Shown in pieces: positions 1 through 64,000 of a stretch of 64,000 bases of DNA (its first letter is position 1; each line of letters opens with the position of its first letter). The translations under genes and the position numbers were made by a program. The stretch spans positions 806,001 through 870,000 of the forward strand of contig BROI01000011.1 in NCBI GenBank assembly GCA_027923505.1, given 5' to 3'. Origin of the DNA: Mayamaea pseudoterrestris. Taxonomy: Eukaryota. The notes below the pieces were generated by a model. That model did not search any database and was not told the DNA's origin. It saw only the letters and a program-made list of their open reading frames with translations.

Positions 1-805
1 CCTCTCGAAAATCAACTGGAATAATTGACTCATCCATGCCATCGTCTTCGTCCCTAAAGAAACGAATGGTCGACATTGTGAGAACCACTTTCATGAGCCA
101 GGACGTCAGACGTTGGGTAGCATAGTCAAGCACATGTCCACCGGATACTCACCCGTCATCGTCTTTAACATTACCGCCATGACCACTGAAACTGATGAAT
201 ACGACATCATTTGGCTGTGAATACTTTACCATTGCCTCGAAGCCTTTCTCAATATTGCTGCGTGTCGGCATGGCGTGTTTGCCGTCATCCATCAGCACAA
301 GCATCTGGCTTTCTTGGAAACCCATGGCGTCGATCAAATACTGCCGAATATTAAGGCAGTCATGCTGGGGAGCCTTCAATTCGCCGGCTCCCTGCCCAAC
401 ATAGTTTATGCCAATTAAAAGAGCTCGCCGACGCCCGGAATTGGGAGGGACAATGTTCAGAGGCTTTTCCGGATGCAAAGGCCGACTGCTCGATACTTGC
501 GGCTCCTGTTTGTAGCCTTGCTTCTTCAGTTCCATTCTCATTTGCTTGAGGACCGCAATCCAGCTCAATTTGTTGACGCGATGTGCATTGTCATACAGCA
601 CCTGTAGCAAGGCACTCGTGCAGCAACCACCACTCTTTCCGTTCGCGTTGGGAAGCTCAAACTGGGACGTATTGTAAGCTTCCTGAGCTTCCTGCGAATC
701 GTCAGCCGCCGAAAGCATGTTGAACTCCGAAGGTATAGCTTTCTCAACGACGGCATGGTAGTCGGGACTGTCGTTCGCTGGGACCTTTGATGTGGACTTG
801 GCCAT
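1..805 (-). CDS. Type III metacaspase (p10 domain N-terminal to p20), 3' end runs off the window; exons 805-153 and 53-<1
   Basis: p10-like motifs first (SAADDSQ, GGCCTSALL, QEPQVSSS), then p20 motifs RRALLIGINY and FSGHGG. A GT..AG intron at 152-54 splices in frame to give KDDDG-DEDDGMDESIIPVDF. Confidence 0.9.
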
Positions 806-1198
806 CTTTCTTATTCAGTCATCGATGACGCATTCAATTCTTGCTACGATAAACCTGATGATGGAGTAAGCAGCAGCAAGTCTGTGTCTAAAATACAACT
901 TGAACAAACATCAATGCTCCGCTACGTATGCATAGTTCACTCGACGGAAGCTTCCTGCTTATGACTCGTTTGTGACCGATCGGTCGTGGATGACCTTCAC
1001 TACCGGTCAGACTCACTATCTAATTTTCTCGCAAAAAGATACCTTTGCACATAAACGGCCGCCTCGGATATCAGCAATTGCTTCACCATGGAGTGATCTG
1101 AAAGAACGGCTGATATAATACATCTTTGCCGAAAAGTAACTAAAGCAATATTAGCAGGAAGCACGAACCACGAAGCACGGCAAGCATTACGCATCATC

Positions 1199-3636
1199 AT
1201 GACGGAAGAAGAGACGCAACAGCGTCTCATTCTCAGTCCAGAAGATGCCATGGACGACTTTGACACAAGCAGCGAGGATGAAAACAAACCGCCTCGTCCA
1301 CCGGGACGCGCCAAAGCTCCTCGTCCAAGCATGGTCGCACGACAAAGTCTTGCGACAAAGCGACGCCGTCGAAGCAGCATGATTCGCAATCGATTGAGTC
1401 TTACGTCGGCGAATGGAACGACACCTTCCGAACAGCACCTTGGTGAGCTCTATCGCAAGGCTATACGTATGAACGCCGAGAACCGCATCAATGCTCAAAA
1501 CTCTTGGAACTTGCCACTCATTGAGCACATTGACAAATTTTTGGAGGAAGATGAGGAGGAGGGAGAGGAAGAAAACCATATCAGCGATATGGAGTCAAGC
1601 CAGACGCCGAAAGCAAGCAAGCGAGTCAACTTCACCAAAGCCTCCTGCACACTTGATGCGTCAGTTAAAATTTACTCATTTCGAGTCGATGATGTCCATC
1701 TCACGAGCTACAAGGTCCTTGCGAACTTGAACCGCAATCAGAAACCGAATGAAAAGGACGGTGACGATGGAATCTTCCCGACGAATCATGACGATGAAGG
1801 CGACGAGACAGCCACCAAAACACCGGCCCGGAAGACGGCACGCTCCGCTCAAACCTTGGAAACTAATCGAGGTAAATTTTCTGATGGCATTCTTTATGGG
1901 AGTGTGCGCGCGCTTACTCAATCTTCCTTCTTTCTACTGACGCAGCAAACATTAATCTTAATCGCTTGGATGCGGCTTTTGACATTGACCCTCTCTTCCA
2001 CAAGATGAGCAAGAACTTTGACGAAGGCGGCGCGAAAGGTCTCTTGCTAGCGAACTTGCACACAAAAAATTGTAGCATTGTTTTCGACTCCAGCGAAGAA
2101 GAGGGCGTCACGGCTTTCAGTCAGCCAGAACCGGAATCGGTTGATATCTCGAGTTTGCAGAACAAATTAGAAAGCACGCTTGAAGATCAGCCTCTGGTTT
2201 CAATGCCGCTGGTACCTCAGCTCGCTAGCCTGAGAGCCGAGTTTGAAATTCTACTAAGCCAAGGCTTTGTGGTGGCTGACAGTAGTCTTAAGAGCAAACG
2301 TTTCCAGCCATCTGCTGATGAAGAGGAGCTCGCCGACAAATCGATCCATCAAGAGGCCCTTGAACGCAGCACTCGCACACCAGCCAAATCGGTCATGCGA
2401 GATGTTGACGACAGTGGCGACTTCAGCGAAATTCGTGGCAGTGGCATACGAGCCTTTCAAATTACTCCACAGGGCGAGTTCGCAGCCGATGAGTATGGCG
2501 CTGATGACTTTGGAGGCGGAGGTGACGATTATGATGACGATCACTTTGTCAACTTTATTGCTCAAGAGCAGCGTTATTCTGGCATCTCATTTTCGGCCGG
2601 CAGCCGTATCGATGATGGTTCAGATGGCAATCCCTTTGGTGACGATGACAAGGAGCCTTCTCCGACTACCGTTCTCCTGGACGCGCTTTCTAATAACAAC
2701 AACAATTTGCTTTCTCAAAGCAATTATTCCTATTTGAACGAGAAAGCACTCTCTCGCGTTGAAAATCTTTGGGCTGGAGCGACGCATTGGAAGCCAGCTC
2801 GCAAGAATGGACGCCAAACTGCCACAGCACAAGTCGCTGCGAAGAAGAAGAAAGGGCCTCGCAAAAAGGCGTCCAAAGAACGCACGTTTGTTTGCTTTGC
2901 TATGGCTCCAGATTTATCGGGGATTCTCCAAAAGCCTCCTCAGAAGAAGCGTGGAGCAAATCCGCTTTTGATGTCGGCGGCCATGATCAAGAAGCATGCC
3001 GCCAACTTAAACCTGCTGCCGCTGGATGCTGGCATCGGCATCGCGGAACTTACCAAGCTATTTCTTCGCCCGGATGCTGTCGTCTCATCATCATCGAATG
3101 CCCATTCTGCTGATGGGATTTTGACTGGTGGCCCATCCAAGTCTGTCGCCTTTGACATGACTGCCCACGACCCGTGGGGCGACGGTGGCGATGACGATGA
3201 TGGAACTGGCTTTGCCATGAATAATGACGACTCTATCGACGAGAACCAAGATTTTTGCATCCGCGAGCTGGATGATGTCCGACGCGTTGAAAAGGTGCGA
3301 GTCGGCTACGCGACAGTGGCCAAGAAGGTGGACGTCAAAAAGTTGAAGCGAGATTTGTGGAAGGAGCTGGAGGATCGTTTCTCCAGCAACGAGATAACGG
3401 ATGACGAAGATATGGTTGATGACGAGCGGGTCGAGGAAACGCTTGGTGTTGGTGTTTCCTTCCAGCACGCTGTCCAGGAATTGGAGCAGCGCAAGACTCA
3501 GCCTGACGCCACCCTATCCTTTTACTTTATCTCAATTTTGCACCTTGCGAACGAAAAGGGTCTCCGATTGGAGTCCAAGGGTCTTTGTGACTTTGAGATT
3601 TATCAAGACAAGAATTTCGTCGGCGGAAGCATTTAG
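1199..3636 (+). CDS. NCAPH: Condensin complex subunit 2 / CAP-H (barren, kleisin); exons 1199-1871, 1946-3636
   Basis: Motifs ENRINAQNSWNL, NFTKASCTLDASVKIYSFRVDDVH, IDPLFHKMSKNFDEGGAKGLLLANL, WAGATHWK, YATVAKKVDVKKLK and YFISILHLANEKGL. A 74-bp GT..AG intron joins the two ORFs in frame. Confidence 0.93.
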
Positions 3637-3933
3637 CTGCTAAAAGAAGTCGTTCGTTCAAGGGTAGAAGTAATCAATAAATATATGGTCTTAGCAAGCA
3701 GTCTATATGTAAAGGTTCGCCACACAAACTTTATATTTTCTCTCGCAATAGTGCAATAGCTTGCTTGCAACGCATCATTAGCTAGAAAGCAGACAGAAAG
3801 GACTTTCTTAGCTCCTTGGCGTCTGCCTCAAAACGCACCAGCCGTCACATTCGATGATACTGGACCCTCTGGTCTCTAAATTTTGCACTCAAAGAATCCA
3901 CCCACTTGCATTAGCAATAGTAGAAGCATCATC

Positions 3934-6900
3934 ATGCAAGCCGGCGACGACAAGGGAGCGGATCGTTCGTCGATTGAAATCAAGACGCTTCTCCGCAAGC
4001 TTCATCCGGCGCACGGCAACCACAAGGATCGAATCCGTCGGCTCAAAAAGTTTCGCAACTATGTGACTGGCGACAGCAAGCGGACGCCCGACTTTTATGA
4101 TGACGATATTCCACTCTTGTTCATGGGAGCCTTGGCGCCAGCCATGTATCTGGAGGAAGTGCAGGCGGATATATTGTCTGGTTTGTACGGATTGGTTCCA
4201 GCTTGTGGAACTCGGAGTGGTGAAAAGCAGGATGGAAGTGGATTAAAGCGAAGTGCGAAGAACGCGCTGCAACTACTCAAGTGGCTAGTGCTGGATTGGC
4301 GCGAAGCAGGCTCAACGTCGAGGGAGGAAGACAACTTATTTTGCACAGCCTTTTTGTGTCTCGAAGCAAACTCGTATCATCACTTGCACTTGGATGCCCA
4401 CTTGGTTGGAGGCAAGGGCGATGATCGCAGTGGTGCCAAGGAAGAGGCTTGCGAAATTATTGTTTTGATTTTAACTAGACACATGTCGCCGGATAATGAA
4501 AGCCTTCAACCATTGCTGATTGAGGAACTCTTGTCGACGCCAAAGGCGCAGCAGGAGTTTGAGTTGTGGCTTGCGAAGAATACGTCTCCGACCGTTCAAG
4601 ACGTTATTAACAAGAATGCTGCTGCTCGTCAGCAGGAGCTTGCGTTGCAGCAACGTCAGGATGCATTGGCAAACAAGGCTCTGGGAATGGCCGGAACGGA
4701 CGATTATCTGGATGAGAGTGACAATGACGATGACTCGGAGCATGGCAAGGATGAAGCGGACGATTCAGACTCGGAAGACATTGACGATGCCGACGATGTC
4801 ATGGCAACCATGCGCAAGAGAAAGAAGGCGATGCGAAAAGAACTCAAGGAGGCGGAAGGGCGAGGCGAATTGACCAAAAGTCATGGAGTTGTCACTCGTT
4901 GGGTAGATTCTCAATTGGCGCGCGAGCGACGGGCCCGTGAAGCGTCAGCGGCTCGTGCGGGGCAACACGAAACCATTCGTGATTCACAAGAAGCAGTGCA
5001 GGAATTTTTGGAGCGCGAAGAGGAAAAGTCAAAGGTTTTGTCCAAGGATCCACTGGGCATTGTTAACGAAGAAGGGTTTGACCTGCGCAACGTGGAGAAG
5101 AGTCAAGCCGAGCAGATGGAGCAGGCCCTTCATGAGCTACAAGAGGAAGTCCAGCGAGCAGAAGCGACGAACAATGAGAAAACAATAAGACGTGCTATGG
5201 CCAAGAAGGAGTCACTCGAGGCATTTGTGGACCGTCTTGGTGGCATCGACGCTTTAGAAAATGAGATTAGTCTCGCCCATTCGATTCTTCCGACGAATCC
5301 AAAATTTGATCCAGTCCTCTTGCTGACTTTGGTACATCGATCGACTCTTTACAATTCTCTTACTGGATGCATGGATCGGCTAACTAGTAAGTATAATGCT
5401 CAGACTTATTGCATTTACACAATGCTATTCTTGGACTGACGATTTGATTTGATCATTTCACAAACAGGCAAGACTGAAAATCAAGTAGAGCAGCTCCAGA
5501 ATTTAGTTCGGGACAACTTTCCACTGTTCGTACGTTGCGCTGAGGGCTTTGAAGAGTTTCGAGCGAGCACGGAGGATGAGGTTGGTCTTGGTTACAACGA
5601 ACGCATTGACAAGCTTGAGGCGATAGCGGAATCTTGTGCTTTTCAGGCAAAAAAGTCTTTCAAGCCTCTCTTGGATAACGCCAGCGAGGTTCGCAAGGTG
5701 CAGAGTGCAGTAAATGTCTTGCAGCGGGTGGCTCCGATCTTGCAAGTGCCTGCACTGATGAGACAGCACATCGAGAACCGTCGATACTCGCAGGCGCTCA
5801 AGACGTACCGTCGAGTCCTTGTTGTTGATAAATCGGTTGAAATCGAGCTTTTGAAGCACGTAAAATCTCAGGCCGAAGAATGCGTCCACGAAGCTCGGTA
5901 TGCGCTGGAAAGCCGACTCGCACAAGACAAAGCGTCGGTTGAAGAGCTTTTGGAGGGCATTCGAGACACTGACGAATTGATATCGCTCACAGAGACGCCC
6001 ATTGGACTTAGCAAAGGCCGCGAAACTAGGATTCAACAGTCGTCGAATGATTTGAGTCAGCAAACACCGGAAGCTCGAGGCTTTTACGAAATTGATGGAG
6101 GTATGTTCTTATCGTTTGACTGCAGGTATCTTTGAAAATGATTTCACCTTGTCGTTTAATTTCAAAATTCAGTCACAATTAATGTTCGTGAGCATCCGCC
6201 GGCTCTGGCGTGTCTTCTTTTGCAAGCTGCGCATTTCTCGTCCGGTGTGAGGAGAATAATTGACGACGCTGATCTTATTATGCAGCGGATTTTTGCCGGG
6301 GAGTCGCTTTCGAATGTGCAGACGGATATTTCCTCGAGTCAGCATGACGGTGATACCGACCAGAAGGCAGCTCGCGGCTCCGGTAATCAATGGAAATATG
6401 ATGTGCTTGACGCTCGAGTTATTTCTACCGTCAAGTCTGTAGCGTATATCCGCTTATGGTTACAGCGACTTATTCGCGTTGGGCGAGCTGCTAGAGAAGA
6501 CGAGAAGCGACGTGCAGCTCGGATTGGCCGCACAAGGCAGGATACTCGTAATTCTGTTTATGATGACAATCAACTGACGGCATTTGAGGTGTTTATCAGC
6601 AACATTGCTCCGTCTCTTACGCGTTTGGTTGAGCATACTGCCTTTTGTGCATTGGGATCGAACAGCAGGTCAGGAAAAGATGTCACGATGACTTTCGGTC
6701 AAAATGTGCCTGACAAGCTGCGTACGCTTCTTCGGTCGCCTCTACCACCGTCGCAGAGCACAAAGGTTGGAAAGGAGCTTGCTGCGATGGTTGAAATTCT
6801 GTCGGACTCGTCTGCTGACGCAAGTGCTCTTCGCGGTGACAGAGATGTGAACGCTTTTCAGTTGTCGCCGCTTGACGAATGCAAGTCGCTTGGCGATTCC

Positions 6901-7824
6901 GCCGTTGTTACAATTGAAAAACGTCGTTGTATTTACGCGTTTGATGTCTGCTCCCGTGCTTGTTCCAACAGAGCCTCCGGTAGCGGACGCTTTGATGCAG
7001 ATGCGCTTGTAAATTGTCTACAAAATTTGGCCGAGCAACTCTCTCGCCCAGAGCAATGTTCTAACGAAGTCGAGAAAGGTTGTGAACTCGTCATTCGTCG
7101 CTGTTGCGAGGGTCTTGCGACGTATGTCAGAGACCGTGGCGATGCAGCGAGGCTTAATGCTGTCGCGGAATGTGCTGATGTCATGGCAGATCGCGTAGCA
7201 GATATCGTTCGTGAAGCGTCAGTACTTACGGACAATGGCTTAATTATTCAGGAAGCCATTTCTGAGGATATCATGGCGCTAGAGAGTGCCATGTTTGACG
7301 AATTTCTCGAAAATATAAGGTCGGGAGTTGCCAGTAGCGTACGCGTCGGCTGGTTGGACACGGACACAGATGCGTCAGCTGCCGACGGAGACTATATGGC
7401 GCAAACCTCCTTTCCAGGGTACTTGTCTGCATCGCTCATGGCCATTGTACGCTGCAGGGCTCAAGTGGAGCAGGCGCTAGGCGATAAGATTCGAGTGTCT
7501 GAGAGCGTTCCTTACCAGCATTTAGCCATGGCTACGGTGTCCGATGGCGTCGTCGAAGGGATTTGTAATGAGATCATTAGCCGCAAAGCTTCTCTGAAAG
7601 TACGCCAAGCGGATCGACTCGCTAACGAGCTCGAATTTCTCAAGAGTGTTCTCAAAAGGTTTCTGGGCGAAAATGCGCGCTCACTGCTAGACTCAACGCG
7701 GCAGTTGGTCGCTGCAAAGGCCGGCAGAGGACGGGACTACCAAGGCGACGGACCTGATGGGCTTGCTGCTTTGGAGGAGCTTGAACGACTTGGAAGAGTC
7801 TACGTACTGTGTCTTGGCGAATGA
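3934..7824 (+). CDS. SEC5: Exocyst complex component 2 (Sec5)-like protein with a long N-terminal extension; exons 3934-5386, 5468-6100, 6173-7824
   Basis: Spliced sequence FDPVLLLTLVHRST..SKTENQVEQLQNLVRDNFPLFVRC and FKPLLDNASEVRKVQSAVNVLQR..LQVPALMRQHIENRRYSQALKTYRR matches the Sec5/Vps51-type helical N-domain. Both introns (5387-5467, 6101-6172) are GT..AG and frame-consistent. Confidence 0.75.
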
Positions 7825-7886
7825 TCATGTGTAATAAGGCAGTCATAAATCTTAACATTAGTGGGTATAAATTGAAACGGTTCAAG

Positions 7887-9779
7887 TTACCATAACCAGT
7901 CATTCGTTGTTATCCCGCGCGATGGTACAGAAGCAACATCCGACTCAGAAAAGGCGGAACTGATACCACTAAGCAGCAACGCCGAGAGAGTCTCATTTTC
8001 CATCGCATGATAGTCCACATCTATAAAGCTTTTTGGTTTGTTATAAATTCCAGCGCCTGAGCTGCCGCTAGCCGTGTCATCCGTTCCAGCTGTCGAAGAT
8101 GCGAGGATGTCGCTACTTGAGTCCGACATAGTAATAGCGTCCGAGCCGGACGCTTGACCCAAACTGTATTCTCGTCCGTCATCGTCATGTGCTTCGAACT
8201 CATCGTCAGTTGGAACTGCGTTTAAGCGATTCCCGCAGGCACACCGATCACCTGAGCAAAAGTCGATACTTTGTTGAAAGTCTTGAATGTCATGATGGAA
8301 CATGCTAGCTTCCTGCCTATGCGACTGCCTTTTGCGGCTGTTTGTCTCAAGTGGTCGTACGGCGCTTCCAACGGGAGCAGCCGTAATCGGTCCAGCCGAA
8401 GTCATGCGCGTGAAATTTTGACTTTGTACGAAGGATGACTTTGTGCCCATATGTTTGTAAGGAGACGGAGGAGGATCCCTTTCTTGTTCCGTCATATCGC
8501 ATGAGTTCATGGATGGCGGGCCACATATCTGCGCCTCAGCGGCCATCCTCCTCCCATCTATTTCAGGATCAAGTTCCTCCGAAAAGTCGTTGTAGTCATC
8601 TGCCAAGCCTTCGCGCGGCATGATGACATTACTTTTGTCGGTGGATCCTGGATGCCCGCCAGTGTAATAGTAGGTGCCTTCCTTGACCTTATCCATTTGT
8701 GCATGCTCCTGGTGTACCGGCGAAACTACAGTTTTTCGTCCCCGAAATCCATTTCGTACTGTCCGAAACAAACCTTTGCGTCGCTTTGACTGTTGTTGGC
8801 CAACAGTAGGCATGACACATCCGGATTGTTTTTGAGATGTCACCATCAATGCCGGCTTTTTAGCAGGTGTAGCTAGCATCATGTTCCTTTCGTCCTCGGC
8901 AAGTGAAAATGAATCCGCCAGTGACATGGCTCGCATGGTCCGCAAGACACTGAGAACGTCCGACACGGAATGTTTCCTCTCAATTTGGAGTGCCGATGGC
9001 ATGGACAAAATTTCCACTCGAGGTGCAGAAGAAAGAGTTTGCTCTTCAATGTCCCAGCTCATTTCGTTCTCGTAGAAACTACTATCAGCCAACTCCTCCC
9101 TCCAGGAGACTGACTTTCCCAAGCCACTCTTGCTTTTTTGGACGTCAAGCTCCTGCAGCGTGTCTTCGTTCCAGGACACACTCTTGGCCAGTGCATCCAA
9201 ATTGCGGTACTTTTTCAATGCGCTATTGACATGAGGAACGGCAGTGGGCCGTTGCCTTGATGATTCCATTGCGTGCGTGCGAGCGCAAAACGCATCATCC
9301 CTCTTCTCCCTTGGAGTTGTCGCGGCGTCGTTTGCCGTTCGCTTGTTAGTTTTTGATGAACCTTTTGCAATCCGACCCTCGCCTTGTTCCTTAATAAGGA
9401 CAACTTCCATTTCTTCAGGACTTCCTTCATTGTTGATGTCATGAATGACATTCTTGGCAAATGCAGAATCCTTGCTTTCTGTCATTAGCAAGCGACAAAC
9501 GTTTCCCTTTCGTCCGTCGCGAGCATCCTCATCGTCGTTTGTACGAGTCGTCTTGACGTACTCCGTCACGGTTTCCAATTTCAAGTCATTGATAAGTCGC
9601 TTGGGCTGAGTATTTTCGTAGTAGGACGCCAATGCATTGGACAAGGATTTCTTCATCCGCATCTTCGATGACCTTGGGCCTTGGGCTGCGGTTGGAAAGA
9701 ATCGGCTGTTGCGGGTGCAAATGGAGTATCCAATCCTTGAACTGCAAGACGGAAATTCACTTCCGTTTTTCTTCATCAT
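7887..9779 (-). CDS. Hypothetical protein, Ser/Asp-rich and probably disordered (start codon uncertain)
   Basis: 630-codon ORF with no recognisable domain; short internal repeat KSVSWNE/KSVSWRE. Confidence 0.65.
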   Translation of the reverse strand: MMKKNGSEFPSCSSRIGYSICTRNSRFFPTAAQGPRSSKMRMKKSLSNALASYYENTQPKRLINDLKLETVTEYVKTTRTNDDEDARDGRKGNVCRLLMTESKDSAFAKNVIHDINNEGSPEEMEVVLIKEQGEGRIAKGSSKTNKRTANDAATTPREKRDDAFCARTHAMESSRQRPTAVPHVNSALKKYRNLDALAKSVSWNEDTLQELDVQKSKSGLGKSVSWREELADSSFYENEMSWDIEEQTLSSAPRVEILSMPSALQIERKHSVSDVLSVLRTMRAMSLADSFSLAEDERNMMLATPAKKPALMVTSQKQSGCVMPTVGQQQSKRRKGLFRTVRNGFRGRKTVVSPVHQEHAQMDKVKEGTYYYTGGHPGSTDKSNVIMPREGLADDYNDFSEELDPEIDGRRMAAEAQICGPPSMNSCDMTEQERDPPPSPYKHMGTKSSFVQSQNFTRMTSAGPITAAPVGSAVRPLETNSRKRQSHRQEASMFHHDIQDFQQSIDFCSGDRCACGNRLNAVPTDDEFEAHDDDGREYSLGQASGSDAITMSDSSSDILASSTAGTDDTASGSSGAGIYNKPKSFIDVDYHAMENETLSALLLSGISSAFSESDVASVPSRGITTNDWLW

Positions 9780-10065
9780 CCTACATCATTTTCCAACTGG
9801 CGCTGTCTGCTATAGTAGTCGTCAGTTCAATCACTGGCGAGTGGGTAGTTACAGAAGTAACGCCTTGGTCGAACGCTTGGATGCCTATGAAACCTTGTGG
9901 CGCGCTGGCGCGGTTGATTCAAATTGAAAGCATTTCGGCGGTTGTGCTTCGATCAAGCCATGTCGCATCGACGTCAGTGACGACGTCGCGACTGGAATCC
10001 AACGATGACGGCAAGCCTCTCTCTGCTTCAGCGGAGCTTGATCATCGTGCACATCGTCTAGCATC

Positions 10066-11877
10066 ATGAACGACTTGAAAGACATGGAGGCACCGCCCAA
10101 CACCGAAACGGACGACAACATGACTGAAGAGGCAAAGAAGCGAAAGCGGGACCAAGACGTTGTTATACCGGTAGGCGATCACCTTCGCGCAAGTGATGCA
10201 GCCAAGACCTTGGCATCGCCGTCGGCCGAAGCTTCACAGGGCGACAATGACGGTGTCGCAAGTGCCAAAAGTCCAAAGAAGCGCAAAACGCAGCCGAACG
10301 ACGCTCGACCGCGAACGAGGCGCAGCTGCTTGCCCACCGTGTTGGAGGTTCCATCGCCGTTCGAAACATCGTCACCTCCATCCATCCGGATGGAAACTGT
10401 CGAGGTGCGCCGAGGTGAAGATCACGTGGTCAAGCAGGTGACTACTACCAGCCAAGTTGTTGCTGTGCAGGCTAATACCACTCGAAGAAGCAACGCTAAT
10501 CGAGTGAATCCTCCTCCGCCGCCGCCTCCGCCAATTCTTCAAGTGAAGCCCTCTGTGTCCAGCACCGCCGTCAGCGCTGCCGCAGTCAGGTGCATTCCAC
10601 CACCTCCTCCTCCGCCACCGCTGGCCAATGCTTTTCAGGCGAATCCGGTAAGAAACTTATCGATGCGCAACATTCCGCCACCGCCGCCGCCTCGACAAGC
10701 AGTCGCCTATTCAGCGCCTCGGCCAGCCCATCAAGCTTCGTTTCAACCGGCTGAGAGTAACGCTGCATTGACTGCCGACAAAATGCATGTCGCGAGCGGT
10801 ACCGAGTACGAGGGAGACGATGCGCAACCATCTCTGGCCGAAGCCGAATCCAATTCCTTTGACAGCCCGTCGCATCATGGAGTCAATCATGAGGAAGAAC
10901 TGGAGCTGGAGGCCACTCATCAGCATGCACCACGATCCATCCTGCGACGCTTGTTGCATGCCATGGCTTTATTGACTGCGGGATTCTGTTTGCTGCTAGT
11001 CGCCGTTAGTCTTGGCTCTGACACTGAACCAGGATTACACCTTCACATTATGCTTCCCGAGCAAAATGGATCCATGCTAATGGATGAAGATGCCTTGAAA
11101 GAATACTGGAAGAAGCATGCGCCATCTCAAGCGGTGGAGTTGTTCGAGCATGTGGAATACATGAATGAAGTGGAGGAGCAGCAGCAGCAAAGAGGCGACA
11201 GCAACAACAGTCTACAGCTTGGAGTCGCGCCAATGTCGTCCACCGGCGCGGCACCAATGTGCGTCTCCTTCCTGGTGCAATCCGTCTCGGATTTGCTGGC
11301 GGCCACCAACATTAAAGTTTCATTTCCAGAAATTATGATAAAGCACTCTATGGATGGATCGGAGCAGCGACTGTTGGGCGGGGTGGACTATGATACTTCG
11401 TCTGAAGGTCAAAGCAGTCATGACGGCAGCAAGGCGCTCGTCCCGTTTAGCAACAGTCAGCTTGAAGGCAATTTGCTGTCGCGCATGACGGCTTTCAAGT
11501 TTCCCCTCTTTGCGTGGTCTCACGCTGGTGATCAGCATGTGGTCGTCGTACCGGATCAGCATCAGCAGAAGGAACTTCCGACTGATGCCAAACTCTTGTC
11601 CATGGAGATTCGACCATGCGACGAAGACGACTACGAAGAGGAGGAAGTTGTGGAGAATGAAACTGTATCTGGCAAGAAGACGAAAAAGAAGCGCCGCCGC
11701 AAACGAAAGATTCTAAAGCGAGCGGCTCGCAAGATTCAAGAGGAAACCGACAAGCTCATGCAAGGCGTGCAAGACACGGGAAAGAAGATCCAGCAAGGCA
11801 TTGGGGGTATCAAGAACAAAACGGGCAACTTGCTAATGAATGTAGCGTCGTGGCACAAGCACAAAAAGTGGTTGTAG
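10066..11877 (+). CDS. Hypothetical single-pass membrane protein with basic clusters and three polyproline tracts
   Basis: 603-codon ORF with KKRKR and PKKRK clusters, three poly-Pro runs, hydrophobic segment LLHAMALLTAGFCLLLVAVSLG and a basic C-terminal tail. Confidence 0.75.
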   Translation: MNDLKDMEAPPNTETDDNMTEEAKKRKRDQDVVIPVGDHLRASDAAKTLASPSAEASQGDNDGVASAKSPKKRKTQPNDARPRTRRSCLPTVLEVPSPFETSSPPSIRMETVEVRRGEDHVVKQVTTTSQVVAVQANTTRRSNANRVNPPPPPPPPILQVKPSVSSTAVSAAAVRCIPPPPPPPPLANAFQANPVRNLSMRNIPPPPPPRQAVAYSAPRPAHQASFQPAESNAALTADKMHVASGTEYEGDDAQPSLAEAESNSFDSPSHHGVNHEEELELEATHQHAPRSILRRLLHAMALLTAGFCLLLVAVSLGSDTEPGLHLHIMLPEQNGSMLMDEDALKEYWKKHAPSQAVELFEHVEYMNEVEEQQQQRGDSNNSLQLGVAPMSSTGAAPMCVSFLVQSVSDLLAATNIKVSFPEIMIKHSMDGSEQRLLGGVDYDTSSEGQSSHDGSKALVPFSNSQLEGNLLSRMTAFKFPLFAWSHAGDQHVVVVPDQHQQKELPTDAKLLSMEIRPCDEDDYEEEEVVENETVSGKKTKKKRRRKRKILKRAARKIQEETDKLMQGVQDTGKKIQQGIGGIKNKTGNLLMNVASWHKHKKWL

Positions 11878-12044
11878 AGGAAAATGTAGGCTGCAAGCGA
11901 GTTAAATAAAATAAACATTATCATTGCCGTGTCAGCTGCCCGTGTGCTTTATAAAAGAATTACATAGTGCTAGTCTATAAGGTTACATAGCGATGCACAA
12001 AGGCTGACCAGCAAATCAAGTCATTATACCAAACCTCAACCATA

Positions 12045-12587
12045 TTAAATTGCCTTGACGTAATGAACCAACAATAAAGCAGCAATCAGTCCGTACAACC
12101 CAACAGCTTCAATGAAGACGAGAACCAAAAGGAATTGCGAAGACGTCTCAAACCAGAGCGGCTCCACCGGATTGGATGGAAGCAAAGGAGTTGTTTGCTC
12201 GTTCTCAGCGTCCGCCCGACGAGCCGGCGCTTCCAATTTGATCGACGTCGACATGTGACGATCCACAAAACCGGCAATCGCTCCTCCAGACGCCAAACAC
12301 GCCAATCCCACACACAAACCGGCCGACAAGTGCATATATCCTTCCACCGACGTCAACTCCGCTCCAGTATTGAGTCGATTCACAATGACGGCGGCAACAA
12401 TGATTCCGTAAATCGCCAAGACGCCGCTAATGATAATGGCAGCAAACCCTTTGATGCCATCGTTGGAATGCGTCGCGTAAACACCCGACGGAATGGACGC
12501 CCAGCATGCGCCGACGCTGGCCAAAAAGACGCTGAGCGCGCAGCCAATGCCCGAAAAGAGTTCTGGTGGAGTATTGTAGGGAGTCAT
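12045..12587 (-). CDS. V-type H+-ATPase proteolipid subunit c-like, divergent
   Basis: Four hydrophobic segments; IISGVLAIYGIIVA, GYMHLSAGLCVGLACLASGGAIA and LVLVFIEAVGLYGLI with the proton-carrying Glu in TM4. Confidence 0.88.
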   Translation of the reverse strand: MTPYNTPPELFSGIGCALSVFLASVGACWASIPSGVYATHSNDGIKGFAAIIISGVLAIYGIIVAAVIVNRLNTGAELTSVEGYMHLSAGLCVGLACLASGGAIAGFVDRHMSTSIKLEAPARRADAENEQTTPLLPSNPVEPLWFETSSQFLLVLVFIEAVGLYGLIAALLLVHYVKAI

Positions 12588-12820
12588 TGCTGATGATGAT
12601 ATTGATATTGATCGCTACTGCTACTGCCTCGATAGCGAATAAAAGGATGCGAGATGACAAAGCCAAGGCGAGAAGCGAAGGGAACGGTCGATCGATGTCT
12701 TTTAGCAATCACGCCACTACGGATTCAGGTTTTGACGGAAGACGGAAGCCACATTGATGAGAAGCGGCGTGACAATGACATGGTGAAAAAATCAAATCAA
12801 TCACGCATCGCACCATGACT

Positions 12821-12888
12821 CACTGCGACATGGCTACCAGATCAAAGGTGATCCACTGCGACATGGCTACCAGATCAAAGGTGATCCA
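12821..12888. repeat. Perfect 33-bp tandem duplication, intergenic
   Basis: cactgcgacatggctaccagatcaaaggtgatc at 12821 and again at 12854. Confidence 0.95.
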
Positions 12889-13176
12889 TTGTAGTAGTGC
12901 ACTATAGTAAAACCACAGCCTCTGCGTACATATTCTCACCAACTGTTTTAACACCCGCAGCTAGGATTGGAGACAAATTCTCTAGCTGGCGAGCAGACCA
13001 TTATTGGGCTGTCAGTGGCTGTAGCATGCCGTAGACCACGGTACCATGAATTTGGCTAGGATGATTTTCCCAGTAGTTTTATGAACGAAAAATAAGTAGT
13101 AGTTTTTCCGCTACAAACAAAGTGCTGGAGAGAAAGCTTCATTAATTAAAGGTTCAACCAAAGAACAATAAAAATC

Positions 13177-15909
13177 TTAACTCTTCTTCTCGGTTCGTTT
13201 CATGATTCGCACAAAAAGCTCGGACTTGTCCCGAGCAACGCGGCATTGCTCGCCTACATCGCATTCACTATCACTAACTAATGGATTCCAACTTTCGTCT
13301 TCATTCTCGATGGTGGGCCCCAAGACGCCTTTAATGCGACGAACGCCCAAAAGAAAGGCGAGGCTGAGCTCCTCAGCATCCCGATTTCCACCCCAAAATA
13401 AGTACTCATCAAACCAGCTGCAACGCAACTCGCGACTCTCGGGCAGTCGAAGGTCGTGAATGACAACAATCATGGATATCCATTGAAATGGATAAGTCAT
13501 GTAGCGGGTGGCGCGGATTTCTCTCTCTGGACGCAGGTCGTTGTTCTGAACCAAGTGCGACACATGCTCGTAGTATGACAGTTGCCGGGGCGGAAAATAA
13601 AAATTATTGCCGGCCCGCTTTATGTAATCCGTCATGGACGCGGGTAGTGATTTTGATGGGGGCTCGCCAGCAAAGAGAACTGATTTTCTAGCAGGCTCTG
13701 CCGGGTAATGATGGAATCGAGAAATGCCGGGGATTCCACTGCGACGCTCTTTTACCTTCCTCGGCCCCAATGTGGGCCGATCGATGCGTTTCCCAATCGA
13801 CAATATAGTTGCATCAGGCGTTGATGCAAAATCTTGTGATTCAACGTAAATGGCACGCCTAATTTTGCTCGAGAACATGCCACCTGGGTCGATTCGGAGC
13901 AAGCCATTATCAGCATCTGACAAGGCTTTGTCATCTACGTTGGGCAGCCATATGAGGGTCCAACGGCGCCACATGACCTTGCCATTCCAATCGTTCATCT
14001 GATCATCCGTAAACGGTCCATCCAACTTCAAATGACTCGCCAGAGCATGACGCGCAAGTACACTTTTTCCAGATATAAATGCGATTCGGCAAAGTTTAGT
14101 AAGCGCAGGCCCCTTTGGCTCAACCAAGTCATTTTGCTCTTTTGAAAACATGGCCAAATAAATGACGGTTTGACAGTCGCGAGTGGCGGCGTGGCTAATT
14201 GATTGAATGGAATCGAATGCAGACGGTGCACACGAGGACGAACGACATTTAGATGCGCATGGGAAGCGAGACTCGGACACTCCATACGTTGTAACGAACT
14301 CAAGAGCTCTCGTCGAAAAGTTTGCGTCGCTTATTGTTGCATCAAGTTCGTACGGATCAGCTATACGACGCTGCCACATTAGGCTTGCTTGTCGTCGTCG
14401 AGAAATGTGGTCGTCACTCAAATTCTCCGGCCGGGTGAACGAGAGTTGTTGCTTTCGCGCCGACGACTGGAGAGCCATGAAAAGGCTTGCCATGACGTCG
14501 TCCGTGTATAATGACTCTTGATCGTCGACAGTAACATACGATGTATACGATTGCACCAATGGACCCACCATGACCCCTAGCGGAAGGAGCAAGTGACCGG
14601 TCGAAAGCCCGAAATACTCATCGTAAAATGCCGAAGCAATGGTCGTCGGATTGAGTCGCCCGTCTTCTGAACTGACATGCGCCAACCTCGGTAGCGGTTG
14701 TGTCTGTCGTTCCGCCATGACCACAACAGTCGCCAAAGCATCATCCAGCACCGCGCGACTTGTTGATCTCAAATAAATGTTTCGATTGCGCTCCTCCATG
14801 ACATCGCTCAACACCGGATCATAATGGTTCATGACATGCCATTCCCATGCCGTGTCGAAGTGTATAATATGCGTCGGCATGACTCCTCCGCTCCATTCCA
14901 TACTCTTGGTTCGTTTCCGAAGACCAGACCATGGCACGTGAAGTGAGAACTCGTCAATGCTTCTCTTAAGTATACGGACCTTGTCATGCAAGAGACGCAT
15001 GCGCAGCTTGCGAGTATTTGGAAACATGGCATCAATTCCAATAATGTGCTTGACATGGCACTGCTTTGCAATGAGCAAGGCAAAGGCTGCTCCTGGAGGC
15101 GACGACAGTATATTGGTGATCCAAACCTTACTCGACGAAGAGAGGCGAGCATTCTTGCAGTACTTGGGCCAGTCATAATGAGATACAGTTAGCTTGGTCT
15201 TTGGCAAATTGGTGTAGTAGTTTGTCATTGAAGGTTCCTTCATATAGGAGATTTCCTGGGCGACTTGCTTGGCAGATAGTGTTCGAGGACGTGTTCGACG
15301 CTGCCGCCGCTGTATTCTATCTGGATCAGAGTACTGCGGCCGTCGCGTAAGCAATATGCTTGCTTGCCCTTGCCCGTGGAGACTCGTATTGACGTTGCTA
15401 GGCATGATAAGAACCTTTCGCTTGCTAATCGGTGTTGGCATTGTCATGCCGTCAGTTGATGAGTAGTAATCCAACGCTCGCCTTTCCGTGACAATAGCAT
15501 CAGGACCAGCTAACCGTGCATGCATCAGTAGAACATGTGACAAGAAACGAAGAATAGCCAAGCCAACCAAGAGCCGTGGCATAATGAATAGGAACCGTCG
15601 GTTCTTTTGCGAGGCAATGCGTCCCCAAAGAGTGTTGTGTCGATGCAGCTTCCTGGCAGGCGAATGTGAATGAGACGACGGCAGACCATCCATAATGTTG
15701 GAATCCTTAGTTAAAAATAAGGGCCGACGTGTACTTTGCGCCGATGCAGCAGAAACAGCGCCAAATAGGTCCTTCTTGATTGGGTCCTTGGTGTTGTTAT
15801 TGTCGTCCGTATTGTTCTCGCTCCCTCGTCGTCGGTGAAAAAGATGATTGTTGCGCAATGAAAACGATTCAGGCGAAGATACAGGGCTGCCTAGGTCATG
15901 CTCCATCAT
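13177..15909 (-). CDS. Type II membrane protein: degenerate Rossmann/epimerase-like domain + C-terminal DUF616 (TOD1/MUCI70-like) putative glycosyltransferase domain
   Basis: TM segment FLFIMPRLLVGLAILRFLSHVLL; KVWITNILSSPPGAAFALLIAKQ..IIGIDAM; C-terminal CQTVIY, CRIAFIS, RRAIYVE, VVIHD..LRCSWFDEY..NRDAEELSLAF resemble DUF616 blocks. Confidence 0.6.
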   Translation of the reverse strand: MMEHDLGSPVSSPESFSLRNNHLFHRRRGSENNTDDNNNTKDPIKKDLFGAVSAASAQSTRRPLFLTKDSNIMDGLPSSHSHSPARKLHRHNTLWGRIASQKNRRFLFIMPRLLVGLAILRFLSHVLLMHARLAGPDAIVTERRALDYYSSTDGMTMPTPISKRKVLIMPSNVNTSLHGQGQASILLTRRPQYSDPDRIQRRQRRTRPRTLSAKQVAQEISYMKEPSMTNYYTNLPKTKLTVSHYDWPKYCKNARLSSSSKVWITNILSSPPGAAFALLIAKQCHVKHIIGIDAMFPNTRKLRMRLLHDKVRILKRSIDEFSLHVPWSGLRKRTKSMEWSGGVMPTHIIHFDTAWEWHVMNHYDPVLSDVMEERNRNIYLRSTSRAVLDDALATVVVMAERQTQPLPRLAHVSSEDGRLNPTTIASAFYDEYFGLSTGHLLLPLGVMVGPLVQSYTSYVTVDDQESLYTDDVMASLFMALQSSARKQQLSFTRPENLSDDHISRRRQASLMWQRRIADPYELDATISDANFSTRALEFVTTYGVSESRFPCASKCRSSSCAPSAFDSIQSISHAATRDCQTVIYLAMFSKEQNDLVEPKGPALTKLCRIAFISGKSVLARHALASHLKLDGPFTDDQMNDWNGKVMWRRWTLIWLPNVDDKALSDADNGLLRIDPGGMFSSKIRRAIYVESQDFASTPDATILSIGKRIDRPTLGPRKVKERRSGIPGISRFHHYPAEPARKSVLFAGEPPSKSLPASMTDYIKRAGNNFYFPPRQLSYYEHVSHLVQNNDLRPEREIRATRYMTYPFQWISMIVVIHDLRLPESRELRCSWFDEYLFWGGNRDAEELSLAFLLGVRRIKGVLGPTIENEDESWNPLVSDSECDVGEQCRVARDKSELFVRIMKRTEKKS

Positions 15910-16338
15910 TATTTTTGGAAATCATCCTGGTTTCTACCGGTAGGCGCTGAATAGCGTAGCTTTGCGATTGTTGGCGATGGTTTTGGACTGCGCCATGGTG
16001 AACCGCTCAGTGGCATTGAAAAGTGAAAACTTCGAGAGCATCCGTCGTACATTTAAACCGACAGTCAAGAAACGCATTGTGAGTAAGTGATGACGCATTT
16101 CATCGGATACCTCCGAAAGCGCGAGTGAAATGTGCCCACCCTTGGCGTCGCTTGCTTGGCTTTTGGGCTTGGCCATGACGATCTTGCTTTGCGTTGCAAG
16201 TTTGCTTATTTTCTTAACAGAATCGTATCTCCTGGTTGAAAATCTCACTAAAACTGCATTGTGGTCTTGTATTGCTACATGCGAAGCTTCAAAATGCAGG
16301 GGTTGCGGACACTTCCGACCTTCAAGGCACCATCAAGC

Positions 16339-18984
16339 ATGATCCGATGGCTAAATCGATGCGGAAGCACGGCGCTAATGGCTGTCTTCTTGTTACTTTG
16401 CCATGCTGTTCAAAGTGAAGATCTAAATAATCCAGACTATCTGACAACAGATTCGGTTGTATTGATTACTGGAGCTGGCGGCTTTATCGGAAGCGAATTG
16501 GCATTGGCGTTGCATCGAACGTATGGACCCAAGAAACTCATCCTCATTGACTCCATGGATCGTGGCTTTGGAGGCATGACTCCGGAAAGCGTTTTAAACG
16601 GCAAGGCGCCCGAAAAAACCGAAGCTGATTTGGCCTTGCTGGAATTTAAGCGACAACGAGTCTTTCGCGTCATGCAGGAGCTGGGTCCAACGGCTCACTT
16701 TTATCGCGTCGACTTTCGACCCAATGTTCCAGAGTTTCATGAAGCTGGAGAAGTCCCAGTTTTGCATCATATTTTTACAATTCACTCGGATATTACGCAT
16801 GTTGTTCACTTGGCCGATCATTATCACCGCGGGTCGACCTTTGAAAAACGAAAACAGGATCAGTTGCTCACGCAAACGATTCCAAGAATTCATGGGCAAC
16901 CAAAGGCTGGTATGATGGAGTCACTTTTGGAGGAGTTGCGGGTTGTCAAGAAGATTCAAACGCTGCCACATTTTGTGTATGCTTCGACGCATGAAGTTTA
17001 CAATTTTCGGGGCGACAAGAGCAATCCACCTCCATTTCAGGAAGACAAGCCATTGTCGACTCCTTCGTCATTTGCAGGAGCGTCGAAACTTATGGACGAA
17101 ATTCTTGCGCAAACATACTACAAAACGGATGACATTTATAGCGTCGGCTTGCGCTTCTTCTCAGTTTATGGTCCTTGGGGGTTGCCAGGAAGTCCACTTT
17201 ACGAAATGGCCGAACGAGCCATTCATGGCAACAATCCACTGGAGCTCGACACGGATATCTTACATGACATTCGCGACTTTGTGTACATTGACGACGCCAT
17301 TGATGCTATCATGAGTGCCATGCAATTTCGTCACGAGAAGCCCGTCGTGTTCAATGTTGGCTCCGGAACAGGATCGACCCTACTGCAAGTCGGCAAGTTG
17401 ATGGAGGTGGCAGTGGATGGCAAGAGTTTGGCTCAGGTGGCGACTGAAGATCCCGAAACAACTTCTATTGCACATAATGGTCGTGCGGAGCGCGTTCTTG
17501 GATTCAAGCCACACGTCTCGCTAGAGCAGGGATTGGAGCGCTTGCTGGCGTGGCATTATGATCGAGCGTACCCTTACGGACCTCCTGATGACGCCGACGA
17601 TCGCAAACAGATTTCAGGAAAGGGAATTGTTGCATGCAACAAGTACGATAAGGAGTGCTTGCTTGGGGCGGCTGTATTTCCTTGTGCGTCAGAGTGTGCG
17701 CACGAGACGCAATGCATAACGTCGTTTTATGACGATGTGCAAGCGTACACGCGGGTTCTGACGGATGAATGTGATGCAGTCATGTACACGGTAGCTCTCG
17801 ACGACAGTTTAAGTGTTATTCCTTCGGCTCAGGTGCAAGTGTCGGCAAATTCGAAATCACACATTGAAGGCAACGGTGGACGATGTAATATTGCATTCGT
17901 ATCGGAGTCAAGTCCTCTATTCCGCCGGCTATCGTCCAGCCAAGCTGGTCAAGGTAAAGATGTTCCTATCATGCACGGGCATTGGGTTCTCGTCCCTGTG
18001 ATGGTTTCAAGTCACGTTGCCGAGATGATGCACATCTTGAAACTTCTGCCAAAGTTATCACCTAGCCAATTCTTTGGAAGCCGTACGACGCGAGCAATAT
18101 ACTGTGATCCTACCGTTGTCCTGGACAATGTGTCGTTACTCTTGACAGAATTCGACAAAAAGCCGACAGGTGCAGACGGCCCTGTCGCGACAGGGCTCCT
18201 TATTGGCAAACAGCGCTCTGGCGGGCAAGGAAGGTTGCTGGAGTCAAGCTCTTCAGTGCGTGAACGAATTCAAAATACCGCTTATCGAATGATTAGAATT
18301 GCCGCAATTGACGAAATGGCGGGAGACGGCTTCTCAATGCACTTTGATTCTTCCTTCATGATTCACGCGCTGACTGGCGACGATACCCGGTTATTTCGCT
18401 GTGACATTTTTGGTGAAGTTATCCAGTGGGATGTTACGGCAGACGCTTCATCAATCGAGTTTATCTCAGGGCTCCACGACATGTGGAGTCGAGTCATTGA
18501 CAAGAAGCGCGACTCTCAGCCCTGGTGGACTGGAAACAACATGTCTGAGAGAAAAGACAGGCACTCAGATTTGAAATCAAATGCCGAAATCAGCGTGAAA
18601 CAAGTGCCGCAAGTCGGCAAGAGCAGGCGAAGACTGCAGGAGGTTGGCGAAGAAGATTTTCTTGGTCAAGGTAACGACGTTGTTGGCGTCGGTGGCATGT
18701 CTGAAGCAATCCAAGACGCAGTACGAGCTGTTTTTGGAGAATCGATCAACAAACAGCTCGACCAAGACGATGATGACGACAGTAGTCCCGACGGGGATGG
18801 AGGAAATCACGCGATCGAACATGAGTCTGCGGATGTTGTCTTACCATTATCTGGTAAAGGCGGAAGCGATAGCGACACGTGGATCGGAATATTATCTTCG
18901 GCAGATTTACGGTACTACGCGCACATTGTAGATGCCAAAAATTTTGGTGTCGTTCATCTTGACGAGTACGCTGGTGACTCATAA
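16339..18984 (+). CDS. Secretory-pathway NAD-dependent epimerase-like (UDP-glucuronate 4-epimerase-like extended SDR) + DUF616-like fusion; alternative ATGs at 16279/16294
   Basis: Signal-like MIRWLNRCGSTALMAVFLLLCHAVQS; VLITGAGGFIG, THVVHLA, GLRFFSVYGPWG, RDFVYIDD, VFNVGSG, LGFKPHVSLEQGLERLLAW; then FPCASEC, CNIAFVS, KLLPKLSP..FF, RAIYCD, LFRCD. Confidence 0.8.
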   Translation: MIRWLNRCGSTALMAVFLLLCHAVQSEDLNNPDYLTTDSVVLITGAGGFIGSELALALHRTYGPKKLILIDSMDRGFGGMTPESVLNGKAPEKTEADLALLEFKRQRVFRVMQELGPTAHFYRVDFRPNVPEFHEAGEVPVLHHIFTIHSDITHVVHLADHYHRGSTFEKRKQDQLLTQTIPRIHGQPKAGMMESLLEELRVVKKIQTLPHFVYASTHEVYNFRGDKSNPPPFQEDKPLSTPSSFAGASKLMDEILAQTYYKTDDIYSVGLRFFSVYGPWGLPGSPLYEMAERAIHGNNPLELDTDILHDIRDFVYIDDAIDAIMSAMQFRHEKPVVFNVGSGTGSTLLQVGKLMEVAVDGKSLAQVATEDPETTSIAHNGRAERVLGFKPHVSLEQGLERLLAWHYDRAYPYGPPDDADDRKQISGKGIVACNKYDKECLLGAAVFPCASECAHETQCITSFYDDVQAYTRVLTDECDAVMYTVALDDSLSVIPSAQVQVSANSKSHIEGNGGRCNIAFVSESSPLFRRLSSSQAGQGKDVPIMHGHWVLVPVMVSSHVAEMMHILKLLPKLSPSQFFGSRTTRAIYCDPTVVLDNVSLLLTEFDKKPTGADGPVATGLLIGKQRSGGQGRLLESSSSVRERIQNTAYRMIRIAAIDEMAGDGFSMHFDSSFMIHALTGDDTRLFRCDIFGEVIQWDVTADASSIEFISGLHDMWSRVIDKKRDSQPWWTGNNMSERKDRHSDLKSNAEISVKQVPQVGKSRRRLQEVGEEDFLGQGNDVVGVGGMSEAIQDAVRAVFGESINKQLDQDDDDDSSPDGDGGNHAIEHESADVVLPLSGKGGSDSDTWIGILSSADLRYYAHIVDAKNFGVVHLDEYAGDS

Positions 18985-19077
18985 GTATTTAGAGCCATAG
19001 TTAAATTCTAAGATGTAGTCAAGGCTGTCAAAAGTCATTACGATTCGTCGCATATCGTGGCGTTTGTACAAGTAGTA

Positions 19078-22000
19078 TCACCGATTCTGGCGACGTAGTG
19101 CTTTCCAACAGGGATGCTGAAGCACTGCTTCCATCGGCGGCCTTCGTTCTGGATCTGCAGCTAGACAATGCGTTATAAGGTCAATACCTTCGCCGGAAAC
19201 ACCAACTCGCGCCAACTGTTGGCAAACCTTATCTATACTATCGTCATCCCAGTGATGAAGGGCATGCAATGCGCTTTGCATATTCGCCGTGTCTTCCTCG
19301 CCAAAGAATATCAAAGGATCCCCGACAAGCACATCATAAGCCATCTTTCCGAAGCCCCAAACGTCCTGAGATGGATCAGCCAGAAGATCCGTGCGCAATT
19401 CAAAAGCATTGCTCGCATGAAAAGCGACAGCTTCCGGAGGAGCCGACTGGAAGAGACGCCATGGATTGACAATCGAATGTATCTTTTGAGCACCAAGCAT
19501 GCTCGTTAGCTTCCAGCACTCTCTAAACTTGCCGCAATTTTCCAATTTTACGCTTCCATGGACTATTTTCATCTCGTGTAGGTGAGCGAGGGCTTTGGCA
19601 ACGATTCGCAAAACAGAGAAGATCTTGTCAGCGTAGCGCCTTCGTACTTGAAAATCTGTCTGGCATTCATTGCTTTGCAGCATGCCTTCTAAAACTCCCG
19701 CCAGCGTTAAGTCCGGTTGTTCTATCGAAATGCAATGCTGATATGTCACAATTTCCTCTGCAGGCATTCCACCATTATGCACTGCAAAGATAAGAATCTC
19801 TTCCACACGGATTGGGTCTAAATTCGCGTGCTGCAGTAAGGATGTCTGAAGCAATGGAAGAAGCTTTTCAGTTAATTGCTAGAGTCACACTTAAAAAAGT
19901 TCCGTAGTGACATACCTCGGCCTGGAAAATGTTCTCGTTCGTGTAGTTCTTTAAAATGACTCGACGTTCCGTATCGCTTCCATAGTCAATGGCTGCAAAA
20001 ACCTGGCACCCATCCTCTTGGGATATGCCAGGGCATTCACTACCAAGAAATTCAAATCTTCCCAAAAATCTAAGTGCGCGCTGCATTGCTTCCCTACATT
20101 TTGGTGTTGCTCTTGCAAGTATGTCCTTAGCATAAAAACAAAGGGTACGAACTTGCAAGTATGAACAAAGTATCAAGACTTCTTCGACAATTGAGACGTA
20201 ATGATCATCACACTCGCAGACAAGGAGATACCAACTTGCGCCGTAACCGTCTCGAATATTTCCTCGTAGATCATTGACTTCAAAAGGTAAATCGACAAGC
20301 ACCAAGGCAAGAACGACTTCCGAGGGCATACAATTGATGCAGGCCATCGCAATTGGGCTCATGCCGTTATCGTTAATACAAAGCACTGCATCAGGGGCAG
20401 CTTTGACAAGTGTCAAGGCCGCTGCCGGATCAATATATGGTTCACTGACCACTAAGTGCAAAGCATTGTTTCCGCTCTGGTCTCTGTAGCACACTGAAGA
20501 ATATTCACCTGAATCACTCGCGAGGGCTTCGATTACCCTCCAGCCGGCTCGCGCATGAATAGCTGTCATGAGCGGTGTCGCGTGAAGTCCATTGAGGACC
20601 AAGCTGCAACTGTATAGACCCTCATTGCGATCAAAAGACGTAGATGACCGAGAAACTTCGGATGCATCGTCAGGCTCGTCTGTGCTGAGTTTATTCGTAA
20701 AGCGGAGCCCATCGTCAACCTGCTTTCGCGCCTCGTCGAGTAGAAGGTACACGACATCGACTCCAAGGTCTCCGCGAAGTGTTGCGGCTACCAAATGGAG
20801 CGGTAGATTGCCTTCGTTATTGGCGACTGCGACAGCTCCCGGAAAATAGTTTAACATTGTACGGATAATTCCGGCCGCAGCATCGACTGGATGTTTCGTG
20901 GGTTCGACAGATGCAGCAGCTAGGATACTCAAATGCAAAGGCTGTATGGAGAGTCAAATAATGTCAGTTGAAATATGCAGACGACGACAAACACCAACTC
21001 AAGGTATTTACCAGCATGCCATCTTCGTTGCGTACGGACGCACCACTTGGGAAATGATCCCCCAACAATCTAATCATAGCCAAATTCGCTGAAGCCGCTG
21101 CAAGATGTATAGGCAGATTCCCAGCAATGTCAACCTGCATCAGTTCGTAAGTTTTATGTCAACACAACCAAGAACGACTAAATTATTTCCCACCGTGCGT
21201 ACCTTGTGTGCTGCGCTAGGAAACATGTGAATCAAAACTGTATTCAGCTCTGAAGGTGACGATGCGCTTTGACGCTCACTGAGTGTTCTACCAGCGAATG
21301 CCTCGCCTCCGTATAGGGCAAGCTTATGTAAAAGATTTTGGCCACTATGGAAGTCTGTCATTTCTGCTAACCAACTGCAATGAGAGAGGGATGATAATTT
21401 GAGAGAATAGGGAAGGGAATGTAGAGAATTGGCGAGAGCTAGCATACTTCAAAATACGTACGGATTTGCTTTGACGAGATATTGGGCTTGTTGCCATTCT
21501 CTCTTCTCCATGGCTTTAATGGCCTGCTGATGCCTCTTGGTCAAAATTGTTGGCGAAAGCATTAAGTTCGACATCGTAACCCGGTCATGGGTGTCAACAT
21601 CAATTTCACTCCCATCGGTATCAATAATGGGGTTATCGACATCCTTCCCCAGCAAACCTGACGTGAACTCTCTAACACGTTGCGGCGTAAAATCAGTAGC
21701 TGAGTCGCGCGATCCGTTGAGCGGCAATATTTCTTGCGAGCTAGACGCACTTGTTTCATCATCTTGCAAAGCATCATCGACCGCGATGATGTTTTCAGCA
21801 GTAGGAAGAAAGCTACCACGAAACCTTTTAATAACATTCTTAAAGCCGACAGGCAAGGCGCGGAAGGAGGACACTGACGATGCATCCTCGTGACTAAGTC
21901 TCTCATCTTGTCTCCGGTGAAAAGCGGCAACAGCATCGTGGTCGCTCTGTGAGTCGCCCCCAGCGTAGATATTTTTAGCAAGATTACCAAAACGACCCGA

Positions 22001-24868
22001 GAGTTGCCCAGCAATTTGACGAGCCGACTCGGATAGAAAATTTTGGCGAGAATCATCATTTACCTCATGAGTGTCCTGAATTAATGATCCAGTGGACAGA
22101 CGCATTACCTTTGTCAGAGCTAGTCTCGCACATGATGTAATCTCTGAGTGAAGCCGGCTGCTGTCCACCAACCCATCAGCAGATCGAAAGGCGCCAGCTA
22201 GGATAGCGGAACACAGCTGATCGGAAAAGCACGACACAAACTCAACCGGCACGAACAATGTATCCATGGCTTCTACCTCAGTCGACGTGGTGGGATCGCG
22301 AAACGGAACGTCAGCCACGTAGGTGAAACATGAGTCGACAGCATGGCGTAAAACATTCTTGTTCACATAGCCCGCTGAGCCAAGAAACCGCTCAGCCTTG
22401 GCCAGTTCGACAAACAGCAAGACGAAGCTATCAAGGAATGGGCTTGGTTGGTCAGAAACTAAGACTCTGTCGGACTCTGCAAAAGTCTCGCCAGGAATAG
22501 ATTTCGAGCAAAGCGTATCGTTAATACACCGAAGTACCAGTTCTTCGAACGCCGAAGTTTCCAACTTCCCGCGCGAATCGACAAGGTCCTCATCTACCGA
22601 CGCGTCTTCCAATCTACGAGCAAGTTCACGCACAACATCTTTTGACAGGAGGCTTAGCAGATCACCATGTTGATCATTTTCTGAAGCGTGTCTTAACTGC
22701 GCATGGGCATTCTGCTTGGCGCTAGCAGGATCCAGCGGGCTGTTCAAGCATAGCATAACGTCCACGGCATCTGTCACCTGCGATCCTTCGATAAAACTGA
22801 TCAATACGCGTTCCATCGCTTGCTGATTGATCCGTCCGCTTTGCAGCAAACCTGATTCTACTTCCGCTGCGCGCTCCATGTGGGACACCAGCTGCTTGAC
22901 CGCTTCGTTACCAATCGTCAATCTTGGAGCATTGTCGGACCCCTTTACATTGCCGCGATCAAGTGTACTCGATGTGACCGTGATACCAGAATAATGCTTG
23001 TTCGTCGTCATGCCGGGAAATACTTCAACAGAATTTGTGCGAAGAAACCAATGGTCATTAACAAAATTCGTGACGATGGACTCAAGTTCCGTTTCGTTGA
23101 CTTGACCTGACGCGTCGATGAAAGGTTTCACGGCAAATGAATCTTCCATTACTTGGATTAATTTTTCGACGCGACCAGACTTTTGAGATAAGAGATCTAA
23201 CATGACTTCATTTAAATGATCATCGACTTCAACCAAATTACGTTCTAATCCAGGTAACAATTTCGTGCGCGACATGTTGGCAGCCGTTGGGTTGACTATG
23301 CTACCATTTTGCGATGAGAGTCTTCGTGCCTCTTCTAAATATTGTTTCACTAGCTGGGCAAAAGCTGGTTTTTGGAGCTTGCCATCTACTGACACGAGCT
23401 GCATCTGGTAAGCCTGTTGCTCAATTTTCTCGATTAACTGTCGGACTAAGACAAAAGGTTTAGGTGCAGTCTCCGAAACTCTGCTCTTGTTATCAAATGT
23501 TTCCATGTCTGATACTTTTAAGCGTGATATCTCTCTTCTTGGCGATTCACTGGCTACCAAGGGAGATAAGGAAGCAATCGGAGATTGAAAGTTGGGCCCC
23601 CTTTTCGCCACACATCGCTTGGCGTACTCATGGAGCTGCTGCTGAGGCTTCTTGCGAATCAGGTCCGCCGCTGGCTCTAAGCGTTTCGCACTACCATGCT
23701 CTTCATCTATGCGCTTCATCATCGAAAAAGTAGATTGGTTTGAATGCACGGGCGTAAATTGTGAAAGAGCCACGGCATCTTCCGGACCAAGTGAAGATCG
23801 TTGCGATAGCTTCGTTTCTTCCTTCTTTTCGTCCGAATCATTCTGCAATATTGCCGGTCGGAAGTATTTGGAAAGCTTCATGACAGGTACCTTTTTAAAC
23901 GGAGTCTCAAAGTCGTCCGAGTCTACGAGACCAATTTGCAATTGATGCTGCAAGCGATCTACAATGTCACTGAATGAGTTCGCTCCAGGAACTGGTGAAC
24001 GCATGTCTGAAAGAATGCTCACACGATCATCATCGCTAGAATCAATTTCCTGCAGTGACGGCTGGTTTGCCGAAGCATAGAGAGATTGACGGATTGGCTT
24101 CTTCTTGGTGGATCGCTTGGGCATGTGCAGCAGCCACGACGCATTCCGATCCATGGGCGACATGGCGACAAAGTGATTGTGGTAGCGCTTCAACATGGCA
24201 TCTTTTCCTCCGTAGTTTCCCAACATTTTCATTCCTTCATAATCAATAGAGTTGATCATCCCATCCGTGCCTTCAGGTCGCGACCAAATTTTGGTAGGCG
24301 CTTCCATTTCGTATTGCTGCGGTTGGGCAGCCGCCAACGTCATCATCATGGCGTGAAAGGCGTCATCGAACCTTCTAGCGCGTTCCAAGTCCTGCGTTCC
24401 CAAGCCTTTGCGATGTTGCCGGCGTCTGCGCTTTTTGATGTATTGTTCATCCGCAAAGATGAAGGCAAGGTGATCATCATTTTCGTCGTCGTCCGACAAA
24501 CTAACTTCGCTTCCGCATTGAAAGCCTCGCTTCTCGATTTCCTTACGTCGTTGCTCAAATCGGCGCTTTGAAACTCGTAATAATGCGCGACGTCCCCGCG
24601 AAATTTTTGGCTTGTTACGCCGTTTGTCGCTTGTTGGATCAAGTTTTGTCATCGTCGTTGATTGCTCAACGCTCTCCTCCGTCGTGTTCCCATCATCTGA
24701 AACTGCACCGTCGACTTCCTGCACCGATACTGGAGTCTGCCAGAATACTTGGAGCGACTGCTGAATGGAGGCTGCTCGACGCTTGAATCGAAACTGTGCC
24801 CAACGTAATTGCGCCTCGGTTGGTCGAGCCAAGGCAGCAGCAACTGTGTCGTTTGCATGATAATTCAT
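19078..24868 (-). CDS. Large multi-exon protein: helical repeat region + ankyrin repeats + C-terminal kinase-like domain; exons ~24868-21462, 21374-21203, 21134-21012, 20941-19916, 19845-19078
   Basis: Four frame-consistent GT..AG introns. Ankyrin motifs GNLPIHLAA, GMLPLHLSI, GNLPLHLVA, TPLMTAI, GNNALHLV. Kinase C-lobe motifs ALAHLHEMKIVHG, PPE, DVWGFG, LITHCLAADPERRP. Start codon uncertain. Confidence 0.8.
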
Positions 24869-25426
24869 GGCAGCTCTGCTGCGAAGCTTGTACAACAAGA
24901 GAATGTTTCCAACTGATAATCAAACTAATATTAATTTCTTGTAGATTGCTGAATGCTCCGATTTGTGTTGAGTGGAGTTGGCAATGAAGCAGCCCTCTTC
25001 GTTTTCCCATGGTGGCGTCCAATGCCGATCCAAATGCGTCGCACCGGTAATAAAAGATCTCATTTTTTGCTTTTTGCCAGTTGCGCGACATGTGATGGAA
25101 AGAAGTGACTAACGACAATGGCAAAGTGCCTCTTGTATACAGTAGACAAAAGGAATGCGATCGATACGTCCACGACCTGCTCCACGAGGGGCTGCTCATT
25201 TGCATGCCTGACCCACATCGCAGTATTCAAGGAGGGATCGACCCATTGCTTCCGCTATGGACGTCACATCCACAGGTCATCACAGTACGACACTCCTAAC
25301 TTGATAGGGTCAGATCAATTTTATATAAAGGGAGAACGGGCGTAGCCGCTTCGTATCGTACTTTACTTTCGCGCAATTCTACATCTTAGCCATGTCATTC
25401 ACAGCATAAACATTCTATTATATAGC

Positions 25427-26652
25427 TTAAACAAGAAAGAAATAGGCCGCACACAGAATAGCAATAGCACCTTGCACCAGTGCTGGTAGTAGATGCGTCT
25501 CATCTCCAAACGAGGCAACAGAATCAACAATCGATCGGACAGAAAACAATACTAAACCCACCAAGGCACCCTGCTTGGCCGCGCCTCCATTCTTGACTCG
25601 AAACAAGAAATCCCGATCAAGATCCTCTTGTACCCGCTTCAAGTCTTCCACTGCAGCAACTACTTCAGCAGTCTCGGCGTTGACGCGTTTCAACATTGTG
25701 GATATTGACGCCTCCGCTTGCTCGAGGCGGCGAGTATCATTGTCGAGCGAATCGAGCTCATTCTGGGTCTTTTTCATGGCACTGCCTCGCGCCAAGTCGC
25801 TCTGTGTCAAGGAAGATATGAGGACGGGGCGAAACAAGTATGAGGCAACGAAAACAGCAGGAACACTTTATTTGTCTACCTACATACCTGCTCTTTTCGA
25901 ATATCTTCCAAGGACCCAATGAGCTTTTCATTTCCGCGATCAAAGATCGCTTCAATCTCCTGCATGAGTTCCTTGTCGTTTAAAATCGAATTTTTCAGAG
26001 CTGGATAGTCCTTCTCTATTTCAGTCATAGCTGCTTCCAGTGCTTGATTCATTAACTCATCATTAATACTAAGTTCTGCCTTGAGTAGACCATCTCTTGA
26101 TGATATTGGTGATGAAGTTGCATCGGCAGTAGAACTGGCAGCAGGCGTCGAATAACTCTCCTCGTCGGCGCCGCCCATGTCTCCCAATATAGACTGATAC
26201 AAGTCTTGCTCGTCCATAGTCTCCAATTCAGTTACCATCTTCTTGTACATTTGCGCTTCCTTCTCCAGTGGAACTGACGGCTTACTTTGGGAAGCAATCG
26301 CATTCTGCACCGACTTGGCTGCCTGCTTCATGCTTTCGGGCGATGCTTTTGGCGGACGCTTGCTCTTGTTTGATGCCGAGTCATCGAGCGATTCCAAGCT
26401 TTCCAAGCGACGAAAGGCATCTGCCATGCCCGGAGGTAATCCATCGTCGGCATCGTCATCATCCTTGCCCTTTTTAGCAGCTAAACGCGATTGTTCTTTC
26501 GTCGTCCGGCGAGCGAGTTGATTTGTTATTGACGGGCAAAATCGATACGGCGAAACTATTCTCTGTCTTTGCGATTGGCATAGTGTAAATGCATTAATTC
26601 TCGAAGGCAATGCCAAGCCAACTGCGAGTGTTATGCCGACGCCTAATCTCAT
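25427..26652 (-). CDS. Putative plastid-targeted coiled-coil membrane protein; exons 26652-25888, 25801-25427
   Basis: Signal peptide ending INA|F followed by a basic transit-like region (diatom bipartite presequence); in-frame GT..AG intron 25887-25802; two C-terminal hydrophobic segments. Confidence 0.7.
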
Positions 26653-26869
26653 GGTGATGAAGCGCTGAAAATGAGATGATCGCGTGACACCCGCCAATTT
26701 CAGTGCCGCACCGACGTTGCATGCGACTTGTGGAACGAAGCGCCGTCCGATTATCTGTCGACCACCATGAGCTCATTAATCTATCTTCTCTGGATCAAAA
26801 GCAAAGCAATCTTCACTCCAAACGGATTTTTAGACTTTTGAAAGGCTAGTAGGCCATCAATCGATAATC

Positions 26870-28360
26870 ATGTACTGCGGCGACGAGACAGGCTCATTCA
26901 TCGGAGACGTTGGGTCACACACGTCACGCTTTGGCTATGGAGGAAACGATAGTCCAGTCTATCATGTACCCTCCTACACTTCAACGTTTGGAAATGACAA
27001 GCCAGTCGTCGTGCCTAGTTGCTTGTCAAATCAGTGGGCTCAGAGAACTGTACAGACTCCGCTTCGACAACCGAGAATGTCGTCGGACGACGACGCCTAC
27101 AGCCAGCCCATTGTGGATCCAACAAGCTATTTGCAGCAAAGTGATTCGGCGGAAAATTACAACTCACTAGAGCATATTTGGCGGAAGGCTATGGTGGATA
27201 TGAGAGTATTTGACAACCTGAAACATACCAAAGGATCTGATACATCCAGGAAGGAAACTGTGGCTGCATCCGGCGTCAAGAGTTCATCCATTCAAGCGCA
27301 AGCCTTGGCCGACGGCAAATGCGTTCATCCCATCCTCGCCGTATCACCTGGTTGTACCTTTAAGGTCGGATCAAGCAATATTGCTGCTGACAGTCGCAAG
27401 GAACTCATTAAATTAGCCGAACTTATGATGGAAACCTTTGACGCCAAGGCATTCTTTTGTGCACCGACACCCATGCTGGCAGCCTTTTCGCACGGTCGAC
27501 CGACGGCGCTCGTCGTGGACATTGGCGCTGGAGGAACTCGAGTGACACCTGTCATTGATGGACTGGTCATGAAGCAAGCTCAGCGCCGAAGTGGGCGAGG
27601 TGGTGACTGGTTAAGCAATGTACAATGGAAGGCCATCATGTCGCAAGTTGACGAGGAAATACGACCTCACTATCAAGTGTCTTTCAAAAGTACGTTAAAA
27701 TCTAAAGGAATATACCATCGATGGGCCATGCAGGAAATCATGTACGAGTTTCAAACGTCAGGATACGTTCACTTGGCGAATTGGTGGCACGATTCGACGG
27801 TTCCTTTCGTTTATGCCGATGATGCAATGGATGTCGACCCAGCATCTCCAGCTTCCGCATCGACTGAATCGAGCTATGTACTACCCGATGGTCAAGTGAT
27901 TGATTTAACGAACCGAGTCGGCAAGGACCTTTGTCGCATTCCAGAGCTTTATTTTTCGGATGAGCTTCCCTATTTACCAGACAACAAGATCGTCGACCAG
28001 TCGATATTGGGTCAACACTTTACACTCTCCAATCTATCACTCCCTCGACTAATACACTCTTCTCTGTCGGCTGTGGGCGACGTTGACGCTCGCAAGGATC
28101 TGGCTGGATCAATCTTGTTGACGGGCGGGTCTTCGCAATTCGAAAACTTGGAGCAACGACTCTCGCTGGAAGTGCCACGGTATGTATCAAGCGCATTCAA
28201 GTGCAAAGTAGTAGCAAGCAAGCATTCGATTGAGCGGTCATGCGCCTCCTGGATTGGCGGAAGTATATTGACAAGCTTGGGAAGCTTCCAGCAGCTTTGG
28301 ATGAGTCGGGCCGAGTATGAGGAGTACGGAGCTGCTTTGGCTGTTCAACGATTTCCATAA
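26870..28360 (+). CDS. ARP4: Nuclear actin-related protein, ARP4-like
   Basis: MYCGDE..DVGSHTSRFGYGG, LAAFSHGRPTALVVDIGAGGTRVTPVIDG, YVLPDGQ, ILLTGG, SWIGGSILTSLGSFQQLWMSRAEYEEYG. Confidence 0.88.
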   Translation: MYCGDETGSFIGDVGSHTSRFGYGGNDSPVYHVPSYTSTFGNDKPVVVPSCLSNQWAQRTVQTPLRQPRMSSDDDAYSQPIVDPTSYLQQSDSAENYNSLEHIWRKAMVDMRVFDNLKHTKGSDTSRKETVAASGVKSSSIQAQALADGKCVHPILAVSPGCTFKVGSSNIAADSRKELIKLAELMMETFDAKAFFCAPTPMLAAFSHGRPTALVVDIGAGGTRVTPVIDGLVMKQAQRRSGRGGDWLSNVQWKAIMSQVDEEIRPHYQVSFKSTLKSKGIYHRWAMQEIMYEFQTSGYVHLANWWHDSTVPFVYADDAMDVDPASPASASTESSYVLPDGQVIDLTNRVGKDLCRIPELYFSDELPYLPDNKIVDQSILGQHFTLSNLSLPRLIHSSLSAVGDVDARKDLAGSILLTGGSSQFENLEQRLSLEVPRYVSSAFKCKVVASKHSIERSCASWIGGSILTSLGSFQQLWMSRAEYEEYGAALAVQRFP

Positions 28361-28583
28361 ACTAGTACAACAGTGTTTTATTGTAATATCTTGTAAGTTT
28401 GGAGACGACTACGTAAAGGCTAACTAACTTACGCGTGCAATTAGCACCCCGCGTTGCATAGCGACGCAAGATGCACGGATTCACAGTCAGTACCGGTGCG
28501 AAGTTGAAGTGCTTTGATCGACGATTCTCGGGCGAAGACCATGACCATGCAGTAGCGTTGATGCTGCGTACATTGATACTACC

Positions 28584-29124
28584 ATGGCAAAACGAATCAC
28601 TGCGCTCCATCTCATAGTACTAGTGTTGCTAGCCATCCTGCCACTATGTCGTGCCTTTACAGTACCGTCAACTCCATCATGTAAAGTCAAGCATCAAGGC
28701 TTTGCGTTCCGACAGCCGCATCAGTTGATGCTGCAAATGTCCGAGCCATCGTCTCCGGAGTCGGATATTGGTAATACGGCAACGACTACAGCTCCGAAAC
28801 CTGCTGCTGCTGTGGCATGTCCAGATTGTGACAGATGTGATGGATCTGGAAGGTATGTATCTTTTAGCTGCCGCGTATCGCGTGTTGATTTTTGATGGAT
28901 GCGGCGTTTTCTGCTTGAACAACTTTGTCCATTTACTTATTCATACTTTCTCGTGTTATGAAAGAATACTTGGTGGAATTGGAATGATTGCCCCTTGGTG
29001 GCCCATCAAGGCTTACCGCCCATGCCCCAACTTTATCGATCGCGGTGGAGTCTACCAACGAAGCGGACAAGGCCTCGATGAAATTGCCTTTGGACGCGAC
29101 AGTACCTTTAACGCAGGAGAATAA
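28584..29124 (+). CDS. Small plastid-targeted protein with a DnaJ-like Cys motif; exons 28584-28852, 28965-29124
   Basis: Signal peptide ending CRA|F; spliced core CPDCDRCDGSGRILGGIG..WWPIKAYRPCP..YQRSGQGLDEIAFGR; GT..AG intron 28853-28964. Confidence 0.75.
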
Positions 29125-29596
29125 TGAAACGAATGGATCAATGAATCAAATTACGTTTGGGGCTGCTCGTAGTTCTTGTGATGGTGGATGTGGTTTAAAT
29201 TGGTTCGTGCTACCGCTACCCAACGTATGCGAAAGGGCTATGATCCAGCGCAGACGCTGGCTTAATTTCATACTGTAGTACTTTCTGCTGCTGTAAAAAG
29301 GTAGAAGCACGTTTACTCTGTTGTTGGCTTGTCATGGCCGAGATAGGGACAAGTACGGTAGGTCTGACTCGAGGTCCGAACTGATTGCAGTGTGCGTCAA
29401 CGGTCATTTTCGTTACGGTTGGGGTTTCTCGCAACGGTCTCCTTCTGCGACCACTTCTTGCTGCCGTCGAGCCTTTCTGGAAGCATCAAGTGTTGTGTCT
29501 AGTCTGTCCAAATTCGTTCCTCCTGTAGTCGTGCATCAACATTACAGGCTTAGCTTGACATTGTCATTGATCACTCTACTACTGCAACAATTAAAA

Positions 29597-31257
29597 ATGG
29601 CGAAACCCCGCGTCGGCGTTTTGCTTCGCGAAACAGTCGCTGGTTCCAAGTCATCCAACCAGTCGGCCGACCTTGATAGCCTCAAGCAAAAGTATCTTGT
29701 CTTTTGCAAAAAGGTTCGACACTTGATTGGCGCACTGGACAAGCACCAAAAGGCCATGACGGAAATGGAGTCGTCGAGGAGTGGGGTGAGTGTTGTTTGT
29801 CAAGGGTCTTTTGAAATGGATGAAAGAGAAGCAATTGAATGGATCATTTAGCTTCTCTTTAACATTCTAAACCTTGCATTCAATTCATCATTCAGGTCGC
29901 TGCCAGTTTCGCGCTACTGGCCAAGGAAACTCCCATGTTTGACTGCATTGGCCTCATGCCATCATCGGATCGTCCATCCAACACTGTCTGCAGCTACATG
30001 AGCACGCACGACGTACTCAGCGCCAAGTACAAGAGCTACATGCAAAAGTACCAGCAATTCGTCTTGGAGTATGCCATCGAGTGGGAAAAGGTGGTGACGA
30101 CTCGCATCAACAATGGATTGAAAAAGGCGGAGGAACTTCGACGAGAGTTGGATCACTATCAGAAAAAGACGGAAGCCTTGCGCATATCCGTCAATCAAGC
30201 CATGGCCAAGGGAAAAAAGGTTTCCAGTGAGCAGCAGGAGAAGTTACGACGCAATGAGGAAAAGCTCATGAACAGCAAGCAAGTCTACAATCGAGTTGCG
30301 ACGGACTTGTGCATTTTGATGGAGGAGGTGACGCAACGCTCGTGGCGAGACTTGCATCCATTGCTCATCAAGGTGGCGCAGTTCGACATGACACTAAGTA
30401 GCGACGAATCCAAAGTTTTGTCGAGTCTCAATCAGGTAGTCAACGAGCTCAAGACGATTGCGACGGCCAATGGCATTAGTCCACAGCCGCGACTGAAGGA
30501 TTTGGCGAATCTAAAGCCCGAGCTCCTCAGCACGAGGCCTGGTGGAGTGGCTGGCTTGGCTATTGAAGACGACCCTAATCGACCAATGAATGGGGCAGTC
30601 TTTGGTATTAGTCCTACTGGTTCGTCGTCGAGTTTCGGAGCAAACGGCATGGGTTCGTTTCCCTTGCCCATGTCGACGCCAACGAGCAATGATCCATACG
30701 CGTCAGCCTTGGTCGATCATTCCTTCATGTCGCCAAACTCGAATGCCAGCTCCTTTGACCCCATGGCCTCATCATCCATGGCAACGGCCATGCCGCCGAC
30801 GCTGGAGGATGTTTACAAGGCTACAAACCACTCGGCAAACTCGATTCACTCGGCACCAAGCAGTGGCAATCTGCCACCCATGCCGTCGCCGATGTATGGA
30901 GGAGGTTTGCCGCCGCGTGCCAACAGTTTCAATGTCAACCGCAGCTTTGACGATAACACATCCGTGGTCAGTGGCTACAGCGCCTACTCGGCACCTGCCC
31001 CCATGATGGCGCCGCCACTCCCACCCATGCCACCGCCTCCACCTCCATCCTCGGGCAACTATGGACAATCTGTCTCGTACGGAGCCGCACCATCGCCGTC
31101 ATACGCGGTAGCTCCATCGCCAGCCTCGTATGGGGCGCCACCGTTGCCGCAGTCGCAATCTGGTGGATTTGCGTCAGCGCCGTCTTCTAGCTGGGATTCC
31201 TATGGTCAGCAGCAGCCACAGCAGAATCGAGCTGGAAACTCAAATCCGTTTGGGTAG
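29597..31257 (+). CDS. BAR-domain (amphiphysin-like) protein with Pro/Ser-rich tail; exons 29597-29785, 29896-31257
   Basis: Long helical region (AEELRRELDHYQKKTEAL..EKLRRNEEKL), in-frame GT..AG intron, low-complexity Pro-rich tail ending in NPFG. Confidence 0.72.
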
Positions 31258-31384
31258 TTGATAAAAAGTTAGATTGAATTATTTTGTTATAAATTTGATA
31301 ATTTAGCATGCAACGACGAGACGCTATCGTTATCGACTAAAATCCATCCACCACTCTAACTGTCACGAGAAGAGCTAACTCTCA

Positions 31385-32671
31385 TCATCGTTTCACGGCC
31401 AAGACGACCGCCGGTCCAAACCGTCTCATCAACGCCTGCAAGTCCGGTCGATCCATGGACGAGTCGAGCCATACGTGCTCTACTTGGTTTCGATAACGCT
31501 CAAGCCAAAGGTACAGTTGCCACGACGTTGGATCCATGAGCAGAAAGAGTGTTTCGGAAGGCGATTGTTTCATTAAATCGTCAAAGAATGTTTGCCATTT
31601 TTCTCGCGTTTCCGACAACAAGTAGCTGACAATGTACAAGGTAGGAGTCGTAGCTGATGAATCGCATGTGCCGACGCAACCATTGGCGAACAGCAAGTCG
31701 CGCGCCTCCACGTTAACGTGCTCCGTCAATCCGCTTCGCACATCGCATCGTCCAGTACAAAAAGTTTGAATATGCTTGGGAACGACAAGAGTTTCCAAAG
31801 TAGAAAGTATTTGCTCTCGCCACTGATCAATCGTCCAGTCTAGAAGAATGGCGACAATGTCACACTTTTTGCTGGTTGCGGCAGTAGGAAGCGTCGCCAA
31901 AAGCACGGCGGCGCTAAAGGCATCGCAACCTGGACCACATCCAATGCTGCAAATGCAGGAAACCTGCGTCAAGCACTCTACATAATGCAAATAAGTTTTG
32001 CTGCTGCTGCGACCAAACAATTTTCCTAACGAGTCAATGACAAGCATGCTTCGTTCGTAGAACTTGTGCGACGTGTAGGCGTAGAGTGCATGTGGATTGT
32101 CAAAGTGTTGCTCCGTTTGCGTTCCCTTCATCATGCTCTTCATAAGTGGACGAACCTGCTGCGTGTAGTATTCTTTTCGTTCCTTTGATGATAATGATGA
32201 TGATAATGCATGGTAGTCAATGGGAATTGATTCATTCTGTCGAAGCGCACGACCGAGTTGAAGGTGAATCGAGTGGACCAGTGACTGCGCATCAGCATGA
32301 CCAAGATAGAGTTGCGTACTGCTTTCTTTTCGCTTTGTTGATTGGCTCCAAGCCACTGGAGTGCTTTGCAGCTGAGGTTGCTTGAGAAAGAGTTGTTCGA
32401 GTGCATCCTGCGTTTCAAACAGCAAAATGTCGTCGCCTCGTTCCATGGCTTGATGCTTTCGCACTGTGAGCTTGCGAAGTCGAGTTTCTAGTTTGAGTTG
32501 CTTCTTCAGTTGCTTCTTGTCGAGCCGTTCCTCGATGGAGAGAAGGCTGTTGGGACGACAAGGTGCAGGTGCGTCGCAAGAATGGTGGCCGTGGCCATCA
32601 TTCGTCGGTGGTTGCTCGTGTAGCAAATGACTGTTCTTTGGCGCGACATTCACGTCAACAAGGATTGACAT
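31385..32671 (-). CDS. Hypothetical protein, possible class I SAM-dependent methyltransferase fold
   Basis: 428-codon ORF; ICSIGCGPGCD motif-I-like loop followed by AILLD, CDV and IVSYLLSE. Confidence 0.6.
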   Translation of the reverse strand: MSILVDVNVAPKNSHLLHEQPPTNDGHGHHSCDAPAPCRPNSLLSIEERLDKKQLKKQLKLETRLRKLTVRKHQAMERGDDILLFETQDALEQLFLKQPQLQSTPVAWSQSTKRKESSTQLYLGHADAQSLVHSIHLQLGRALRQNESIPIDYHALSSSLSSKERKEYYTQQVRPLMKSMMKGTQTEQHFDNPHALYAYTSHKFYERSMLVIDSLGKLFGRSSSKTYLHYVECLTQVSCICSIGCGPGCDAFSAAVLLATLPTAATSKKCDIVAILLDWTIDQWREQILSTLETLVVPKHIQTFCTGRCDVRSGLTEHVNVEARDLLFANGCVGTCDSSATTPTLYIVSYLLSETREKWQTFFDDLMKQSPSETLFLLMDPTSWQLYLWLERYRNQVEHVWLDSSMDRPDLQALMRRFGPAVVLAVKR

Positions 32672-32887
32672 TAGACTCGCATGCAGTGTAAAATGATTAT
32701 ATTGTCTTATGTAGTACTACCGGTAGATGAGGGACTTTACCCAGATTTGCTTGCAGTTAACGAATGACCTTGCGCGTTTCGCAATGAACGAGCCTCACAC
32801 AAACGAGCATGTCGCTCTGCGACAAGTTGATACCTTCACTGTCAATCAACAAAGCACACCAGTATTAGACCCATCCATCAAATAATA

Positions 32888-33348
32888 AATAAGTATCACT
32901 TTCCCTCAAGTTACTCATGCAGCAACATGTCCCTTGCTTAGCATTGTACATTAACATCTAACTTTGACACATAAAGTAACACAACATTGAAGACAATACC
33001 TCTCTGCCCCAAGTCACTCATGCAGCAACATGTCCCATGCATAGCATTGTACGTTAACATCTAGCTTTGACAAATAATATAAACACAAGGCTTTCTGAAC
33101 CAACATCAAGCTGTGACTCCATAGTACTTGTAGTTTCCAACAAGCCAAGCCATGTGTTTCAGTTGCATCTGTTTGATGTGATGACAAGACACCACACAAC
33201 CACGGTACGACACATTGCAAGTGATAATTATTTCACCGATTCACAGCTAGTAAGGGCCCCTTTAGCTCAGTCGGTAGAGCGTACGTCTCATAAACCAATC
33301 AAAAACGCAGAGCCAGCGTAAGGTCAGCAGTTCGATCCTGTTAGGGGG
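32888..33348 (+). repeat. ~460-bp direct repeat, copy 1 (upstream flank + tRNA-Met body)
   Basis: Aligns to 36913-37373 at offset 4025 with about 8 differences by eye. Confidence 0.95.
32907..33078. repeat. Diverged internal duplication (~68-bp core, 103-bp spacing) inside the direct repeat; also present in copy 2
   Basis: caagttactcatgcagcaacatgtccc.. at 32907 and caagtcactcatgcagcaacatgtccc.. at 33010. Confidence 0.85.
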
Positions 33349-33350
33349 AC
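33256..33350 (+). pseudogene. tRNA-Met(CAT) copy with a broken 3' end (probable pseudo-tRNA)
   Basis: Identical to the 37281 gene through AGGGGG, but followed by AC instead of CA (G1:A72 mismatch) and no oligo-T terminator. Confidence 0.75.
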
Positions 33351-33570
33351 AAACAACAAGCTGTCTAGACAACAGTATTGGCAAGCAAGCAAGAGGAATG
33401 AGAGGCATTGGATGGGTGATTGGCAACTTGATCTGTGGCTGTCCATCCTCCATTGATGTCTCATCTGATGTGTCCCAGACCGTCAATGATGTGTGTATCA
33501 CTCAGAGTGTTCATATAAGCTATCTTATGAGTGTCCCAAGGCAGTGTCATCTAAACATTCACATTGAGCT

Positions 33571-34197
33571 GGACATTCAGCAAATGTGCAGATTGCCCTC
33601 CATCACTTGGCTGTTTCTACCTGCGATGCAAGGCTCTGTCCAATCTAGCTGCCCATCTGGAGACAGTGATGTCCATGTAGGTTGTGCATGCTATGTGACC
33701 CGGAAATCCGGGTCCGGGACATTCAGCGAAAGTGCAGATTGCCCTCCATCACTTGGCTGTTACTACCTGCGGTGCAAGGCTCTGTCCAATCTAGCTGCCC
33801 ATCTGGAGACAGCGATGTCCATGTAGGTTGTGCATGCTATTGACCTGGAAATCCGGGTCCAGGACATTCAGCAAATGTGCAGATTGCCCTCCATCACTTG
33901 GCTGTTACTGCAGACCTGCGAGACTGTCGGATGCATGTGACGGCTCTGTTCCAGATTGCCCTCATACTGGCTGCAGGCTCGCCAACCCCATCTGGAGACA
34001 GTGATGTCCATGTAGGTTGTGCATGCTATGTGACCTGGAAATCCGGGTCCAGGACATTCAGCAAAAGTGCAGATTGCCCTCCATCACTTGGCTGTTTCTA
34101 CCTGTGGTGCAAGGCTCTGTCCAATCTAGCTGCCCATCTGGAGACAGTGATGTCCATGTAGGTTGTGCATGCTATGTGACCCAGAAATCTGGGTCTG
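33571..34197. repeat. 146-bp tandem repeat, 4 copies (third copy scrambled and longer)
   Basis: Units start ggacattcagc at 33571, 33717, 33862 and 34052. Confidence 0.92.
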
Positions 34198-34329
34198 TGA
34201 ACAAGAAACCATGTCATCAATGATGACTGACAGCAAATCCCGTCCATGACAAGAGTTGCCTCAACCCACAGGACACCAGCCAGCTGGAGGGTGTCCCACC
34301 ACACAACAACAGTGGCTGAGTGTTGAGAA

Positions 34330-35560
34330 CTGCAAAAAGAGACAGGGAAGAAAGAACAAGTCACCAAAGACAATTTGCAGTGGACAGCCTCCTGTAAAGT
34401 AATGGTTGCCACACCTTGGTTGTCAACAAACAAGAAGAATCAAATTTGCGATCTGGGCCAAGGAGTCAAAAGCATCCTTGATTGTATTGGTTGGTGGTGG
34501 CTTGGAATAGTATCACAACGTAGCAGTACTCGCATTCAGAAGGCAAAACCTAACACACCCCAGAATCGAAACAGAGCACCAGCAAACTATTCACGTTGCT
34601 CAAACAGTGCCGCTGCATGTATATAACTACTGTTTCAGTCACTAGTATGGCTCAAAGTACAAACACCATGCTGTGCCATTACATTGTGACAGATAGTTTC
34701 ATGACTTCCTTGGGTGTGAGCAGAGGTGACACGGTTCTGTGGATGCTGTCCCTATGTCAAGGGTGGCAGCAATCAGACTGCATATTTCTCTTAGCATCAT
34801 ATACCAACCAGGGCACGGGATGTCACAAAATATTTTGCCCCACTGGGATAACCAGCCAGTCTGCCAGGATGGTATCAAAGGTGATTGCGATGTTGGGGTG
34901 ATAATGGAGCCATCGGAATGCTGCTGATTATTATTTGCTGCCATGTAAATTCCCTCCATTGGAATATCCACTTGTAACTTCCATATGAGCTTGATCATGC
35001 ATGGAATGACTAAGCCATTTATCAGGCAATTGACGTTGCCTCTATCAAGTGGGTGTAAAGGCATGGAAGGATCACTAAACAAGTGTCCTTCGTCACCAAG
35101 GCGCCCATGTTTTGGAGGGATGTACCAGATCAAGGCCAGGAAGTGACTAGGTACATGCGCCCAAAGGCAGCAAGGGAACATGAAGTGGTATGACAATTTT
35201 TCTTCCATTCTGTATTTTTCAATAATGTTGTCCAATCTTTGTCAAGCCCTCTGTTGTTTTCTTGTTTGCGTCAAGCAACATCCTCAAACGGGTAGACAAA
35301 GTCACTGCAGAAAGGGATGCCAGCATCCTTCTCTTTTCCCTGGAAGTTGTCCATCAGGTAATGAGGTGGCAAGGTGACATGCTGGAGGCTGGCAAGTGAA
35401 TCTTGGAGCAGTGTTTGAACTTTGGTGGCGTGAGTGCACACCCCTCCCAGCCAGCAAAGTAAGTCATGTATAGGAAGTTACATTGTAGAGGAGCAGCTCC
35501 CATGTTGTCAACTCTTTGCGGACAGATGTCACTGGTGTCCTTATTAGGATAAAGGTGTGT
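34330..35560 (-). mobile_element. Decayed reverse transcriptase remnant, DIRS/tyrosine-recombinase retrotransposon-like
   Basis: Across frameshifts on the minus strand: DLLCWLGGVCTHA (~35440), EEKLSYHFMFP, LIWKLQVDIPMEGIYMAANN / SAAFRWLHYHPNIAI..LVIPVG (~34980-34840; RT 'DD..AFR' block) and LFVDNQGVA (~34430; YxDD-type block). Confidence 0.6.
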
Positions 35561-36912
35561 CTGTGTGAGATACCAGACGGGACTGGTGATGCTCATGTGC
35601 AAATGTGTGTGTAGCTTTGGTGGTGATTACCAATGGCGTCGCAATGTCATGTCATCCCGTGCAGATAAGTTGCCCCATGCGAGATGCAGAATGAAGTAGA
35701 GAGAGGTGTGTGCATGCTCACAGCTGAGATTGATGGTCACCTTTTCAAGCCGGCGGAGGTAGACCCTTGTTTGGGATAATTATGGAACAGGTAGACTTTC
35801 TGCAGGCCTTCTACTGACAGTGCTGCTGCAATGTCCACTCTGACAAATTAGTTCAGCCAAGTTAATAAATCTGCTTTTTGGAATGTTATTTCATAGTTCT
35901 TTATCCAAGTTTGTGTTTTTATGTTCTACATACCAGGCAAGTACCACATGTTGTCCATGTGAGTGGAAATGGAAAGTGGAGACGTCCAGTGATTAATCAA
36001 AATTTGTTAACACCATTGACAATCACACAATCATAGTCTTACCTCCAAAAAGCTCTGATACAGGATTCTTGGCCACAGTCTGTACAGCTCTTGATGGAGA
36101 TGCTTTGCAGAATAGTCTCGCGCTCACCACTACATGAATACAACTTCACTCTCATTGCATAACAGTAATACCATATTGTGTGTTACTTTTTACATCACTA
36201 CCATTGACTCCACTCAGAAGATCATCCAGTCAATCAGTTTCTTTCAATCACTTTCCTTCAGTTGCTATTTGTTACAACAAATCCACATATTGGTTGCACA
36301 ATTTCTCTAGTCACATGTCACATACGACGCGCTGCGGACTTGACACCAGCTATTTAGGGTTCAGTTCTTGACTTTGTTGCTCTACAACTTGTCATTTGTC
36401 ATATCATGAGAGCCTAATAATTGCTTTTGGTTGTTGGGCCAATGTCCATCAATGTGTGCAGCAAGTGGTCCCACAATAGCTGACGGCGTAGGGCTAGCTT
36501 GGGATGGTGAAAAGTGCTGAAAGCTGTTTGCAACTGGAGGCCTTTCCAATTGTTCCATGTGTTGGTGGCCTGTGACATGAATAGCGTATCAACTTTTACT
36601 AGATTGGGGCTTTGTTGCTGAGGTGGTGGAGCCTATTGCGTGTCCCAAGCCAAAGCTGTAATTCAGGTGCAGCAGGGTTATTGGCATCATCATTCTCTTG
36701 TTTGAAGCAAAAACTTTCCCTTGGTGAGGACTTCCTGGCCCTCCATCCAACCATCAATCTGGAATGCCATTGCGGTGGCTTTCTCCTCTTCTTTGGGGCC
36801 ATGTCACCCAACCAGGTTGTAGAAGCCTTGTTTGGATCAGCAGATGTAAACATCTTGCAGAGCTCCTGGAAAACAGACAACCTTCATGATAGAAGGAATG
36901 AGGGAGTCTACC

Positions 36913-37373
36913 AATAAGTACATCTTTCCCTCAAGCTACTCATGCAGCAACATGTCCCTTGCTTAGCATTGTACATTTATATCTAACTTTGACACATAAA
37001 GTAACACAACATTGAAGACAATACCTCTCTGCCCCAAGTCACTCATGCAGCAACATGTCCCATGCATAGCATTGTACGTTAACATCTAGCTTTAACACAT
37101 AATATAAACACAAGGCTTTCTGAACCAACATCAAGCTGTGACTCCATAGTACTTGTAGTTTCCAACAAGCCAAGCCATGTGTTTCAGTTGCATCTGTTTG
37201 ATGTGATGACAAGACACCACACAACCACGGTACGACACATTGCAAGTGATAATTATTTCACCGATTCACAGCTAGTAAGGGCCCCTTTAGCTCAGTCGGT
37301 AGAGCGTACGTCTCATAAACCAATCAAAAACGCAGAGCCAGCGTAAGGTCAGCAGTTCGATCCTGTTAGGGGG
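36913..37373 (+). repeat. ~460-bp direct repeat, copy 2
   Basis: Partner of 32888-33348. Confidence 0.95.
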
Positions 37374-37375
37374 CA
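37281..37375 (+). tRNA. Elongator tRNA-Met(CAT) with a 22-nt intron (37318-37339)
   Basis: Acceptor GCCCCTT/AGGGGGC+A, D arm GCTC/GAGC, anticodon stem TACGT/GCGTA with CT-CAT-A loop and intron at the canonical 37/38 position, T arm AGCAG-TTCGATC-CTGTT. Confidence 0.92.
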
Positions 37376-37377
37376 CA

Positions 37378-37390
37378 TTTTTTGCTTTTT
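37378..37390 (+). terminator. RNA polymerase III oligo-T terminator
   Basis: T6 and T5 runs start 3 nt after the tRNA discriminator base. Confidence 0.8.
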
Positions 37391-37493
37391 AATTTCATTT
37401 GTTTTTAAATCACAATTAGCATTAAAATTTAGTACTGTATATGATAGCTTCAAGATCACTGTGATTTGCATGACTAATGGTAAAATTTTTTGT

Positions 37494-40400
37494 CTTGCTG
37501 TAGGGGCGTTTGAATGTCATGGCATCTGCGGGCTGAGACTGGTGACAAGTAGTCACCAAATACATTGCCATCCCCTGAGAGACCCGCCAAGCCTACCATG
37601 TTGTAGCGCAGCCGGAATAATGATGTTGGCACCGTTCTGGTGTAATTTGGGCACCTACAGGGCTTGCTGTAGGGGCGTTTGAATGTCATGGCATCTGCGG
37701 GCTGAGACTGGTGACAAGTTGTCACCAAATACATTGCCATCCCCTGAGACACCAGCCAAGCCTACCATCTTGTAGTGCAGCTGGAATAACAATGTTGGCA
37801 TCATTCTGGTGTAATTTGAGCACCTACAGGGCTTGCTGTAGGGGCGTTTGAATGTCATGGCATCTGCGGGCTGAGACTGGTGACAAGTTGTCACCAAATA
37901 CATTGCCACCCCCTGAGACACCAGCCAAGCCTACCATCTTGTAGCGCAGCCTGAATTATGATGTTGGCACCATTCTGGTGTAATTTGGGCACCTACAGGG
38001 CTTGCTGTAGGGGCGTTTGAATGTCATGGCATCTGCGGGCTGAGACTGGTGACAAGTTGTCACCAAATACATTGCCATCCCCTGAGACACCAGCCAAGCC
38101 TACCATCTTGTAGCGCAGCCGGAATAATGATGTTGGCACCATTCTGGTGTAATTTGGGCACCTACAGGGCTTGCTGTCGGGGCGTTTGAATGTCATGGCA
38201 TCTGCGGGCTGAGACTGGTGACAAGTTGTCACCAAATACATTGCCATCCCCTGAGACACCAGCCAAGCCTACCATCTTGTAGCGCAGCCTGAAAAATGAT
38301 GTTGGCACCATAGATATTGAATTTGGGCTCCTACAGGGCTTGCTGTAGGGGCGTTTATATATCATGGCATCTGCGGGCTGAGACTGGTGACAAGTTGTCA
38401 CCAAATACATTGCCATCCCCTGAGACACCAGCCAAGCCTACCATCTTGTAGCGCAGCCTGAATAATGATGTTGGCACCATTCTGGTGTAATTTGGGCACC
38501 TACAGGGCTTGCTGTAGGGGCGTTTGAATGTCATGGCATCTGCAGGGTGAGACTGGTGACTAGTTGTCACCAAATACATTGCCATCCCCTGAGACACCAG
38601 CCAAGCCTACCATCTTGTAGCGCAGCCTGAATAATGATGTTGGCACCATTCTGGTGTAATTTGGGCACCTACAGGGCTTGCTGTAGGGGCGTTTGAATGT
38701 CATGGCATCTGCGGGCTGAGACTGGTGACAAGTTGTCACCAAATACATTGCCATCCCCTGAGACACCAGCCAAGCCTACCATCTTGTAGCGCAGCTGGAA
38801 ATAATGATGTTGGCACCATTCTGGTGTAATTTGGGCACCTACAGGGCTTGCTGTAGGGGCGTTTGAATGTCATGGCATCTGTGGGCTGAGACTGGTGACA
38901 AGTTGTCACCAAATACATTGCCATCCCCTGAGACACCAGCCAAGCCTACCATCTTGTAGCGCAGCCTGAAAAATGATGTTGGCACCATTCTGGTGTAATT
39001 TGGGCACCTACAGGGCTTGCTGTAGGGGCGTTTGAATGTCATGGCATCTGCAGGCTGAGACTGGTGACAAGTTGTCACCAAATACATTGCCATCCCCTGA
39101 GACACCATCCAAGCCTACCATCTTGTAGCGCAGCCTGAATAATGATGTTGGCACCATTCTGGTGCATTTTGGGCACCTACAGGGCTTGCTATAGGGGCAT
39201 TTGAATGTCATTCATCAGCGGGCTGAGACTGGTGACAAGTTGTCAGCAACTACATCACCACCCCTGAGACACCAGCCAAGCCTACCATCTTGTAGCGCAG
39301 CCTGAATAATGATGTTGGCACCATTCTGGTGTATTTTGGGCACCTACAGGGCTTGCTGTAGGGGCGTTTGAATGTCATGGCATCTGCGGGCTGAGACTGG
39401 TGACAAGTTGTCACCAAATACATTGCCATCCCCTGAGACACCAGCCAAGCCTACCATCTTGTAGCGCAGCCTGAATAATGATGTTGGCACCATTCTGGTG
39501 TAATTTGGGCACCTACAGGGCTTGCTGTAGGGGCGTTTGAATGTCATGGCATCTGCGGGCTGAGACTGGTGACAAGTTGTCACCAAATACATTGCCATCC
39601 CCTGAGACACCAGCCAAGCCTACCATCTTGTAGCGCAGCTGGAATAACGATGTTGGCACCATTCTGGTGTAATTTGAGCACCTACAGGGCTTGCTGTAGG
39701 GGCGTTTGAATGTCATGGCATCTGCGGGCTGAGACTGGTGACAAGTTGTCACCAAATACATTGCCATCCCCTGAGACACCAGCCAAGCCTACCATCTTGT
39801 AGCGCAGCCTGAAAAATGATGTTGGCACCATTCTGGTGTAATTTGGGCACCTACAGGGCTTGCTGTAGGGGCGTTTGAATGTCATGGCATCTGCGGGCTG
39901 AGACTGGTGACAAGTTGTCACCAAATACATTGCCATCCCCTGAGACACCAGCCAAGCCTACCATCTTGTAGCGCAGCCTGAATAATGATGTTGGCACCAT
40001 TCTGGTGTAATTTGGGCACCTACAGGGCTTGCTGTAGGGGCGTTTGAATGTCATGGCATCTGCGGGCTGAGACTGGTGACAAGTTGTCACCAAATACATT
40101 GCCATCCCCTGAGACACCAGCCAAGCCTACCATCTTGTAGCGCAGCTGGAAATAATGATGTTGGCACCATTCTGGTGTAATTTGGGCACCTACAGGGCTT
40201 GCTGTATGGGCGTTTGAATGTCATGGCATCTGCGGGCTGAGACTGGTGACAAGTTGTCACCAAATACATTGCCATCCCCTGAGACACCAGCCAAGCCTAC
40301 CATCTTGTAGCGCAGCCTGAAAAATGATGTTGGCACCATTCTGGTGTAATTTGGGCACCTACAGGGCTTGCTGTAGGGGCGTTTGAATGTCATGGCATCT

Positions 40401-43400
40401 GCGGGCTGAGACTGGTGACAAGTTGTCACCAAATACATTGCCACCCCCCCAGTCGCAACTATCCACCCTGAGACACCAGCCAAGCCTACCATCTTGTAGT
40501 GCAGCCTGAATAATGATGTTGGCACCATTCTGGTGTAATTTGGGCACCTACAGGGCTTGCTGTAGGGGCGTTTGAATGTCATGGCATCTGCGGGCTGAGA
40601 CTGGTGACAAGTTGTCACCAAATACATTGCCATCCCCTGAGACACCAGCCAAGCCTACCATCTTGTAGCGCAGCCTGAATAATGATGTTGGCACCATTCT
40701 GGTGTAATTTGGGCACCTACAGGGCTTGCTGAAGGGGCGTTTGAATGTCATGGCATCTGCGGGCTGAGACTGGTGACAAGTTGTCACCAAATACATTGCC
40801 ATCCCCTGAGACACCAGCCAAGCCTACCATCTTGTAGCGCAGCCTGAATAATGATGTTGGCACCATTCTGGTGTAATTTGGGCACCTACAGGGCTTGCTG
40901 TAGGGGCGTTTGAATGTCATGGCATCTGCGGGCTGAGACTGGTGACAAGTTGTCACCAAATACATTGCCATCCCCTGAGACACCAGCCAAGCCTACCATG
41001 TTGTAGCGCAGCCTGAATAATGATGTTGGCACCATTCTGGTGTAATTTGGGCACCTACAGGGCTTGCTGTAGGGGCGTTTGAATGTCATGGCATCTGCGG
41101 GCTGAGACTGGTGACAAGTTGTCACCAAATACATTGCCATCCCCTGAGACACCAGCCAAGCCTACCATCTTGTAGCGCAGCCTGAATAATGATGTTGGCA
41201 CCATTCTGGTGTAATTTGGGCACCTACAGGGCTTGCTGTAGGGGCGTTTGAATGTCATGGCATCTGCGGGCTGAGACTGGTGACAAGTTGTCACCAAATA
41301 CATTGCCATCCCCTGAGACACCAGCCAAGCCTACCATCTTGTAGCGCAGCCTGAATAATGATGTTGGCACCATTCTGGTGTAATTTGGGCACCTACAGGG
41401 CTTGCTGTAGGGGCGTTTGAATGTCATGGCATCTGCGGGCTGAGACTGGTGACAAGTTGTCACCAAATACATTGCCATCCCCTGAGACACCAGCCAAGCC
41501 TACCATCTTGTAGCGCAGCCTGAAAAATGATGTTGGCACCATTCTGGTGTAATTTGGGCACCTACAGGGCTTGCTGTAGGGGCGTTTGAATGTCATGGCA
41601 TCTGCGGGCTGAGACTGGTGACAAGTTGTCACCAAATACATTGCCATCCCCTGAGACACCAGCCAAGCCTACCATGTTGTAGCGCAGCCTGAATAATGAT
41701 GTTGGCACCATTCTGGTGTAATTTGGGCACCTACAGGGCTTGCTGTAGGGGCGTTTGAATGTCATGGCATCTGCGGGCTGAGACTGGTGACAAGTTGTCA
41801 CCAAATACATTGCCATCCCCTGAGACACCAGCCAAGCCTACCATCTTGTAGCGCAGCCTGAATAATGATGTTGGCACCATTCTGGTGTAATTTGGGCACC
41901 TACAGGGCTTGCTGTAGGGGCGTTTGAATGTCATGGCATCTGCGGGCTGAGACTGGTGACAAGTTGTCACCAAATACATTGCCATCCCCTGAGACACCAG
42001 CCAAGCCTACCATCTTGTAGCGCAGCCTGAATAATGATGTTGGCACCATTCTGGTGTAATTTGGGCACCTACAGGGCTTGCTGTAGGGGCGTTTGAATGT
42101 CATGGCATCTGCGGGCTGAGACTGGTGACAAGTTGTCACCAAATACATTGCCATCCCCTGAGACACCAGCCAAGCCTACCATCTTGTAGCGCAGCCTGAA
42201 TAATGATGTTGGCACCATTCTGGTGTAATTTGGGCACCTACAGGGCTTGCTGTAGGGGCGTTTGAATGTCATGGCATCTGCGGGCTGAGACTGGTGACAA
42301 GTTGTCACCAAATACATTGCCATCCCCTGAGACACCAGCCAAGCCTACCATCTTGTAGCGCAGCCTGAATAATGATGTTGGCACCATTCTGGTGTAATTT
42401 GGGCACCTACAGGGCCTGCTGTAGGGGCGTTTGAATGTCATGGCATCTGCGGGCTGAGACTGGTGACAAGTTGTCACCAAATACATTGCCATCCCCTGAG
42501 ACACCAGCCAAGCCTACCATCTTGTAGCGCAGCCTGAATAATGATGTTGGCACCATTCTGGTGTAATTTGGGCACCTACAGGGCTTGCTGTAGGGGCGTT
42601 TGAATGTCATGGCATCTGCGGGCTGAGACTGGTGACAAGTTGTCACCAAATACATTGCCATCCCCTGAGACACCAGCCAAGCCTACCATCTTGTAGCGCA
42701 GCCTGAATAATGATGTTGGCACCATTCTGGTGTAATTTGGGCACCTACAGGGCTTGCTGTAGGGGCGTTTGAATGTCATGGCATCTGCGGGCTGAGACTG
42801 GTGACAAGTTGTCACCAAATACATTGCCATCCCCTGAGACACCAGCCAAGCCTACCATCTTGTAGCGCAGCCTGAATAATGATGTTGGCACCATTCTGGT
42901 GTAATTTGGGCACCTACAGGGCTTGCTGTAGGGGCGTTTGAATGTCATGGCATCTGCGGGCTGAGACTGGTGACAAGTTGTCACCAAATACATTGCCATC
43001 CCCTGAGACACCAGCCAAGCCTACCATCTTGTAGCGCAGCCTGAATAATGATGTTGGCACCATTCTGGTGTAATTTGGGCACCTACAGGGCTTGCTGTAG
43101 GGGCGTTTGAATGTCATGGCATCTGCGGGCTGAGACTGGTGACAAGTTGTCACCAAATACATTGCCATCCCCTGAGACACCAGCCAAGCCTACCATCTTG
43201 TAGCGCAGCCTGAATAATGATGTTGGCACCATTCTGGTGTAATTTGGGCACCTACAGGGCTTGCTGTAAGGGCGTTTGAATGTCATGGCATCTGCGGGCT
43301 GAGACTGGTGACAAGTTGTCACCAAATACATTGCCATCCCCTGAGACACCAGCCAAGCCTACCATCTTGTAGCGCAGCCTGAATAATGATGTTGGCACCA

Positions 43401-46400
43401 TTCTGGTGTAATTTGGGCACCTACAGGGCTTGCTGTAGGGGCGTTTGAATGTCATGGCATCTGCGGGCTGAGACTGGTGACAAGTTGTCACCAAATACAT
43501 TGCCATCCCCTGAGACACCAGCCAAGCCTACCATCTTGTAGCGCAGTCTGAATAATGATGTTGGCACCATTCTGGTGTAATTTGGGCACCTACAGGGCTT
43601 GCTGTAGGGGCGTTTGAATGTCATGGCATCTGCGGGCTGAGACTGGTGACAAGTTGTCACCAAATACATTGCCATCCCCTGAGACACCAGCCAAGCCTAC
43701 CATCTTGTAGCGCAGCCTGAATAATGATGTTGGCACCATTCTGGTGTAATTTGGGCACCTACAGGGCTTGCTGTAGGGGCGTTTGAATGTCATGGCATCT
43801 GCGGGCTGAGACTGGTGACAAGTTGTCACCAAATACATTGCCATCCCCTGAGACACCAGCCAAGCCTACCATCTTGTAGCGCAGCCTGAATAATGATGTT
43901 GGCACCATTCTGGTGTAATTTGGGCACCTACAGGGCTTGCTGTAGGGGCGTTTGAATGTCATGGCATCTGCGGGCTGAGACTGGTGACAAGTTGTCACCA
44001 AATACATTGCCATCCCCTGAGACACCAGCCAAGCCTACCATCTTGTAGCGCAGCCTGGAATAACGATGTTGGCACCATTCTGGTGTAATTTGGGCACCTA
44101 CAGGGCTTGCTGTAGGGGCGTTTGAATGTCATGGCATCTGCGGGCTGAGACTGGTGACAAGTTGTCACCAAATACATTGCCATCCCCTGAGACACCAGCC
44201 AAGCCTACCATCTTGTAGCGCAGCAGGAATAATGATGTTGGCACCATTCTGGTGTAATTTGGTCACCTACGGGGCTTGCTGTAGGGGCGTTTGAATGTCA
44301 CGGCATCTGCGGGCTGAGACTGGTGACAAGTTGTCACCAAATACATTGCCATCCCCTGAGACACCAGCCAAGCCTACCATCTTGTAGCGCAGCCTGAATA
44401 ATGATGTTGGCACCATTCTGGTGTAATTTGGGCACCTACAGGGCTTGCTGTAGGGGCGTTTGAATGTCATGGCATCTGCGGGCTGAGACTGGTGACAAGT
44501 TGTCACCAAATACATTGCCATCCCCTGAGACACCAGCCAAGCCTACCATCTTGTAGCGCAGCCTGAATAATGATGTTGGCACCATTCTGGTGTAATTTGG
44601 GCACCTACAGGGCTTGCTGTAGGGGCGTTTGAATGTCATGGCATCTGCGGGCTGAGACTGGTGACAAGTTGTCACCAAATACATTGCCATCCCCTGAGAC
44701 ACCAGCCAAGCCTACCATCTTGTAGCGCAGCCTGAATAATGATGTTGGCACCATTCTGGTGTAATTTGGGCACCTACAGGGCTTGCTGTAGGGGCGTTTG
44801 AATGTCATGGCATCTGCGGGCTGAGACTGGTGACAAGTTGTCACCAAATACATTGCCATCCCCTGAGACACCAGCCAAGCCTACCATCTTGTAGCGCAGC
44901 CTGAATAATGATGTTGGCACCATTCTGGTGTAATTTGGGCACCTACAGGGCTTGCTGTAGGGGCGTTTGAATGTCATGGCATCTGCGGGCTGAGACTGGT
45001 GACAAGTTGTCACCAAATACATTGCCATCCCCTGAGACACCAGCCAAGCCTACCATCTTGTAGCGCAGCCTGAATAATGATGTTGGCACCATTCTGGTGT
45101 AATTTGGGCACCTACAGGGCTTGCTGTAGGGGCGTTTGAATGTCATGGCATCTGCGGGCTGAGACTGGTGACAAGTTGTCACCAAATACATTGCCATCCC
45201 CTGAGACACCAGCCAAGCCTACCATCTTGTAGCGCAGCCTGAATAATGATGTTGGCACCATTCTGGTGTAATTTGGGCACCTACAGGGCTTGCTGTAGGG
45301 GCGTTTGAATGTCATGGCATCTGCGGGCTGAGACTGGTGACAAGTTGTCACCAAATACATTGCCATCCCCTGAGACACCAGCCAAGCCTACCATCTTGTA
45401 GCGCAGCCTGAATAATGATGTTGGCGCCATTCTGGTGTAATTTGGGGCCCTACAGGGCTTGCTGTAGGGGCGTTTAAATGTCATGGCATCTGCGGGCTGA
45501 GACTGGTGACAAGTTGTCACCAAATACATTGCCATCCCCTGAGACACCAGCCAAGCCTACCATCTTGTAGTGCAGCCTGAATAATGATGTTGGCACCATT
45601 CTGGTGTAATTTGGGCACCTACAGGGCTTGCTGTAGGGGCGTTTGAATGTCATGGCATCTGCGGGCTGAGACTGGTGACAAGTTGTCACCAAATACATTG
45701 CCATCCCCTGAGACACCAGCCAAGCCTACCATCTTGTAGCGCAGCCTGAATAATGATGTTGGCACCATTCTGGTGTAATTTGGGCACCTACAGGGCTTGC
45801 TATAGGGGCGTTTGAATGTCATGGCATCTGCGGCCTGAGACTGGTGACAAGTTGTCACCAAATACATTGCCATCCCCTGAGACACCAGCCAAGCCTACCA
45901 TCTTGTAGCGCAGCCGGAATAATGATGTTGGCACCATTCTGGTGTAATTTGGGCACCTACAGGGCTTGCTGTAGGGGCGTTTGAATGTCATGGCATCTGC
46001 GGGCTGAGACTGGTGACAAGTTGTCACCAAATACATTGCCATCCCCTGAGACACCAGCCAAGCTTACCATCTTGTAGTGCAGCCTGAATAATGATGTTGG
46101 CACCATTCTGGTGTATTTTGGGCTCCTACAGGGCTAGCTGTAGGGGCGTTTGAATGTCATGGCATCTGCGGGCTGAGACTGGTGACAAGTTGTCACCAAA
46201 TACATTGCATCCTGAGACACCACCAAGCCTACCATCTTGTAGCGCAGCCTGAATGATGTATGTTGGCACCATTCTGGTGTAATTTGGGCACCTACAGGGC
46301 TTGCTGTAGGGGCGTTTGAATGTCATGGCATCTGCCGGGCTGAGACGTGACAAGTTGTCACCAAATACATTGCCATCCCCTGAGACACCAGCCAAGCCTA

Positions 46401-49400
46401 CCATCTTGTAGCGCAGCCTGAATAATGATGTTGGCACCATTCTGGTGTAATTTGGGCACCTACAGGGCTTGCTGTAGGGGCGTTTGAATGTCATGGCATC
46501 TGCGGGCTGAGACTGGTGACAAGTTGTCACCAAATACATTGCCATCCCCTGAGACACCAGCCAAGCCTACCATCTTGTAGCGCAGCCTGAATAATGATGT
46601 TGGCACCATTCTGGTGTAATTTGGGCACCTACAGGGCTTGCTGTAGGGGCGTTTGAATGTCATGGCATCTGCGGGCTGAGACTGGTGACAAGTTGTCACC
46701 AAATACATTGCCATCCCCTGAGACACCAGCCAAGCCTACCATCTTGTAGCGCAGCCGGAATAATGATGTTGGCACCATTCTGGTGTAATTTGGGCACCTA
46801 CAGGGCTTGCTGTAGGGGCGTTTGAATGTCATGGCATCTGCGGCCTGGGCTGGTGACAAGTTGTCACCAAATACATTGCCATCCCCTGAGACACCAGCCA
46901 AGCCTACCATCTTGTAGCGCAGCCTGAATAATGATGTTGGCACCATTCTGGTGTAATTTGGGCACCTACAGGGCTTGCTGTAGGGGCGTTTGAATGTCAT
47001 GGCATCTGCGGGCTGAGACTGGTGACAAGTTGTCACCAAATACATTGCCATCCCCTGAGACACCAGCCAAGCCTACCATCTTGTAGCGCAGCCTGAATAA
47101 TGATGTTGGCACCATTCTGGTGTAATTTGGGCACCTACAGGGCTTGCTGTAGGGGCGTTTGAATGTCATGGCATCTGCGGGCTGAGACTGGTGACAAGTT
47201 GTCACCAAATACATTGCCATCCCCTGAGACACCAGCCAAGCCTACCATCTTGTAGCGCAGCCTGAATAATGATGTTGGCACCATTCTGGTGTAATTTGGG
47301 CACCTACAGGGCTTGCTGTAGGGGCGTTTGAATGTCATGGCATCTGCGGGCTGAGACTGGTGACAAGTTGTCACCAAATACATTGCCATCCCCTGAGACA
47401 CCAGCCAAGCCTACCATCTTGTAGCGCAGCCTGAATAATGATGTTGGCACCATTCTGGTGTAATTTGGGCACCTACAGGGCTTGCTGTAGGGCGTTTGAA
47501 TGTCATGGCATCTGCGGGCTGAGACTGGTGACAAGTTGTCACCAAATACATTGCCATCCCCTGAGACACCAGCCAAGCCTACCATCTTGTAGCGCAGCCG
47601 GAATAATGATGTTGGCACCATTCTGGTGTAATTTGGGCACCTACAGGGCTTGCTGTAGGGGCGTTTGAATGTCATGGCATCTGCGGGCTGAGACTGGTGA
47701 CAAGTTGTCACCAAATACATTGCCATCCCCTGAGACACCAGCCAAGCCTACCATCTTGTAGTGCAGCCTGAATAATGATGTTGGCACCATTCTGGTGTAA
47801 TTTGGGCACCTACAGGGCTTGCTGTCAGGGCGTTTGAATGTCATGGCATCTGCGGGCTGAGACTGGTGACAAGTTGTCACCAAATACATTGCCATCCCCT
47901 GAGACACCAGCCAAGCCTACCATCTTGTAGCGCAGCCTGAATAATGATGTTGGCACCATTCTGGTGTAATTTGGGCACCTACAGGGTTTAGCGGAAGGCG
48001 TTGAATGGCACTCTGGCGTCTGCGTCTGAGACGACAAGCTGTCACCAAATACATTGCCATCCCCTGAGACACCAGCCAAGCCTACCATCTTGTAGTGCAG
48101 CCTGAATAATGATGTTGGCACCATTCTGGTGTAATTTGGGCACCTACAGGGCTTGCTGTAGGGCGTTTGAATGTCATGGCATCTGCGGGCTGAGACTGGT
48201 GACAAGTTGTCACCAAATACATTGCCATCCCTGAGACACCAGCAAGCCCATACCTCTTGTAGAGCCTCAATAATGATGTTGGCACCATTCTGGTGTAATT
48301 TGGGCACCTACAGGGCTTGCTGTAGGGGCGTTTGAATGTCATGGCATCTGCGGGCTGAGACTGGTGACAAGTTGTCACCAAATACATTGCCATCCCCTGA
48401 GACACCAGCCAAGCCTACCATCTTGTAGCGCAGCCTGAATAATGATGTTGGCACCATTCTGGTGTAATTTGGGCACCTACAGGGCTTGCTGTAGGGGCGT
48501 TTGAATGTCATGGCATCTGCGGGCTGAGACTGGTGACAAGTTGTCACCAAAAACATTGCCATCCCCTGAGACACCAACCAAGCCTACCATCTTGTAGCGC
48601 AGCCTGAGTAATGATGTTGGTACCATTCTGGTGTAATTAGGGCACTTACAGGCCTTGCTGTAGGTGCGTTTTGAATGTCATGGCATCTGCGGGCTGAGAC
48701 TGGTGACAAGTTGTCACCAAATACATTGCCATCCCCTGAGACACCCGCCAAGCCAACCATGTTGTAGCGCAGCCAGAATAATGATGTTGGCACCATTCTG
48801 GTGTAATTTGGGCACCTACAGGGCTTGCTGTAGGGGCGTTTGAATGTCATGGCATCTGCGGGCTGAGACTGGTGACAAGTTGTCACCAAATACATTGCCA
48901 TCCCCTGAGACACCAGCCAAGCCTACCATCTTGTAGCGCAGCCTGAATAATGATGTTGGCACCATTCTGGTGTAATTTGGGCACCTACAGGGCTTGCTGT
49001 AGGGGCGTTTGAATGTCATGGCATCTGCGGGCTGAGACTGGTGACAAGTTGTCACCAAATACATTGCCATCCCCTGAGACACCAGCCAAGCCTACCATCT
49101 TGTAGCGCAGCCTGAATAATGATGTTGGCACCATTCTGGTGTAATTTGGGCACCTACAGGGCTTGCTGTAGGGGCGTTTGAATGTCATGGCATCTGCGGG
49201 CTGAGACTGGTGACAAGTTGTCACCAAATACATTGCCATCCCCTGAGACACCAGCCAAGCCTACCATCTTGTAGCGCAGCCTGAATAATGATGTTGGCGC
49301 CATTCTGGTGTAATTTGGGCACCTACAGGGCTTGCTGTAGGGGCGTTTGAATGTCATGGCATCTGCGGGCTGAGACTGGTGACAAGTTGTCACCAAATAC

Positions 49401-52400
49401 ATTGCCATCCCCTGAGACACCAGCCAAGCCTACCATCTTGTAGCGCAGCTGAAATAATGATGTTGGCACCATTCTGGTGTAATTTGGGCACCTACAGGGC
49501 TTGCTGTAGGGGCGTTTGAATGTCATGGCATCTGCGGGCTGAGACTGGTGACATGTTGTCACCAAATACATTGCCATCCCCTGAGACACCAGCCAAGCCA
49601 TCCCTGTTGTAGCGCAGCCTGAATAAGGATGTCGGCACTCTTCTGGTGTAATTTGGGCTTCTACAGGGCTTGCTGTAGGGGCGTTTGAATGTCATGGCAT
49701 CTGCGGGCTGAGATTGGTGACAAGTTGTCACCAAATACATTGCCATCCCCTGAGACACCAGCCAAGCCTACCATCTTGTAGCGCAGCCTGAATAATGATG
49801 TTGGCACCATTCTGGTGTAATTTGGGCACCTACAGGGCTTGCTGTAGGGCCGTTTGAATGTCATGGCATCTGCGGGCTGAGACTGGTGACAAGTTGTCAC
49901 CAAATACATTGCCATCCCCTGAGACACCAGCCAAGCCTACCATCTTGTAGCGCAGCCTGAATAATGATGTTGGCACCATTCTGGTGTAATTTGGGCACCT
50001 ACAGGGCTTGCTGTAGGGGCGTTTGAATGTCATGGCATCTGCGGGCTGAGACTGGTGACAAGTTGTCACCAAATACATTGCCATCCCCTGAGACACCAGC
50101 CAATCCTACCATCTTGTAGCGCAGCCTGAAAAATGATGTTGGCACCATTCTGGTGTAATTTGGGCACCTACAGGGCCTGATGTAGGGGTTTTTTGAATGT
50201 CGTGGCATCTGCGGGCTGAGACTTGTGACAAGTTGTCACCAAATACATTGCCATCCCCTGAGACACCAGCCAAGCCTACCATCTTGTAGCGCAGCCTGAA
50301 AAATGATGTTGGCACCATTCTGGTGTAATTTGGGCACCTACAGGGCTTGCTGTAGGGGCGTTTGAATGTCATGGCATCTGCGGGCTGAGACTGGTGACAA
50401 GTTGTCACCAAATACATTGCCATCCCCTGAGACACCAGCCAAGCCTACCATCTTGTAGCGCAGCCTGAATAATGATGTTGGCACCATTCTGGTGTAATTT
50501 GGGCACCTACAGGGCTTGCTGTAGGGGGTTTGAATGTCATGGCATCTGCGGGCTGAGACTGGTGACAAGTTGTCACCAAATACATTGCCATCCCCTGAGA
50601 CACCAGCCAAGCCTACCATCTTGTAGCGCAGCCTGAATAATGATGTTGGCACCATTCTGGTGTAATTTGGGCACCTACAGGGCTTGCTGTAGGGGCGTTT
50701 GAATGTCATGGCATCTGCGGGCTGAGACTGGTGACAAGTTGTCACCAAATACATTGCCATCCCCTGAGACACCAGCCAAGCCTACCATCTTGTAGCGCAG
50801 CCTGAATAATGATGTTGGCACCATTCTGGTGTAATTTGGGCACCTACAGGGCTTGCTGTAGGGGCGTTTGAATGTCATGGCATCTGCGGGCTGAGACTGG
50901 TGACAAGTTGTCACCAAATACATTGCCATCCCCCTGAAACACCAGCCAAGCCTACCATCTTGTAGCGCAGCCTGAATAATGATGTTGGCACCATTCTGGT
51001 GTAATTTGGGCACCTACAGGGCTTGCTGTAGGGGCGTTTGAATGTCATGGCATCTGCGGGCTGAGACTGGTGACAAGTTGTCACCAAATACATTGCCATC
51101 CCCTGAGACACCAGCCAAGCCTACCATCTTGTAGCGCAGCCTGAAAAATGATGTTGGCACCATTCTGGTGTAATTTGGGCACCTACAGGGCTTGCTGTAG
51201 GGGCGTTTGAATGTCACGGCATCTGCGGGCTGAGACTGGTGACAAGTTGTCACCAAATACATTGCCATCCCCTGAGACACCAGCCAAGCCTACCATCTTG
51301 TAGCGCAGCCTGAATAATGATGTTGGCACCATTCTGGTGTAATTTGGGCACCTACAGGGCTTGCTGTAGGGGCGTTTGAATGTCACGGCATCTGCGGGCT
51401 GAGACTGGTGACAAGTTGTCACCAAATACATTGCCATCCCCTGAGACACCAGCCAAGCCTACCATCTTGTAGCGCAGCCTGAATAATGATGTTGGCACCA
51501 TTCTGGTGTAATTTGGGCACCTACAGGGCTTGCTGTAGGGGCGTTTGAATGTCATGGCATCTGCGGGCTGAGACTGGTGACAAGTTGTCACCAAATACAT
51601 TGCCATCCCCTGAGACACCAGCCAAGCCTACCATCTTGTAGCGCAGCCGGAATAATGATGTTGGCACCATTCTGGTGTAATTTGGGCACCTACAGGGCTT
51701 GCTGTAGGGCGTTTGAATGTCATGGCATCTGCGGGCTGAGACTGGTGACAAGTTGTCACCAAATACATTGCCATCCCCTGAGACACCAGCCAAGCCTACC
51801 ATCTTGTAGCGCAGCCTGAAAAATGATGTTGGCACCATTCTGGTGTAATTTGGGCACCTACAGGGCTTGCTGTAGGGCGTTTGAATGTCATGGCATCTGC
51901 GGGCTGAGACTGGTGACAAGTTGTCACCAAATACATTGCCATCCCCTGAGACACCAGCCAAGCCTACCATCTTGTAGCGCAGCCTGAATAATGATGTTGG
52001 CACCATTCTGGTGTAATTTGGGCACCTACAGGGCTTGCTGTAGGGGCGTTTGAATGTCATGGCATCTGCGGGCTTGCTGAGACTGGTGACAAGTTGTCAC
52101 CAAATACATTGCCATCCCCTGAGACACCAGCCAAGCCTACCATCTTGTAGCGCAGCCTGAATAATGATGTTGGCACCATTCTGGTGTAATTTGGGCACCT
52201 ACAGGGCTTGCTGTAGGGGCGTTTGAATGTCATGGCATCTGCGGCTGAGACTGGTGACAAGTTGTCACCAAATACATTGCCATCCCCTGAGACACCAGCC
52301 AAGCCTACCATCTTGTAGCGCAGCCTGAATAATGATGTTGGCACCATTCTGGTGTAATTTGGGCACCTACAGGGCTTGCTGTAGGGGCGTTTGAATGTCA

Positions 52401-55400
52401 TGGCATCTGCGGGCTGAGACTGGTGACAAGTTGTCACCAAATACATTGCCATCCCCTGAGACACCAGCCAAGCCTACCATCTTGTAGCGCAGCTGAAATA
52501 ATGATGTTGGCACCATTCTGGTGTAATTTGGGCACCTACAGGGCTTGCTGTAGGGGCGTTTGAATGTCACGGCATCTGCGGGCTGAGACTGGTGACAAGT
52601 TGTCACCAAATACATTGCCATCCCCTGAGACACCAGCCAAGCCTACCATCTTGTAGCGCAGCCTGAATAATGATGTTGGCACCATTCTGGTGTAATTTGG
52701 GCACCTACAGGGCTTGCTGTAGGGGCGTTTGAATGTCATGGCATCTGCGGGCTGAGACTGGTGACAAGTTGTCACCAAATACATTGCCATCCCCTGAGAC
52801 ACCAGCCAAGCCTACCATCTTGTAGCGCCAGCCGAATAATATCACATTCTGATGTTGGCACCACAGGGCTTCTGGTGTCATGGTCTGGTGGTGACAAGGT
52901 CACCTACACCCCGGACACCAGCCTACCATGTAGCGCAGCGTGATGTCACCATTCTGGTGCATCTGCGGGCGACTGAGACTGGTGACAAGTTGTCACCAAA
53001 TACATTGCCATCCCCTGAGACACCAGCCAAGCCTACCATCTTGTAGCGCAGCCTGAATAATGATGTTGGCACCATTCTGGTGTAATTTGGGCACCTACAG
53101 GGCTTGCTGTAGGGGCGTTTGAATGTCATGGCATCTGCGGGCTGAGACTGGTGACAAGTTGTCACCAAATACATTGCCATCCCCTGAGACACCAGCCAAG
53201 CCTACCATCTTGTAGCGCAGCCTGAATAATGATGTTGGCACCATTCTGGTGTAATTTGGGCACCTACAGGGCTTGCTGTAGGGGCGTTTGAATGTCATGG
53301 CATCTGCGGGCTGAGACTGGTGACAAGTTGTCACCAAATACATTGCCATCCCCTGAGACACCAGCCAAGCCTACCATCTTGTAGCGCAGCCTGAATAATG
53401 ATGTTGGCACCATTCTGGTGTAATTTGGGCACCTACAGGGCTTGCTGTAGGGGCGTTTGAATGTCATGGCATCTGCGGGCTGAGACTGGTGACAAGTTGT
53501 CACCAAATACATTGCCATCCCCTGAGACACCAGCCAAGCCTACCATCTTGTAGCGCAGCCTGAATAATGATGTTGGCACCATTCTGGTGTAATTTGGGCA
53601 CCTACAGGGCTTGCTGTAGGGCGTTTGAATGGCATGGCATCTGCGGGCTGAGACTGGTGACAAGTTGTCACCAAATACATTGCCATCCCCTGAGACACCA
53701 GCCAAGCCTACCATCTTGTAGCGCAGCCTGAGTAATGATGTTGGCACCATTCTGGTGTAATTTGGGCAACTACAGGGCTTGCTAACTGGTGACAAGTTGT
53801 CACCAAATACATTGCCATCCCCTGAGACACCAGCCAAGCCTACCATCTTGTAGCGCAGCCGGAATAATGATGTTGGCACCATTCTGGTGTAATTTGGGCA
53901 CCTACAGGGCTTGCTGTAGGGGCGTTTGAATGTCATGGCATCTGCGGGCTGAGACTGGTGACAAGTTGTCACCAAATACATTGCCATCCCCTGAGACACC
54001 AGCCAAGCCTACCATCTTGTAGCGCAGCCTGAATAATGATGTTGGCACCATTCTGGTGTAATTTGGGCACCTACAGGGCTTGCTGTAGGGGCGTTTGAAT
54101 GTCATGGCATCTGCGGGCTGAGACTGGTGACAAGTTGTCACCAAATACATTGCCATCCCCTGAGACACCAGCCAAGCCTACCATCTTGTAGCGCAGCCTC
54201 CAGCGAAAGTACCAAATACATGAACACCACTTGAGATGTTGGCACCATTCTGGTGTAATTTGGGCACCTACAGGGCTTGCTGTAGGGGCGTTTGAATGTC
54301 ATGGCATCTGCGGGCTGAGACTGGTGACAAGTTGTCACCAAATACATTGCCATCCCCTGAGACACCAGCCAAGCCTACCATCTTGTAGCGCAGCCTGAAT
54401 AATGATGTTGGCACCATTCTGGTGTAATTTGGGCACCTACAGGGCTTGCTGTAGGGGCGTTTGAATGTCATGGCATCTGCGGGCTGAGACTGGTGACAAG
54501 TTGTCACCAAATACATTGCCATCCCCTGAGACACCAGCCAAGCCTACCATCTTGTAGCGCAGCCTGAAAAATGATGTTGGCACCATTCTGGTGTAATTTG
54601 GGCACCTACAGGGCTTGCTGTAGGGGCGTTTGAATGTCATGGCATCTGCGGGCTGAGACTGGTGACAAGTTGTCACCAAATACATTGCCATCCCCTGAGA
54701 CACCAGCCAAGCCTACCATCTTGTAGCGCAGCCTGAATAATGATGTTGGCACCATTCTGGTGTAATTTGGGCACCTACAGGGCTTGCTGTAGGGGCGTTT
54801 GAATGTCATGGCATCTGCGGGCTGAGACTGGTGACAAGTTGTCACCAAATACATTGCCATCCCCTGAGACACCAGCCAAGCCTACCATCTTGTAGCGCAG
54901 CCTGAATAATGATGTTGGCACCATTCTGGTGTAATTTGGGCACCTACAGGGCTTGCTGTAGGGGCGTTTGAATGTCATGGCATCTGCGGGCTGAGACTGG
55001 TGACAAGTTGTCACCAAATACATTGCCATCCCCTGAGACACCAGCCAAGCCTACCATCTTGTAGCGCAGCCTGAATAATGATGTTGGCACCATTCTGGTG
55101 TAATTTGGGCACCTACAGGGCTTGCTGTAGGGGCGTTTGAATGTCATGGCATCTGCGGGCTGAGACTGGTGACAAGTTGTCACCAAATACATTGCCATCC
55201 CCTGAGACAGCAGCCACGCCTACCATCTTGTAGCGCAGCGTGTAAAACTCTGTGGGCACCATTCTGGTGTAATTTGGGCACCTACAGGGCTTGCTGTAGG
55301 GGCGTTTGAATGTCATGGCATCTGCGGGCTGAGACTGGTGACAAGTTGTCACCAAATACATTGCCATCCCCTGAGACACCAGCCAAGCCTACCATCTTGT

Positions 55401-58400
55401 AGTGCAGCCTGAATAATGATGTTGGCACCATTCTGGTGTAATTTGGGCACCTACAGGGCTTGCTGTAGGGGCGTTTGAATGTCATGGCATCTGCAGGCTG
55501 AGACTGGTGACAAGTTGTCACCAAATACATTGCCATCCCCTGAGACACCAGCCAAGCCTACCATCTTGTAGCGCAGCCGGAATAATGATGTTGGCACCAT
55601 TCTGGTGTAATTTGGGCACCTACAGGGCTTGCTGTAGGGGCGTTTGAATGTCATGGCATCTGCGGGCTGAGACTGGTGACAAGTTGTCACCAAATACATT
55701 GCCATCCCCTGAGACACCAGCCAAGCCTACCATCTTGTAGCGCAGCCGGAATAACGATGTTGGCACCATTCTGGTGTAATTTGGGCACCTACAGGGCTTG
55801 CTGTAGGGGCGTTTGAATGTCATGGCATCTGCGGGCTGAGACTGGTGACAAGTTGTCACCAAATACATTGCCATCCCCTGAGACACCAGCCAAGCCTACC
55901 ATCTTGTAGCGCAGCCTGAAAAATGATGTTGGCACCATTCTGGTGTAATTTGGGCACCTACAGGGCTTGCTGTAGGGGCGTTTGAATGTCATGGCATCTG
56001 CGGGCTGAGACTGGTGACAAGTTGTCACCAAATACATTGCCATCCCCTGAGACACCAGCCAAGCCTACCATCTTGTAGCGCAGCCGGAATAATGATGTTG
56101 GCACCATTCTGGTGTAATTTGGGCACCTACAGGGCTTGCTGTAGGGGCGTTTGAATGTCATGGCATCTGCGGGCTGAGACTGGTGACAAGTTGTCACCAA
56201 ATACATTGCCATCCCCTGAGACACCAGCCAAGCCTACCATGTTGTAGTGCAGCCTGAATAATGATGTTGGCACCATTCTGGTGTAATTTGGGCACCTACA
56301 GGGCTTGCTGTAGGGGCGTTTGAATGTCATGGCATCTGCGGGCTGAGACTGGTGACAAGTTGTCACCAAATACATTGCCATCCCCTGAGACACCAGCCAA
56401 GCCTACCATCTTGTAGCGCAGCCTGAATAATGATGTTGGCACCATTCTGGTGTAATTTGGGCACCTACAGGGCTTGCTGTAGGGGCGTTTGAATGTCATG
56501 GCATCTGTGGGCTGAGACTGGTGACAAGTTGTCACCAAATACATTGCCATCCCCTGAGACACCAGCCAAGCCTACCATGCTGTAGTGCAGCCGGCAAAAT
56601 GATGTTGGCGCAATTCTGGTGTAATTTGGGCACCTACAGGGCTTGCTGTCGGGGCGTTTGAATGTCATGGCATCTGCGGGCTGAGACTGGTGACAAGTTG
56701 TCACCAAATACATTGCCATCCCCTGAGACACCAGCCAAGCCTACCATCTTGTAGCGCAGCCTGAATAATGATGTTGGCACCATTCTGGTGTAATTTGGGC
56801 ACCTACAGGGCTTGCTGTAGGGGCGTTTGAATGTCATGGCATCTGCGGGCTGAGACTGGTGACAAGTTGTCACCAAATACATTGCCATCCCCTGAGACAC
56901 CAGCCAAGCCTACCATCTTGTAGTGCAGCCTGAATAATGATGTTGGCACCATTCTGGTGTAATTTGGGCACCTACAGGGCTTGCTGTAGGGGCGTTTGAA
57001 TGTCATGGCATCTGCGGGCTGAGACTGGTGACAAGTTGTCACCAAATACATTGCCATCCCCTGAGACACCAGCCAAGCCTACCATCTTGTAGCGCAGCCT
57101 GAATAATGATGTTGGCACCATTCTGGTGTAATTTGGGCACCTACAGGGCTTGCTGTAGGGGCGTTTGAATGTCATGGCATCTGCGGGCTGAGACTGGTGA
57201 CAAGTTGTCACCAAATACATTGCCATCCCCTGAGACACCAGCCAAGCCTACCATCTTGTAGCGCAGCCTGAATAATGATGTTGGCACCATTCTGGTGTAA
57301 TTTGGGCACCTACAGGGCTTGCTGTAGGGGCGTTTGAATGTCATGGCATCTGCGGGCTGAGACTGGTGACAAGTTGTCACCAAATACATTGCCATCCCCT
57401 GAGACACCAGCCAAGCCTACCATCTTGTAGCGCAGGCTGAATAATGATGTTGGCACCATTCTGGTGTAATTTGGGCACCTACAGGGCTTGCTGTAGGGGC
57501 GTTTGAATGTCATGGCATCTGCGGGCTGAGACTGGTGACAAGTTGTCACCAAATACATTGCCATCCCCGGAGACACCAGCCAAGCCTACCATCTTGTAGC
57601 GCAGCCTGAATAATGATGTTGGCACCATTCTGGTGTAATTTGGGCACCTACAGGGCTTGCTGTAGGGGCGTTTGAATGTCATGGCATCTGCGGGCTGAGA
57701 CTGGTGACAAGTTGTCACCAAATACATTGCCATCCCCTGAGACACCAGCCAAGCCTACCATGTTGTAGCGCAGCCTGAATAATGATGTTGGCACCATTCT
57801 GGTGTAATTTGGGCACCTACAGGGCTTGCTGTAGGGGCGTTTGAATGTCATGGCATCTGCGGGCTGAGACTGGTGACAAGTTGTCACCAAATACATTGCC
57901 ATCCCCTGAGACACCAGCCAAGCCTACCATCTTGTAGCGCAGCCGGAATAATGATGTTGGCACCATTCTGGTGTAATTTGGGCACCTACAGGGCTTGCTG
58001 TAGGGGCGTTTGAATGTCATGGCATCTGCGGGCTGAGACTGGTGACAAGTTGTCACCAAATACATTGCCATCCCCTGAGACACCAGCCAAGCCTACCATG
58101 TTGTAGTGCAGCCTGGAAAATGATGTTGGCACCATTCTGGTGTAATTTGGGCACCTACAGGGCTTGCTGTAGGGGCGTTTGAATGTCATGGCATCTGCGG
58201 GCTGAGACTGGTGACAAGTTGTCACCAAATACATTGCCATCCCCTGAGACACCAGCCAAGCCTACCATGTTGTAGTGCAGCCTGAATAATGATGTTGGCA
58301 CCATTCTGGTGTAATTTGGGCACCTACAGGGCTTGCTGTAGGGGCGTTTGAATGTCATGGCATCTGCGGGCTGAGACTGGTGACAAGTTGTCACCAAATA

Positions 58401-61400
58401 CATTGCCACCCCCAGCCTGAATAATGATGTTGGCACCATTCTGGTGTAATTTGGGCACCTACAGGGCTTGCTGTAGGGGCGTTTGAATGTCATGGCATCT
58501 GCGGGCTGAGACTGGTGACAAGTTGTCACCAAATACATTGCCATCCCCTGAGACACCAGCCAAGCCTACCATCTTGTAGTGCAGCCTGAATAATGATGTT
58601 GGCACCATTCTGGTGTAATTTGGGCACCTACAGGGCTTGCTGTAGGGGCGTTTGAATGTCATGGCATCTGCGGGCTGAGACTGGTGACAAGTTGTCACCA
58701 AATACATTGCCATCCCCTGAGACACCAGCCAAGCCTACCATCTTGTAGTGCAGCCTGAATAATGATGTTGGCACCATTCTGGTGTAATTTGGGCACCTAC
58801 AGGGCTTGCTGTAGGGGCGTTTGAATGTCATGGCATCTGCGGGCTGAGACTGGTGACAAGTTGTCACCAAATACATTGCCATCCCCTGAGACACCAGCCA
58901 AGCCTACCATCTTGTAGCGCAGCCTGAATAATGATGTTGGCACCATTCTGGTGTAATTTGGGCACCTACAGGGCTTGCTGTAGGGGCGTTTGAATGTCAT
59001 GGCATCTGCGGGCTGAGACTGGTGACAAGTTGTCACCAAATACATTGCCATCCCCTGAGACACCAGCCAAGCCTACCATCTTGTAGTGCAGCCTGAAAAA
59101 TGATGTTGGCACCATTCTGGTGTAATTTGGGCACCTACAGGGCTTGCTGTAGGGGCGTTTGAATGTCATGGCATCTGCGGGCTGAGACTGGTGACAAGTT
59201 GTCACCAAATACATTGCCATCCCCTGAGACACCAGCCAAGCCTACCATCTTGTAGCGCAGCCGGAAAAATGATGTTGGCACCATTCTGGTGTAATTTGGG
59301 CACCTACAGGGCTTGCTGTAGGGGCGTTTGAATGTCATGGCATCTGCGGGCTGAGACTGGTGACAAGTTGTCACCAAATACATTGCCATCCCCTGAGACA
59401 CCAGCCAAGCCTACCATGTTGTAGCGCAGCCTGAAAAATGATGTTGGCACCATTCTGGTGTAATTTGGGCACCTACAGGGCTTGCTGTAGGGGCGTTTGA
59501 ATGTCATGGCATCTGCGGGCTGAGACTGGTGACAAGTTGTCACCAAATACATTGCCATCCCCTGAGACACCAGCCAAGCCTACCATCTTGTAGCGCAGCC
59601 TGAATAATGATGTTGGCACCATTCTGGTGTAATTTGGGCACCTACAGGGCTTGCTGTAGGGGCGTTTGAATGTCATGGCATCTGCGGGCTGAGACTGGTG
59701 ACAAGTTGTCACCAAATACATTGCCATCCCCTGAGACACCAGCCAAGCCTACCATCTTGTAGCGCAGCTGGAATAACGATGTTGGCACCATTCTGGTGTA
59801 ATTTGGGCACCTACAGGGCTTGCTGTAGGGGCGTTTGAATGTCATGGCATCTGCGGGCTGAGACTGGTGACAAGTTGTCACCAAATACATTGCCATCCCC
59901 TGAGACACCAGCCAAGCCTACCATGTTGTAGTGCAGCCTGAAAAATGATGTTGGCACCATTCTGGTGTAATTTGGGCACCTACAGGGCTTGCTGTAGGGG
60001 CGTTTGAATGTCATGGCATCTCGGGCTGAGACTGGTGACAAGTTGTCACCAAATACATTGCCATCCCCTGAGACACCAGCCAAGCCTACCATCTTGTAGC
60101 GCAGCCTGAATAATGATGTTGGCACCATTCTGGTGTAATTTGGGCACCTACAGGGCTTGCTGTAGGGGCGTTTGAATGTCATGGCATCTAGGGCGCCAAA
60201 GGCTCGGCTGAGACTGGTGACAAGTTGTCACCAAATACATTGCCATCCCCTGAGACACCAGCCAAGCCTACCATCTTGTAGTGCAGCCGGAATAATGATG
60301 TTGGCACCATTCTGGTGTAATTTGGGCACCTACAGGGCTTGCTGTAGGGGCGTTTGAATGTCATGGCATCTGCGGGCTGAGACTGGTGACAAGTTGTCAC
60401 CAAATACATTGCCATCCCCTGAGACACCAGCCAAGCCTACCATCTTGTAGCGCAGCCTGAATAATGATGTTGGCACCATTCTGGTGTAATTTGGGCACCT
60501 ACAGGGCTTGCTGTAGGGGCGTTTGAATGTCATGGCATCTGCGGGCTGAGACTGGTGACAAGTTGTCACCAAATACATTGCCATCCCCTGAGACACCAGC
60601 CAAGCCTACCATGTTGTAGTGCAGCCTGAAGAGACACCAGCCAAGCCTACCATCTTGTAGCGCAGCCTGAATAATGATGTTGGCACCATTCTGGTGTAAT
60701 TTGGGCACCTACAGGGCTTGCTGTAGGGGCGTTTGAATGTCATGGCATCTGCGGGCTGAGACTGGTGACAAGTTGTCACCAAATACATTGCCATCCCCTG
60801 AGACACCAGCCAAGCCTACCATGTTGTAGCGCAGCCTGAATAATGATGTTGGCACCATTCTGGTGTAATTTGGGCACCTACAGGGCTTGCTGTAGGGGCG
60901 TTTGAATGTCATGGCATCTGCGGGCTGAGACTGGTGACAAGTTGTCACCAAATACATTGCCATCCCCTGAGACACCAGCCAAGCCTACCATCTTGTAGCG
61001 CAGCCGGAATAATGATGTTGGCACCATTCTGGTGTAATTTGGGCACCTACAGGGCTTGCTGTAGGGGCGTTTGAATGTCATGGCATCTGCGGGCTGAGAC
61101 TGGTGACAAGTTGTCACCAAATACATTGCCATCCCCTGAGACACCAGCCAAGCCTACCATGTTGTAGTGCAGCCTGGAAAATGATGTTGGCACCATTCTG
61201 GTGTAATTTGGGCACCTACAGGGCTTGCTGTAGGGGCGTTTGAATGTCATGGCATCTGCGGGCTGAGACTGGTGACAAGTTGTCACCAAATACATTGCCA
61301 TCCCCTGAGACACCAGCCAAGCCTACCATGTTGTAGTGCAGCCTGAATAATGATGTTGGCACCATTCTGGTGTAATTTGGGCACCTACAGGGCTTGCTGT

Positions 61401-64000
61401 AGGGGCGTTTGAATGTCATGGCATCTGCGGGCTGAGACTGGTGACAAGTTGTCACCAAATACATTGCCACCCCTGAGACACCAGCCAAGCCTACCAGTAG
61501 TGCAGCCTGAATAATGATGTTGGCACCATTCTGGTGTAATTTGGGCACCTACAGGGCTTGCTGTAGGGGCGTTTGAATGTCATGGCATCTGCGGGCTGAG
61601 ACTGGTGACAAGTTGTCACCAAATACATTGCCATCCCCTGAGACACCAGCCAAGCCTACCATCTTGTAGTGCAGCCTGAATAATGATGTTGGCACCATTC
61701 TGGTGTAATTTGGGCACCTACAGGGCTTGCTGTAGGGGCGTTTGAATGTCATGGCATCTGCGGGCTGAGACTGGTGACAAGTTGTCACCAAATACATTGC
61801 CATCCCCTGAGACACCAGCCAAGCCTACCATCTTGTAGTGCAGCCTGAATAATGATGTTGGCACCATTCTGGTGTAATTTGGGCACCTACAGGGCTTGCT
61901 GTAGGGGCGTTTGAATGTCATGGCATCTGCGGGCTGAGACTGGTGACAAGTTGTCACCAAATACATTGCCATCCCCTGAGACACCAGCCAAGCCTACCAT
62001 CTTGTAGCGCAGCCTGAATAATGATGTTGGCACCATTCTGGTGTAATTTGGGCACCTACAGGGCTTGCTGTAGGGGCGTTTGAATGTCATGGCATCTGCG
62101 GGCTGAGACTGGTGACAAGTTGTCACCAAATACATTGCCATCCCCTGAGACACCAGCCAAGCCTACCATCTTGTAGTGCAGCCTGAAAAATGATGTTGGC
62201 ACCATTCTGGTGTAATTTGGGCACCTACAGGGCTTGCTGTAGGGGCGTTTGAATGTCATGGCATCTGCGGGCTGAGACTGGTGACAAGTTGTCACCAAAT
62301 ACATTGCCATCCCCTGAGACACCAGCCAAGCCTACCATCTTGTAGCGCAGCCGGAAAAATGATGTTGGCACCATTCTGGTGTAATTTGGGCACCTACAGG
62401 GCTTGCTGTAGGGGCGTTTGAATGTCATGGCATCTGCGGGCTGAGACTGGTGACAAGTTGTCACCAAATACATTGCCATCCCCTGAGACACCAGCCAAGC
62501 CTACCATGTTGTAGCGCAGCCTGAAAAATGATGTTGGCACCATTCTGGTGTAATTTGGGCACCTACAGGGCTTGCTGTAGGGGCGTTTGAATGTCATGGC
62601 ATCTGCGGGCTGAGACTGGTGACAAGTTGTCACCAAATACATTGCCATCCCCTGAGACACCAGCCAAGCCTACCATCTTGTAGCGCAGCCTGAATAATGA
62701 TGTTGGCACCATTCTGGTGTAATTTGGGCACCTACAGGGCTTGCTGTAGGGGCGTTTGAATGTCATGGCATCTGCGGGCTGAGACTGGTGACAAGTTGTC
62801 ACCAAATACATTGCCATCCCCTGAGACACCAGCCAAGCCTACCATCTTGTAGCGCAGCTGGAATAACGATGTTGGCACCATTCTGGTGTAATTTGGGCAC
62901 CTACAGGGCTTGCTGTAGGGGCGTTTGAATGTCATGGCATCTGCGGGCTGAGACTGGTGACAAGTTGTCACCAAATACATTGCCATCCCCTGAGACACCA
63001 GCCAAGCCTACCATGTTGTAGTGCAGCCTGAAAAATGATGTTGGCACCATTCTGGTGTAATTTGGGCACCTACAGGGCTTGCTGTAGGGGCGTTTGAATG
63101 TCATGGCATCTCGGGCTGAGACTGGTGACAAGTTGTCACCAAATACATTGCCATCCCCTGAGACACCAGCCAAGCCTACCATCTTGTAGCGCAGCCTGAA
63201 TAATGATGTTGGCACCATTCTGGTGTAATTTGGGCACCTACAGGGCTTGCTGTAGGGGCGTTTGAATGTCATGGCATCTAGGGCGCCAAAGGCTCGGCTG
63301 AGACTGGTGACAAGTTGTCACCAAATACATTGCCATCCCCTGAGACACCAGCCAAGCCTACCATCTTGTAGTGCAGCCGGAATAATGATGTTGGCACCAT
63401 TCTGGTGTAATTTGGGCACCTACAGGGCTTGCTGTAGGGGCGTTTGAATGTCATGGCATCTGCGGGCTGAGACTGGTGACAAGTTGTCACCAAATACATT
63501 GCCATCCCCTGAGACACCAGCCAAGCCTACCATCTTGTAGCGCAGCCTGAATAATGATGTTGGCACCATTCTGGTGTAATTTGGGCACCTACAGGGCTTG
63601 CTGTAGGGGCGTTTGAATGTCATGGCATCTGCGGGCTGAGACTGGTGACAAGTTGTCACCAAATACATTGCCATCCCCTGAGACACCAGCCAAGCCTACC
63701 ATGTTGTAGTGCAGCCTGAATAATGATGTTGGCACCATTCTGGTGTAATTTGGGCACCTACAGGGCTTGCTGTAGGGGCGTTTGAATGTCATGGCATCTG
63801 TGTGCTGAGACTGGTGACAAGTTGTCACCAAATACATTGCCATCCCCTGAGACACCAGTCAAGCTACCATGTTGTAGTGCAGCCTGAAAAATGATGTTGG
63901 CACCATTCTGGTGTAATTTGGGCACCTACAGGGCTTGCTGTAGGGGCGTTTGAATGTCATGGCATCTGCGGGCTGAGACTGGTGACAAGTTGTCACCAAA
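37494..64000. repeat. 169-bp tandem satellite array, ~157 head-to-tail copies, continuing beyond the window
   Basis: Consensus cctacagggcttgctgtaggggcgtttgaatgtcatggcatctgcgggctgagactggtgacaagttgtcaccaaatacattgccatcccctgagacaccagccaagcctaccatcttgtagcgcagcctgaataatgatgttggcaccattctggtgtaatttgggca (169 nt, 87 G+C); the ORF track also repeats every 169 nt. Confidence 0.99.

Follow-up and report, generated by a model that had tools for sequence, protein, structure and literature searches.

A tRNA gene and its upstream flank occur twice in a window of 64,000 nucleotides from Mayamaea pseudoterrestris (assembly GCA_027923505.1, contig BROI01000011.1, positions 806,001 to 870,000), and the two copies bracket a retroelement-derived insert. 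How did this structure arise, and does the tRNA gene have a part in the movement of an element? The answer to the second question is an ordinary one: the element is of the Ngaro type, and the structure gives no ground for a new class of elements that target or carry tRNA genes. For the first, we assign a probability of about 0.5 to a one-off repair event beside a dead Ngaro element, in which a break in the element's spacer would have been healed by copying the flank and the tRNA from the homologue or the sister.

Duplicated tRNA-Met genes at a single locus

The two direct repeats lie on the plus strand, repeat X1 at 32888..33348 and repeat X2 at 36913..37373. They are 98.3% identical over 461 bp at an offset of 4,025 and enclose 3,564 bp, in agreement with an earlier note on this DNA that had described tRNA-containing repeats around an insert of about 3.56 kb. 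Repeat X1 consists of a CpG-depleted flank of ~370 bp followed by tRNA-Met positions 1-71, and its left edge adjoins unique host DNA. The roughly eight differences reported before were located by alignment at eight sites (32896-98, 32911, 32953, 32955, 33069 and 33073); all fall within the first 186 bp, and the last 275 bp are identical (P ~0.004 for 6 events, on the assumption of an even spread). An old tandem pair of 103-bp units inside the repeat (32904..33109, plus strand) served as the outgroup for polarising these differences. The repeats lack TG..CA LTR ends, as had been noted. At the right junction, we found 5 bp of filler (36908..36912, with no strand), or up to ~17 bp when the three altered bases that open repeat X2 are counted as filler.

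The second tRNA-Met(CAU) gene (37281..37375, plus strand) is an intact elongator gene that finishes in CA and is followed by a T6 terminator at 37378-37383; Rfam matched it over model positions 1-71 with 53.2 bits. The first (33256..33348, plus strand) passes into the insert two bases early and thus lacks C72/A73, as the earlier note held, together with the terminator. Its Rfam match is partial (33257-33348, model positions 2-69, 39.1 bits). The internal promoter boxes are the same in both copies, and no T4 run occurs for 1.48 kb downstream of the first. The anticodon-loop intron and the elongator type were read from the sequence. In a tRNA survey that scored 63 of 826 candidates, the elongator-type tRNA-Met pattern matched only these two copies, and the other CAU gene found (n = 1) has initiator features; the intact gene is apparently the sole locus of this type.

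We searched the assembly for further copies of both parts of the structure. The repeat gave 2 matches, both at this locus, and the insert gave no close second copy, only short pieces of 68-88% identity. Among the fetched loci, nothing matched the repeat flank or the 105 bp that follow the second tRNA gene. Of the three origins that had been proposed, a one-off local duplication fits these counts.

A misassembly, for example two haplotypes joined at the tRNA, is a rival reading, and the difference between the repeats falls in the range of alleles. To check for an artefact, we compared contigs of four of the seven listed public runs with the stretch. In run X2, contigs span the left junction over 32899-33600 and the right one over 36312-36953, so that repeat sequence bounds the element on both sides. 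In run X1, from another study, both junctions are crossed, but the shorter overlaps measure just 30 and 23 letters, below the threshold of 31. A relation to the source of the assembly is possible for either run. In these contigs, repeats X1 and X2 begin with differing bases. No contig of the examined runs covers both repeats, which leaves the artefact reading some room, yet we consider it highly improbable given the bridged junctions. Run X2 has no contig over 37264-37450, and in runs X4 and X6 most of the stretch is uncovered; these gaps carry no evidential weight. No empty allele appeared among the contigs; short-read contigs are unable to reveal one at this locus, and the run depths are unable to separate presence on one homologue from presence on both.

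A decayed Ngaro-type element and its relatives

The insert is what remains of a Ngaro-type tyrosine-recombinase retrotransposon that lay on the minus strand and has decayed; two solo LTRs are nested in it. A Pfam search of the insert gave nothing in any of the six frames (0/6), and tblastn with intact relatives retrieved reverse transcriptase (RT) and gag remnants on its minus strand, interrupted by frameshifts and stops. From left to right, and all on the minus strand, it contains repeat A2 (33349..33574), repeat B1 (33571..34267, a 146-bp part of which has been amplified to four tandem copies), element sequence beside B1 (34268..34358), the RT remnant (34380..35820, with 35-62% identity by piece to intact relatives) and remnants of a gag-like ORF with internal deletions (35803..36907). 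A solo LTR of 181 bp lies inside the RT (34511..34691); its 5-bp flanks have one mismatch, and an LTR pair on C5 matches it at 87-88% identity. The second solo LTR (36008..36394) belongs to an abundant Copia-type family, has an exact 5-bp target-site duplication and is 78% identical to live copies. The recombinase and the putative RNase H were deleted between ~34358 and 34380. Apart from the losses at its two ends, this copy has undergone at least three large deletions. What had been called a retroelement-derived cassette with a decayed RT is correct as to the RT and gag remnants, but the insert is a composite of Ngaro remnants, two solo LTRs and the 146-bp tandem expansion, and its ends are not element ends.

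Intact relatives have the layout A1-gag-RT/RH-YR-B1-A2-spacer-B2, with a spacer of 15 nt between A2 and B2. The split direct repeats (A1-ORFs-B1-A2-B2) are present in six of them (C15a, C15b, C14, C9b, C2a and C1). Of these repeats, the window copy keeps only A2 and B1. Because A1, the spacer and B2 are missing, neither junction is a native element end: the left junction is the A2/spacer border, and on the right, homology to gag ends ~43 bp short of A1.

We assessed the protein identities by fold searches for the RT and the recombinase after empty Pfam and PDB profile searches. Pfam returned only sub-threshold matches for six intact ORFs, and the RT alignment retrieved nothing relevant from Pfam or PDB profiles (0 PDB matches). 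The model of the C32 protein (pLDDT 80.6), to which the RT remnant of the window aligns, had only RTs among the listed top fold matches (best E 1.5e-7). The recombinase model (pLDDT 90.7) matches Cre (E 2.5e-6, TM ~0.5-0.6), and the recombinase has invariant R, K, HxxR, W and Y. The C-terminal part of the RT protein has invariant D, E, D, H and D columns, a pattern compatible with a DIRS-type RNase H as a candidate domain.

The closest known elements are Ngaro retrotransposons of the DIRS order, such as those of Cafeteria burkhardae (PMC8547959), with which the intact relatives share split repeats, a gag-like ORF, RT, a recombinase and insertion with little or no target duplication; VIPER (PMC6681497) has the repeat pattern in common with the diatom family. 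The diatom family differs from Ngaro in its 15-nt A2/B2 spacer, in being nearly invisible to Pfam and in lying mostly beside satellites, and the window copy differs in being dead, without A1, B2, RNase H and recombinase. A literature search by titles and the starts of abstracts found no description of tyrosine-recombinase retrotransposons in diatoms, nor of Ngaro elements at satellites.

The satellite association is apparent in the window, where a 169-bp satellite array, the usual neighbour of the family, occupies 37453..64000 (plus strand, ~33.5 kb, ending near C11:876978). Tandem arrays abut 20 of the 28 other family sites (a tally that includes C26), compared with 8 of 25 Copia LTR loci (Fisher P 0.006). 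This enrichment bears on whether the arrays are centromeric heterochromatin in the diatom. The family inserts with little or no target duplication: the satellite phase continues across the element with an offset of 0 at C15b, and at C14 there is an overlap of 3 bp, in 2 cases only.

These properties bear directly on the proposal that the structure arose by tRNA-targeted integration or recombination, driven by the element's recombinase or a Pol III tether. One family member, on C8, has its native A1 end ~88 bp downstream of a tRNA-Ala gene, and Dictyostelium retrotransposons insert 40-150 bp downstream of tRNA genes (PMC5911963); a weak preference could have put the ancestor near the gene. However, neither junction here is native, the native insertions at C15b and C14 lack a long duplication, and in the tally that is dominated by arrays only 1 of 28 sites is near a tRNA. 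Family DNA occurs within ~750 bp of 0 of 44 other tRNA loci, and a tRNA gene at 0 of 80 environmental recombinase loci. We regard tRNA targeting as very unlikely and, for the present junction, as largely refuted. TRE3, TRE5, Skipper-2 and Ty3 are likewise retroelements beside tRNA genes in compact genomes, but, as described in the same text, they insert at a set distance outside the gene and at many tRNA genes, whereas the window junction cuts into the gene, includes no element end and occurs once.

Prokaryotic phages and islands integrate at tRNA 3' ends via a tyrosine recombinase; they carry the 3' end of the gene and restore a complete gene at the proximal junction, so that no more than a short 3' piece becomes duplicated. 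The present structure resembles them in that a tyrosine-recombinase element abuts a tRNA 3' end, but its proximal tRNA copy is the broken one, and the duplication takes in 370 bp of flank upstream of the gene.

The further proposal, a non-autonomous element with a Pol III gene in its terminal repeats, would be analogous to Cassandra TRIMs, whose long direct repeats include a Pol III gene (PMC7215508). Each repeat here does contain a Pol III gene, a tRNA rather than 5S. Yet no family of such units appeared, the two repeat copies are confined to one locus and have no LTR ends, the left copy borders unique host DNA while the right copy has its native terminator, and the 3.56 kb inside are a coding remnant, a dead autonomous element of another class. 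This reading is barely credible.

The G-rich spacer as a possible break point

The earlier note had placed the breakpoint at the tRNA 3' end. The position, two bases before the end, is real; as a sign of a tRNA-driven event it did not hold, and it is better explained by the element. The left junction coincides to the base with the A2/spacer border, and GGG is common to the element and the tRNA acceptor stem. The spacer is a four-run G-quadruplex motif, as predicted from sequence, and the left break lies at its 3' side.

Other family members were examined for breaks at this border. The C18 copy has its break at the identical base; from the flanking satellite, 26 bp (modulo 169) are gone too, which with B2 amounts to a loss of at least 253 bp in all. 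A decayed solo copy on C2 is missing only the spacer. Three copies have A2 and B1 and a clean loss of B2; two break at the border and one (C10) breaks 26 bp inside A2. The excess of border breaks (P ~0.001, 0.0014) is post hoc and rests on two exact cases. C9a was excluded from the tally because a nested insertion splits its A2, and C15:724507 was rejected as a third clean spacer break, its B2 being present but scrambled, not deleted.

Deletions of this kind have been described in C. elegans dog-1 mutants. Where a G4 induces the loss, the 3' junction falls on the motif or no more than 3 bp from it, and the 5' junction lies ~50-300 bp away (PMC4654259). The diatom cases resemble these G4/polymerase theta deletions in that the junction lies directly 3' of a minimal four-run motif with loss on the 5' side; the C18 deletion size is in their range, and there is microhomology at the window junction. 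They differ in that the 461-bp duplication needs a long copying step and in that the host is a wild diatom with a motif known from sequence, whereas the worm data come from a helicase mutant.

Possible repair at a dead element and competing histories

Several links favour repair at a resident dead element. The left junction at the A2/spacer border, with GGG on both sides, and the C18 cut at the same base support it; the absence of a near-identical donor of the decayed insert elsewhere in the assembly points to rearrangement at the locus; and the repeats differ by 1.7%, whereas the repeats and LTR of the insert have undergone 8-13% change outside CpG sites. The element would first have made an ordinary insertion close to the tRNA-Met gene, on one of the homologues, and then decayed through CpG loss, two LTR insertions, deletions and loss of A1. 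The spacer, with four GGG runs on the plus strand, may have stalled DNA synthesis and caused a break that took the spacer and B2, leaving one end exactly at the start of A2. The other end would have used the insertion-free homologue, or else the sister, as a template for flank and tRNA, up to the G-run of the acceptor stem, and been joined to A2 via GGG. The product would be flank and truncated tRNA, element remnant, then flank and intact tRNA. As a variant, the element may first have lain downstream of the tRNA at the satellite edge, where a spacer-triggered deletion clipped the tRNA and a later unequal exchange restored the intact gene. In both versions, the tRNA would be a bystander host gene and the unit not mobile, and the outcome would have survived because the intact elongator tRNA-Met was kept. 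According to PMC9724779, the species that labels the nearest proteins is diploid with 2.97% heterogeneity, a figure that may not apply to this assembly.

This repair history has difficulties. The loss of A1 needs a separate event, and CpG depletion extends into the repeats. The flank has a CpG observed/expected ratio of 0.30 in both copies, compared with a median of 0.94 upstream of 45 other tRNA genes (1 of 45 as low), a median that excludes generally CpG-poor tRNA upstream flanks as the cause. The depletion begins within ~65 bp of the left edge of repeat X1. A CpG-depleted flank in both copies argues against copying from an empty allele that was itself clean, except where the depletion came earlier or conversion took place afterwards. 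It agrees as well with an old duplication whose copies gene conversion has kept similar. About half of the CpG sites of the insert have changed, which inflates its apparent age. That the duplication is younger than the RT decay, as had been claimed, is no more than plausible.

In such a concerted-evolution history, an incomplete Ngaro copy, perhaps a cDNA in which second-strand synthesis ended at the spacer, would long ago have been captured at a break with a 461-bp duplication, after which it decayed in place while the repeats were converted. Such a history would account for CpG depletion that spans the flank in both copies and starts near the left edge, and for repeat differences confined to one end; the conserved spacer makes a stop in the element's own cycle plausible, and no empty allele is needed. 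On the other hand, the tRNA end is also a repeat edge and has no differences, repeats that often convert should also pop out, and C18 lost flanking satellite along with B2, more like a chromosomal deletion than a truncated cDNA. We hold this history, its example source included, to be possible though rather unlikely.

Common steps may also suffice: the tRNA region would have been duplicated in tandem, the element would have inserted normally between the copies, and two later deletions would have trimmed its ends, with the match to the spacer border due to chance. The other large deletions in the window copy are in keeping with this, but four events are needed, the deletion ends must fall within 5 bp of the start of X2 and exactly at the A2 border, and the C18 break at the same base needs explaining. 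We consider this sequence of events quite improbable.

A doubtful extension of the repair reading, drawn from motif patterns, is that the spacer, a four-run G tract on the minus strand of these elements, may act as a programmed stop or strand-transfer signal in cDNA synthesis, at the cost of recurrent A2-end breaks and host rearrangement; here, the break would have put the intact Pol III promoter of the first tRNA copy in a position to read antisense through the A/B repeats, a possible source of silencing RNA directed at the family. Four GGG runs are kept in 13 of 14 spacers (fetched loci, four subfamilies) while loop letters and neighbouring repeats diverge. A separate set of 14 spacer matches, from a pattern search that itself demands G-runs, was discounted as evidence of invariant G-runs. 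Among environmental relatives with resolved B repeats, a C-rich tract precedes B2 in 8 of 9 and B1 in 0 of 9. Both counts support a working spacer; the strict four-run motif, found in 0 of 9 environmental relatives at B2 and in 2 of 48 when the whole 1.6 kb that follow the recombinase are searched, counts against it. A literature search for G-quadruplexes in DIRS/Ngaro elements gave only a general review. The cDNA synthesis of split-repeat retrotransposons is poorly known, and the conserved C-rich/G-rich A2/B2 spacer offers a testable handle on it.

The locus, its repeats and its tRNA genes

Genes are densely packed over the left 32.7 kb of the window; ordinary host genes there include a condensin subunit 2 (1885-3636), an NAD-dependent epimerase (16252-18984) and an actin-family protein (26834-28360). 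From ~37453 a 169-bp satellite extends to position 876978 of the contig (C11), ~33.5 kb in total, and the repeat-insert structure sits at the border between the two. The satellite in the window (37453-64000 and onward) is CpG-depleted (observed/expected 0.28) and stands between gene-dense arms. Similar arrays occur on many contigs, and the 33.5-kb array is a candidate centromeric block.

The tRNA-containing direct repeats reported in the earlier note were confirmed. They lie at 32888-33348 and 36913-37373, are 98.3% identical, and differ at 8 sites, all within their first 186 bp. Each contains an intron-containing tRNA-Met(CAU) gene; as the note had described, copy 1 (left) lacks the final two bases whereas copy 2 (right) is complete and followed by T6. 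A search of the genome assembly with the repeat returned these two places only. The elongator-type tRNA-Met pattern matched only copies 1 and 2, and the sole other CAU gene has initiator features (45 genes called, 44 other loci fetched; the survey is a lower bound).

We compared the locus with contigs from four sequencing runs, two of which (X4 and X6) cover little of the window. Contigs of run X2 bridge both insert junctions and those of run X1 cross both, with short sides of 30 and 23 letters. This speaks against an assembly artefact at the junctions; no piece spanning both repeats was found among these contigs. At three positions runs X1 and X2 agree with each other against the window: both have 8 bp inserted after 31257, an A in place of G at 33482 and one more G following 35590. 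These differences could reflect errors in the assembly or variants carried by the window haplotype.

A Ngaro-type remnant between the repeats

No Pfam domains were found in the 3,564-bp insert. Its reverse transcriptase (RT) fragment led to relatives in the assembly with open frames of up to ~1,000 residues, and the closest database relatives of the element RT are labelled Mayamaea pseudoterrestris proteins, on which basis we take the host to be a diatom. Whole relatives comprise A1, a gag-like ORF, RT/RNase H, a recombinase, B1, A2, a 15-nt spacer and B2, the A and B repeats being ~210-235 bp long with within-element identity of up to 100%. This is the A1-ORFs-B1-A2-B2-type layout given for Ngaro elements in PMC8547959. 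The predicted structures of the relatives' RT and recombinase match retroelement RTs and Cre, respectively. By the structural features of its intact relatives, the insert is a member of a Ngaro-type family.

The window element lies on the minus strand. What remains of it is A2, B1 (one part of which has been amplified to four copies), some of the RT and fragments of gag; it has lost A1, the RNase H, the recombinase, the spacer and B2. The note had described this insert as a retroelement-derived cassette with a decayed RT. In its A/B repeats and in the larger of two nested solo LTRs, roughly half of all CpG positions and 8-13% of the others are changed relative to live copies; one of the two LTRs has an exact 5-bp duplication. 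Two 184-bp LTRs at C5:575709-576290 (L046/L047) are related to solo LTR 1, the smaller of the two. They share 98.9% identity, are separated by 399 bp and come with a stretch resembling a primer site; they are possibly a very short non-autonomous LTR element.

The two tRNA copies share the same internal promoter, and after copy 1 a T4 run first occurs at 34833. Transcription of copy 1, if it occurs, would carry Pol III some 1.5 kb onward, antisense to A2 and B1.

Six full-length elements have near-identical terminal repeats (C15:94503-103101, C15:104146-112213, C14:737777-746569, C9:810500-819233, C2:238563-247357 and C1:212274-221078). In several of them the RT and recombinase frames are also open over long stretches, which suggests recent activity of the family.

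Junctions and insertion sites

The native ends of the family are the A1 start and the B2 end; where satellite lies on both flanks, its phase is unbroken across one C15 copy (C15b), and at the C14 copy there is a 3-bp overlap. The left window junction falls at the A2/spacer border; the right one stops ~43 bp before reaching A1 and carries 5 bp of filler. Neither is a native end, so the element recombinase made neither junction.

Tandem arrays (169-bp or other) adjoin 20 of 28 other family sites, a hand tally, versus 8 of 25 Copia LTR loci, which were the best-scoring and not randomly drawn (Fisher P 0.006); besides any targeting, survival of copies in gene-free DNA may contribute. These arrays are several unrelated satellites with units of ~162-183 and 347-371 bp. 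At C15:93770-93790, where two different satellites meet, there is a short telomere-like TTAGGG stretch. Only one of the 28 sites has a tRNA nearby: a lone A1 fragment (L121:1349-1722; C8:993491-993863) whose native A1 end follows a tRNA-Ala(CGC) gene at a distance of ~88 bp. Family DNA was found at none of 44 other tRNA loci, and tRNAs at none of 80 environmental recombinase loci. The family does not as a rule target tRNA genes; it may have a weak preference for them. With the non-native junctions, these counts speak against the tRNA-targeted integration that the note had proposed. Its second proposal, a Cassandra-like element, is not supported because the repeat is confined to one locus and encloses a coding-element remnant. 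Its third, a one-off local duplication, fits the two-place repeat and the lack of an insert donor elsewhere in the assembly, where no near-identical second copy was found (one search scored 40 of 137 candidates). In our view the structure very probably (roughly 90%) represents a single local rearrangement and is neither a targeted nor a Cassandra-like element.

A G-rich spacer and a recurrent break

The repeat-flanked insert is real and, as a structure, mostly ordinary; the conserved spacer and the recurrent break there are the part worth following. On the plus strand the spacer reads GGGTGGGTGGGTGGG, a predicted minimal G-quadruplex motif. Its four GGG runs are kept in 13 of 14 spacers, across four subfamilies with otherwise diverged repeats. 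The window element starts at the first base past the spacer, and the GGG at the left junction is supplied by the tRNA acceptor stem. The C18 copy (C18:259013-262766), internally deleted and without RT and recombinase, starts at the same base and is also minus 26 bp (modulo 169) of satellite; about three satellite units lie inside its gag region. In the C10 copy the break falls 26 bp into A2; the spacer is absent from a solo copy on C2, and at C15:724507 it is scrambled together with B2. The break is exactly at the spacer border in two of three clean cases (P ~0.001, post hoc). Worms lacking the DOG-1 helicase are described as having G-quadruplex-induced deletions with one end on the 3' side of the motif or no more than 3 bp from it, and which extend 50-300 bp in the other direction (PMC4654259).

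The main rival is an old duplication whose two repeats were kept alike by conversion. It fits the CpG depletion of the flank in both repeats, which begins near the left edge of the left repeat and is the main difficulty for a break at the spacer. With an internal 103-bp pair as outgroup, four of five polarised changes fall on the right repeat, which touches the gag end of the insert; the number is too small to carry weight. In the simplest account, a dead copy already resident at the locus would have broken at its spacer, and one of the ends would have copied the flank and tRNA from an empty homologue or from the sister and been joined to A2 via GGG. On this account the lack of a donor elsewhere, the loss of B2, the exact position of the left junction and the allele-like divergence of the repeats would all be explained, as would the survival of the locus, where an intact tRNA stays.

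Among environmental relatives, 48 of 80 loci have enough DNA after the recombinase, and nine have a B1/B2 pair. The strict four-run motif occurs in none of these nine. Eight, about three of four distinct families, have 12-13 C in the 18 nt just 5' of B2 and not of B1; a C-rich tract with at least four C-runs precedes B2 in L201, L202, L204, L205, L243, L244, L259 and L262.
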